A DNA stretch of 63,988 nucleotides, the filler included, from Folioceros fuciformis (Eukaryota): assembly GCA_049999805.1 (NCBI GenBank). It is 9 parts of 9 records of this genome, joined end to end, with 100 filler letters (N's around TTAATTAATTAA, not from the genome) between each part and the next. Parts side by side here need not be neighbours in the genome. Positions count along the whole stretch, not along the records: positions 41,238 to 48,712 come from JBNGIO010001776.1; 8 more parts are not named here. The stretch is one strand, 5' to 3'. Both the position numbers and the translations under genes were made by a program. The notes below the pieces were generated by a model. The model was not told the origin of the DNA, searched no databases, and saw nothing but the letters and a program-made list of their open reading frames with translations. Positions 1 to 63,988 of this stretch are shown here, one piece after another (the first letter of the stretch is position 1; every line of letters begins with the position of its first letter).

Positions 1-113
1 AGAAAATCAAGGAAAATTAGGGAAAAATAAGTTGAAAAAGAAAACCAAACCATACCACTATTAACCCTTTTTCAACCAAAACAAACTACTACCCCAAATT
101 TTGGAGGTTCACA
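1..113. mobile_element. Terminus of LTR-like repeat family B (ends ...TTTGGAGGTTCACA)
   Basis: Near-identical to 37436-37546 and to the reverse complement starting TGTGAACCTCCAAA at 40207. Similarity ends sharply at CA in each copy. Confidence 0.75.
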
Positions 114-2026
114 ACCACCCTCCAGGTACTGTGACTGATGGTCTACTGGTTGACGCTCCTGGAAGTGTGCCTCACATCCATGTAGAGTGTGGACAACAAA
201 GGAGGCGGTTGGGAAAGAAGTTAGGAGATCCTTTACTGCGTAAGGAGCTGGACAAAAAGTCCTCAGCCCGCAAGGACCTTATAGCCGGTGACTTTCCCCG
301 CTATGAGGATGTGACCAAAGTGCCTGGGAGCTGAATATCAGGACGGCCAGGGGAGCTCTCAGATCAGAATAGGACGAGCGCCAAAGTTGGTGATGGGGCG
401 AAAAGCGGACATACTGCTCTTAACGAGGATGGCAAGGAGCAGGCTGCTTCTCAACAGGGAGACGAGCGGGAGGGACTTGGGCGTGCCCCGTCTCGGGAGG
501 AGCAGGGGGAACCTGACCCCAAACAGGTTGTCCCCCCCCTAGGGCAATTCTTGGTTCAACACAACCTTGATGTGGTGACTGGCGTGTTAGGGGCTGAAGC
601 TCCTAGTGGTGTTACACACTCTCCTTCCGTGAAAGAAAAGCTTGAGGGTGGAAGCAACGGGGCTGTGCCTGAGTCTGGGTGCAACAATGGGTGTAACGGG
701 CAACAGGGTGCTATGGCTGCAGGTGAAGAACTCCTCGTGGTTTGGTTTAAAGCCTCAGCCCTTGAACAGGAAGGTCCCCATAGTCCTGGCGGGGGAGGTG
801 CTACCTTAGGCAGTGGAAGAGGTGTGCAGCTCAAGGAGTTCGGCGAGTCCAAGCGGGCCTTGGGTCCACTGAAAAACCTGGCTCAGCAAGAGCAGGGTGG
901 ACTTTCTTCGAAGTTGTGTGTCGATGCTGAGCACAACCTCTGGTTGATGACAGGGGATTGCTCGGGGCAGGATGTCGCTGCTGCTCAGCAGAAACCAATA
1001 GACAGCACGAGTGTTGGGTTGGTAGGTGAAAGGGCGACGTGTGATCCAGGATGCGGGCCTATAGGGTTGCTCAAGAACATCCCCTCCGCACCGATGAAGA
1101 CAAGCATAGGTAGCTGCCAGCTACCGGGGTCTTCTCTTGCACCAACCCAGCGATCAGGTGCTGGAATCAAGGGCTTGGAACCCTCTGAGAAATCTCAGCA
1201 GTCTCCGCTCGAGCAGGACCACCAAGGAGGTAGGCAGTCTATGCTGGGAGAGGCTAGAGCGTAGCCGGCTCTCAGCGATGGAAATTTTCAAGTAGTGTTT
1301 ACCCAAGAGGGTGCATCGAGATCGGCTGCTTTGGAGCATGCTTCATGTCAAAAGACAGTTTTTGGGGCAACTCCTTGGGAAGCGATCATGGATCAACAGG
1401 TGGAGAATCTGGCAGCTGTGTCAATGACAGGTCCTGAGGTGACAGGCAGGCAAGCTGAAGGGGGCTTATCCGATTCAACAGCAAGGGGATGGGCTGCTCA
1501 TGCGAGAGGCGGTAGGGCATCGCCGGGCAAGGAGAGCAGGTCGGGTCCTTCGTCTCAGGAGGATCTCATGGCTCAGGACGGGAAGAATATACAAACTGGT
1601 AGCCTGATGGCGGGGTCTGGCTTCTCATCCGTGCTGCTTGGCGGGAAAGAGAAAGAAGTGTCGGTGGAGCCTCCTGTTTGGGATCCCAACGCTGAGATAG
1701 GGAGGACCAGCTTGGTGAGCGCTCCAAATGTGCAGCAGCTACCTTTTTCCCCCGAGACTTTTGGTAGCTACAACCTGCGTGAACACGACAATGGAAATCC
1801 TCCGGAGGTGGGGGAAGGTGCTACTTACTCCTCCCACTGCGATGAAGTGGGGGGTTGAGGTTTCTGTGGAGAATGGTGGCATCGTGCTGGGGATCCAACT
1901 TACCGATGGACCCCAAGGACAGAAGGTGGCTCTGGATCCCCCTATGGAAAACTTGCAGGACGGAGCTTCCCCACCCCTGGACGAGCATCGGGCTTGGGAG
2001 GAATTCGATGTGTTGCCTAACAGCTC
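114..2026 (+). pseudogene. Degenerate GC-rich low-complexity ORF remnant, probably TE-derived
   Basis: Consecutive + strand ORFs (551-1264, 1295-1858) broken by stops. No recognisable domain. Lies between two LTR-like termini. Confidence 0.25.
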
Positions 2027-3833
2027 TGTGAGCAAAAAAAAACTTTCGGAACCCCCATTTTGAGCGAGGGAATGAGCAGGTTGTGATTTTTTTTGTGAAG
2101 GGACAGGCGAATCGGCTTAGTAAGCGAGTAAAACCGGGGTGTTTACCCCCAAAGTCCACCTTGGGCTTCGGGGTTTGGGGGGTACGGGAGATCGGGACAA
2201 GGAGGGGGAAGCAGCGAGTGCCTCCTTGGCCCTCGGGTCATTGAGAACATTAAGGTAGGCAAAGTAAGGGCCCGAGGTGACGGAGCAACGGTAGCCGGCA
2301 GGGCAACCGTTACCGGAGGGACGACTAGAGGTAGCCCGACGGGCGTAAGGGGAGAAAGCAGGCAGGGTATAAAAACCATAGAGAAAGGGGAGCTCTGTCT
2401 AGCATCCGAAAGTACGGGGAGCGGGAGTAACTTGAAGCGTGAAGCGGCTAAAAGAGGGGAAAGCGCCAGGACGACGGGAGAGACGGCGCAGGGTGTGAAA
2501 GGAGGAGGACAGGCAGGATGAGGGCGCGGCCTGAACAGATCCTTGGAGCAGCAGCCTCTGGACAGGAGGGGGGGCCTCCTGTCCCCCGAATTGACCTACT
2601 CTTGTGGCCCAATATGGAGCACTAGAGGGTCAGGGCAGGGAAGTTGGTGGCAGAGCGGGGTCTGAGCTTTATGACCCAGAAGTGGAACCATGCAGCACCC
2701 CAACTGGTCAGGGAGTGCGCCCTGAGGCTGATAGAGCCTGTACGCGAGGAGGGGATAAGAGGCATACCCCAGGAATGGAGCCTAGAGTTGATTAGGAAGG
2801 TCTACAGGCGCGACCAACAGGAGGAGGGGGGACTGGTGCTGGCTGGAGTCCCTGAAGAAGCGTGGCAGGACGGGAGCCGCGGAAACGTTGCTCAAGGCAG
2901 GCACAAAAAAGGAAGCGAATGGGTGGCTGGTGCGCGACATGGCAAGTCCCCAGTTGTTGGGATTGGCCAGGTGGTTCCTGAGCTTCTTCCGGGTGCGTAA
3001 ACAGGATTATCTGTCCGACCAGATGCTCTTGTTTGTGCATGAAGTAGTGAAGGGTACCAGGATCGACTTGGGGTGGATTTTATATGTCCGGATGGATGAG
3101 GAGAGGCAGAACCTGATCCGACCCGATCCTGAACCTTCTATGATTTCCCCGTTCCTAATCCATGTGTACAGTTACGCTAACCTAGTCACTGAGTTAGAAA
3201 TGCTGGCCTCGCTGCACCTGTGGAAGCCAGTTCGCAATGTGAAGTGGAAGCCCGCTGAGCCAGCAAGGGCTGCCTCCAGCAGTTGGGAAGCTGACAGTGG
3301 GAATAGCTCGCAGGAGGAACCCCCGTCAAGCCCAGGAAGAGGATGGTGCTACAGAAGAAGACTTTTGTCAAGAGGAAAAGGGCCAGAGGACAAAGTGTGA
3401 GCATGGGGGCTGATCAAGAGGAAGAGGGGGCAACCCTGGAGCAGAAGGGCCAGCAGGACGGAGGACGAGAACCAGCAGTCCAGGGAATTGAGGACCGAAG
3501 GTTGGAGGAGCAAGGTCAGGGTGAGACAAGACTTGAGGGGCCACAGGATCAGGTGATGGCAACGGACACAGTTTCCTCCAGACAGGAGGATAAGTTAGGG
3601 CGCGTTTCAGCATAGGAGGGTTTCTCAGGGTGGGAGGACATTTTTAGGTGCAAGCCTCAGAGAGACAGGTTGCAGGTGGGGGACCTGGACAAGTTGCGAG
3701 AATTCCTGGGCAGACAAATCACGGCAAGAGGAATGGGCACCGGAGGGTGTAGGAGGTGGACCTGCTCGGGCTGACTGTTGCGATGGTGCAAGCCCAAGCA
3801 GACCTCCTGGATCAGGCTGCTAGGGCCCTGACC
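2027..3833. mobile_element. Retroelement family A copy 1: TG terminus plus decayed accessory ORF on +
   Basis: Starts TGTGAGCAAAAAAAAACTTTCGGAACCCCCATTTTGAG, like copies at 6296, 8516 and 62441. Frameshifted ORF from ATG 2518 (WPNMEH...WNHAAPQLVRECAL...KQDYLSDQMLLF...SMISPFLIHVY) is shared with the other copies. Confidence 0.8.
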
Positions 3834-3933
3834 NNNNNNNNNNNNNNNNNNNNNNNNNNNNNNNNNNNNNNNNNNNNTTAATTAATTAANNNNNNNNNNN
3901 NNNNNNNNNNNNNNNNNNNNNNNNNNNNNNNNN
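3834..3933. other. Artificial assembly spacer; others at 7209-7308, 16596-16695, 32972-33071, 37174-37273, 41138-41237, 48713-48812, 62716-62815
   Basis: Identical 100-nt N-run with a central TTAATTAATTAA, which gives stops in all six frames. Confidence 0.98.
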
Positions 3934-4316
3934 AAGTGGAGGGTGAAGGACTGAAGTGAAAAGGAAGGGACTGAAGTGGGGATCTTGGAGGACTGAAGTA
4001 AGGAGGAAGGGATTAAAGTGGGAATCAAGAAGAGCTGGAGGACTGAAGAAACAGGAGTGTGAGTTGGGTGAGCTGACTTAGGGGGTAGGTTAGGCTTCTA
4101 GCCCTTTTGTTGTGAGTGTATGGACAGACCTATAGACCGGCTGATAGGTAGAAGTGTGATAGGTAGCGTTCCTTGGCACTAGTTCACTCCCTTGGGAGCG
4201 AACCATAGGACTGCAACGACAATAGGGGAATGTGTGGCCCCTTGGGTGGTTCTTGGGTGCAAGAAATCACTCCACACATATCCCAATTGCTAGGGTTACG
4301 ATTCTTGTTTCTGACA

Positions 4317-5363
4317 TCACACCTGCGGAAATTGGGAACCTGGGCGGAACAGGAGGGTGCTGATCAGTATCGGCATACTCAAACTCACCACGATTGAAGC
4401 GGTGCCTTTCCATTGTTGCCCCAAAATGAATGTCTTCACGTGACCTGCCCCTCAGACCTCCCATGGCAGCAGTTGGTGTTGTGTGGGATTGAAGTTGAGG
4501 TGCGGTCACTGTAGGTTGACTAAACCTGATGCCTAAAGTCAAGCGGGTATGATGAGATGAAGCAGCCGCCGCCACTGTCACTGTCCCTAATGTAGGTTCT
4601 CGATGTCTTGGTTCAAGCACAGCCATGGTGGTGCCTTAGGGTCTCCCTCACGGCCGCCTTAAGTTGCTTGCTCTTCTTGTACTCTATCTCGCTGTTTGTG
4701 CAAGTTGATGTGCTCTTGCACCTTCCACAAAGTCAGTTGCTCTAGTTGTTGCTGCTGTGAAGCGCCCTAGCTGATCCCATTGGTAGATGCGCCGCTTTGA
4801 GGAGACGCGCTTTCCTCAGACCTTGAAGACGCCATGTTCTTTGAGGAGTCGAGCTTGTGCCCTATGAGCCTAGCCACTATATGCCATGGGGCGTAAACAA
4901 GAGCTACTAAAACAGCGAACCTGTATAGAGCTAACTTCACACCGTCCCGCTCCATTGGGAGCCTAAGCCACACAGAGTATACTCACGCTCAAGGAAGAAG
5001 CCCAGCTGAACTCACAGTCTCCACAGGCTACTCACGAAGGAGAAGACTGACCGACCCATAATAATCAACAAGTGGGAGTGATGAGAATAGGTGCTGATTT
5101 ATTAGGGTTCAGTAATATCAGCATTTATAGTATGTGTGTATAGGGCTATTATGATTATCATTTTAATACCCCTTCATTAAGAGTCATGTCCCTTAGTGAA
5201 AGGTTATGTCTATCCATAACAACTTAAGTTCAGTTAGCCACTTTTGATAAGTGCTCTTACTGTAATATTCTTTTATCAATAATATAATTGTTTAATATAG
5301 CAATTGATCTACTCCAATTCATTCCAATATTTGTCAAGGCTGTCCTCTTACGAAACTCTAACA
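4317..5363 (+). mobile_element. 3' end of an LTR retrotransposon: antisense ORF remnant, PPT and 3' LTR (5079-5363)
   Basis: Purine tract AAGTGGGAG directly followed by TG at 5079; the AT-rich segment ends CTCTAACA at 5363. The same PPT motif occurs in the Copia at about 39694-39701. Minus-strand ORF pieces at 4267-4973. Confidence 0.5.
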
Positions 5364-5579
5364 TGTGATGCACTCATGACTGGATTCTAAATTTAGGTTT
5401 CATCCACTGAGAGCACCACAATGTTGACCTACTGTGTACAGGAGACAGTAAAGCAAGCCCTATTTTTTATGCTGACAGTTGGGCCAAGTATGGACTGCTG
5501 CATACGCTGGGCAAGTTGCCTTCATGAGGACTTAACTAGGTAGGTCAAGGACTAGTAGTGGGCATGGAAAATGCCCTTA

Positions 5580-6295
5580 GCCCAAGGGCTTCTAAGTGTT
5601 TGTAATGCTTCTCCTTGGACAGCCCCTTAGTAAAGATGTCATTAGTGTTTTCATTGGTACTGACGTACTAAACTCTCACCATGCCCCTTTTAGCTACATC
5701 ACGAACATAATGGTGATAAAGCTCAATATGTTTGGTTTTGGCATGGAACCTTGGATTTTGGACAAGTGCAATAGCCGACATGTTGTCACATAACAAAGTA
5801 GTTGGGCCATTCTGAGGTAAGTGTATTGCGTCCAAGAATTGCCTCTCCCATTCTAATTCCTTGCATGCATCTGTCAGGGCTTTGTACTCAGCTTCAGTGG
5901 ACGACAACGCCAAGGATGTTTGCTTTTTACAAGACCAGCTCACAACTCCTGTAGCCAATAGGAAGACATATGTTGAGAGACTCTTACGGGAGTTGGCATC
6001 AGATGCCTAGTCAGCATCTACGAAGGTCATCAATAAGAGCTGTTGCTGTCCACTAGCCACATAATGTAATCCAAAAGTGAGAGTGCCTTTCAAGTATCTA
6101 TATATGTGCTTAACAGTTGACTAGTGGGCTTTGCTAGGATTTTTTAGAAACTGTGACACTATACTAACAGAGTAAGATATGTCAAGACTTGTCCAGTTGG
6201 CTAGAAAGATCAGGCAGCCGACGGCTTCAGCATATGGCACAGTTGACATTGTTAGCTTGTCATCATCAACAAGTGGAGATTGTTCCTTGGTAAGT
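5580..6295 (-). mobile_element. Ty1/Copia pol remnant (RT C-terminus and RNase H)
   Basis: VPYAEAVGCLIFLA...DISYSVSIVSQF and SWSCKKQTSLALSSTEAEY...LLCDNMSAIALVQNPRFHAKTKHIE motifs, with in-frame stops. Interrupted at 6296 by family A. Confidence 0.92.
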
Positions 6296-7208
6296 TGTAG
6301 AGGAAAAAAACTTTTGGGACTCCCATTTTGAAGAACAGAATGAACAGGTTGTGGTTTTTTCATGAAGATACAAATGGATTGGCTTAGTATGGAAATAATA
6401 CTTGGGTATTTATACCCAAAAGGCTCCTTGGCCCTTGGTGATCTGATAGGATTGAGTGACGGGACCAAGGAGAAGTGTGGGGGAGGGTGTCCTTGGCCCT
6501 TGGTAGTGCTGGGGCTCTTAGGTGTCTATATATGTACCCCCCCCTGGAAAATAAGAAGTAGAAAATGGGGTAGGGGCTTAGGTAGTTGTGGACTTAGGCA
6601 AAAAATCGGAGTGGGATAACTAGGAGACGGTAGTCGGTTGGGAGACTGTCGTGGAAGGGAAACCGGCAGTAGCCCAACTGGCGGTAGTGGAACGGGAACG
6701 GCAGCATAAAACCCTAGGGTGAATCAGGCGAGGACTTGAGCAGTAATCGAGGCAGAAACTTTCGCGAGTTGGAGCAGGAGCGGGAGTAGCCGTGAAGCGC
6801 GACGACGGCCGGAGGGGAGCAGAAGCTTAGGTAGTACAGCAGAGCGGGTGGAGAGCGCCGGCGACCACAAGCGCAGGAGGATAGCAGGGTTCAGATTACG
6901 GGGAAGAATCAGGCAGGATGAGGTCACGGCCATAGTTGCTGCCGGGAGTAACGGTACCTTAGCAGGAGGGAGACTCCCCTATACCGAGGATTGACGTGCT
7001 CTTGTGGCCCAACATGGAGCACTGGAGAGTCAGAGCCAGAGGACTAGTCGGAGAACTAGGCCTCGGGTTCATGACCCAGAGGTGGAATCATGCGGCGCCG
7101 CAACTGGTTAGGGAGTGCGCCCTGAAAATGAGAGAGCCTGTCCGAGAAGGGGGAATTCGCGGGAGACCCCAAGCATGGAACTTGGAGCTGGTAAGGCGAG
7201 TGTATGGC
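6296..7208. mobile_element. Retroelement family A copy 2, nested in Copia RT
   Basis: TGTAGAGGAAAAAAACTTTTGGGACTCCCATTTTGA terminus. ORF LWPNMEHWRVRARGLVGELGLGFMTQRWNHAAPQLVRECAL runs into the gap. Confidence 0.85.
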
Positions 7209-7308
7209 NNNNNNNNNNNNNNNNNNNNNNNNNNNNNNNNNNNNNNNNNNNNTTAATTAATTAANNNNNNNNNNNNNNNNNNNNNNNNNNNNNNNNNNNN
7301 NNNNNNNN

Positions 7309-7665
7309 GAAAGAAATCAGGGAGAAGACGGAGGCAGGCCTGACCCTGCATCAGCCGAATCCTCCAGCTCGCCTCATGCTCCTTCTGTGCTTGCCCTCAG
7401 TCCCATCACCCGGTCTACCTGCAATGTGGATCCAAAAGAAGAAGTAGGATAAAGAGATGGAGAGGGAAGGGGAAGAAGAGGAAGCGGGACAAGAAGGGAA
7501 TGGAGGAGGAAGGGAGAAAGGGAGAAAGGGGGAGGGGGATGGGGGCGGCCACAACCCCTACCTCTAGCCCTAGCTAGGGAATGACCTCCATGACCGTTCA
7601 GGCCAGCCAGGCAATCAGCCAGCCTGACGTTAGACCCTGACCCCTGAAATTGACATACCCCATAT
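7309..7665 (-). mobile_element. Fragment of repeat family B
   Basis: Reverse-complement match to about 40560-40910; both read VRLADCLAGLNGHGG...PPPFPSCPASSSSPSLSISLS. Confidence 0.8.
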
Positions 7666-8515
7666 ATTCCCACTAGTTACCCCATATATTGCCCACTAGT
7701 TCATACCTCCAAACAAGCTGGTTGTAGAAACCCACGGTGTGGGTAAGGCAATTGCCATGTGACACCATGAACGTCCACTTACCCACTTCGAGTCGGAAAA
7801 TCTTGCATGTCGTACTTTTTTGACAAATGCTTGCATGCATTTGGCACATTGTGAGAAATCTTCAAACCCCTTCAAAAATGACCATCCTCAAACACGGCCA
7901 TACAGTGTGGTTGCCCGCATCACCCTACAGCCCTAGATGCTAATTCCACCCCTCATTCACAATGGCACCAATGTGGATCAAATGTCGCCTAGTCCCCGCA
8001 CCAAGTCCCCATTCCCTGCTGATATGCCCTTCCTACAAGCCACGAGGAAGGAAAATGGGAGGCACAGGAATTGTAGCATTCGTTTGCAATCTTTGCCTTG
8101 AAGACAATTGCATGGACATTGTGCCGTGACCCAGGCAAGAAGGGCTTGCAGGAGTGGCACCCCATTCCCCTTAAAAAACGTAATGAGTTTTGGGAGTGAT
8201 AGCATAGGAAATCATGCTACGTCATAGTAGCCATCATCACTCCTATGCATGTAGGGCCCTCCAGACTTCCAATGTGATTAAATTAACATGCTCCCGTGGA
8301 GAAGGCATAACAATAACTGTAACATCATAGGTGGCTTTGTTTCCACACGGACACCGAGCCTCTGCGTGTTACAAAGTGGGTGGGTTGTAACATGTATTGT
8401 AAAAAAGAAGTGTAATATGACACCCATAAACCTAGTATTGCTTTCGTCCCCAAGTGACTTTAAAGTTCCAAGACTTAAAAATTAAACCTTTCATCCTAAT
8501 TGTGATCTCCTCCTT

Positions 8516-11500
8516 TGTAGAGGGAAAAACTTTCAGAACTCCCATTTTGAGAGACAGAATGCACAGGTTGTGATTTTTTTTGTGAAAGTGCGAGTGAACT
8601 GGCTTAGCTTGTGAATAAGACTTGGTTATTTATATCCAAAGTCTCCTTGGCCTTTGATATTTTGACTGGACTGAGTGACAGGACCAAGGATGGGTGTGAG
8701 CGAGAGTGTCCTTGGCCTTTGGTGGTAAGGGGGTACCAAGGGGTCTATATATGCACCCCCCCCCCTAAAAATAAGAAAATAAGAGGGTCATAGACCTAGG
8801 TAGTTGTGGACTTAGGCTAGAAAATTGGGAAGTTGTGACTCGGCGACAGTAGTGGAAGTTGAACCACCATCGTGGAAGGGGAACAAGCGGTAGTGTAACC
8901 GGCGGTAGTGGAACGGGAATGGCCAGTATAAAACCCTAGGCGAGTGAGGGGAACTTAGTCGATATTTGATCAGGAGCGTGACCGCGAGTCGAGGAACGGG
9001 AGAGGAAGTAGCAGTGGAGCGCGACCTCAGCCAGGAGCAGAGTAGGCGCAGCTGCAGCGGAGCAAAGCGGACGGAGGACAACGGGGGATAAGTGGAGCAC
9101 AGGAGAGCAGCGACGATCAAGAGCGTGCAGGCAGGCAAGCGGGATGAGGACCGTTTTGGCACCGCTGCCAGGAGTAACGGCGGCTGGAGAGGAGGAGGAA
9201 CCTCTTGTCCTGAGGATCGATGTGGCCTTTTGGCCAAATATGGAACACGGGAGGGTCAGAGTCGGAGGGCTGGCCGAAGAGCTAGGCCTCGGGTTCATGA
9301 CCCTGAGGTGGAACCATGTTGCTCCGCGGCTAGTCAAGGAGTGTGCTCTAAGATTGAGGGTGCTAGTCCATGAAGAAGGGATCAGAGGCAGACCTCAGGA
9401 CTGGAACCTAGAGCTGGTGAGGCGTGTGTACGGGCGCAACTAGGGGGAAGAGGGTGGACTCGTGCTGGAGTTCCTGAAGAAGCGCAGCACCGCACCAGCC
9501 GCTGCGGCGCTGTTCAAGACAGGCACAAGACGGGAAGCCAATGGATGTCTGATCCGCGACATGGCCAATCCTTAGCTGATGGGCCTGGCGAGATGGTTTT
9601 TAAGCTTCCTGCAGATTTGCAAGCAGGACTACTTGTCCGACCAGATGCTCCTGTTCGCACACGAGGTCGTCAAAGGCAGTAAGGTGGACTGGGAAAAAAT
9701 CTTGTATGAGAGAATGAACGAGGAGAGGCAGAATTTGACCCTACCCTCTCCTCGACCTTCGATGATTTCTCCCTTGTTAATGCACATCTATTGTTATGCT
9801 AACCTTCTGCCTGCACTTGAGGTAGTTGCCTCTGTCCATATGTGGAGGCCACTGAGGAAGGTTAAGTGGAAACCCGTAGAGCTAGAGTAAGCCGACTCCA
9901 GCAGCTGGGAGTCGGGAGGCACGGACAGCTAAGAAGAGGAAACCCACGAAACAGAAGAGGAAGGTGGGGATAGGGAAGAGGACTCCTGCCAAGAGGAGAA
10001 AGGCTAGCGGACAGGTCACCAGAAGGGGGAGCGGGATAGCGCAGCGGGAATCAGCCCCGGAACAGACTGAGCTAAACCAAGAAACTATCTAGGAACCGAC
10101 GGAGCAGGGAAAGGCCGAGGAGGAACCAAAGGCACCTCAGGAACAGGTGTTGTGCCTGAGGTCATGGCCGAATTGGGGCACGTTCCGGAACAAGAAGCCT
10201 TCCCGGGATGGGAAGAAATCTTTAGAAGAATTCCTTTGATGGACAGGTTGCAGGCAGGAGACCTGGAGAGGCTGCGAGCGTTGCTGGGGAGGCAGATGAC
10301 GAACAGGGAAATGGCCCCTATGGGTTTATTGTAGGAGGTGGACTTGTCGAGATTGACCTCAGCGATGGTGCAGGCTCAGGCGGATTTGCTGGACCAGGCG
10401 GCCAAGGCGTTGACCTCGTTGAGTATGCAGGCAGAGCGGGAGGCTGAGGCCCGGGGCAAGGAGGCGGAAGCACGAGAGGAGGCCAAAGCTTGGAGGAAGC
10501 TAGCGGAGTATGAGATGGCATGGCGGCTCCTAAAAGAGAGGCAGCAGGTCCTGAGTGCGGCCAAGGCGCAAGTGGAGGAAGAAGTGCACCAGGTGAGGGC
10601 AGAAGTTCAAGCGCTAAAGGAGCAGCAGGAGTCACTCCTAGCTTAGGTGAGGGAAGCCCATGGAACTAACTTGGAGATGCAACAGGAGGTAGCCAGGGCA
10701 TAGGAGCAGGAAGCGGCCTTGGTGGAGCAGGCCCAGAAACTGGCCGATAGGTACAAGTGAGAACGGGACGAGGCCAGAGAGTGGGAGAAGGCGAAGGGCA
10801 AAACACAGCGAGGTAGCCAAAGAGGCTACTGGTAGAGGAGAGACAACGCCGGTAGCGGAAGCCCCGACCCCAGTAGCCGAAGAGGTGGTGGTGGAAGCGC
10901 CTGCGACCCGACGTTCTGGAAGGGCAAACTCGAGCCAGGAGGACTGAGCAAGGGGGAGCAGCAGCTAGGGGAGCGGAGGATCCTCCAGTACCCCAGGAGA
11001 GCAGAGGGCAGGCAGCCCAAGGTAGCCCAAGGGAGGAAGGGGTAAGCACTTCCTTTGCAACAGAGAGTCGGGTTGTGCTGTAGTATGAGGAGGAGGCCAC
11101 TTATGTGCCAGGCCTCTATGTGGAAGGAGCCCGAGTTCTGAAAGTGTTTTTATATGTGCGTATGGGCTTAGGAGGGACGCGGGGCTACAGCATGCAACTG
11201 AGGACCCGCAGGGGGTCCTACTACTACCGCTGGTGGGTGTGGGGACTGCCTCATTGCTATTCTGAGGCAGTCCTGGAGGAGCTGACAGAGGAGGAGGCGC
11301 AGCAGTGGGTTGAGCGGGAACCCGTCCTCATCCTCAGCAATCGGCGATGGAGGGAGGAGGAGTCCCCTACGACGGGACCCACCTGCACTGCCGCCAGCAA
11401 GGTCCAGCAGCAGCAGCAGTGAGGTGGAGGTCCTCTGGGAGGATCTGCTCGACCAACAGCGGGCTAGGAGGGCTAGAGGCGGGCCAATGAGGGGGGGAGT

Positions 11501-13130
11501 GCGACAGCCAGGAGGAAGGCGACTGCGGCGAGGAGAGAGGCGATAGTAAATGCATCATAGGCTAGTTTGTTTTAGGCTGCTTTTGCTTGGACCTAAGCCG
11601 CTCAGAAATTAAGAGCGTTGACTGACCCCCGACAGACTTTATGGCAGAAGAACCCGCCACTAGCGTGTATAAGAGGCCGAGATGGGCCTCAAAAAATTCA
11701 GCAAGAAACGAGCCCGACATTCCGACCTTGCGGAAGCCTAGCGATGGCCACTGCTGGACAAGGAGGTCCAGGCAGGCAAGCGCACGTAGAGCTCTGAAGG
11801 TGCGGGGTGCAAGTCGCAATTGCTCCGCAACGGTGTTTTGGGGACAAATCGGGAGGAGGAGCCTCGCCGAGTGGAAGCCAAGCTTCCCTACTATCCCCGT
11901 TGCTAGTCGTGTAGGGTGGTAGGAATAGAAGAGGGCGAATCCGCCAGTCGTGGAGTGGAGCGTCGACCGCATCCCTTACCCTCTGATGTCCCCACCGCCT
12001 CCTTAAACCACGAGAGAGAGGAGAAGGCTCGGAGGGGCAAAACGAGAGAGAAGAGCAAAGCAGAGCGAGAAGATTGGAGGGGGATCGAGAGAGAAGAGTG
12101 AGTCAGAAGAGAACTGTGGAAGGTGAGTTGAGTGAGTCGAGCGGGTAAGAGAATTGTGAGAAGTCCGAACTTGTGAGGGTATGGCATGGTGAAATTGCGA
12201 ACAAAGGCGATGGCGGGGTGTCTGGAGTGCTGAAGAAGCTAAGTGACTGAAGGGCTGGCGTGCATATGAATTGTGAGTGTGTGCCTGAGAATTGAAGGCG
12301 AGTCCGTGTGCATGTGTGATCGATGTGTGGAGGTGAGGCGTGAGCGGGTTGCGGAGCGACCTGAAAAGAGATTCTTGACTGAAATGTGCGAGGGAGGGGA
12401 GGCTGTGGTGTCTAGACGGAAGGGCTGTGTGACAGCGGAGAGAATCTGGTGAGCGTGGGTCCTGAGTGGGTATGTGTGTGCGTGTGGCGACTGGAGTGGA
12501 TTTCCGACGAGTGTTGTGCATGTAAATCGGGACGTCGGCGGATCGTAAGTCACGGGCTGTGAGCGGAAGTGAGCGAGTGTAATGATGTGAACTTGCGGGG
12601 GTAAGAGTGGCGACATGTCAGAGGAGAGTGGTGCCTGAACGCGGCTGTGGGTGAGCGCGCGTCGATGAGTGGAGCCCCTATTGAAAACCGGCTGTGGTGT
12701 GAGTGAGTGGTGGTGTTCGGGGGTGAGGCTGTGTAGTCGTGTGCGTTAGGGATAGTGTGGAACTCCGGAACATCGTGTAGGTCAGAGTGATCCGGAAAGG
12801 TAAGTCGCCTAGAGTTAGAAAGAGAGAAATAGAGGGAGAGAAAGTAGAGAGAGAGTGTGTGTGGGGTCCACCAAGGTAGTAGAAACCGTGACCGTCGTGG
12901 AGTGGCAACCGAGGTAGTCGAGAGCGAAGGTAGTAGAAGTGCCCCCAGGGTAGCTGAGAGTCAGTAGTTGAAGTGACCCCTCCGGTAGCCGAGTGAGTCT
13001 GCAAGGTAGTTCAGGGTTGTGGTAGCGGAGTCGCAACGGTAGTAGCCGAGCCGCGACGGAGGTAGTGGTAGTTGAATGGCAAGTAGACGAGTGGCAGGTG
13101 AGTAAAGACTGATCGTGGGTAGTAACTGAC
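8516..13130. mobile_element. Retroelement family A copy 3 (longest): terminus, accessory ORF (about 9144-11570, +) and GA/GT-rich spacer
   Basis: TGTAGAGGGAAAAACTTTCAGAACTCCCATTTTGAG terminus. A C-run after TGCA at about 8756 may be a minus-strand PPT. The ORF is homologous to the other copies and has a long Glu/Ala/Lys coiled coil and many TAG/TAA stops. Confidence 0.8.
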
Positions 13131-13134
13131 TTTG

Positions 13135-16000
13135 TGAGAAATATTGTGTTATTTGACACAAATCATTCCCTTGGGATCGAATCCCAATGCTATAACGACA
13201 AAGAGGGTTTGTGTGGACCTCGCAGCACCCCCGGGTGCAATATTTTTCCCCACATCCTCCTTCCTAGATTTAAAACACAACTACAACTTTTCCTTCATTT
13301 TGCCCAGCATTGCCTCCGAACCCTCGTTGGGTATTCTGATTTTCCATTTAGTCTCTTGTATATCCCCTCTTCTCAACCCCATAGTATATGCCATGCCAAA
13401 ATGTATCAGAATAGGTTGGGCTCCAAATTTAATCAATACTTTCCCTGGCGCAAAACCATTTATCAAAAAGTCATGCTTCCCATTATCCAAAAATGCAATT
13501 CTTGGTTTAACTTTTGCTCTCTGTTCGTAACTTCTTTGATCATTGTCTACATAGAATGCCAAAGATTTGTTCAGTTTATCTCCACCTTTAGATTGAACAG
13601 CAGCTATTTCTTGTAAAAGTTCTTGAATTTTCACTTCAGTTTTTCCTGCTTACACAACTCCAACATACTCCTAACACAAAACGCCAAATCCACTTGTAGG
13701 GCTTGTGCCTTTCTACTTCCATACTAATCCACCACTTTTGTTGCCTTATCCTTTACCTTCATATTAACATTATTCAGTACCACCTCCATAACTTCAAATG
13801 ACATTAGATACTTCCATCTTGACACACGTCCTCCCATGATTCTTGCCTTTGTCTTCAAATCTTGGTTTGACTCTTTTTTGAACTGCCTACACATTCACTA
13901 CCTTTTCGAAGTCCACTTCACACACAAATACATCCAATGGGAATTTCCTTGCAACCCTCAACCCTCCCTTTCTTCTTTTTCATAGTTTTGACCTCTTTAG
14001 TCTTAACTTAGCTACTTGTAGCTTTCAAGTCTAATATGGGTAGCTCTAACATTTTGTGAGACTTCTCAATGCGACTACAACCATTCACTGATTCTCCACT
14101 TGCCCCCATAAACCAATTACCTCCAGTTCTCTGCACTTGTCTAACATTTTTAACATTCTGCTCCTTCTTACCAAACTTGGTAGGTCCAAGGAACGGCTGC
14201 TTATGCCAACACACTCTTTCCAAATGTCCTTTTTTCCCACAATGATTACAACTTACATCTGTTTTACCCATGCATTCTGTCACAGTGGTGACCAGCCCAA
14301 ACCCTCTGCCAACACCGTCACATGAACCATAAGCCATGGCTGTAAGCAGGGGGCCAGCTAGGGCGCCTAGCAGGAGATCAACTAGGGTAGTTCCCCCCTT
14401 TATTCGCATCCGAACATAGGAGACGGCTCTCCCATGACACTGAGTGTAGTTAGGCATGCCATTCCGTTATAGGGCACATACATGTATTTTTACCCAGCCT
14501 TATTTAGATAGTAAATAGGTCCAAAATAGTTTAGTTTGGTTTCCAGGTTGGTAACTGTATTAGTTACAAGGTGCTTCTTGGCATAGGGCCGGCTCCCTAT
14601 ATGTACACAAAATCACAGCAATGAAGACGGCCAATTTTGGGGTCACCTTGCATCTAAGATCATCAGTTTCGATCAAGGATTCCTACATATTCCATCATCA
14701 TATGCACATTACTTCCACATCTCAAGCACCTTATCCCGTTGTTTGTTTTCATATTCATGACCAGCTTCATATACCTGTTATCCATTCTTTAGGTGTTTGC
14801 TTGTTGCCAACCTGGTCTCCATCTAGGCAAATAATTATGCCGAGGTGTTGTTGTAGAAAACGAACCTCCTTTTCAGTCTACCCCCACTTTTCTACCCATA
14901 GCTTGTAGCAATGTTCTAGCTTGCTCATGCATTTTTGCACTTGGAAAAACTTGATCCAATGTGTGTGTTTTTTCATACAATGATGTCAGCTCTCTGAAAA
15001 CATCTTCCTTTATGTCCTCATCCAAATTACAAATGTATTTAAAGCATACCTCTATCTCATTATGCATTCCTATGTGAGTCACTAGTTGACTAGTTTGATT
15101 GTAAAACATAAGAGCAGTCTTATTAGGTTTTTTCTTTATGTTTGCCAACTCCTTTATGTTTGTGGTGCTAACTGATGGAAATCTCATTTCCAGGCGCTTG
15201 AAAAATTCATTCACAAGTTTGGTATGTTTACTGGTTACTAGTAAATCCATAAAATTTCTCAAATAAAACTTGTAAGCATCACCACTCAACAGGTTTCCTA
15301 GTGAAGTAAATTCATACCTAAGGTCCAATTGAATGTCCTTCCCCCCCTACACTCGTGCAACTTGACCATATAAAACAAGCACATCAATTGATTAATGGAA
15401 ACCGAAGAATATGGATGCCATGAATACTTTTCACTTTTTATAGGTAACACTACCCCACCTCTGCTTTTCTTTTCCATCCCAAAAATTATACCAATTGGCA
15501 ACCTTAATATTTGACTATCTCGTCCACCCATCACTTTTATCGTTCTATCCACCTGCTCATGTTGTGCTTGTGCCTCAGTGGGTTTATTGTCCAATTTTGC
15601 ACATCCATCACAAGTTCTCTATCTCTGATCACACATCCTCCCTCCTTGCTCAAGCGTCTCCACTCTTCATCTGACATTTGTAGTTTTTCCTCTCCTATTC
15701 TCACCCCCTTAGGTCCTTTGCACCTCCTACTGAAATCCTAGTTAAATTCTGTACCCTCAATCTCTATCTTTGCCTAACGCATTCACCGAACTTGGAACTC
15801 CCTCCTCACCTTCTAGTTCAGGTTTGACCGTATGCATCCCCCCCAGCTTTTTGCCACTCTCCTCTCATAGCTGATTTTGAACGCCCTACCCCTAGTTTAA
15901 ATCTTCTTGTCTGCCCCTCCCTACAACCAAATCTTTAGCAAGTTTCTCAACTCCCACATCCTTGCTGACACCATTAGGTTTTAACACCAGACGAGCCCAT
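13135..16000 (-). mobile_element. Decayed retrotransposon gag with CCHC knuckle and protease-like region (Gypsy-like)
   Basis: Gag-like helical ORF at 14873-15328, zinc knuckle CNHCGKKGHLERVC at about 14200-14255, and a downstream protease-like ORF at 13281-13634. Many stops. No RT or integrase seen. Confidence 0.7.
14341..14626. mobile_element. Putative solo-LTR or short insertion interrupting gag
   Basis: Begins TGTAAG and is flanked by a near-duplication ATGGC / ACGGC. Removing it rejoins gag as KVTPKLA-MAYGSCDG. The 3' end is not a canonical CA. Confidence 0.35.
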
Positions 16001-17399
16001 CTCACATTGGCTTGAGTCATTCTAATACTTTTAGATGTAGGTCTTCTCATTTCTAAAAGAAAATCAAAATTGTATTACTTGCTTCAACACCTCAAAATCA
16101 AAAGCCTAAAAGCGTTTGATATGGTCTATTTCTTAGACTGGTTTGTGCCCAAACTAGCAAGGGTACAACAAAGTAAAGTAAACCAGCTCAAAGACTTCAT
16201 ACGCCTCAAGCTATTCCACACTAAGTTATCTTCTCTGCTCTTCCTTTATAAACACTCTATCAAATCTTCCACGTTTAAAAAATGCCTACCAAACACTACT
16301 ACATCATCACAAAAAACTTCTAACGGGCTCCAACTGTGAGGTCTATTCCCTCCTAGTATGAGATGATGCAAGCTATGTTGTCGTTTCTCTTTTCCATAAT
16401 CCTTTCTCGTAAGCTCATGATCGTGACTTCTTTGTCGTCGATCTTCACACTTCTGCCCTGAAGAACATTCCCCTTTCTTATGAATATTGCTCTTCTCTTC
16501 TTCTACAATTTCCTGTACGATTTATCCTTCGCTCAAACAAAAATTTCCATTGGAACTGTGTTGGTATACACAACTTTGCCACACTATTTAAATACNNNNN
16601 NNNNNNNNNNNNNNNNNNNNNNNNNNNNNNNNNNNNNNNTTAATTAATTAANNNNNNNNNNNNNNNNNNNNNNNNNNNNNNNNNNNNNNNNNNNNGTTTG
16701 ATAAGTTATTCTATATTGTACAACATAATTTATACAAACATTATATTCATAAAATTTTCTTCGTAAATGTATCACCTGATCTAAGTTTAATTAGACTATA
16801 GCCCACTAGAGCAAAGTGGCAACCCGGGTAGCTTACGAAAAGGCTGGTAGGTAGGTGGAAATTGGGTCAGGGGCGGAGGAATTTCTTTTTGCTAAAATAA
16901 GAATAGATATTTCGGAGCTCCTGCCGACAGACGGGCGGATAGATAGACGGAACTTGTCCGGGGACGACAAACCCTACCTTGCCAGATCCGGAACAACGGG
17001 AGGTGCGGGGAGGAAGGCGCGTTTCGCAGTACCCTGAAAGGCGTGGGACGTGGAAGGCGAAAGGATGAAGGGACTATGCCGCCTCTTGCGTCGTAAGCAA
17101 GAGCGAGGTTAGCAAAGCTGGTAAGGCTAGGCTACAGTAAGGCTAGGCTGCAACAATCCGAGGATGAAAAGGCGCAAGATGAAGAGTCCGATGCGCGACA
17201 ATTCCGGTGGGCAATCACCTGGTGCGCATCCTGCTATCCCACTGTAATGCCCCACGCCTGATTCAGATAGCGCTTGTGGAAGATCATGTAACATGAGCAT
17301 CCCTGGGGAATGTAAGGAAGTTAGCAAGCAAAGCTGTTGCTTCATAGAGCATGAGTGGCACAGAGATGGAACCTGCGGTGGGCTGAACCGGTGGCATGA

Positions 17400-18539
17400 A
17401 TGTGCGTGTCTGCCATGGATCGGACAGTCGCGGAGCTGGAGTTCTCCCGGGGCGTGTCCAACAGCGGGGAGGGCAGCAGCAGGGTTGCCGACAGGGAGGT
17501 GGTGATGGACCAGGGATTGTGGAGCAACTTGCCGGAGGATGTGGTGGATCGGATCCTGGCCTGGCTCCCGGTCGCCAGCTTCTTCCGCTTCAGGACGGTG
17601 TGCAAGCGGTGGAGCTACATCATGTTCTCCACCAGCTTCTTAGAGGCCTGCTCCTACGTGCCCGCGCACTCTCCATTCTTCCTCAAGGTGGCCAATTTCG
17701 AGAACTCCAGAGTGCTTACCAGCTATGATCCAGCCGGTAACAAATGGCACAACATCCCTATGGATTTCCTGCCCTACCACATCGGCTACCCCGTGGCCGC
17801 TTCCCGTGGCCTGCTCTGCTTCATCAACAAGATCCACGGTTACATGGACGACTTCACGTCCCTCTTCGTCTGCAACCCGCTCACCAGGCACTGGCGGGAG
17901 CTCCCCGCCATGCTCTCCAAGCAGAGGCCCATCCTGGTAAGCATGGTGGTGGACAGGAACACCAAGGCTTACAAGGTAATCGTGGCGGGGCTGGTGGCCA
18001 CGGAGGTTTTCGACTCCGGCGCCAACAGCTGGAAGAAATCCGGGAGCCTCCCCCGCGGGGAGGAGATCTCCCGCAACATCGCCTACTGCAACGGCCTCCT
18101 CTACTGCCTAGCCCCGCGCTGGTACAACTGCATTCTGCTCTCGTACAACGTCGGGCAGGAGACCTGGGCCAGGGTGAAGACGGGGCGCCTGCCAGGGTAC
18201 TGCCAGTTCCGGCACCTGGTGGAGTGCAAGGGCCATCTCGTGATCGTCGGCAAGTCGGTGAGGCACCAGATCCTCACCATCTGCATCTGGCTGTTGGAGC
18301 AGCGCACCATGAAGTGGCGCGAGGTCGGGCGGATGCCGCAGTGGATGTCCGACCTCTTCCTGCGCAGGCCGTCGGAGAGCTTCTACTGCTCCGGCCATGG
18401 CGACCTCATTTTCCTCACCCGCGACAACTACGAGCAAGGCCTCCTGTGCGACCTGACGCAGAAGTCTTGGCGCTGGGTTCCGTCTTGCCCTAATTTTGAC
18501 GCCCTTTCCTTCGAGCCGAGGCTCGACACCTTGGTCTGA
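17400..18539 (+). CDS. F-box protein with kelch-like/FBA C-terminal repeats (UFO/LCR/HWS-related group), intronless
   Basis: F-box LWSNLPEDVVDRILAWLPVASFFRFRTVCKRW, then AASRGLLC, VCNPLTRHWRELP and FEPRL motifs. 379-aa intact ORF with GC-rich codon usage. Confidence 0.93.
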   Translation: MCVSAMDRTVAELEFSRGVSNSGEGSSRVADREVVMDQGLWSNLPEDVVDRILAWLPVASFFRFRTVCKRWSYIMFSTSFLEACSYVPAHSPFFLKVANFENSRVLTSYDPAGNKWHNIPMDFLPYHIGYPVAASRGLLCFINKIHGYMDDFTSLFVCNPLTRHWRELPAMLSKQRPILVSMVVDRNTKAYKVIVAGLVATEVFDSGANSWKKSGSLPRGEEISRNIAYCNGLLYCLAPRWYNCILLSYNVGQETWARVKTGRLPGYCQFRHLVECKGHLVIVGKSVRHQILTICIWLLEQRTMKWREVGRMPQWMSDLFLRRPSESFYCSGHGDLIFLTRDNYEQGLLCDLTQKSWRWVPSCPNFDALSFEPRLDTLV

Positions 18540-19736
18540 TCATTCTCTCCGCATTCATCCCCTTCCATTCTAACTCTTACCTCTAGCAAATGGAAGCAAC
18601 CACTCAGCGAAGCCGCTATGTCACTAGCCAAGTACATAGAGCAGCAGGCATGACCGAGATTTCAGAAACAACGCACTTAACACAGACATGACTATTAAGC
18701 AAAGCTATTGTCGCGTCCATGGGCTCACCGTTCGCTGTGGGCCTCGCTCATGTCCTGCCTTTCTCACATGTGACCGCCGGTGCTGGTGCTAGTGCTGGTG
18801 ATCTCAACATGTAAACACAGGCTGCTCGAGAGACACATCGGGGAGTGATCTTGACGCCTCACAAATCGTGTTTTGGTCGTCATCAACATGCTTTGCAACG
18901 ATTGCAACAACGGCAGGCCGAGGGTGAGGGTCCTTGCTATAATCTGTGGTCTGCAGGTGCGGAAAAGGCTGATGTGTGAGGAGATGGCGCCGGATGTGGG
19001 TGTACGGTGTAGCACATGGTTCCAGATTGCTACCAAGGTGGGCAATCGTGGGAAAAGGAAGGGAGGGCATGGTCGGGATTCGCTTGCTGCTCAGGTCGCT
19101 TTACGTTCCAAATCTTCTTTCTCAACAGACTAAATGGTGTCAAGAAACATGGGAACTTTTTTACCGTCCCGTTGATGTCCAGTCGTGTAGGTAAGCTGCA
19201 CAGCTGTCTCAGCAGAAGGCGGAGCCCACACAGTAGCCGAGGCGCTGTATTGTATTATAATTGGCAGCCGGCTGGCTGCGGTCTCGGTCTGGGCAACAGG
19301 ATGGCCATGTTTTCCCTCCATATGACTTGGTCTGCATCTGGTACTTTCGCCCCCACCTCCCGCAACTTGGGTTTGCATCTCGCCGCCCTGGCAACACCCT
19401 CTATCTCCAGGAGGTTGCCTGGTTCCCGGCCACGGCATCTCAGGCATTGCCTGACGTGTATGTGCTCGGGCAGGATGGCACGTGCTTGTAAATACAGTTC
19501 CCATTACAGTGATCTGAGTTGCACCGGCGCGGGATCGTGGAGAAGCGAGTGAGGCAGGAGAGACAGTGGGTGGGAGTACTAGTCTGCATCCTTATCAACC
19601 ATGTTTCGTGAAAATGGTTTGTTAGCTTTGCTTCTCACGTCCGATGCCGGTGCCGGTGCCTTAGGATCCAGGAACCTGTGTGGGTGGGTGTAGATGGTAG
19701 TTGCGTGGTTGGGGTTGGAACCAGGTATTCAGCAGC

Positions 19737-20834
19737 ATGGGAGACAGAAATGGAATGATGGCTGCACCTCCTTCACACGCAGGTGTCCCTGGTCATCCTT
19801 CAATCTACCACCCGCCGCCCCCAGTAGTGCAACAGAAGAACTTGCCCCAGTATGCATTGTTTTCCTTCGTCTTCATGTTGGTAGTGGGCGTGGTTGTTTT
19901 CGTGTGCATTGTGAGAGTAAGGAACATGTTTGCGGACTTCAGGGAAGATATGCAGGATCGGATTCATCAAAGGGGGTTTGGGTTGCAAGTCCGCCCGGCA
20001 GGCCAGGGGAATGTCAGTGGCAACACAGAGTCAGGGTCGGAACAAGGACTGGACCGCTTTTTCATCCAGTCGTTGCCCCTCTTCATGTATAAGAAGACAG
20101 GCATCCCGGAAGCAGCGGGGCTCAAAGGGATTGGCGAGTGCCCAGTCTGCCTGACCGAGCTGGACGACGGGGATCAGGTGCGGCTGTTGCCCAGCTGCAA
20201 GCACGTCTTCCACCCGGACTGTATCGACACATGGCTTCTCACTCACCCATCCTGCCCCGTGTGTCGGGAGACGGTGCAGGTGAAAAAGCTCTCGTCCTTG
20301 AAGAAGATGCTCACCCTGCTCCGGGGCAGGTCTCAGCGAGAGGACGTCCAGGTCCCGGAGGAGGAGATAGTACTGGGCGCCACTACACAGATGGTAGCAA
20401 TCACTACGATCCCTCCCCCTGGACCTGATGTGGCAACAGGTGTGGCTGCCCAAGCCAGCAGCAGCAGCAGTGCGAGGGCCGGCGCCGAGGAGAGGGATGC
20501 CGAGGAGACCAGCATGCTCGGGGACCGGAGACGGCGCAGAGCCATGTCGGAGGATATTCCTTGGGCCAGGGTCGATTCTCTGGAGCTCCAACAGACCACA
20601 ACCCCCGGCCTCCGGTCCATGAGACGGTCTGCCAGCTGCGGCCCCGCACCATCTGCCCCTCGCCTGACCTCCCTTGCCCAGGAGGACAGGAGGCATTCCT
20701 TCGGCGAAATGCTCCGCAGTTCTTTGACAAGGAATTCGGCTCCCATCCTTGCCCTTTCCGTGGCCTCCTATTCAGCCCCCACACCTCCTCCCCCTCTCAA
20801 CAGGCCGCCGGACCTGGAGACGGGTAACAAGTAG
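19737..20834 (+). CDS. RING-H2 ATL-family E3 ubiquitin ligase, intronless
   Basis: N-terminal TM helix (ALFSFVFMLVVGVVVFVCIV), GLD motif (GLDRFFIQSLP), and RING-H2 CPVC...LPSCKHVFHPDCIDTWLLTHPSCPVCR. First in-frame ATG is at 19737. Confidence 0.93.
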   Translation: MGDRNGMMAAPPSHAGVPGHPSIYHPPPPVVQQKNLPQYALFSFVFMLVVGVVVFVCIVRVRNMFADFREDMQDRIHQRGFGLQVRPAGQGNVSGNTESGSEQGLDRFFIQSLPLFMYKKTGIPEAAGLKGIGECPVCLTELDDGDQVRLLPSCKHVFHPDCIDTWLLTHPSCPVCRETVQVKKLSSLKKMLTLLRGRSQREDVQVPEEEIVLGATTQMVAITTIPPPGPDVATGVAAQASSSSSARAGAEERDAEETSMLGDRRRRRAMSEDIPWARVDSLELQQTTTPGLRSMRRSASCGPAPSAPRLTSLAQEDRRHSFGEMLRSSLTRNSAPILALSVASYSAPTPPPPLNRPPDLETGNK

Positions 20835-21004
20835 ATCCAATTTTGTATCTTACTGCATCTTATGGTACATGGAACACCCAGCCTGCGTTCTGCGTGCTTG
20901 CACTTTCATTCTTGTCTGGAATCAGCCGAAACATAAGCTCTCCCCTTCGGCAAGGAAGCTGGGTGACGGCACTCGAGAATCCTATCCTGCCTAGCACAGA
21001 GCGT

Positions 21005-21421
21005 TCACAACCTAGATCGTGCCTGTCTAAGCGAAAATTCTCTCAGCAATCGATCGGCCTCATCACCCCGCTGTTCAGGCCGCACCAAGTGCTTGTTGCT
21101 TGCACACCACGCCCTCCAGTCCGGTAGGACGGAATCCAGAAGGCCCACTAACTGACCTTTAGCCTCCTCCTTGCCCATTCCAGCCAGCGCCTTCCACGCG
21201 GCCTGCTTTCGCCGCAGGCTGGGATCGGAGATGAGAGACACATTTTCCTCCTCATCCCGTGGAAACGGTCCATCCCGCACCTGAGCCTGGTATGCGTACA
21301 GCTGCGCTCGCAGATCGGGAGAGAGGAATTCCAGAGCGGCGGATGGACCCTTGGTGAGAAACACCTGTGAGGCTGTCCAGTCTGCTTCCCGCCTGTCCCG
21401 CGACGCTTCTGACGATTCCAT
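21005..21421 (-). CDS. Small divergent acyl-CoA-binding (ACB) domain protein
   Basis: LYAYQAQVRDGP...RKQAAWKALAGMGKEEAKGQLVGLLDSVLPDW follows the ACB pattern LY.LYKQAT.G...KW.AW..L.GMSKEEA...Y...P.W. Intact 138-aa ORF. Confidence 0.75.
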   Translation of the reverse strand: MESSEASRDRREADWTASQVFLTKGPSAALEFLSPDLRAQLYAYQAQVRDGPFPRDEEENVSLISDPSLRRKQAAWKALAGMGKEEAKGQLVGLLDSVLPDWRAWCASNKHLVRPEQRGDEADRLLREFSLRQARSRL

Positions 21422-21731
21422 GGCAACCCTGCTGATAGTGAAGCCAACCTGACAGATGTTCGCAGTGGCCTGGAATGGAATAGGTCTGCACTACGCTAGC
21501 TCACACACACTTTATTTCTCTTCTTTCTCCTTTCACGGCGCAACGATTTTGGCAGCCTCTTGCTCGCTGCCATGTGTCTATGTTTTTCTGTCGAAGCTTT
21601 CTTGTCTAAAGTGGTGCACCGTGTCTAGGCTCAGGATTCTGGGTCTCCATCCTGTGACCACCCATAAACAGTATGCAGCTTCAATAAGATCGGCTCTGTT
21701 TGCTGCTCTTGCTCCCTGAATTCAGGCTCGG

Positions 21732-24700
21732 ATGCAACGGAATATGGCTGGAATTTTTCCCCAATTTGCTGCAACTGCAGCGACTTTCAGCCGTGCTTCA
21801 GGTCTCATCACCAGGGTGGGAAGCGATGCTCACCTTTATGACAACCCTCTGGATGCCAACATCGCCTCGTTGCTAGGCAGCAAATACGATGCGGAGAAGG
21901 CGCAGGGCATGAAGAGATTGATCGCTCTCATGTCTCAGGGCATAGACGTTGGCAATCACTTCCCGCAGGTAACCCAATGCCCCCTAAGTTCTTCAGTTAT
22001 GATCGTCAATGGTCTGCTGGACAGGGAATGGAAGTTTTCCTTGCCCTCTTGCAGGTAGTCAAGAACATTGTTTCACCGTCTTTGGAGGTTAAGAAGTTGG
22101 TCTACATCTACCTCGTCCATTTCGCTGAAAGGTACGTCCTGAACCTGTTCAGTCTGACAAACCTTTTGTGACGGGGAGGGATGCTCTCCACCTTCTGAAC
22201 CGAATGCCTGCAAAATTTTGAATTGCGTAGGACCTGGATATTTGCCCCTGCTTCTGATTGTCAGATTTGAAAGAGACCTGGTTGGTATTACGGAATGATT
22301 GCTGTCAGCGGACGATAACAGGAAATAGATGCGTAGTCAGGTGGTTCCATGTGAATATCTGGTTATCTGGTGTTTGTTTCTTGTTTCTGAAGGTCGTAAC
22401 GAGATTTGGACATCAGCGTAGAGTGAGTGAATTTGTATCCATTGTACTGATGTTTAAGCATGCCGATAACAGGCGATCCGATGAGGCCCTTCTTTCGATC
22501 AACAGCTTTCAGAAGGACTTGTCTGACATTAATCCGTTGGTACGAGCATGGGCGCTGCGTGCCATGTCAGGCATACGCGTACGGGTTGTTTTACCCTTGG
22601 TTGTCATAGCAGTGAACAAAGCTGCAAAGGATCCCTCACCCTATGTGAGGAGGTGTGCGGCACATGCTATTCCAAAGATCTTTTCCTTGGACCATAAGCA
22701 GCATGCTGAAGTGCTGGAAGAGGTACGGCTGGTCTTGCTTTCCTCCGAGTGGTTCTGATCAGGTGTTGAGTTCTTATGGTCAAAACAATTCTTGTACAGC
22801 TGGTTGGCCTGCTACTAAGTGACAATTCTGAAGGAGTTGTTGGAGCTGCGGCTGCCGCATTCATCGCAGTTTGCCCAGAGAAACTGCACATTGTGGGACC
22901 ACTCTTCAGGAAGCTGTGTGAAATGCTTCCTGATGTTGAAGAATGGGGGCAAGTTGCACTTATGGACATTCTTATGCATTATGCTGTGGGAAGGTATGGT
23001 GCACCAAGAAGCTCAGTAGGGCTGTTGTATCTTACAAGGTTGAAGAATGATCGTCTTTCGGAGCAGAGTGGGGCATCAGCAGTTGAGGAAACCTTGGTAG
23101 GAAGCGGTGACAACACTGATATTGTTGAGCAGCATCTACCTGTTTCACACATATCAGGACTTGTAGTTGAGGATGAAAATGGAGAGTTGCATCCCCAGTT
23201 ACGGATTCTGTTGCAGGGCACAGCTCCCCTCTTATGGAATCAAAACAGTGCTGTTGTAGTGGCAGCTGCAGTCATCCATTGGTTGTTTGCTCCAAAGGAG
23301 TCCCTCATGAAAATTGTCAAGCCTCTGTTGTTTCTTCTGCGTTCTTCCTTTGACTCGCAGTTTGTGGTACGGTTTTCAAAACTTCCAGATGGTCATGATG
23401 GCACAAAATGTTTCTCACAAGTTCTCTTCCAATGGGAAATTGCTCTGTCCGCTGATGAAGACACCTTGCTGCCCCACCAGGTTCTCTCCAACATCGCAAC
23501 AGTCATCAAATTCCAACCCTCTCTCTTTGAGGATTATTATGAGGATTTCTTTGTTCAACCATCTGACAACTTGGCTGTTCGTGCCATGAAGCTTGACATT
23601 TTGGCGCAAATAGCAACAGAGTCAAACATTCACATCATACTTGAAGAGCTGCAGGTTCCATATGGATGGTTTGAGTGGGACTTCACATAAGCTGATCCTG
23701 TTCCTTTCTCCTCACTGGTGAGAAATTGACTTCTTTGGAATGCTGAAGACGTTGACGGGTGAAACATGTGTGATGCAGGCATATATGAGGGATCCTGTTC
23801 GTCAATTTGCTGCGGATACTGTTAGTGCCATAGGGCGTTGTGCAGTACGATTGCCTAGTGTTGCTTCGATTTGTCTGGATGGGATTTTCAGAATTGTCCA
23901 AAACAGTCTAGAATCTTCATATGCACAAGACTTGGACTTGGTGGGAACCAGTGGCCTGAGTGGAGGAGAGGTAGACAGGTCAAATAAAGCTAATAACACA
24001 AAGAGATTCAAACAAGGTGACAGTTCTGTGCACCAACATGTTGCTGAAGCTGCTGTTGTTACACGAGCAGTGGTAGCAATACGGTTGATTGTCCAGCAGC
24101 TACCTTCGGAGCTAGAAACTGTGAGCTATGATGTCCTTTCTCTCAAGTTCTTCCTCGAGGGAACTACCTGGGCTTGCCGTCAATGACAATGGGTTGCTCC
24201 TTGCATGTTTCAGGTCTTCTGCCGCCTCGTCCGCTTCCTGGAACACATCAAGGTTCCTACAGCACGTGCAATAATTGTGTGGATGGTGGGTGAATATAGC
24301 GCAAGCTGTAAAGCAGCCTCACAGATTCTTCCGATAGTTATGTCGTATCTTGGTGGCACGTTCCTGAAGGAATCTGATGAAACGAAACTCCAGATCCTCA
24401 ACACATCTGTTAAGGTACATTGTCTCAAGTATTGTCGAGTGACGCTGTGCTTGACTGTGAGGTTTGAGGGGGTGCATGACCTATTTCGTTTGGCACAAAT
24501 CCCACAAGAGGTTTTGTTTGTGCCAGGTTGTACTGCAATGCAATGACGGACTGGAGGCCTCCTCAAAGCAAGCCAGACTTGTGCTAAAGTATGTATTAAA
24601 CTTGGGGCACTATGATCTGAATTGTGATATCCGTGATAGGGCTCGAATGTTTCAGGTACTGTTGGCATCACAAATAGAACCCCGGCTGGTGGAAACAGGC

Positions 24701-26680
24701 ATAGCTCTGGCTGATGTGACAGGGCGTTCAAGTCAGCCAGTGATGTGCAACGAGGGGCCACTTGGAGGGCAGGAACAAAGTCAACTAAAGGCTACTGACA
24801 ATGCTTGTTCTCTTTCATCAACAAAGGCTGCTGAGTCTCCCTCCACCACTTCTGGAGACATATCAGACATGCTTCTTCTGGCTCCCAGATTAGCACCAGC
24901 ATTTTCGCCGCTCACTCCCGACAGGTCATCCTTTTTACCTGGTTCCATGTCTCACATTGTCCAGCACAAGGCTCCAGGCTATAGGTCGCTACCAGAGCCA
25001 TTTAGCATACAGGATGGTGAGGGATGTGCCACACAAGGACAGAATGACACCCAAAGAGAAAGCGGATCGAGTGGAACAGATAATGCAGATGCTGAGTCAG
25101 GTGATTTCTGCGAGGAGAATGTCAGTATTTCTACTCAAGGATCGACTGAAAGCTACAGTGAGGAGAGTGGTCAAGATTCTGATGACCAGAGGACACAGGG
25201 GAATGGTAAGATTTACACCAGTCCAAGTGAAAGTAACACTAGCGATCACCTGGAGGAAACAAACAGGGGAATCATAAGGCAGACGAAGTCAAGACGCATG
25301 AAGCAAACCAGTCAGGAAGGTAGAAGTCAGCATGTCAATGCTGTCAGAGGGGTCACAAGTAAGGAGAAGGAAGAGCTCGATACCTTTGGGCCTTTGATAT
25401 CACTATCAGATTCTGAAACTGGGAGCAGTTCTGCACAGCATCCACCAAGGCCTCCGCAGTCAGAACTTAATGTAGGTGGTGAAGATCTGTTGTCCTCCCT
25501 TCAATTGGAAGCATGGTTGGGGCCCACGCCAAAAGCTGGAGGATCGAACGTATTTACAGAGCTACCTGAGGCTGGTTTCACTCGTCTCCCACTCGGAACA
25601 GTTACTGTAGAGCCGAAGAAGTATGTCCTTCTTGACTTTACAAATGGAGGAGGACTTGAGATCAAGTATTCTTTCTCCTGGACAACATCACTCTACTCCC
25701 AGAGAATGGCATGCGTCCGGCTCTTCTTGCATAACCGATCTTTGCAGACAAAATCAGGCATTGTTGTGAAGGCTGCAAGCGCTGGCGCTTCATTCGATAG
25801 CAGCTTGTGAGTTCCTTTGGTGGCATAAGCATGTGAGGCGTGCGTGATGACCTTCTAACAGGTCTATGACATGTTGCTTTGCAGGGCAGGACCCGATGCA
25901 GCTGCTGATGATGCCGTCATCATTCCTCTGGAGGAAGTTTCCGAACTAGGTGCCGGACAGAAGACGGAGGGCAATCTTCACGTGGATTTTCGGCACAAAT
26001 TAAGGCCAGCAAAGCTGGTGGTGGCCTGTGACGGGTCACTGTTTCCTGTCAAGCTTAAACCAGAAGTTGGAGCTCTAATAAGGCCAGCATTTATGACCAG
26101 CGAGATGTTTGTCGCAGCTGAGAGCCGACTGTCTGGGATGCTGGAGTCGTCTCGCAGGTATGTTCCGAAGCCTTTTGCAGTTGGTGCTGCGGTAGGAGCT
26201 AAGCACAACCAGCCAATGGTTCGGGTTATTTGCGTTGATCACGATCACGAGCATTCATGCTCTTCAGGTCCCAATAGATGCTGCAATTCTTGTATGTGTA
26301 TGTGCAGGTGCTCTCTGCGGGAACCCTTTCTGGCATCTTTGAGCCTGGAAAGTTTACCCAGCCCAGCAGTGGAAGATCGACCATTGCAAATTTCACACAC
26401 AATCGCTTATCGAGTCTTTGAATCGGCTCATGTATCTCTTGTTTCTGCAACAATGAAGGTCATGAATGGATCGCAAGGCCTGGAGCTCCGCTTCAGTGGA
26501 GAGACCCTCACAGGTTCATTGGTGTGTCTAGTGACAGCCACTTTGCCACTGAATGAGGTGAATCTGCATGAGAACGAGATTGTACCTGTTACAATCAAAG
26601 TGAACTGTGAAGATACTGTGTTTGGTCTGAGCCTACTGAAACAACTAGATAATGCCTTGGGCCTTTCGTATCTTGTTTAG
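21732..26680 (+). CDS. AP3B: AP-3 complex subunit beta (PAT2-like), 10 exons
   Basis: GSDAHLYDNPLDANIASLL, EVKKLVYIYL, ALLSINSFQKDLSDINPLVRAWALRAM, DPSPYVRRCAAHA, YDLNCDIRDRAR and KVNCEDTVFGL motifs. GT-AG exons at about 21732-21968, 22055-22131, 22473-22722, 22800-23366, 23481-23654, 23779-24120, 24214-24414, 24527-25806, 25885-26157, 26308-26680. The start may be ATG 21744. Confidence 0.93.
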
Positions 26681-28342
26681 TTGCCGCTTCCGCCTTCACG
26701 ACAACAATTGTTGGTGCATGGAGTACTCTTTGTAGCAACCCCTTGCGCTCAGTTCCACGAGAAGTAAATCCATCCCAATGCACAAGGGTTGCGTGTCAAC
26801 CAGACCACACTGATGTCTTCCAAGAGAGCTTGAAACAGCTTTTAACTTCGATAGAAGCAGACCTAACCTATCTTTTTTCATTTCCGAGCAAGACGACGGT
26901 AAGCATTGCACCTGAGGTTCCTTGCATCTCAGCATGCACGTAGTCAAACCCTGCCAACTTAGTGCATGGTTGCATGTAGCCAGAGAAGCCACAATTTGAT
27001 GCGCCCTGTTGTGTTGTTAGCCATGTCCCTTCGAGAGAAAGGTTTTCACTTGATACTCTTACCCCGCACGTTGAAAAGGCAACATATTCGAGACCGTCTA
27101 CGTCGTATTGTGCTCGAATCATCTTTGGCCTCCAGTTAACTCATGGGAATGTAAAATCATCAGAGATGTGCCATGCATGTTTTCTGAGAATGATCCCCAT
27201 TGCGCTGTGTGTAAGACATCAAGGATGGGAGAAAAAGTGTACTTGTCGCCGAGTTGTGGACAAGTACTTTGATGTGGATGCGCGCAATTGCGGATGCCAG
27301 CAAATATCTCTTGCCCCATTTGCTGGCGGAAGGTGGTGTGGGGCTGGAAAGACGTGGGAATGGCTATTTCAGGGCTTTCCCCACTTTACGGTTGCAGGGT
27401 GTGCTTGTCTTGACAATTTGTGACTGCCACACACATGTTATTGCTTTCGATTGGTTCTCAGCTTTTGAGGTTGGCGAAACGACTACATGTTGCCAGCGGA
27501 CGCAGAAGCAGAGTGAGGCAACCCGTGCCGACAGTTCCGGCTCACGCAAAGTTTCCTAAGGTGTGCAAATCACCTTTGACATTCAGCAATCGTTTCTGTT
27601 TTCCCTGGAACAACACCCTGTACCCGGAGGACTATATTCTTGAGATTGGAACAGAGCCCAGGGCTAGATCTTGGGCTATAGTTTGTAGCAAAACCAGTGG
27701 AAAAAAGACAACTATGCACCTAGTTGCCCAAGAATGTCGAGGCCCTTAAGTACTAATTAAATACTACCCATTTGCCGTGTATGTGGTCACAACAGTTCCT
27801 CTGGCTAATTGGCGGACGGCGTAAAATACACGCGACTAGTCCTGAGAGGCATAGCTAGATCTCTATGGACTGGGCAATCAACACGCAACAGAGCTGCAAG
27901 CAGCAAGGAGCCAGGAGCATGATCAAAGCTGACGAGGACGACTGAAGGTTTTGCACCTGAGACTCCACGACCACATGGCCAAGGGTTAGGTGAGATTACA
28001 AGCCTGTTAAACACTAGGATTTTGAGCTGGGTTCTGACACAATTGAATAGAGGCTAAGAGGTCCTGTTCCACCAATATCCACACTATGCAGGACAATGTA
28101 ACGCAGGACCAGGATGTGACATACCCCATCATCTAGAGTAGGCCCCAAATCACTGAAGTCACACATGGTTACAAGGCCTAGCCTAGATGCTGCATGCCCA
28201 TGGTACTGCCTACATAGTAGGACACAAATGAAGGAAAACGAAGCAGCAGCAAAGAGAAAAAGGACCTCGAAGATAGTTGTAATACTATACCAGGTGAGCA
28301 TGAAAGACGTGAGCTACACAGGAATGGAGCTGACGCAATATT

Positions 28343-30167
<1,825 letters not shown>

Positions 30168-31793
30168 GCCCTTCCGGCCCGACCGCTCCCACCCCGGCGC
30201 GGATCCCCTCTCCAGTGTGCCTCCCAGCTCAGATCACAAAGATCAGGAGCCGGTACGATCTTGGAAGACGCTTCCTGCCAGATCGCCCTCACTGCCGTCT
30301 TGAGGCACCCAGCTGCAGGCTTCAGACCGCCAAGCCTGAATTGCAATGCAGTTACAACCAGCCTGAGGCTGAGCAGGCCAAGCTCAATGAGAGCAGGGCA
30401 ACAAGCATCCAGGAGCACACACACTTAAAAGAGACGAGAGGCAAGTAGAGAAGAAGAAGAGCATACCCACCTCCTGGATTCCCCCTCACAGCTAAGGAGA
30501 CTGGCGTCTGCCCATGCTCCGTTGAGCTAGGGAGCAATGAAGCGTAGCCGGCGGAGGAAGAAGGCGAAGCCACAAGACACTTCATCCACCCTGCTGCACC
30601 ATCACACATTCCCGCGCCCATCAGCCCCACGATGAAGTAAGATAAGGAAAGCTGAGGCGCGGACAGGCCAGGCCAGGCTAGCCTACCCAAGGCAAGTCAA
30701 GCCAGCCTGCCAGCCGTGAGCTAAGGAAGCAGGTGAGGACACATCCGCAGCACAGCAGGCAGAGGCAGCGGAGCACAAAGCCAACAAAACAAAGCGCAGT
30801 CTGCAATGTAGGACACAACAGGGCAGCAACCCAGAAGCCCCAACTCCGCAGATCACAAACCCACCACCGCAATGCCGTCAAACAAGGAAAGAACGGGGGC
30901 AGGATCTTTGGAGAGGCGGCAGAAGCCAGGGGGAGCTGCCTGAATTCAACGCGTGGGGCGGCACGGGGAGCAGCAGATAAGAGAGACCCCACAGCCCAGG
31001 GACGGTGGTAGAGAGAGGCACGGGCACAGGCTACAGGCCACAAACATAGCTAGCTAGCTAGGGCAGAAGGAGAACCTGCAGAAGAGCAGAGAGGGCCAGC
31101 ACAGTCCCGAGCCGGTGAGGAAACGGGAAGCAGGGCTGATGGTGCAGCTGCTGTGCAACACCGCGTAGTGTAGTGGAGTGTAGTGTAATGTAGAGGTTGC
31201 TGCTGTGCCTGAACGACGACGCCGACGACGACGACGCCCTGCAACCTGGAAACTGCGATGAGCGAGGGGAGAGAAAGAGAAAGGAGCGTGTCGCGGAAGC
31301 AAGGAAAGCTACAAGAAGCTGCTCTGCAGACTCCTCCTGCTTGCTCTCTCAGACCTGCCAGACCCAGAGCCAGGGCCAGAGCCAGGGGCCAGAGCCAGAG
31401 CCGCTATCCAGGACTCCGAGCAGCAGCAGCCTCATCGGGGGTCGGGAGTCCCCAGATCCCACCTTCCCTTCTTCCCTTTCTATGCACCGCGTCTTGCTTC
31501 TCGCTTTCTACACCACGGCCACGACTCAGGCCACGGTCGACGGGCCTTCCCTACACACATTACATTACGTCTCTGTGGTTGTACTGTGCTGTATTTACAC
31601 ACATCACATTTTCACGCCACACTAGATGCGCCGCGCGCCGAATTTGTCGCTTCCATAAGATTTTTACAGTTGAGCAAGTCACACGGCTGTGTGAGCCATT
31701 CACACGGGGCCTCGCTCGTCACCCTCTCGTCCTAACCAGATACTTCGCTTACCAAACAACCTGCACCATGTGGCAATTCACACCGGGCTGGTT

Positions 31794-31932
31794 CCACACC
31801 CTTCGCTTCTCTCCTCTGCCTTTGCACACCCGTCCTTTCTCTTCTCCGTCTTTGGACACCCGTCCATTCTTTTCTCCTTTCCCGTCTTCATTCTCTGCGC
31901 ATTCTTGCCACACCCCTCCTTTCTCTTCTCCA
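31794..31932. repeat. Degenerate tandem repeat of about 30 nt
   Basis: CACACCCGTCCTTTCTCTTCTCC-like unit recurs about 4 times. Confidence 0.6.
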
Positions 31933-31998
31933 TGTATCAACAGCATGTGGGTTTCTACCTATTCAACACGGGCTCTGATTTATAAAACGATTCTGAGA

Positions 31999-32180
31999 GG
32001 TGACATCAACGATTTCTGGGGAGGTAACATGGGTGATTGTGGGGAAGGTGACTTGGGTGATTGCTGGGAAGGTGATATGGGTGATTATAGAAAAGGCGAC
32101 ATGGGTGATGGTAGAAAAGGTGACATCCATGATTGTTGGGAAGGTGAAGTGGGTGATTGTGCAGAGGGTGACATCGACTG
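31999..32180. repeat. 24-nt minisatellite, about 7.5 units
   Basis: Units such as GGTGACTTGGGTGATTGCTGGGAA stay in register without indels. Confidence 0.85.
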
Positions 32181-33071
32181 GCAACATTAACGATTCCGGT
32201 AGTAGGTAGACCTTCTCAACTCCCATATCATGATGCATTGAATACCGTTGGTAGCTTTGCATGTATGCCGTAGTGGTCGTGGGTTACTTCTCTTCAACCT
32301 TGTTGGTCTTTTGATTTTGCTTGTTGTCTGAGGTAGATGGGTTTTCAAACTGGTTCTTCCATTAAGTCTTTTCAATTAAGTCTCCACTTTAACATTCTTG
32401 GAGGATACTTTGCTTACCACATGACTTGCACCAATGGGCCAACTCATTAGTACATTGAACCTCAATTATATATTAACTACTCTAAGCAAGCATTGGCTTG
32501 CTGGGAATATGGAATGGATGGAAGGCATGTTAACAAGATAGATGAGTACAAGCATTGGTAACATGTTGTGAACACCAACACCTTAACCAACAACAGTTAT
32601 ACATTAGTAATCAGATTAGAAGTTGATGATTTATTCTATTGTAATTTGAGTAACACTATACAACATTCTCCAAAGTTCTTGCGGTTCAAGTTCTTTATTA
32701 CTGTAATAAGAATAAAAGTTCAATGTTTTGATCTTCTCCACATAAGTATGCATCTCCTTCATATACTTATGTTGTGAAATGGCAAAAACATTGAACTTCA
32801 TTCATCTTACATGCACATGCACAATTCATTAGTAGTAGGACAAGAATGGATCGCTCAAGGAGCTACTTCAAATAAAGCACAAGGATGGTTGGTGAAGTTT
32901 TCTATTTACTGTTACCGTGTGGATTGGTCAGTAGCTCCCTTGAAGTAAACTAGAATAATAGAATATTATCTNNNNNNNNNNNNNNNNNNNNNNNNNNNNN
33001 NNNNNNNNNNNNNNNTTAATTAATTAANNNNNNNNNNNNNNNNNNNNNNNNNNNNNNNNNNNNNNNNNNNN

Positions 33072-33081
33072 GGCACAAGCG

Positions 33082-33118
<37 letters not shown>

Positions 33119-34452
33119 AGGCGCAGGCGCAGCAGGTGCAGCAGCAACAGCAGCATCAACAAATACAGCAGCAACATCTCCAACACATGATGCAAAAGAG
33201 ACTTTCAGCAGCCACGCCGCAGACGCAGGCACAGACACAGCAGCAACCTGTGCATGGGCTGAGGCGAGCTACAAATATGCAAGTGCAGGTTCTACTCTGT
33301 AACATCTAGACGTAGTCGCTGCTGTTGAGTTGCGCTTATTTTTCATTTAGATGCAAACTAATTATGAAGCAACACAGACATTTGGGGGACAGGCAGCATT
33401 GCCACAAACACAGCCGTCATATCAACAATTGCACCAGGTATTGGTGATACTTCTTGCCTCTGTGAAAATGCGAGTTATAGGGGGTTATTGCGTTCTGTTT
33501 GGCTGCTGATTGATACATTCCTGTGTGGGAAGGCACCCCTCCAATTGCAGCAGCAGCAGCAACAACACATGCAAAGTCTCCAGGTAAGTGCCGTTGCTGC
33601 TCCGTTGCTATTATGTTTCATGATGCTAGCGCGGTGTTGTGTATCAAGGTAGGGTGTGATTTTGGAAGTAACTAATTTTGGATGATGCAACAGCTCCAGC
33701 AGCACATGCAGCAGCAACCACCTCTCCAGCAAAGTCTGGGGCAAGGGCAGGCTGTTCAGAACCAAGCAAGACACTCGATGCAAGTGATGGGCGCTAACAA
33801 CAGTCTATTGTATGCAAACTCGCAGTCTGCCCTTTTGGGGTCAAATGTGGTACGGCAACCCCTATCTTGCTTTTGACGGCATAGGACTTGGGGGTGATGG
33901 CGTGCAAACTGTTTTTTGTTTGGTGGTGTATCAGATGGGAAGCATGAGCCAGCAAAACGCAGCCCTGATGCCACAGAGAATGCAGGTATGTTCACTAAGT
34001 GGAAGGCAAAGTTGATGAGTTATTTTGTTGACAAGTCTTGAACCGAGGGCTGTGCATTTTCCAGTATGGCGGTGGTATATCTGGTGTTCAAACGCAAAGG
34101 ACCATGATGCCGGCAGAGCCAAGTAAGTATTATAGTGATAGGGTCCATTTTTAACTCCCGGTGGCCTCTTCACACAAACAATGCCTGCAAGAGTATGGAA
34201 GGGGTGTATAACATGCGTCCTCCAGGTTTTATGTCCGGCCACTCGAGCTCGAACCTGGGGCTGCCTCTGCCACAAACCTTATCGCATTCCTTGCAGCAGC
34301 CTATGCAGCAGCCTATGCAGCAGCCTATGCAGCAGCCTATGCAACAGCCTTTACAGAATCAATATGCGCAGCCTCTCAGCCAGCCCAACTATGGGGGTTT
34401 GTACAATACAGCAGCTTTAGGGTCCCAACGACAGCAACCTCCCCCTCAGTAA
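33072..34452 (+). CDS. 3' portion of a multi-exon Gln-rich protein gene (5' end lost in gap)
   Basis: (AQ)n and poly-Q reading frames separated by short GT-AG introns. The last exon has QQPM x4 (12-nt repeat) and ends RQQPPPQ-stop. Could be a transcriptional co-regulator tail, but no domain was recognised. Confidence 0.65.
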
Positions 34453-37273
34453 CTGGCATCTGCAACAAACTTCTGGACGGGGAGGTAAATTACGACGACC
34501 CAAGTGGCTATCACACTTGACTGGAGTATTTGAGGAAAAACTCTTATTGTAGCTACCGTACTCAGCAAGCATGAGGTTTTCAGAGGCCTCTAGCTAATCC
34601 ACCAACGTTCCTGTCTTTGCTCTTCGTTTTCAGATAGGCATACGACTCGCACATCGCATGTGCTTGTCAACGCATCGCAGTTGTGATGTGTTGGTCGGTT
34701 GCCCTATCACATCTCACAGTCAAGGAGTAGTGTATCAAAATTAGTTGAGCGATGAACTCTGAAAAGCCGAATCGGTGGTATCATAAAATATTTAACTTTT
34801 TCTTAACTGATGTAAATGATAGCATGGTGGGGCCAAAGGCCAAGGGTACTTAAACGGATCAAAGTTGTGTGGAGAAGGAGAGACGGTAATGCAAATGAAA
34901 AGGAAGTTAAGTCTATAGGAGAGAAATATCTTATTATATACGATTATCTAGAAAGGAAGTTTATCTTAATTCTATTGAAAAAGAAAGTATCCTTTTGACC
35001 TCATGTTTCCTTGGCATTGTTTCTCCTCATTTAATTTTCAAGTACATATCTTAAAAAAGATATTTTCTATTATTGAAAAAATGATGGAAAGTCCCACCTA
35101 CTTCAAAGATTGGAGGAATTGGAGAACAACCAGGGCCAAAGGTTAAGCGGGTACTAATCGCTTTGAACATCATTCTCAAACACTAAACGGGTACTAATCC
35201 CTTCGAACATCATTCTCAAAGATTACCTACCGCTCCCATATCTAGATGGGATATTGATCTATTGTTCCATGAAATCTATGTCTATCACTTCTAACACCAA
35301 GTGGAAATGGACAAGGCTTATCTATCAAACGAATTTACATACATTTGAGATCTAATCAAGGATTGAGCAAAACGAGATCTAATCAAGGATTGTGAAAAGC
35401 TTTGCTCATGACAATCATAGCAAGCAACAGGTTTCTTCCCCTTTCCTCGACAGTTGTCTTCTTTCCACAACAAAACAAATGATCATGATAAACCTAATCT
35501 TATCATAGCATTATTCCTCTTTGTTTATCACATGTTAAAGCAAGCAAGACTTGATGCTGATATCTGATATCCCACCTAGACGTTATGGTACCTGGAGAGA
35601 ATTGAATGGCAATCGGGTCATACACGTACTTGACAAAATGTTGCCAGTGGGCGGCAGACCCGTGCAACCTACAACAATTGGAAGCAAAGCATAAAGGCAC
35701 ATGCAATGTGGAAGGCACAACATTAACAGCGTATGGTGCGCCTAGCAGAAAGTTCAATTTACGTCTCAACCACTTTCTCTTCTATGTATGTCGACTCTAG
35801 TCTGCCGATTACGTAGTCCAACTATCCTATGATGCTATGACGCTTTGTACATGCACGATGCACGTCAACTGTAGTCTAGTGATCTCACAGCCCAGCTATC
35901 CTATGATACTTTGTACATGCACAGTGCACGAACCTGGGCTGAGCATTTTCTGGCTCCCATAAAGTTTCGATTTGCATCTCAACCACTTCCCTTCCGTATG
36001 CACGATGCTATGTTGTTCAATAGAGCTATCACGTGGTCCAGCTATCACATGGAAGTCTACCCAGTTGAATTCCCAGGACGATGTAGCAATGCCAGTGTCG
36101 TGCTCGGAACATGCCTGTTATTATGACACACTTGCCCTCTGTCTCCCCTCTGTTGTCAGAGTTTGTTGGTGTGTCCTCGTTGTCCCTCCTCTGTGCTAGG
36201 GTGAATCAGGAAAAGGTGATCCCATGAAAGCTCTCTTAACTGTCACACTTACTCTGTGCTGTGATGCGTTGTGTATGTGAGGACTCTGTTTAGGATTGAG
36301 TAAAGGGAGTCCGCACATAGGGCAACCCATGTGTGCGAGAGTGGATAATTTGGAGCGGACTCTGGGAACTGGACATGATCTTGGTCTAGATGATGCTTAG
36401 CAACCCTCCCTGGAAGCGTAAGAGCGTCTTATTGGACTGATCTGTGTACCTGTTCCCCCGTAAAGGCAGAGGGCAGGAGCAACACGGCAAGGAGGAAAAG
36501 GTGAAGAGAAGGTGATGGACGCATGCACCCTTAAGAGCAAGGGCGAGGACAGGGGAGTCCACTCTTGGGCGCGCCCACATGCCTCCACCTTCCTGCAGCC
36601 TTCCAGTTGGCCTGTGTCTTCTGCTTCCCGTTCCCCTCTGCCGTTCCCCGTCCCATGACACGGACGCGATGTCGACCGGGTGTCGTGTCGGGCCCGGCCC
36701 GGCCCGGTTATGATTATTTAAATGAGAAAATGGGATTTAAGGCGGCCGACACAGCGCTCGCCACCTATATGTACCACCGACCAGTCCGGTGCTGCGACAT
36801 TTTTCGAGAAAGCTTAGGAGGGACTGCGATTTCGCGGGATGCGGGGCTCCTAAAATAACTTGGGATAATGCGGCGAAAAAGCGGGCGGGCGCCGGCCAGC
36901 TTTGGGCTCCCCTTTACCTATTAATCCCGCTGATGGGGACGGCGCCGGAGAAGGGGGCCCGGAGCAGTGTCGCGTCAATAATAATGCTCCGCCGCCTGGT
37001 CCCATTGGCACCCGGTTCCGGGGGGTCCTTGCCTGCCCTCCATCCGACAACCCACGCAGTCCTGTCGTCTCCTTCTCCGCTTATTACCCCGCCTATCCGT
37101 CCATGCTCTCCCTACAGCCTCCCTCCCTCACTCCCTTCCTCTTCCTCTTCCTCCCTCCCTCACTCACTCACTCNNNNNNNNNNNNNNNNNNNNNNNNNNN
37201 NNNNNNNNNNNNNNNNNTTAATTAATTAANNNNNNNNNNNNNNNNNNNNNNNNNNNNNNNNNNNNNNNNNNNN

Positions 37274-37546
37274 TATATCTTTAATTAATATTAAACTAAT
37301 CACCCAACCCTATGGCCTGGTACCGAACCTAAACCTTCCTAGGTCTGGGACCAAACCTATACCCACTCTTATAACCAAACCAACTATTTCCTGGTCAATT
37401 AACCTAATTAGCACAAAAAATAGGAAAAATGACCAGAAAATAAAGGAAAATTAGGGAAAATAAGTTGAAAAAGAAAACCAAACCATACCACTATTAACCC
37501 TTTTTCAACCAAAACAAACTACTACCCCAAACTTTGGAGGTTCACA
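37274..37546. mobile_element. Family B LTR-like terminus inserted in Copia RT
   Basis: Matches 1-113 and ends GGAGGTTCACA. The Copia RT codons WYKRIMKYL follow immediately. Confidence 0.8.
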
Positions 37547-39965
37547 ATGGTATAAGCGGATAATGAAGTATTTGCGCCAACTTGGCTTCCTGCAGGCTCC
37601 AATAGACACCAATGTCTTTTACTTTGCTATTGATTCGCTGTTTGTCATCCTTGCCCTGTATGTCGATGACTGTGTGCTTCTAAGCAATAGCCCTGATCAA
37701 CTTCAGAAGGTGAAGGCTATGCTTCGTCAGGAGTTTGAGATGACTGACCAGGGTGATTTACAGTTTTGCTTGGGTATCCAGATCTTGCGCAATCGCTCCC
37801 ATGGTCAAATCATTTTGCATCAAACAAAGTATATTAAGGAGATTCCGAAATAGTTTCATTTGGATGAGGCCCGACCAGTTGCCACTCCCTCTACAGTGGG
37901 GGAGAAACTTAACTCTTCTATGTCTCCTCAGAGTGATCGTGAACTTGAGGACATGCAACTTGTTCCCTATGCAGAGGCAGTTGGCTACATGATCTTTTTG
38001 GCAAACTGGACATGACCTGATATTAGTTACTCTGTCTCGATTGTCTCTCAGTTTTTGAAGTCTCATGGATGACAGCACTGGGCAGCAGTTAAGAGGATTT
38101 ACCGATATCTTAAAGGCACCATTTCTTATGGTTTGCAATATACCAGCAGTGGGAGTAATAGGTGTGAACTTACCTCCTTCGCTAATGTTGACTAGGCCTC
38201 TGATGCGAACACCTGGAAGAGTTTGTCTACATATTGTTTTCTCTTGGCTTCTGGTACTGTCAGTTGGAGCTACAAGAAGCAGACTTCCTTGGCACTTTTG
38301 TCCACTGAAGCTGAATATAAAGCTCTCACTGATGCTTGTAAAGAAGCTAAGTGGGGAAGACAGTTTCTAGAGTCAATGAATCAAGCTCAGACAAGTCCAA
38401 CACTGCTACTATGTGACAATATGAGCGCAATTGCCCTTGTCTCCAACCCTAGGTTTCATGCCAGAACCAAGCATATAGAACTCTATCATCACTATGTAAG
38501 GGATGCAGCTGAACGAGGCATAGTCAAGGTTGAGTATATTAGCACATATTTAAATATTGCAGACATATTTACTAAAGGGCTCTCCAAAGCCAAACACTTT
38601 CAGCAAATGGCTACTTTAGGTCGCAGGGAGTTCAGCCATCCCTAGCCTGGCACACTGTCTATCTATTGTGCAGGATTGGTATTGGCGTTTTCTAGGGTTC
38701 TGTGCACACCACACAAGGAGGTCAGCACCTTGGTGGCTCATGCCACAACTTCTGTCAGGCCTTAGAGTTCATGTGATGTAGCCCTAGGCACAGGACCACC
38801 GTGCACAGGTTACAGCCAGTTGTCAGTGACATGCCTGTTTAGAGGATGAAGCTCAACAGAAGTTCTAGACGTATGCATTGCATTGCTAGGTAGTTGTTTA
38901 CTTATAGGGCGGAGCTTCTTGCCACACAAGGAGCACAACTTGCTCCTGTGAGCACAGACACCATAGTCTTTTAGTAGCATCACGTTTTGCCTTGTTTACC
39001 TCGATGTCGTCAAGAACGTTGTCAACAGTTGTAGTAGCTCTTCTCAGAGACTCCTCCACTAGCTCTGCCTGCTGCCTGGCCACCTCGGCCCTTTGGTGTC
39101 TAGTAGTTTCTCCATCTCTGCAAGCGTCCCGAATACTGTCTTCACTTGATCAGCTAGCAAGGGAGTGGTGGGAGGTCCTCCAGGAGCACAGGCTCTGCGA
39201 CGAGGGATACTCGCCACCTCGTCCTCCTCATCAGCTGAGTTGGGCATAGGAGACAAGTTTGTGATGCTTGGCTTAGAAGCTCTAAAGGATTCTTCCAAAT
39301 CCAGCTCTATCATTGGAAAACTGGCAGGGTAGCGAGGCAGGTCGACAGGCGCTGAGACGTTGGTCATAGGCCTGCGCAGGCGCCACAGCTGGAGTCACTC
39401 CTCTGGCTGTTGAGCGCCTATGCTTCTGTCCATCTTCAGAGATGGAGCCGCTCGCTCTCTTCTTGCTTGTGCGCTTGGGAGCCATGGTTGCTGAGGTGCT
39501 GTGTGTCGAGCTTGAGCGAGTTCTTATCTGTCATCTTGCTGTTGTAGCTCGCGAATAAGAAGAGGACGCCGTTTTTAAGAATGCTGTAAACGAGGACTTG
39601 ATGGCTGCACGTGGCTTAGTGGTGGGCTGTTAGAAGTATCGTTGGATAATGATATCCCTTTTAAACCTATGGTCGTATAAGCTATTTAGGTTTAGTGGGA
39701 GTGTTAGGGATGGAAACCCTAACATGACTTACTCTACAGTTAAGACTTGGGCTTGGGCTATTCTAAGACTTGGGCAAGCTAATTGTGCCAGACGACAACT
39801 AGCTCATTATCACATAAACCTTAATGATCCAACGGTGGGGTAGGCGGGGTGAGTCCACGGGAGGAATTCGCAGGAGATACCTGCATCTGTGAGGTGAGGC
39901 CCGGTGAGGATTATGCTCCTCCATGTTAGGGATGGAAACCCTAACATGACTTATACTACAGTTAA
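37547..39965 (+). mobile_element. Ty1/Copia 3' half: RT, RNase H (to 38645), antisense ORF, PPT and 3' LTR start
   Basis: LALYVDDCVLL, FEMTDQGDLQFCLGIQI, PYAEAVG, SWSYKKQ...STEAEY, CDNMSAI, HARTKHIE and NIADIFTKGL motifs. PPT AGTGGGAG then TG at 39702. Several stops. Confidence 0.93.
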
Positions 39966-40206
39966 GGAGTTAACTCAAACATTTTTGTATTTAAGGACAC
40001 ATGGTCCTTAACTAATTAATTGCTCTTTTTCTTTTTGTGAGCACGCTTCCGCATATATTAGCACTCCAATCATAATTGACAGGTTGGCGGAACCAGCCTG
40101 GGGCAATTAGACTAGCAGTTGGAGGTCTGGGGAGGAAGGTTCGGCGGCGGGATGATTTGGGCTACTAGGTGTTGTTCATTCACCTGTGGGTGTTGGCCCC
40201 CCCAGT

Positions 40207-41137
40207 TGTGAACCTCCAAAGTTTGGGGTAGTGGTTTGTTTTGGTTGAAAAAGGGTTAATACTGGTGTAGCTTGGTTTTCTTTTTCTATTTATTTTCCCT
40301 AATTTTCCTTTATTTTCTGGTCATTTTTCCTATTTTTCCTTGTGCTAATTAGGTTAATTGACTAGGAAACAGTTGGTTTGGTTATGAGAGTGGGTATAAA
40401 AGTTTAGGACTAGTACTAGGCCATAGGGTCGGGAAAGTTTGAATCTAGGTTTGGGGATTAGTTTAATATTAATTAAAGGTATATAGTATTAAATGATTAA
40501 ATAATATAGAATAAAGATTAATAATAAAATAATGGTTTGAACATAGGAACGAGAATCTTGGGTATGTCAGTGTCAGGGGGTCAGGGTCCGATGTGAGGCT
40601 GGCTGATTGTCTGGCTGGCCTAAACGGCCATGGAGGCCGTGCCCTAGCTAGGGCAGGGGTTGTGGCCACCCCCATCCCCTTCCCATTTCTCCCTTTCCTG
40701 CTTCCTCCTCCATTCCCTTCTTGTCCCGCTTCCTCTTCTTCCCCTTCCCTCTCCATCTCTTTGTCCCGCTTCTTTGGATTCACATTGCAGGTAGGAGGAG
40801 GGATCGCCAGTGATGGGACTGAGTGTGTGCAGAAGGGGAGGTTGAGGCGAGCTGGAGGATTTTGCTGATGCAGGGCTAGGCTTGCCTTCTTCTTCTTCCC
40901 GCTGATTTCTTGCCCTGTTCCTCTCATGCCCTATCCCGATTTCCTCCCGAATTCGCGGTCCCGCTGCTGGATCTGCCATTCCCGCTGCTATCCCGCTCGC
41001 TGCTGCTGTCTTGATTCCCGTTGTCCCACTTCCTCATCCTTGCTGCCATCTCCTCGCCGGCGCTGCCATCCCCGCCGCTGTCTTAATCCTCATTGCTTGT
41101 GGCTGGGCGATTTGCTGTCTCCTCCCCTCGTCGCAGC
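40207..41137 (+). mobile_element. Family B LTR-like element, opposite orientation to the copies at 1-113 and 37274
   Basis: Begins TGTGAACCTCCAAAGTTTGGGGTAG. Its internal part matches 7309-7665. Runs into the gap. Confidence 0.8.
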
Positions 41138-41237
41138 NNNNNNNNNNNNNNNNNNNNNNNNNNNNNNNNNNNNNNNNNNNNTTAATTAATTAANNNNNNN
41201 NNNNNNNNNNNNNNNNNNNNNNNNNNNNNNNNNNNNN

Positions 41238-41960
41238 GACTCGTGGTGAACATTTCGTATTATTGATGGAGAGACTAAACTTGTGCTACGAAGATGATGC
41301 GATCCCTAGCCCTGGATTCTTCGTTCCCTTCACCTTGGATGACACAGAAGGTAAAGATCTTCAAGGGAATGACAGTTGGTCTGGAAGGGTGGTACAGCGC
41401 TCAGGTAAGTACAAGTACTTAGGGAGGCGGCTACAATGCCGAGAGACTGGAAGGGTGGTACAGTGCAAGAGTACAACTACTTAGAGAGGTGCCTACAATG
41501 CCGAGATAAACGAACACGTTTGTCGTCCAGGCTTCCTTCCAAGATTCCAGGTACGTTACCTTGTGAGGTTTGTGAAACGTCGTTAGTGATATCTGCTCTC
41601 TTTGGCTTTCATGGCATGGTCAATGGTTGTGCGTTGCAGGTCAAGTTACGACAGATCTTGTTTAGGGTATGTAGTGTCATCAGTATAGCATTGCGCGCAA
41701 CTTGATCAAATTTAACTAGTATGTTATGGACGTATTTTTGGAGAGCAGTGGGATATTGGGGAGGAGACCGGGGACATTGGGGATCGTGTTGACATTTTGA
41801 TGAGGTCACTCAAGAACAAAGACAAAGCGATCGAATTTCTCCAGCAGAGTTTGGTCGCGGAACTGAGAGCATTTGGTGCTTCTCTTGATGGTAGTCCTGG
41901 AGTTGAACTAGTAGCAGGGATCATCAGGATTGAGTGTGTGGAGAACCTCAGGGAAGGAAC
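41238..41960 (+). pseudogene. TORNADO1-like (Roco family, COR region) gene remnant
   Basis: LLMERLNLCYEDD...FFVPFTLDD...YLGRRLQCRD...PGFLPRFQ, then GT-AG intron 41551-41639, then VKLRQ...DRVDILMRS...PGVELVAGIIRIECVENL. This is colinear with my recollection of TRN1 (LELCYE...LLVPSIL...YSGRHLQCDD...GFFPRLQVHL...YIDVLAC...GVILLEHIIRPQCVQDL). Frameshifts and an internal duplication are present. Confidence 0.7.
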
Positions 41961-42786
41961 CATCGTATCCAAAGTCAGTCACAGGGACCGCCTCTACTGA
42001 AGTCAGGGAAGAAACCGTCATATCCAAACGAAAGGTTAAAAGCAGGTCACAGGCGAGGTCTAGCAACGATAGTTAGTATAGAAAAAGGCGGAGATGGAGG
42101 ACAGCTAGACAGAGGGCGACTCGACGTTCTTCTCCGTGGTCTGCCCTTGAAGTTTGAGATGGTCTTTGTGGTGGACGATCTTATGGAAGCGAAATCAACG
42201 TTGGAGCACGTTGTCAGGCATCCTGACTTCGATGAGGACGATAGCTTTCTGCTTTACTTAAATGCCCATGATGAGACCGAAGAAGATGGTAGAAAGTATG
42301 TTTGCTTAGGTTTTGTCTGCGGAGAAGCTTTATGTTGAAGAAGTTATTTTGAAGCCCATTGCTGAATCCGGGAATTTGGCAAACAAGCCTAAGGTGGTTG
42401 TCATAAATATTTGTCGAGGTGCTGGCAGTCTTGCCAAAAGTGTGAAAGCACAACGTTTAGGCACCACCACCACTAGCGGCAAAGCCATGGGCTCATACAT
42501 TGAGGTGCTGGCAGTCTTGCCAAAAGTGTGAAAGCACAACGTTTAGGCACCACCACCCTTGCCACTAGCGGCAAAGCCATGGGCTCATACATTGAGGAAA
42601 GCTAGGGTCCCAGCAAGAGAATTCGACCCTGTATTATGCGAGCAACTTTCTCACCGTGTACTCTACTAGTCATGGAGCAACTTTCTCACCGTGTACTCTA
42701 CTAGTCCTGGAGACGGATCTTTAAGAGATGTTAAGAAAGGCCCAAACTTCATCATAGCTTTTGTTTTTGTATGTTTGCTTAGGTGA
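41961..42786 (+). pseudogene. Caspase-like (peptidase C14, p20+p10-type) domain remnant
   Basis: Motifs in caspase order: RRGLATIVS, DSFLLYLNAH (His codon 42267), LANKPKVVVINICRG (Cys codon 42412), NFLTVYSTSPGDGSLRDVKKGPNFIIAF. Frameshift near 42320 and two tandem duplications. Confidence 0.72.
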
Positions 42787-43631
42787 AGCAGACAACGCCG
42801 AGAAGCTACGGCAGGGTGTGGGAAGCCGCTACGGGTGGGGCTGTGGCTGAGGCCACCACGTGATATCATTGTCACTTAGTTAACAAAAAGAGATATGAGT
42901 GATGGTCATGAAGATCACCCCTCATGAATTTTCGGGTTTAGGGTTCAATAAAATGAACTCCTATAGACATATTGTAAAGTGGATTATTCTATTACATGAG
43001 TTTATCTTGGAACTACTAATAAAGCAAGCAAGCAACTTGAGAAGGTGCTCTGCTAATTATTAATGGACAATAGGTGGCTTAGAGTCTAGCATTATGTCAA
43101 GAGAATTAATTCAAAGTATGCGAGTTATATGCATATAACTTGAGATTGGCAAGGTCTTCAAAGTATGCGAGTTATATGCATATAACTTATGAATTGGCAA
43201 GGTCTGAGGCTGTTGGGAAGCCAACATTTATTTCTTGACTCCTTGTTAGCTTTGTGAAATGGATGTGTTACTACATACATATTCTTAAATTTACAAATCG
43301 AGACTTATTATGTTTTAGAAGGCTATAAATGTATGCTTAGACCATTAGTTTTAATGTATTGAGTGCAAGACTTCCTTATTCTTTAACATATGCAAGCATT
43401 CATTGAGACTATATACATTGTCCATGGATCATAGCTAATGTGATTTCTGTGCCTTAAGCTTGCCATCTCCTTTCGTCATAGGCTTTCCCAAGCCCTTAGC
43501 TCCAATTGAATTTGGTGTGCCTTGCAAAACTTAGACTTGTATGCCTATTGTCAAGTTTAATATTTAGTTGTGGCAAGAAAATTTTATTATTTAGCTATCA
43601 CAACCAAGTCAAGTATCTAGGTCTCATAGTC

Positions 43632-44340
43632 ATGGCTTTGGATAGGAAGGTGAAGTTGAGGGTTGGCGATGATCATATTTTTGAGATTAATGAAGCTGTG
43701 GCACAAGAGAGTGAGATTTTGAAGAATCTAATCCAAGATGTGGGCCTAGAAAGCATTGTTCCACTTCCTAACATCCGCAAGAAAATGTTGGAGAAGGTGC
43801 TCGATTGTTGCAAGTTTCATGCAGAGGTAGTGTAAAAGTCTGAGGACAATTTGATGATTGTCCAACATGATATCAAACGATGGGATCAGGAATTCGTGAG
43901 GGTTGATTGTGCTACGTTGTTTTAGCTCATTTATGTGAGTGACCATCTAGCCTTTCTGCTTCATGAAAGCTTACGCAAAATAGTTGTCATGAAGCCATCG
44001 TGAACAATAGCAATTAGTGCTTTCGCCTTGTTAGATTTGTCATTTTGATGGTTGTGTACTATGTGGTGCAATTGATTGTTGCTCACATATTTTGGTTGGA
44101 TTGTTTTGTTGCAACATTTAGTTGATTTGTTTTGCTTCATAAAGTTTAAGGGCTTACCATGGCCTCCTTGTTTTAAGAAAACCAACAAAAGCATAAATTT
44201 GTTTAGCATAAATAACCTATGTTTGCGTTGTGGAGGAGGTGGCTGATTATATCAACATCAGCAAGCTATTCGACTTAATTTGTTACTCTATTGCAGATAT
44301 GATAGAACATATGAGTCGTCAGCAAATAAGAGAGAGTCAA
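43632..44340 (+). pseudogene. SKP1: SKP1/ASK-like pseudogene
   Basis: KVKLRVGDDHIFEINEAVAQES...VPLPNI...LEKVLDCCKFH...IKRWDQEFVRVD, an intron at about 43935-44238, then ADYINISKLFDLIC..IADMIE. In-frame TAA at 43833 and TAG at about 43923; the C-terminus is truncated. Confidence 0.85.
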
Positions 44341-45754
44341 TCAGTGGTTTGTAACACTTTTTGTCTCCATGTTACAGTATTCTGAGCTACCATTAAGTTT
44401 AAGTATTACATAACCAGTACATGAAGCTCATAACCAAAGAGTTTGTTATGGGCCTACCCTTTGAGATGAGGTTCAACCTTCAGTTTAGCCAAGCATGCCA
44501 CCAACTAATCACAATCGCATGCTTGCACTAACGTCAATTACAAAGAAAAATGTGGGCTTAACCCAAAGTTTACATCTAGCATGGGCAACATACACTGGCA
44601 TTGACATGGGTGAAGCCTGTATAGGCAACCTTGTTCTATACATGCAACTTGTAGTGTGCCCACAACCCAACACACCTAGGTATAGTATGCCAGTAGACTA
44701 AAAGAAATAGAAGTTCTATTTCTTTCAATCTACTTACTACTGTAACTCTAAAGTCGAGTTCCTCTCGTAACTCAAGTGTACACTACCCCAACCATCTTGC
44801 TACCACCAATTGTGCATGTGGCTTCCACTATTTGGGCCATACATGGAATGTTGATGGTCCCACACTCACCTTCAGCTTGCAACGATGGCCGTAATTGGCT
44901 TCGAGGCATAGGGGGGCTCCCTACCTCCTACTCCATTTCCTCATCCCCTCCACCCATCTCCTTGGCATACCCCCTTCTACCCATCTCCTTGGCATACCCC
45001 CTTCTATTCATGGGCATAATAGGAGGAAGTGGGGATTTTCATTGTTCTCGAAAACTTTATGACTCGTTGCCGGCCTTGCAAACATTATGCCCTCATGCCT
45101 CTCATTAGGCATTGGGCCTTTGTCTCCTATGTTCTGCTCAATGTCCTCCTCCCTATCAAACTCTTTAGCAGAGCAATCGGTTACTTAGCGGGATTGAAAG
45201 GCCAACTAGTACTCCTCATCTTTGTTTTCGTTGGTCGCCTTCATGACGTCAAGTGAAAAAGGTAGAAACAAAGTCCCCTCGTCTCTTTATGCCCCAATAC
45301 TCCTACATTTCGGAGAGGGGTCTCAGACACCCAAACTCACACTCTTCATCTATAGGTTCAAGTCCATTTTTCTTCGAACTTTGTGACCCATCCTGCGCTA
45401 GCATATTGGCCCCCTGTGTTGGGCCCTTCTCATATAGTTTTAAGAAATTGCACTTGCATTGTAAATTGGGCTTTTGATGGCAAAACATTTCCATGTTGGC
45501 ATAGATCCACTCGCAACCACCTAACCAACTCGTTGCAAACTTTGTCGTTTGCCAACATTGGCTTGTACAAGACTGCTATGTCCTTTTGTTGCATTCTCTA
45601 TTCTCATGCACAAGCCTTAGCTACATCAATGTAGCGGTTATTTCACAACCTTGCAGACTAGTTGAATTTGCTGCTAATGAAAGCTTTTACAGTAAAATAT
45701 GAGAACTACATTGGCACATCGGTGCAAATTTGTTTCCTTCATTCTAGATGGAAA

Positions 45755-46150
45755 TTCGCTCAAGCTCACAAGCAGGCTCACTCACTTACATGTTCACTTG
45801 CACTTGCATAGGCCCAAAGGTAAGCTCACTCACTCATAGGCTTGCTCACTCACTCATAGGGCCACTCACTCACATGCTCACAAGCAGGATTACTCCATAA
45901 CTAGCTCACTCGCTCATAGGCTCACAAAAAGGCTCATTCACTCATAGGCTCAAAGCCAAGCTCACTCACTCACAAGCTCATAGACTGGCTCACTTGCTCA
46001 CAAGCCCAATCCCTTACAAGGTCACAACCAAGCTCACTTGCTCACAAACAAGCTCACAAACTCATTCGCTCATAGGTGGGTCACTCGCTCATAATCTTGT
46101 AGATAGGTGGGTCACTCGCTCATAATCTTGTAGATAGGTTGAGTCACTTG
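45755..46150. repeat. Array of degenerate GCTCACTCACTCATAGG-like motifs
   Basis: Many GCTCAC/GCTCAT cores, ending in an exact tandem duplication of ATAGGTGGGTCACTCGCTCATAATCTTGTAG. Confidence 0.75.
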
Positions 46151-47625
46151 GATGCCTAAAGAGTGTTTGACACACTTGGACAGTATGATCTAGTTTGTTG
46201 AACAACTCTCACAGTATGGTTTTCCCAAGATGGATAAAAATTCCGTTCGTTTAGATCCCTACATTATTGTTCAAGTAAATGACATGGCGGTTTTTGATTT
46301 TATGGCATTTGTCTACATCCTACAAGTGTGTGCAAGTGTGGGCTAAGTGTTGGAGAAGGGGAAGCAATATTAAACCACATGGATATAATACATGAAGAAG
46401 GGGAAGCAATGGTGGTCTTTTGCATGTAATATACCTTTCAATGAGTAAGAAAATTGTACATGAATTATAGGAAATGGACATTCATGAAATTGAGTCAAAA
46501 GTTAGTTTGCACAATCAATAACAAAGACATAGTGAGTGGAAAACTGTAGGGATAGGGACGGCAAGTTAGTAAGGGTTGATACGTGTTATAAGTAGAAGTA
46601 GAGGGAACGAAGTCAGTTCTTTCCATGTTTCTCCATTGTGAAGAAGATGCAGTGAGCTGTCCTTGAGCGCCTTTACAACAACTTTCATATGCTAGATGTC
46701 ATAATTTGACTTCTTTTTTAATTTTTTCTCTCTAAAATCACTTTTAGAAACAGGGTCTATAATTTGAGTGTTCCAGAAAATAGAAGTATGCATCATTTGC
46801 AACTCTATTGGCAAAAACAAGTAAGGGCGGCCCATACCCAGAGCGAGCGCTTTGGGAACACCTTCATGCTCTTGTTTTCATTTCCATGAATGTTGAGAAT
46901 TTGAATACTATTCTAGTAGATATCACTTTGTGAAAAAAAATGTTTACTCTCACACTTACCTTTCTGCAATACAATGCTCCGCTCAAGCTTTCTTCCTTGT
47001 CTCATGATAGCCTACTTGCTTACAATCTCGTTGAATAAATTTAAGCTTTTATTTGTCTTCGTTTGGAGCAAGGAGGGCCTAATGACTCCTTCATTATGTG
47101 GAGCACGCCAAAACCACTTACCCTGTGGCAAGGCTAGGGACACCACACTGGTCTTGTGTTGTGATCATCAAAATCCCATCTAATCCAACTTGCTTTCAAG
47201 ACCGGGACGCGATGACGAAAGATGGAGAGCGCTCCATATGACGACAAAAGTAGCACAGGGGCCGAGAGAACGGTGTGCTTGTAGGCGACGCCGGCGACGG
47301 CGTCGCTTCTCGGTATCCTCTCGATGTCCACCCTTGCCCGATGTTTCGACACGCGATGCGCCATCGGGTCGTCCCACCCACGCACATCTATAAAATATAT
47401 GTATAAGGGAATACCTTCTCCAGCCCAGCAGTTCTCTGAACTATCCCGTCTGGGCACCATATAGATCACGCACTCGAACCTCACATGCTTACCTCGTCCC
47501 TCGAAGGCATGTCTGACAAAAACCTCAGCATACAGTGTCCGTGAAGGTTGCACTGGAGCTCGTGCTGAAAGTGTACAGAAGCTGCTAACGTGAAAGATGA
47601 GGACGCGTGCTCTTGGGAGGGAGCC

Positions 47626-48712
47626 ATGGCCGTCCTTAGGTTAATTGGAACGGGAGGGAGATCTCCTGCTGGTCTCATTCCTCGGCGTGCCTGTAAGTCG
47701 TATTGGAATTTGTCGGACGATCGTGGACCTAGCAGGCTTGCAGGATGCGAGAGGGCCGCTGCCACGCCGGAAACGGTCAGGAAGCTATGTCATCAGGGCC
47801 GTCTTAGCGAGGCTGTCGAGGAGCTGGAAGCCCTGGTGCACACGGACTGTTGCGTTTCCAAGTCTGTTTTTTACACTGTGCTGAGGAAATGTGTATTGAA
47901 GGGGGATCTTGCTCTGGGTCGTCGGGTTCATGCTTCCACGGTGAAAAAGGGGTACCAGTCGGACACCTTCCTGTGCAACCATATCCTGCGGATGTACGCT
48001 TCTCATGGCATGTTGCAGGATGCGATGGATGTGTTCTCCATGGCTGCCAAGCCAGATGCCTTCCTGTGGTCCTCCATCATTTCTGCTTATTCTAAACATG
48101 GGCAAAATAAGCAGGCCATTGAGCTGTATCGTCAGATGCGAAGGTCAAGGGCGAAGCCGGATGGTCATGTGTTCGTGGCAGCCCTGCAGGCTTGTGCAAG
48201 AGGATCAGACTTGAAATCTGGGCAGCTGGTGCATGCTGATGTGCTGGCCAGTGGACTTAAGCCGAATTTGGTGCTTTCTAGCTGCTTGGTGGACATGTAT
48301 GCCAAGTGTGGAAGCCTGGAGGATGCTCAGCATGTCTTTGATGGGCTTGTTCAGAAGAATGTGGTGACTTGGAATGCTATAATATCAGGGTATTCTCAGA
48401 AAGGTCGAGGGCAGGATGCTCTCCGTCTCTATAGTGCCATGCAAGAAGATGGTGTGGCTGTACCCGATTCAGTGACATTTCTGTGCCTCCTGCAGGCATG
48501 TGCAAGTGTAGGGACCTCTGCATTGGAGATGGGGAGGCATTTTCACGTGCAAACGACAGAACGAGGATATCATGCTGATACGTCCGTGGCCAACAGTTTG
48601 GTGAGCATGTATGCAAAATGTGGTAGCCTAGAGGGTGCTCAGAGAGTGTTTGATGGACTTCGTCGGAAAGATGTGGTTACCTGGACAGCTCTGATTGCAG
48701 GATATGCCCAGC
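47626..48712 (+). CDS. PLS-class pentatricopeptide repeat protein, 5' part (runs into gap)
   Basis: Repeated LVDMYAKCGSLEDAQHVFD..KNVVTWNAIISGYSQ and PDSVTFLCLLQAC motifs, with a transit-peptide-like N-terminus. Intronless. Confidence 0.95.
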
Positions 48713-49749
48713 NNNNNNNNNNNNNNNNNNNNNNNNNNNNNNNNNNNNNNNNNNNNTTAATTAATTAANNNNNNNNNNNNNNNNNNNNNNNNNNNNNNNN
48801 NNNNNNNNNNNNCTACTATGCTATCTCATCTACTATTGTATCATACAACACTACCTACCCTTTGTGCGGTGGTGATTCTTGCTACTCTATCATTAGGACT
48901 ATGATGTTGTCTCTCATATCTTTGTGGCTTGGTAACATACTGCAGACATTGGTGAAGGGTTGCCAAAGAAGGTTTCAAGTTACTCCTCATTCCATGTGTC
49001 ATCGTATGAGTGCCGCGACACTACTTTTGTCAAATTTTCTAGGGGTGCATGATCAGCTTTCTTTCCCCTTCCCTTCGTCCTTGCATTTGACTGAGTTCTT
49101 GGAGGTCCATCGGTGCACTCTTTCCTTCCACCATTTGCATTACGTGCACTCTCTGTTTCACTAACGTTCCACGGGAAAGTTGTCGTCAACTTCATGGCCC
49201 GTCATGGCCCGTTATTCTCTGCTCGATGAAGATGGTATGCCTCTTGTCCCAATCAATCGCAATACAATTTCGACCCTCCATTATTGCCGAAAGAACACCA
49301 AGAACCACCCTAAACCCTAAACCATCAACCCTAGCGGCTTTTGGTACGGATTTACAACTCTGCCCTTATTCGACACGTTCAGCACTTTTTTTTATGATAG
49401 TACTATGCTTAATGATCCAATGCATTTCTCCAATCTCCTTTGCTGCACTATTGCTTAGTGCATTGCTCTTCCGAATATTTTATTTCAATGGATGAACCCC
49501 AAATTCAACTATAACATAACGTACTTGCAATTTTCGTATAGCCCCACATCCGGGACAACGTTGTCTTTTTCCCAAACCATAGGTTGTACGCCTGCCTTTG
49601 CACACTACTTCCACAACCTGTCTCTAATATCCTGCATCTGATCTAGACTGTGCCTGCACACGACCCTCAAATTTTGACACGCGGTGACTTTGAAAAACCC
49701 CTCCATTACCTTCTCTAGGTCACCTAATGTAAACTACTACCTAGGGTTG

Positions 49750-52150
49750 ACTGTGTGTCAGCTAAGTCCTACCACGAAGTCTTAATGGGCTGACGGTGGA
49801 GTTGGCGGGTGTGGGGTCTAGAGAAGGAGCAGCACCCTCGGATCTCACGAGTGAGGTGGGTCTAGGGGAGGATTCCGCGCCGCCAATGGGTATGGGCAAC
49901 TTTGCGGAACGAGTATGAGGGGAACGAACTACCTTGATAGATGTGGGTCCGGCGAAAGGGGGTTGGGAGACAAGAGCGTCGGACTACCGGGGGCGGTCCA
50001 CTTGTTGAGGGGTAAGTCTGATTCAATCACAACAGCTACGGACTCCACTGTTTCGCTTAGGATTCGGAGTACCTCATTGTGGAAAAAGATGTGGTTGTCG
50101 TCTAATTGCTGGATAGTGTCTACCACCATCCTTCGGAGTGTTCTATACTCCGGACACCACCTAGCCTCCAAAAGATTCGCATGTTGTGCTGTGGCTAAGG
50201 CCACATAGCGCCGAAGCTCTTCAAGGGCCACCGAAGTGGCTGCGGCAGATTCTTGCAACTGGAGGTTGGGGACGGCTTCTATCTGTGCCTGGAGTAGGGC
50301 CACGTCCCGATGTCCCTCCCGAGCTCCAAAGTCCACGAGTTGCGATTCCAAATCCTGAACTTGGGTCGTAACACTTTGGACCTATTCAGGAGTGCCTTCC
50401 ACTCCCCATCCCACAGATCTCCATGGGTCTTCATGCTCTCCCGCATGTGAACCAGGTCCGCCTTGAGGGTCCGAATTTCCTGTTGGGTTGTCTTCTCTTC
50501 AACCTGGACCGCTCGAAGCTTTCCCCTCATCTCTTCCAATTGCTGAGCTGACTTTGCCAATTTTCGGACTCCTTCCTTCTCGGACTCTAGGGCTCGATTT
50601 CGCTCCTTCCGATATCTATCGTGGTCTGCCATATGTTGTTTGCAGGCCTCCTGGATGTCAAGCTCCCATTTCCTCCATGCCTGCTGCTCCTCCACGTGAA
50701 TGGTCTCCATCGCCACTTGAGCCCGGATGTTTTCTTCATATGCCTCTTGTCGCTGTCATTCCAAGTCAATTGCCTAGTTGGCTACTTGCGCCTTGAGTTC
50801 CTCAAACTCATGTCGACAGTGATCTCGCTCCTACCGATATTTCTCAGACTCCTCCTGGAGTTCCATGGTGTGCCCAGTAGCCCTCTCCTTTAGAGCGGAC
50901 AATTGAGTTGCCAATTCAGCCATCCTTCTTTGGAGGGCGATATTTTGCACCTCTCTTGTCACAACTTGTTTGAAGGACCAAGCCAGCCCCTCCGCTACAC
51001 TGGTTACGATCCCCTGGGCTGCTTGGTTAGCTCCTTCTGCAATCACTTCGGTGTAAAACAGGTAGTTAGAAGATAGGGGGGCTGTCGCGCAGCAGCCGCA
51101 TAGCTGCATGCCTACCTAGCCTGTCTACCAAGCTAGGTCACTAAGCTTCCGCCTGCCTGCGATCTCCTTGGCCTTCGGCCCAGGAGCAACAATCCTAGCC
51201 TTAATTTGTCCTTGGCCTATGGCCAAGAGCAAGGCTACAAAAAGAGACTAGGTTTGCCTAAGAGAGGCAGACCCGGGACCCGTCAACAGGTGAAATCAAG
51301 CTGGAAAATTCTCCCAACCTGGCAATGCAACGAACCACAAGAACCTCTAGGAGACAAAGACACAGCAGGGACGAAGTATGGCTGTCTATTGGAACAAGAC
51401 AAACAACAACAATCCGAGAATCCATGGCTGGGTGCCTACATATATAGGCAAAAACCCCCAGGAGTTCTCGATGAAGTGTCCACCCGTATCGATGGTGGGC
51501 ACTTTATAATCCTACTTTCCTTGATTTATGATTTTTATGTATTTTCTAATATCTTCTAATATAAATCTGCTATCTATATATGCGGCATAGCACCGCGCCT
51601 TTCATGCACAACCATGCATATAGGTTGCATGCGCCATGACACATCACCTGCCACATGTCCACATACATCACATGTCATCCTTCATCTCCATATGCATGCA
51701 TACATGGCACACATGCATATATGGCATACATGTCATGTGCAGGCCATCCATGGGCCATGTACATGACATCATCAAGCACTTCAGCATCAGGGCTTATGCC
51801 CGAGATGCTCCAGTCAGTATCTAGTCATTTCAGCATTCAGGGCTTATGCCCAGGATGCTCTAGTCAGTATCCAGTCATAGAGTCTTAGGTGCTCTGTTTC
51901 CCATACAGCAACAGCATGACAGGGCCCTCCCGAAAGACACCCAAATTGACCTCCTTATGGCCTCTAGGTCCGTGATCCCCCCTTCGATAAGGTTCTCTAG
52001 GACTATCAACTGCAGCAAAGCCTTTTGCCAGTTGATTTCCTCCTGGGCTAGTCGTGGGGCAGGAGCCAAAGTCACTTGGGCAAGTGGCGGACTGGGAGAA
52101 CGAGGACTATGACCTTTCTTTCTCCCATGCAGAGAAGGGGGCCATTTCAC
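49750..52150 (-). mobile_element. Probable retroelement remnant with a long decayed coiled-coil ORF and tandem repeats
   Basis: Minus-strand ORF pieces 50831-51109, 50279-50716 and 49929-50351 join across stops and a frameshift into a heptad-rich protein. CATG-rich tract at about 51600-51770 and a roughly 50-nt tandem pair at 51777-51877. No gag or pol motif recognised. Confidence 0.45.
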
Positions 52151-52508
52151 CCCAGATGACCCAATTCCATGCTTCTCATTATAATCAAGTTTGTGTGATA
52201 ATAACCTAATTCGATGATTTGCTACAGGTTATTTTATTTTATATAATATGATATGGAGTGTTGTTTAAAATGTTGCATATGTCAGAAGCTACTTCAAAGA
52301 GCAAAAACTCTTTTTGGTTGTCATGTAGCCATCAATTCCATAAGAAGTGAATGGGTGGTTAAACACAAAGGTGGTAAATGTCCTTTATGCAAGTACCCGT
52401 TGGTCCATGATGTTTCAGTGAAATTGCAGGAACTTCCTTGCTCTTCAAAGCACTCTCAAAAGTCTTGTAATTTATAATGAGAGCCTCCTTATGATCCTTG
52501 TGCCAAAA

Positions 52509-52700
52509 CTTGAAGCCTATATTTATGCACTTCGTGTGCTAACGTTTGAAGCCTATATTTATGCACTTCGTATGCTAACGCTTGAAGACTATATTTATGC
52601 ACTTCGTATGCCAACGTTTGAAGCCTGTATTCATGCACTTCGTGTGCCAGCTCTTGAAGCCTATGTTTATGCACTTGGTGTGCGAAAGCTTGAAGCCTTT
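52509..52700. repeat. 36-nt tandem repeat, about 5.3 units
   Basis: Unit TTGAAGCCTATATTTATGCACTTCGTGTGCTAACGT; translates as LEAYIYALRVLT-like 12-mers. Confidence 0.9.
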
Positions 52701-53034
52701 ATGTTTTGCTGCAAAGTGTAATAAAAAGTTTTCAAGATAATTCAAGGGCATACCATATCCTACTTTATGATCTCCCCCTCTTACACAAATTATAACTAAT
52801 GCGGAGATGTTGCTCATAGTCTAAAAAAGCCTCTCCATTCCTCACGAATCTTACCTTGCCCTACCTTGTCAGCCCTGGCCTAGTGTTGACAGCTCGATCC
52901 CATCCATAGGTTTCTCCTCAGCTGCGTTTTTAGCACGTAAAGCACCAGCACAGTTTATGTTCTTTTGTTACAATGACGAGTGCCTGCTGTTTAAAGGTCC
53001 AGAAGGACGAGGGCCTGTTGCAGAATATTCTCTA

Positions 53035-53064
53035 GTGGGCGGGGCCGGGGTTTAGGGTTTTAGG
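53035..53064. promoter_or_regulatory. Telo-box next to a GC-rich (site II-like) element upstream of HSP60
   Basis: TAGGGTTT at 53053-53060, preceded by GTGGGCGGGGCC, about 310 nt before the predicted ATG. Confidence 0.45.
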
Positions 53065-53366
53065 TGAATAAAGTCTGGAAACTTCCGAACTTACAGTACA
53101 GAACTGCGCGGTGAACTGTGCGGAGCACGGTGCTCAACATTTCGCTTACAGTGCGTTGTAAGAACCGTGCGTGAAACCCGGTGTCGGAACTGCGCGGCCT
53201 CCTCCTAATTCCCCTGGTAGAACCTCTCTACAACTATGCCAACTTTCATCCGCCGTCTGAGCAGCAGCTAGGCCGCCTCCAGATTGCGCGTCGCCGGTAG
53301 TGCAGGAATTTTGCCTCCATTCCGCTGTCCTGCCCATTGGATCCAGTAGCGACAGCGCCAGGGACG

Positions 53367-57077
<3,711 letters not shown>

Positions 57078-58373
57078 ATGCGCTACTTCGCGGCGTTGTT
57101 TTCACCTTAGTTCACAATTTTTGACCTGAGATAGGGACGGCTTTAGCGGAGTTCTCGGGGGCGGAGGGCCTGTGATGAGAGTAAAAGTAGCAATTTGAGA
57201 CGTACTTTACTGCGAAACTTGACGTGGAGTAAGGCGCTGCCTACTCTACTGCCGAGATGGCTGCCATAAGCATGGAGAGCAGAACGGCGTGCAACGAGTC
57301 AATTCGAAGCCCTGGTTTCTTACGCATTGAAAGTGGGAGCTGACATGGGTAAGCAAACCCTGTTGTCGCTGCAAAGATTGAAGAGCGATGAGCGCGCTCT
57401 TGTGACCCAAGCGAGGGCTTAAGGGGGATTACAAAATATTAGATAGCTTACGAAAACAATGCTTTCTCTTCAAACATTGATTTGTTAGGGGTTGGATACC
57501 CATGAGCCATGTTGTGTGATGTGGTTTGGAAAGCTTAGTTTTACATGGTTTAGCAACTTTGCTAAAGATAAAGATCTTCACAATAAGATTAAGGTTGATC
57601 TATAACTACATTTATGGGCACCCCATAGGTATTAGGATGACTTGGTTCTTGGTGTTCTAGTGGGTCATTCCTTATGGACTTGAGGTAAATTAAATTCTTC
57701 CATCCATTTCTTCTTTGTAACAAAGTATTAATCATAATTATGTATCATTAGGTTTGGTTGAAGGGGGACATCAGGTTTAGTAGTCAAATGGGTTTCCTCT
57801 TTGACTGTTAAAAGGGACTTTGAAAACATGATCTCATTTAGTTAGGCCTTGTTTTCACACAAATAGAAAGACTCAGCTTATTAAAAATCTTGAAATCTTG
57901 TTTGTTGATTCAGTTAGGGTTTTGATGCAAGTTGACTGGAAATTGCATTTATCTATTGTATTAGGGTCTTATGGAAGTTTCAAAAAAATCCTATCTCATT
58001 GAGTTAGGTTTTTTTGGTGGCTTTGTTTGTTTGTTTGAATTTTTGTTTATTTAAACTTGTAATTAAATCTTGATAAGGGACTTCAATTTCATGGAGAGGA
58101 GGGAAGATATTGGGGCATCATTACGAAGGATGCAAGGGCGGTACCCTTGTCATGGCAAGAGTTGTGAGACACCATTCTAAATATGCAAGATCCTTGGTCA
58201 GCTCTTCTTGCCCACCCATCACCCACAATCTTTTTTGTATAGTTGGACTAACCACCACCAACTACTCAATCGCAATGTAATATAATCCCACACTCCATAA
58301 TTGTCTGGTTCATAATGAATAAGGAAAGATCTTCTTAGCTAAGTCATTTAAGGTTTTAGAAAGTTTCCTTTCC

Positions 58374-58480
58374 ATTTAGGATTTGACAAAGTTCCGGTCT
58401 CGGGTTTCCATTTAGAATTTGACAAAGTTCCGTTCTCGGGTTACCATTTAGAATTTGACTAAGTTCCTTTCTAGGGTTTG
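58374..58480. repeat. 36-nt tandem repeat (about 3 units) ending in a telo-box, upstream of RPS8
   Basis: ATTTAGAATTTGACAAAGTTCCG.TCTCGGGTT.CC units; TAGGGTTT at 58472-58479; ATATATATAG at 58551-58560. Confidence 0.75.
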
Positions 58481-58679
58481 AGAAAGTTCCTTTGACCAGA
58501 CATGCTGGACTTAGTCCTGTTACTTAAAATGGAATTTTATGTCTTCAATGATATATATAGCCCCTCACACACAATACAGTTGGATGCCCCTCAAATTCAA
58601 GGGTGAACTTCAAGCGAACTCACATCTCTTGTAAGCTAAGACTCGCCGCTGGCTGTGGGCTAGCGTGCACCCTGTGACC

Positions 58680-59340
58680 ATGGGGTATATCGCGGGACTC
58701 CTTACATAAGAGGCGTGCTACAGGAGGGAAGAAAAAGTCATGGCACAAGAAGAGAAAATATGAGTTGGGCAGACAACCGGCAAACACGAAGCTGTCGAGC
58801 AACAAGACAGTTCGCAGAATCCGTGTCAGGGGAGGGAACTTCAAGTTCAGGGCTCTAAGGTTGGACACAGGCAACTTCAGCTGGGGCACGGAGGCAGCGA
58901 CCCGGAAGACTCGGATTCTGAACGTGGTGTACAACGCGTCCAACAATGAGCTCGTCCGGACGCAGACTCTGGTGAAGAGCGCCATCGTCCAGGTTGATGC
59001 TGCACCCTTCAAGCAGTGGTACAGCCAGCACTACGGCTTGGAGATTGGAACGAAGAAGAAAGCTCCCACCAAGAAGGAAAGCGAGGAGCCAGCAGAGACT
59101 ATCGAGGAGAAAACGAAGAGCGCACACGTTTTACGGAAGTTGAATAAGCGGGTTAAGGGCCACACGCTTGACTCTCACTTGGAGGATCAATTCAAGGGTG
59201 GGCGTCTACTTGCGTCCATCTCCTCCAGGCCTGGACAATGTGGCCGTGCAGATGGCTACATCCTGGAAGGCAGGGAGTTGGAGTTCTACTTGAAGAAGAT
59301 TCAGAAGAAGAAGGGCAAGGGTGGTGCCGCTGGGGCATGA
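58680..59340 (+). CDS. RPS8: 40S ribosomal protein S8 (eS8), intronless, with an apparent +1 frameshift after the ATG
   Basis: [16 protein letters not shown]...[12 protein letters not shown]...[19 protein letters not shown]...[17 protein letters not shown]. The sequence reads ATG G GGT ATA, one G too many. Confidence 0.9.
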
Positions 59341-60095
59341 TGAGCTTGGGTCACATTTGTGTCCTCGGGACTTGTGAAATGTAGCACCTCTCCTTGTGAA
59401 ATTTTGTAACGATTATCTGTCCAGGAAGTCTTCAATCCGATATATTGAGCGACTGAAGGGAAAAACGAACTCGTGCTTTGTCAATATTTAGCTATCTCAT
59501 TGGGCAGATCAGAATAGTCCTTCCACGAACTCCGTTCCGTTGTTCCCTCCGACTTCGTTATGTGGTGCTGATGCTGATCTCACTCTGTAATCTTCTGTTT
59601 TATAAACGTTCCTGTGTCGGGGAACACAAATGGGTCATGGTTCGTCTACTTGTCCGACAGTTGCTTCAACTCTTGCTCAATTGACTCCAATTTTTCAGAA
59701 CGTTGCTGACACAATAGGTGCCTTGTTTGACCTCCAGTGTGCTCCCTTGCACATAGGTAGGTAAGGCTGTGAGGAAGATAGTTAACCATGGCGGGCAGAC
59801 TGTACAACGTGCACGTCGCACAATCTCATCTGGCATCGCGCACTGCTCCTAAGCGATTTTACCACTTCCACGCCGTGATCCACATACCCTTTCTTTGCAT
59901 CTCATGCGCTTCATGCCTTATTTACATGCGTTTCTTCAATTTCGCAGAGCTAGAAGCTTCAAAACCCAGGATTTGTGATCACCATTGACAAATGGAACAT
60001 AGCGTGCGCGAGAAAGGAGTATGACACAACACTTTGAAGCAACACTTTGTTGGGTACGTTGCAAGGTGGTACACGGGACACAATCCAGAGCAAGG

Positions 60096-61416
60096 TGTAA
60101 AGAATCCAAGTAGTAGGATTGCATCTAGTCTAGCATATCAAGACCCATGCTCACAAAGATGTTTTGTGTTAATCTATATAAGGTATACAAAGTGTGTCTT
60201 AAATAGGGTCACTAGGTGTCTATTCCGAAGAAGCACACCCGTTCATAATTACTAGATACTATTAATTACGATCTATAGTAACTAGTTGGTTGGCAAGGTT
60301 ATGGGCAGAGTATCTATTCCATAACACTCCCTCTTAAGCTGGACTTAACCTGGCTAGCGTGCGAGGCATTATCAAGGACTACCTTAAGCACTCCCTGTGA
60401 AAGTTACATCTTCTTCTCCGCCTCAGGTTGTGGTCAACTAGGGTGAGAAGTCGATCAGGCCTAGCTTAAGCAGCTCGATCAAACCCTTATACAAGTCTGG
60501 TGACGCTATGGGTATAAGCTTGTTCTTGTTAATGTGTCCCAACCTAGCGAGCCACAAGGATGTCAGGCTGTCAAAGGATGATGGCGGCGGTCGGGCCACA
60601 AAGGCAGACGGCTCGCCCCTGCCGGCAAATGAGAGCCTGGACAGGCCGTCTTGAGGCACGGTGCTGAAGAGGCACAAGTCAGGATTTGTGGTCCTGAAAA
60701 AATAGCATGACCCCCTTGAAGCAAGCATCTCAAGATCGCCTTGCTTCAGCAGCTGTGTCATGGAGACCAGATTCTTGCCCATCTACGGGACAAGGAGCAC
60801 AGGCTCCAAGGTAAGCTCTGAACTGTCCTTGAGGAGAAATTTGCAAGTGCCTTGTCCCATGATTTGCAGGTTGGATCTACTCTATTCATCACCAAGTAAC
60901 ACCCTTTCCTTGAGAGGACGAGTATCCAGCTTGGTGAATAGAGTGCGAGTGTTGGATATGTGGGCGGTGGCTCCATTGTCCAGATACCACCCCGAATCTT
61001 GGTGCATCCAAGCGTTGAGGCAAACCGTAAGTATCTTTACGGTCTTTGTCTTTGCCGCGCAGACTTTTCCTCTAACTGCAACATTGGTTGCATGTCTTAG
61101 GCCAATCTTCTGAGGCTCTCTGGCCTCTTTCTTGCAGCACTCTCGTGCCTAGTGGCCAGCAGCTCCACACCAATTGTACTTTCCAACCTGGCGAGGAGGG
61201 GTAGAGGTTGATGCACCTTTGGGGGTGAAGTTCGCCTTGCCCTTCTCATTCTTCCCGGGCTTGAAGCGCGTGGACAGTGCCCTATCTACCTCAGGCTTGG
61301 ACCCTCCTGCAGAGCTAAGGCGGCTCTGCTCTTACCAATACAGAGCGCCGATAATGTCCTGCACTATAAGGGTGGAGGTTGTACCTGACTTACCATGAGT
61401 TGATACCAACATCAAG
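60096..61416 (-). mobile_element. Internally deleted Copia: gag knuckle, protease, GAG-pre-integrase, then PPT and 3' LTR
   Basis: Minus strand gives YNWCGAAGH*AREC, WYLDNGATAHI, KNLVSMTQL and LWLARLGHIN. PPT AAGAGGGAG precedes TG at 60326. The LTR probably spans 60096-60326. Integrase and RT are absent. Confidence 0.8.
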
Positions 61417-62440
61417 TGTAAATAAATAAATAGGAAGCTCTCGTACACCAAACTCACAAGTGCACAAGAGAAGAATTAATTACTTTAGAATACAAAATTA
61501 TCTTAAATACTTCTGTAACCCTAACTTTAACCAAGTGAGGTTAACTAGTCTTTACTAAATAACCCTAACACTCCCTCTTAACCGAACAGGGTTAACATAA
61601 GGGGATCTAAGACAAATAGTGAGCTTGCGCTTGTGGTCCTATGCATCGTCACAGCAAAGAGCATAGCAGTAGGCAACAACATGGAGGAATGGCGCAAGCG
61701 GAACCTGGCTACCAAGGAGGGAATGACCACCACCAAGGCTAGAGCGGCTCGATTCCTGGATATGAACTCAGGAATTTCGACGGTGGTGGCCGACTCAAGT
61801 CCTTACTGCGCCATAGAGAGAGCTAGGCATCCAGTAGGGTGGCCAACATAGGCAAATAGAAATCTGATGAACTCACACCTCATGCTAACCCTGAAGAAGA
61901 TGGAGGAGCTTGACCACGACCTTCAGTCAGCCAAATTGAGATCAATCGAGATGGAAGAACCGGTGGGTAGAATCCTTGCTCGGGTTCCTCGCATGTTTCC
62001 ACTTACAGTCCCTGAGATCTAGCAGATGGTCAAGGAGCTGAAGGATATGGGCTTCGAGAGCACACTTGGAGACAACGAGTCTGGTACGGGGCCAACATAA
62101 ACTCTGCCTTCCTCCACATCATAGTAAGCAAGACAAAGCCACTGTTTGTGTTGGTAGTTGATACAGGAACAGCTCATGACTGGATTTTGTACTGTTAGCT
62201 TCATCCACTGAGTGATCTTGTTTACATGTGCAGATGGAAAGGTTGCACAAACCTGAAAAATACCACCTGGTGCCACGCATATTCGCTAACCTACATACAG
62301 CATAGGAACAGCATAAAGAAACGTCTGTCTACGAGAGTGCCAACAACCTAGGTTGTAAAGCAATCCCTGCGAGGACATGCAACTATTATTGTGCTATAAC
62401 ACCTCCTGCCATAGGTTAGTGGATTTCTAGGTTGCAGTAG
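61417..62440 (-). mobile_element. 3' end of a second LTR element nested in Copia gag: 154-nt LTR (61417-61570), PPT, antisense ORF remnant
   Basis: TG...CA-bounded AT-rich segment followed by CTCCCTCTT (PPT complement). Plus-strand ORF remnant MEEWRKRNLATKEG... from 61681. Confidence 0.6.
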
Positions 62441-63988
62441 TGTGAACGAAAAAAACTTTCGGAACCCCCATTTTGAGCGACGGAATGAGCAGGTTGTGAT
62501 TTTTTTTGTGAAGGGACAGGCGAATCGGCTTAGTAGGTAAATAAGACCAGGGTGTTTATGCCCAAAGTCCCTCTTGGGCTTTGGGGGTTGGGGTGTACTG
62601 AAGACCAGGACAAGGAGAAGGAATGAGCGAGTGCCTCCTTGCCTCTCGGGTCATTGAGAACATTAAGGACCAGGTCTGTAGGTAGGTGAGTGGGGTATGA
62701 CCGTGGCCTTTGGTGNNNNNNNNNNNNNNNNNNNNNNNNNNNNNNNNNNNNNNNNNNNNTTAATTAATTAANNNNNNNNNNNNNNNNNNNNNNNNNNNNN
62801 NNNNNNNNNNNNNNNCCTAAAGAGGCGTGGCGGAACGGGAGCGGCGGAAGCACTGCTCAAGGTAGGCACGAGAAAGGAAGCGAACGGGTGGCTGGTGCGC
62901 GACATGGCAAGTTCCCAGCTGTTGGGATTGGCCAGGTGGGTCCTGAGCTTCTTCCGGGTACGCAAACAGGATTATCTGTCCGATCAGATGCTCCTGTTTG
63001 TGCATGAAGTAGTGAAGGGCACCAAGATCGACTGGGGAAGGATTTTATACACCCGGATGGATGAAGAGAGGCAGAACCTGATCCGACCCACCCCTGAACC
63101 TTCTATGATTTCCCCATTTCTAATCCACGTGTACAGTTACGCTAACGTGGTCACTGAGCTAGAAAGGCTGGCCTCGCTGCACCTGTGGAAGCCAGTTCGG
63201 GATGTGAAGTGGAAGCCCGCTGAGCCAGTAAGGGCTGCCTCTAGCAGTTGGGAAGCTGACAGTGGGGATAGCTCGCAGGAGGAAACCCCAGCCAAGCCCA
63301 GGAAGAGGATGGTCCCACAGAAGAAGGCTCCCACTAGGAGGAAAAGGATCAGAGGACCAGGAGTGAGCATGGGGGCTGATCAGGAGGAAGGGGGGACGGC
63401 CCTGGAGCAGACAGGCCAGCAGGAGGAAGAACAAGAACCAGCTGTCCAGGGAATCGAGGACCGAAGGTTGGAGGAACAAGGTCAGGGTGAGACAAGACCC
63501 GAGGAGCCACGGGATCAGGTGATGACAGCCGACACAGTTTCCTCCAGACAGGAGGATAAGTTAGGGCGCGTTACAGCATAGGAGGGTTTTTCAGGGTGGG
63601 AGGACATTTTCAGGTGCAGGCCTCAGAGAGACAGGTTGCAGGTGGGGGACCTGGACAAGTTGCGAGAACTCCTGGGCAGACAAATCACGGCGAGAGGAAT
63701 GGGCACTGGAGGGGTGCAGGAGGTGGACTTACCCGGATTGACTGCTGCAATGGTACAAGCCCAAGCAGACCTCCTGGATCAGGCCGCTAGGGCCCTGACC
63801 TGGTTAAGTGTACAAGCCAAGCGAGAAACCAAGGCTCAGGTGAAGGAAGAGGAGGCTCATGAGCGAGAGGTTGAAGTAAGAAGGCATCTGGCGGAGTCAG
63901 AGACAGCGCGGCAACTGCTGGAGGGGAAGTAGCGGGTTTTGGACAGGGAGAAGGCTCAAGCCAAGGAAGAGGCGCGCGAGGCGAGGGC
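62441..63988. mobile_element. Retroelement family A copy 4 (spans gap; closest to copy 1)
   Basis: TGTGAACGAAAAAAACTTTCGGAACCCCCATTTTGAG terminus. 62816-63800 is highly similar to about 2850-3833. Confidence 0.85.

Follow-up and report, generated by a model that had tools for sequence, protein, structure and literature searches.

The window analysed here is a stretch of 63,988 nt of DNA from Folioceros fuciformis (GCA_049999805.1), filler included, in which nine contigs are chained by eight identical linkers. At the start of one contig (41238-48712), sequence resembling the COR region of TORNADO1-type Roco proteins is joined, on the same strand, to sequence resembling part of a caspase-type (Peptidase_C14, or C14) domain. 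The contig also contains a Skp1_POZ piece with a stop. Repeat comparison revealed no second copy of the COR/caspase stretch elsewhere within the window.

The Nothoceros aenigmaticus transcript P0007 and the 'COR domain-containing' proteins P0003, P0029, P0023, P0016, P0008 and P0001 of Marchantia polymorpha/paleacea and Riccia are TORNADO1-type Roco proteins collinear with 41239-41949. Contigs of the public runs X1, X2 and X3 were also compared, the comparison covering only those at least 90% like the window copy, so that intact members at a greater distance would escape it; X3 is called RNA by guess only, and parts that X3 leaves uncovered are uninformative. On 2,063 nt, 129 contigs of X1, 147 of X2 and 74 of X3 were placed, those of X1 comprising 36 at 99% likeness or above, 33 at 95-99% and 60 at 90-95%. 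The features are as follows.

41138-41237, no strand: artificial contig linker, N44-TTAATTAATTAA-N44, one of the eight identical linkers in the window
41239-41445, plus: COR, frame 1, end of COR-A into COR-B (...LNLCYEDD...FFVPFTLDD...YLGRRLQCRE), collinear with P0007 residues 37-105 and with P0003 from residue 1080
41275-41298, plus: LNLCYEDD motif
41381-41506, plus: tandem duplication of 62-66 nt, 84-95% alike, frame-breaking; one X3 contig skips 66 nt (41354 to 41421)
41416-41439, plus: YLGRRLQC motif
41512-41550, plus: COR-B, frame 1, ...CRPGFLPRFQ, corresponding to GFFPRLQ in P0007
41530-41550, plus: GFLPRFQ motif
41551-41639, plus: intron, GT..AG, the donor at 41551 being favoured by homology across the join
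41640-41663, plus: COR-B exon piece, frame 0, VKLRQILF, followed by a lack of 10 nt relative to a spliced X3 contig
41666-41749, plus: COR-B, frame 2, with stops at 41672-41674 and 41717-41719 and 1 nt missing after 41749
41752-41949, plus: COR-B, frame 1, DIGEETGDIGDRVDILMRS...GSPGVELVAGIIRIECVENL; homology to all relatives ends at 41949
41788-41808, plus: VDILMRS motif
41917-41949, plus: GIIRIECVENL motif
41948-42057, plus: 55-nt tandem duplication, 88% alike, forming the linker between the halves and common to a paralogue (X1 record 5, which spans 41916-42115 with no gaps)
41950-41951, plus: breakpoint, where X1, X2 and X3 contigs exit, reading ...ENL/TLCIHRHSQS (compare LTLCTHRQNQ in P0007)
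42048-42311, plus: presumed N-half of caspase p20, frame 0 (GLATIVSIE...DSFLLYLNAHD, His codon 42267-42269), caspase-like by eye only
42312-42318, plus: 7 nt where paralogues have 12, micro-inversion-like, shifting frame 0 to frame 1; contigs have loose ends at 42311 and 42319
42319-42421, plus: Cys-box region, frame 1, ...NLANKPKVVVINICRG (Cys codon 42412-42414), aligned to SLTGKPKLFIIQACRGT of caspase-3 chain 4qu0_A
42416-42597, plus: tandem duplication of 86 and 92 nt, identical except for a 6-nt indel, frame-breaking
42598-42761, plus: inter-subunit linker and start of p10; 42676-42761 reads SNFLTVYSTSPGDGSLRDVKKGPNFIIAF, aligned to 28 residues of caspase-3
42640-42709, plus: 35-nt tandem duplication in the p10-start region
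42762-42808, plus: 3′ truncation, consisting of T-rich filler and then 37 nt that repeat 42297-42330, with DNA of low depth beyond

The COR half and the caspase-like half

A preliminary description of this DNA took the upstream sequence to be a TRN1-like COR segment, and the comparisons bear this out. All five motifs that it quoted were located on the plus strand where it had placed them. A phmmer search of 1,835,955,588 proteins with 41716-41997 (94 aa) gave 28 matches at E<=1e-3, the best (E 3.5e-15) to bryophyte Roc-COR proteins. Thirteen of the 28 are bryophyte proteins matched over one or two stretches each; the remaining 15 are repeat proteins with multi-stretch matches, and two of five looked up are named TPR proteins. 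Residues 37-226 of P0007 match 41254-41985 at E 4.6e-21 (tblastn), and a 188-aa homology-frame reading of the COR half, X marking the breaks, has 40% identity with P0007 over 192 aa at E 2e-34. Motifs common to the window and the bryophyte Roco proteins are LCYE, GRRLQC, FPRxQVxLR, VDILxRS and PGVxLV..I.R.ECV. When the 13 bryophyte relatives were scanned, Roc was found in seven, COR-A in five and a weak COR-B in two, and the window sequence matches the relatives directly after their COR-A. The upstream part is thus Roco/TORNADO1-type COR sequence by a likeness that goes far beyond chance, and its nearest relatives are hornwort and liverwort proteins. It should be pointed out that the label 'TRN1' rests on architecture and on general knowledge of that protein, the TORNADO1-type sequences compared being from bryophytes.

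A profile check had been proposed for both halves, and its outcome is mixed. Peptidase_C14 scores above its cutoff in the downstream half, but for COR-B (PF25497) the frame-1 read-through of the window (P0038) gave no Pfam family at E<=10. P0007 itself reaches only 21.4 bits for this COR-B family, where the cutoff is 27.

The intron suggested near 41551-41639 is substantiated by the sole spliced contig seen (X3 record 20), which skips 41566-41637 with GT..AG ends, the cut possibly lying 2-4 nt further on. The 10-nt insertion after 41663 is present at a depth of 24.3/24.3 in X3, 0/222.6 in X1 and 0/135.7 in X2. Paralogue contigs have C for T at 41672 in all that cover it, C for G at 41719 in most, and an added G after 41749 (depth 438.1/512.8 in X1).

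The view that the 5′ part of the gene was lost in a gap is mistaken. The gap is an artificial linker, and therefore the 5′ part is unseen and its loss is not demonstrated. Likewise, Roc and the LRR are out of sight because the contig begins within COR.

Of the downstream domain that was described as caspase-like, the second half holds up and the first half is caspase-like by eye only. When 42310-42783 is read in a single frame with stops as X, it matches Peptidase_C14 (PF00656) at E 8.2e-5 and 22.8 bits (cutoff 21.4), over profile positions 114-188 only. A longer reading of the caspase half drops to 20.6 bits, the other five of six frames of 42310-42783 have no match at E<=10, and six raw pieces searched against Pfam gave only a sub-threshold C14 match (E 0.17). 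In a PDB search, caspases make up 47 of 51 among the matches listed, all at E 0.6-1.3, values that are not significant for single chains. Solved caspase-3 chains align with the Cys box and then the p10 strand, in the correct order.

In the Cys box, the aligned counterpart of caspase-3 QACRG is NICRG, whose Cys codon is 42412-42414; more broadly, KPKVVVINICRG of the window aligns with KPKLFIIQACRG of animal caspases (C14A, e.g. caspase-3). The p10 strand of caspase-3, ten residues followed by ..SWR....GSWFI, aligns with FLTVYSTSPG..SLR....G.NFI of the window. The usual His box of caspases is SHG. The presumed counterpart in the window is the AHD of LNAHD (42258-42272), approximately 46 residues N-terminal to the Cys, in a region (41934-42335) that has no Pfam or PDB match.

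PDB searches (phmmer) with the N-half alone or the Cys piece alone returned no caspase, and NCBIfam and PADLOC searches gave no match for the caspase half. The large protein collection contained no relative of a 134-aa caspase piece among longer or similar-length proteins, nor of a 158-aa caspase read-through among longer proteins at E<=10. Viral and metagenome contigs likewise yielded nothing related to it. Legumain/VPE, separase and ULP1-type proteases were considered as alternatives and set aside because C14 is the only family matched. The likeness, which the searches support in the second half alone, identifies the downstream part as a C14 caspase-type domain.

That this copy is broken, as previously stated, is amply confirmed. 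The lesions that disable it number ten or more and include two stop codons, three small deletions, a replacement of 12 nt by 7 and four short tandem duplications. The caspase frame breaks at 42312-42318, at 42502 and at approximately 42626-42675, in addition to the stops and the cut-off at 42762. A stop at 42603-42605 lies in the frame that the first 86-nt repeat copy leads into, and 1 nt is missing after 42626, where paralogues have an added C (depth 58.8/88.7 in X1). Contigs of 116 nt from X1 and X2 cross 42476-42597 with no other letters and one 6-nt gap. The copy ends abruptly at 42762 and its 5′ end is beyond the contig end; it cannot encode a protein. Paralogues continue past 42761 as ...AFMKAIIDQYP, which is still caspase-like, and depth drops after 42824. 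The 3′ edge is a truncation and has no recognisable transposon end.

The junction and its paralogues

The preliminary description placed the two halves on one strand with no intergenic space and a frameshift near 41950. They do adjoin on one strand, approximately 100 nt apart and in different frames (1 and 0), but the join is not a clean domain boundary. The relatives extend approximately 370 aa past ECVxxL, and these last residues, with their WxCxxC end, are replaced in the window from 41950 on. The WxCxxC end is present in nine of 14 bryophyte relatives checked and absent from the window, whose homology ends at 41949. From 41950, translated loose ends of some X1, X2 and X3 contigs follow the canonical TORNADO1-type continuation. 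The length of the relatives and these contigs from the same organism indicate that the join cuts a conserved region.

Raw reads had been proposed as a check on contiguity; independent contigs of the public runs do bridge the junction. X1 record 5 spans 200 nt with 16 differing letters and no gaps, 34 nt lying to the left of 41950 and 165 nt to the right, and an X3 contig also bridges it. Together with the contigs that take the canonical path from 41950, these show that the join is an evolutionary breakpoint within a conserved region and not an assembly error. More than one genomic copy has COR and caspase sequence physically joined, and the earlier observation of COR and caspase-like sequence joined on one strand is confirmed.

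No compared contig has an indel between 41828 and 42555, and the frames thus differ in these contigs also. In the bridging X1 record 5, G for C at 42019 creates a frame-0 stop at 42018-42020 in the linker. Twenty-five hypothetical GT-AG pairs (41-122 nt) could connect the COR and caspase frames without a stop; no splice joint across the junction was found among the X1-X3 contigs compared. No intact fused gene is demonstrated: both domains in one open frame are absent from the window, the compared contigs and the relatives scanned. The expectation that the two halves would occur in one open reading frame elsewhere was likewise not borne out, C14 being found in none of the 13 bryophyte relatives and no relative of the caspase half in the protein collection.

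Origin of the chimera

The locus probably represents one dead member, truncated at both ends, of a multi-copy and lineage-specific family of chimeric sequences in a non-seed plant, derived from a broken TORNADO1-type gene joined to a caspase-type domain. A TORNADO1-type Roco gene would have been broken in the conserved region after Roc, just past the ECVENL strand of COR-B, and illegitimate recombination or template switching would have attached it to a Peptidase_C14-type domain with a QACRG-like box (NICRG). The chimera would then have been copied many times, amplification following inactivation. A separate caspase-type parent gene may exist, or may once have existed, in the lineage. Taken as a whole, the amplified family most likely has no function as a fusion, since the frames disagree in every compared contig, the linker of the bridging paralogue contains a stop, and the DNA copies have in common a loss of 10 nt in COR that shifts the frame. 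Chimeric copies may nevertheless be transcribed, in view of the X3 contig that bridges the junction and the GT..AG skip in X3, a run whose RNA nature is a guess.

The in-frame ancestral receptor (LRR-Roc-COR with a C-terminal protease) put forward in the preliminary description is not supported: LRR and Roc are out of view, the frames differ (1 versus 0), the compared contigs have no indel in 41828-42555, and the join cuts through a conserved region. A related and doubtful, though conceivable, proposal is that working proteins of this kind exist or recently existed, in which COR dimerisation gathers the proteases as in the induced proximity of initiator caspases, and that the window holds a dead member. 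Several diverged copies do have the halves head to tail on one strand, and the His- and Cys-box residues are present (AHD, NICRG). Paralogues undo the lesions at 41672, 41719, 41749 (+G), 42312-42318 (12 for 7 nt) and 42626 (+C), and restore p10 past 42761. Most lesions of the window copy are in fact missing from most paralogue contigs, so that in each of the halves the consensus of the family may be open, as expected of a live family with one dead member. The halves would also fall in frame after loss of a single unit of the 55-nt repeat plus one base. A Riccia fluitans protein in which this COR-B-type module is combined with NB-ARC, LRR and an alpha/beta hydrolase indicates that this module does recombine with enzyme domains in bryophytes. 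Yet the frames differ in all compared contigs, the bridging paralogue has its linker stop, the break lies inside a conserved region and not at a domain border, and neither LRR nor Roc is visible on a contig that starts inside COR. None of the 13 relatives scanned has C14, no protein like the caspase half was found in the collections searched, and the literature searched yielded neither a Roco-caspase architecture in plants nor a paper on the Marchantia gene identifiers. It is unlikely that intact, expressed LRR-Roc-COR proteins with a C14A-like caspase end, or more modestly a working stand-alone caspase-type donor gene, are present elsewhere in the genome.

Perhaps there is no fusion, and a caspase-type gene or fragment merely has a dead TORNADO1-type piece just upstream, as mobile-element cargo or a segmental duplicate, with transcripts across the two arising by read-through. 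This appears improbable. The differing frames, with stops in frame 1 from 41998 on, would fit two units, as would the other gene fragment on the contig (the Skp1_POZ piece) and copies that are numerous and young (90-99% likeness). However, no ATG occurs in frame 0 from 41934 to where the caspase-like domain has its first strand; no element ends were found, the 5′ side being missing and the 3′ side being a truncation and not a terminus; and the intron is kept, so that the sequence is not a retrocopy. Very improbable is an artefact, whether a join or short duplications made by the assembler or a caspase likeness due to chance. Short unplaced contigs make up the window, the 86/92-nt repeat copies are identical but for a 6-nt indel, like collapsed alleles, and the N-half of the protease has no match. 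On the other hand, contigs assembled independently cross 41950 in a diverged copy, although X1 and X2 are possibly from the same sample as the assembly, and contigs cross the repeat junction at 42502 with no other letters. In addition, the Pfam score exceeds its cutoff in only one of six frames, and the p10 continuation in paralogues remains caspase-like. The reading adopted here is a family of chimeric pseudogenes in many copies, arisen from a broken TORNADO1-type gene joined to a caspase-type domain.

Related systems and significance

Unlike the domains of animal caspases, that of the window is in a plant, with a broken frame, a truncated p10 and AHD as its presumed His box. To our knowledge, plants are held to lack true caspases, and only metacaspases are expected in them. 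One source includes the statement that 'Caspases are restricted to animals' (PMC10896300). Caspase-superfamily peptidase domains are described, in a passage of another, as fused to STAND NTPases and many other domains (PMC7159879). If ever intact, the chimera would have resembled the apoptosome, the inflammasome and prokaryotic conflict systems with caspase-like effectors in combining a regulated NTPase scaffold with a caspase-fold protease. Those NTPase-plus-caspase modules use STAND/AAA+ NTPases or adaptor domains and not Roc-COR, whereas the window has no visible NTPase or in-frame link.

The Riccia fluitans protein, KAL2609872.1 (P0010), a predicted gene model only, consists of NB-ARC, LRR, a COR-B-like region and the alpha/beta hydrolase, its COR-B-type module being 47% identical to 41761-41949. 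Past ECVxxL it retains approximately 110 further canonical residues ahead of the swap, and its enzyme is a hydrolase, not a protease.

TORNADO1 is, as far as we know, the only Roco type known in plants. A passage of a 2014 review limits the TORNADO1 Roco to flowering plants (PMC4104024). The present comparisons show that Roc-COR genes are diversified in bryophyte-type plants, and that in one lineage a caspase-type domain bearing a QACRG-like box is present in many copies, physically attached to a piece of Roco COR. Should any copy be intact, it would represent a new type of switch for death or immunity in plants and would directly test protease activation by induced proximity outside animals; an intact, expressed fusion would act in immunity or cell death as a protease switch gated by the GTPase and activated by dimerisation, and would differ from plant NLRs and metacaspases. 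If none is intact, the locus remains a clear example of gene fragments that became chimeric and were amplified, and it would also point to a caspase-type parent gene.

Among the paralogue differences listed, third codon positions account for seven of 17 in 41950-42311 and four of 10 in 41750-41949. A single variant at 42012 is found in up to seven contigs (X2).

The two halves of the chimera

The preliminary description recognized a TRN1/COR segment in the upstream half of the chimeric stretch (41238 to ~42786, plus strand), and this identity is borne out. A 94-residue open piece (41716-41997), searched against 1.84 billion representative proteins, has 28 matches at or below E 1e-3, with a top E-value of 3.5e-15. 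Thirteen of these match in one or two stretches, and the 12 looked up are Riccia, Marchantia and hornwort Nothoceros proteins, plus two unnamed Logan records. In the remaining 15, taken as spurious, one short segment of the query is matched over and over; the two that are named are TPR proteins. Pfam finds Roc in seven of the 13 relatives, COR-A in five, a weak COR-B in two, and NB-ARC, LRR and alpha/beta hydrolase in one (P0010); four have no Pfam family at the threshold used. Their likeness to the window lies just after COR-A. Residues 37-226 of P0007, a Nothoceros aenigmaticus transcript, align to 41254-41985 (tblastn, E 4.6e-21), and a 188-residue read of pieces in homology-dictated frames, with X at every break, shares 40% identity with P0007 across 192 residues (E 2e-34, 12-protein database). 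Pfam COR-B does not match the window's own read-through, and the COR assignment is thus based on homology to Roc-COR proteins rather than on a model match.

Tornado proteins consist of LRR plus ROC-COR (PMC4104024), and a passage of that 2014 review places ROCO genes in flowering plants only, a statement which the bryophyte Roc-COR proteins found here contradict. Roc-COR genes seem to have diversified in liverworts. P0001, P0002 and P0005 (Riccia sorocarpa and Marchantia polymorpha; 1288-3382 residues) each match the COR-B piece twice, and the COR-B-type unit looks duplicated in them; among the three, only P0001 has a second Roc stretch. P0010 (Riccia fluitans KAL2609872.1), predicted at 1704 residues, has NB-ARC and LRR together with a COR-B region of TORNADO1 type, ends in an alpha/beta hydrolase, and would be an NLR-Roco hybrid architecture, given a correct gene model.

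The proposed downstream C14 domain stands for its second part only. Raw open pieces give a sub-threshold C14 match (Pfam, E 0.17). Frame 1 of 42310-42783 has the Cys box and p10 strand in one frame, with duplicated junk between; with stops read as X (P0032), it matches Peptidase_C14 at profile positions 114-188 (22.8 bits, cutoff 21.4; E 8.2e-5), and the other five frames have no Pfam match at E≤10. Comparison of P0032 with PDB sequences gives 51 rows at E≤10, of which 47 are caspases (46 caspase-3, procaspase-3 or apopain, and 3sir), each at E 0.6-1.3 and none significant singly. All of them share one pair of collinear matches, NLANKPKVVVINICRGA aligned with SLTGKPKLFIIQACRGT and SNFLTVYSTSPGDGSLRDVKKGPNFIIA with a 28-residue caspase piece. 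The first part, 41934-42335, has no match in Pfam or PDB; by eye it is patterned in strands and helices, and its AHD lies ~46 residues upstream of the Cys, a spacing presumably compatible with caspase p20. NCBIfam and PADLOC bacterial caspase models do not match the caspase half.

The most surprising element is the occurrence, in a land plant, of many copies of a caspase-type domain bearing a QACRG-like box. According to PMC10896300, caspases are confined to animals and plants have metacaspases. In prokaryotes, caspase-superfamily domains occur as fusions with STAND NTPases and with further domains (PMC7159879). Non-flowering-plant NLRs are listed with hydrolase and kinase domains in PMC11218826, which does not contain the words 'peptidase' or 'protease'; PMC11378527, on brown-algal ROCOs, does not mention caspase. 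Searches of the literature, supplements aside, found no Roco-caspase architecture in plants.

A broken copy and its paralogues

This locus is a dead copy, as the preliminary description had it.

Lesions of the chimeric copy (plus strand)
41381-41506, tandem duplication, 62-66 nt
after 41663, deletion, 10 nt
41672 and 41717, stop codons
after 41749, deletion, 1 nt
41948-42057, tandem duplication, 55 nt
42312-42318, 7 nt replacing 12 nt, micro-inversion-like
42416-42597, tandem duplication, 86/92 nt
after 42626, deletion, 1 nt
42640-42709, tandem duplication, 35 nt
42762, truncation, then a 37-nt second copy of 42297-42330

The 1.4 kb at 41381-42808 is unusually dense in short rearrangements (four tandem duplications of 35-92 nt and the 7-for-12-nt replacement), and the 37-nt ectopic copy lies ~470 nt downstream of its source. 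The pattern is reminiscent of scars left by template-switch or end-joining repair.

Logan contigs at least 90% alike to this copy were compared from three runs of one organism: X1 and X2 share a DNA sample, and X3 belongs to a different study and is RNA by guess only. On 2,063 nt there are 129 (X1), 147 (X2) and 74 (X3) contigs at 90-99% likeness, with up to seven carrying a single variant; the chimeric stretch is therefore present as many diverged copies. Summed depth is low in the flank beyond 42824. Most paralogue contigs have the state that opens the respective half: C at 41672, C at 41719 and an added G after 41749, and in the caspase half the 12-nt version at 42312-42318 and an added C after 42626. 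In most, p10 continues as AFMKAIIDQYP beyond the truncation point. Two defects are common to the DNA copies, the 10-nt loss after 41663 and the frame relation across the junction. The 10 nt have 0 of 222.6 depth in X1 and 0 of 135.7 in X2, and are present in one spliced X3 contig only.

The junction and its interpretation

The contiguity of the two halves, which reads might have exposed as a chimeric join, is upheld. An X1 contig of 200 nt (record 5) spans 41916-42115 in a diverged copy, with 16 other letters and no gap, and the contig data imply that an X3 contig also bridges 41950. The join is thus present in other copies and not an assembly chimera; it is real and predates the family's spread. 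Two unlinked units with no fusion are improbable, and artefact or chance likeness very improbable. Other contigs in X1, X2 and X3 depart from the window right after 41950 and read TLCIHRHSQS in the COR frame (cf. LTLCTHRQNQ in P0007 and LTLCVYRERQ in P0013, another compared sequence). As this matches the canonical continuation, the organism has canonical TORNADO1-type sequence too. Relatives extend ~370 residues past the junction point to WxCxxC (motif in nine of 14 checked); even the domain-swapped P0010 retains ~110 of these. The chimera, cut at 41949/41950, arose from a break within conserved sequence of a TORNADO1-type gene.

Everywhere, the two halves keep the same relative frame at the junction, and no contig has an indel listed at 41828-42555; in record 5, frame-0 codon 42018-42020 is a stop. 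The COR and caspase frames differ, which goes against the proposed ancestral in-frame Roco-protease fusion: the available data do not demonstrate that the halves ever shared one reading frame, and the fused receptor is an attractive but hypothetical extrapolation. A multi-copy chimera, non-functional as a fusion, is somewhat likely, and an already disabled chimera would then have been amplified. A live Roco-caspase fusion family, with this locus as one dead member, is doubtful. Both models predict a majority state that looks intact half by half, the comparison covered only copies with 90% likeness or more, transcripts may exist, and 25 introns drawn on paper, none of them seen in the contigs, could join the two frames. 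For these reasons the lean toward amplification of a disabled chimera is not a strong one.

Contig setting and neighbours

Further features of the window
3834-3933, 7209-7308, 16596-16695, 32972-33071, 37174-37273, 41138-41237, 48713-48812 and 62716-62815, linkers, N44-TTAATTAATTAA-N44
43623-43832, Skp1_POZ fragment (Pfam, E 4.4e-17), on the chimera's contig
47569-48711, PPR gene (PPR_2, E 7.8e-40), open for 381 codons, running into the contig end and next linker

The eight identical linkers mark nine chained contigs, not continuous genome; these are unplaced, and sequences on either side of a linker are uninformative about each other. The chimera is at the 5′ end of contig 41238-48712, and sequence before 41138 is unrelated. 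The chimera's 5′ part, previously described as lost in a gap, is therefore unseen rather than shown deleted, the gap being a linker. In the neighbouring contig, ORFs at 37758-38645 are retrotransposon-like by eye, and 38196-38642 has no Pfam match at E≤0.001.

On the chimera's own contig, the AT-rich spacer at 43100-43205 has a ~50-nt direct repeat by eye (CAAAGTATGCGAGTTATATGCATATAACTT...GGCAAGGTCT twice). The Skp1_POZ fragment ends in a stop at 43833, and Skp1-like sequence seemingly continues downstream by eye (43623-43950); this neighbour of the chimera is a pseudogene or else a gene split by an intron. The PPR gene supports a land-plant origin of the contig.

Follow-up and report, generated by a model that had tools for sequence, protein, structure and literature searches.

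A dead copy of a repeated family with caspase-like blocks, of likely Peptidase C14 ancestry, beside land-plant genes in Folioceros fuciformis

Results

The window, that is, the whole stretch of DNA analyzed here, comprises 63,988 nucleotides from Folioceros fuciformis (assembly GCA_049999805.1), filler included. It is composed of nine short contigs chained through eight joins (3834-3933, 7209-7308, 16596-16695, 32972-33071, 37174-37273, 41138-41237, 48713-48812, and 62716-62815), each consisting of 44 N, TTAATTAATTAA, and 44 N. These joins are six-frame stop linkers. Because the window is a chain of contigs, features that lie across a join are not shown to be adjacent. The caspase-like copy that concerns us is located on a continuous 7.5-kb contig (41238-48712; JBNGIO010001776.1) with linkers on both sides, which it shares with a SKP1-like gene and a PPR gene.

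The SKP1-like gene (43632-44385, plus strand, Met codon at 43632) lies 0.9 kb downstream of the caspase-like copy. Pfam identifies Skp1_POZ in the ORF 43500-43835 (E 1.4e-16) and Skp1 in 44212-44385 (E 1.7e-5), the latter over only 24 residues of the dimerisation domain; the gene may itself be degenerate or may have further exons. The PPR gene starts at 47569 on the plus strand (PPR_2, E 6.7e-40) and is cut by the contig end at 48712. Apparently intact genes are found on other contigs: F-box/kelch (17400-18539), RING-H2 (19701-20834), ACBP (21005-21490, minus strand), exons of AP-3 beta adaptin (22258-26680), and ribosomal protein S8e (58678-59340). Remains of copia-type retrotransposons are present at 37464-38645 (plus strand) and 5668-6525 (minus strand), with RVT_2 at 37464-37853 (E 1.4e-15); their RNase H-like ORFs, 38196-38645 and 5668-6006, are alike by eye and have no Pfam match. 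Three contigs also carry plus-strand ORFs with long, closely similar peptides (2626-3400, 9012-9443, and 62816-63581), which are one repeated element, and a Pfam scan of the translations of 2792-3400, 9012-9443, and 62817-63581 returned zero matches. The gene content of the window is that of a land plant.

Four peptide strings with a caspase-like appearance had been reported from this contig in an earlier, sequence-only reading. All four were found, on the plus strand between 42051 and 42762; that reading had missed that they occupy two frames and are interrupted by duplications and stops. The N-terminal half of the p20-like part (42051-42272) runs from RRGLATIVS (42051-42077) to DSFLLYLNAHD (42240-42272), both in the frame whose start position modulo 3 is 0. 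By motif reading, the candidate catalytic His codon is the CAT at 42267-42269, and the codon behind it, completing the stretch 42267-42272, is GAT (Asp). GAT is one step away from GGT, in agreement with the proposal that HG became HD through a single G-to-A change. The Cys block, LANKPKVVVINICRG, is located at 42376-42420 with its Cys codon at 42412-42414, and the start of the p10-like part, NFLTVYSTSPGDGSLRDVKKGPNFIIAF, at 42679-42762; both are in the frame whose start position modulo 3 is 1.

The first frameshift lies at 42312-42321, where this copy has 10 nt and the family has 15 nt. A second copy of the surrounding segment exists within the window at 42769-42808 and is 5 nt longer than 42296-42330. 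In addition, 19 loose letters ahead of 42321 in a contig of a further sequencing run (X4) are similar to this second segment copy and, read by eye, keep one frame. Through the loss of 5 nt at 42312-42321, the His and Cys blocks end up in different frames. Behind the Cys block, the segment 42416-42501 is duplicated in tandem, and the duplicate (42502-42593, 92 nt) carries 6 extra bases and shifts the frame again; the two units (families D1 and D2) are 100% identical, or 93.75% identical over 96 columns when the 6-nt gap is counted. Continuing in the frame of the Cys block and ignoring one duplicate, we read by eye an in-frame TAG stop at 42603-42605. A one-base deletion follows at 42626-42627, since an additional C follows 42626 in other copies (one contig of run X1 and two contigs of run X2). 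By reading, this C joins the frame of the Cys block to that of the first p10 copy. A 35-nt tandem duplicate of 42640-42674 (42675-42709; D4, 97%) shifts the frame once more and doubles the string NFLTVYSTS. Finally, the sequence is rearranged at 42769-42808 (D9), where it jumps back to the duplicate of 42296-42330 and reads YVCLGEADNAEKL; beyond 42769 the three downstream frames contain no C14 similarity, and most of p10 is therefore missing.

The variants of the other copies restore one frame at two of the breaks, as a former ORF predicts. In the copy itself, no continuous frame passes through p20 and p10: two frames, four read-through stops, two tandem duplications, and the missing end of p10 stand in the way. 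The locus cannot encode a protease, and the copy is dead. The sequence-only reading had emphasized that the catalytic codons survive. The His and Cys codons are indeed present, but the description is misleading because the reading frame around them is destroyed. Five small tandem duplications, with periods of about 62, 55, 92, 35, and 47 nt, are crowded into 1.8 kb (41381-43205), some lying within the caspase-like copy and others a short way beyond it.

The caspase-like stretch is part of a copy of a repeated family (41238-42808, plus strand), which starts at or before the first base of the contig and ends at about 42780-42810. The evidence for the family consists of counts of distinct variant contigs, obtained by comparing sequencing runs with the contig 41238-48712. 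Over 41700-43100, runs X1 and X2 are DNA from one sample, and X3 (2017) comes from another study and contributes a small part. The three runs share one species label; X1 and X2 may come from the assembly's own sample and are thus not independent of it. A letter unlike that of the window was found at 42012 in seven contigs of X1 and five of X3, at 41536 in five of X1 and six of X2, and at 42368 in four of X1 and two of X2. Between 42778 and 47340, each listed piece is one contig with 0-1 differences; this part is treated as unique flank, and X1 record 1 (42778-43139, 0 differences) bridges the last segment of the family and this flank. The summed contig depth of X1 is 55-283 over the repeat and about 5-12 over the flank, a ratio that is not a copy number. 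The window itself holds no second copy of the family. The caspase-like stretch is one of several diverged copies in one organism. Five variant letters shown in the coding blocks were read by codon; one is synonymous and four are not, and by this reading they give no sign of purifying selection.

A possible 72-nt intron (41568-41639, plus strand) lies upstream of the domain and is missing from one X3 contig. This contig, record 19, covers 41430-41565 and 41638-41766, and the ends become GT..AG once the joint is moved by 2 bases. The skip is a hint of a spliced transcript of a relative, the RNA nature of X3 being a guess. X3 leaves 16 of 17 bins from 42988 to 47237 without cover and matches the PPR gene with 0 differences; this pattern looks RNA-like, though the uncovered parts are no evidence. 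The PPR repeats draw most of the roughly 1000-1500 aligned contigs from each of the runs X1-X3, and the contigs on the PPR gene show many internal skips of about 75-380 nt, which are due to the very large PPR family rather than to splicing. In the X4 contigs on 41238-48712, every difference is C>T (14) or G>A (13). The X4 library appears to have been damaged or chemically converted, so its letters at T and A may be non-genomic.

The relationship to Peptidase C14 was examined with Pfam PF00656, whose curated gathering cut-off is 21.4 bits. As separate pieces, the Cys block (profile positions 114-139) reaches E 0.17 and 11.9 bits, and the p10 block (159-188) reaches E 0.25 and 11.4 bits. When 42310-42786 is translated as a single-frame read-through with X at the four stops (P0001), the two become one colinear PF00656 match over profile positions 114-188 (E 8.2e-5, 22.8 bits), which is 1.4 bits over the cut-off and hinges on the read-through of the four stops. 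PF00656 was found in none of 11 control translations: the five other frames of 42310-42786, three upstream frames (41238-42340), and three downstream frames (42787-43403). The upstream frames contain no prodomain, death-fold, transposase, or other domain recognisable by Pfam.

The His-block piece alone gave zero C14 matches in Pfam or PDB. However, in the ESM Atlas feature search, a protein-language-model method whose result we rate as a lead, 27 of the 30 named hits of 42036-42311 belong to the PF00656 set (score 0.93, 160 shared features). These hits are mostly from Ascomycota, so that the lead points to fungal C14 clusters and not to animal caspases. An AlphaFold2 model of the His block, made without an alignment, has a mean pLDDT of 48.4 and a pTM of 0.28 and is unusable for a fold search. 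The presence of a C14-like domain, as the sequence-only reading had it, is thus borne out by the P0001 match over the cut-off, by the empty controls, and by the ESM Atlas lead. Judged from the sequence, C14 ancestry is likely, and we hold this view with considerable confidence.

The PF00656 match cannot separate the caspase and metacaspase subfamilies, because PF00656 covers both. P0001 was compared with the PDB by phmmer, with rows taken at E<=10. Forty-seven of the 51 rows are caspases (46 caspase-3 variants and one insect caspase), all of them weak (E 0.6-1.3), and the four unrelated rows include the two that rank at the top. No metacaspase or paracaspase occurs among the 51 rows. The PDB row 'MC7' (9e2g_4H) aligns solely with filler read out of frame (query residues 68-92) and was not counted as C14. 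The p10 piece searched by itself gave 37 rows, 35 of them caspases. In the printed alignments of P0001, both blocks are colinear on caspase-3. The Cys block shares 8 of 17 residues with the caspase-3 active-site block, including K-P-K and C-R-G, and its Cys falls on the catalytic Cys block of caspase-3, whereas the His position comes from motif reading and is followed by Asp, not Gly. For the p10 block, identity to caspase-3 extends to 13 of 28 residues, including the Arg in S-x-R, where Arg lies on Arg.

At the S1 positions, the copy has an Arg after the putative catalytic Cys and an Arg at L5, and Asn takes the place of the caspase Gln. For the L1 Arg no alignment was obtained, and DRGRLD (42108-42125) is only a candidate. 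Excerpts of PMC4357240 describe the basic S1 pocket of caspase-7 as Arg87, Gln184, and Arg233, with Asp365, Asp462, and Glu500 as the MALT1 counterparts. For caspase-3, passages from PMC5756287 name Gln161 and Arg164 and attribute an acidic pocket to all other C14 members. According to these parts of the two papers, the positions of the Arg after the Cys and of the p10 Arg are those of the basic caspase S1 pocket.

The claim of the sequence-only reading that the domain is caspase-like and not of the metacaspase type holds in part. It stands for the Cys and p10 blocks, through the caspase rows and the two S1 Arg residues, but the matches are weak and the pocket Gln is an Asn. The evidence amounts to about 45 well-matching residues within a broken copy. 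By sequence, the resemblance of these two blocks to caspases, above other solved C14 members, is supported; that they lean to the caspase/paracaspase pattern is a reasoned lean rather than a result.

When P0001 was searched exhaustively with HMMER in a set of 1.84 billion representative proteins, zero matches reached E<=1e-3. The word-based homologue search at 'longer' lengths was empty for the His-block ORF, P0001, and the upstream ORF, and scans of viral, metagenome, and prokaryote genome contigs revealed zero relatives. NCBIfam and PADLOC reported 0 families, and Rfam over the contig gave 0. Had the sequence been transferred recently from a well-sampled animal, fungus, bacterium, or virus, or come from such a contaminant, matches would be expected. 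The empty protein and contig searches suggest that the family is old or fast-evolving. Open-access literature text yielded no report of such a plant caspase-type family.

Discussion

We propose that the locus is a dead copy of a C14 (caspase/haemoglobinase fold) coding sequence that belongs to a multi-copy family, in an organism with land-plant genes in the flanks. We regard this explanation as probable, by a modest measure. The ancestral gene would have encoded a His-Cys protease whose Cys and p10 blocks followed the caspase/paracaspase rather than the metacaspase pattern. In an intact member, the Arg after the Cys together with the L5 Arg would make an acidic P1 residue likelier than a basic one. 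The family may have gained its copy number by amplification, through a mobile element or segmental duplication, and some of its members are perhaps still transcribed. The present copy would then have decayed through the 5-nt loss, the 92-nt and 35-nt duplications, the TAG stop, the 1-nt deletion, the change to HD, and the 3' rearrangement.

Among the known systems, the animal effector caspases (C14A; caspase-3 and -7) are the best C14 matches in the solved structures and have the same block order. The copy differs from them by the Asn in place of the pocket Gln, by HD in place of HG, by its truncated p10 and broken frame, and by having no recognisable prodomain. Moreover, the overall similarity to them is insignificant by the E-values given above, and the copy sits on a plant contig as a member of a repeated family.

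Like the copy, the paracaspases (MALT1 type, C14B) have Arg behind the Cys, and their p10 presumably starts in a similar way. The L5 Arg of caspases overlies Glu500 of MALT1; the copy has Arg on that Arg where MALT1 has Glu, the other two pocket positions being unaligned, and no MALT1 row occurs among the 51 PDB rows. Passages of PMC4357240 describe a caspase-like topology for paracaspases, and parts of PMC5756287 place them outside animals in a slime mould.

The plant and fungal metacaspases (C14B) belong to the same Pfam family as the copy and are the C14 members expected in plants. In one alternative, the copy descends from the plant's own metacaspases as a decayed paralogue, and the caspase look of about 45 residues arose through drift or convergence. 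We consider this unlikely. It is consistent with the breadth of PF00656, with the fungal C14 clusters of the ESM Atlas lead, and with the His block and the acidic residues that follow it, which we take to fit metacaspases as well as caspases. The pocket argues otherwise: a metacaspase should have an acidic one, yet the copy carries Arg both behind the Cys and at L5. The PDB comparison points the same way, although the absence of a weak match is no proof. The relevant passages of PMC5756287 report solved metacaspase structures and an acidic metacaspase pocket, and metacaspases are nevertheless absent from the rows. In favor of the alternative, the portions of PMC10896300 and PMC13272413 that address the question report plants with metacaspases only. 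A metacaspase-derived sequence should, however, match some plant metacaspases, and in the large protein searches none reached E 1e-3.

The caspase-like DNA could also stem from a different organism in the sample (an animal, a fungus, or a protist) and be joined to the plant genes through an assembly error. Caspase-type motifs are what the excerpted text of PMC5756287 leads one to expect in animals, the assembly is fragmented (eight linker joins in 64 kb), and the contig that bridges family and flank begins only at 42778, so that the join is thinly supported. The possible origin of X1 and X2 from the assembly's own sample adds to this concern. On the other hand, the contig is unbroken from 41238 to 48712, the flank side of X1 record 1 shows no differences, and the family recurs in X3, which represents a second study and sample under the same species label. 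No near protein from animals, fungi, or others was found, whereas recent contamination by a sampled group should have yielded one. Contamination is unlikely, and we allow it very little weight.

An equally slim prospect is that the sequence has no C14 ancestry and that the motifs resemble it by chance in repeat-rich, non-coding DNA. Each block alone is insignificant in Pfam and in the PDB, the protein searches found zero relatives, and with roughly 800 such tiles in six frames the window-wide Pfam E comes, by our own arithmetic, near 0.07. Chance does not readily account for three blocks on one strand in the correct order and spacing, for a gathering threshold reached only in the predicted frame, or for the placement of the first block in the same family by an independent method (ESM Atlas). 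The indels of other copies that restore a single frame across two breaks likewise fit a former ORF.

A broader proposal, which we regard as doubtful at present, is that a land plant possesses a multi-copy, possibly transcribed C14 family of the caspase type. Its members would have a basic S1 pocket, would not be related to the metacaspases of the plant, and would lack any detectable relative among the protein collections available today. Such a family might be a relic of the caspase/paracaspase branch from before animals, or it might have been acquired horizontally long ago and amplified since, perhaps by a mobile element.

Conclusions

The enzymes behind the 'caspase-like' activities of plant cell death have long been debated. 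Plants lack caspases according to reviews (PMC5756287, PMC10896300, and PMC13272413, in the passages that bear on this point). The value of the dead locus is that of a pointer to a family, whose full recovery is worthwhile. If the proposal is true, the question of 'caspase-like' activity could be tested in one organism through a plant family whose active-site and S1 residues are of the caspase type, and such a family would also inform where the caspase/paracaspase branch of C14 arose.
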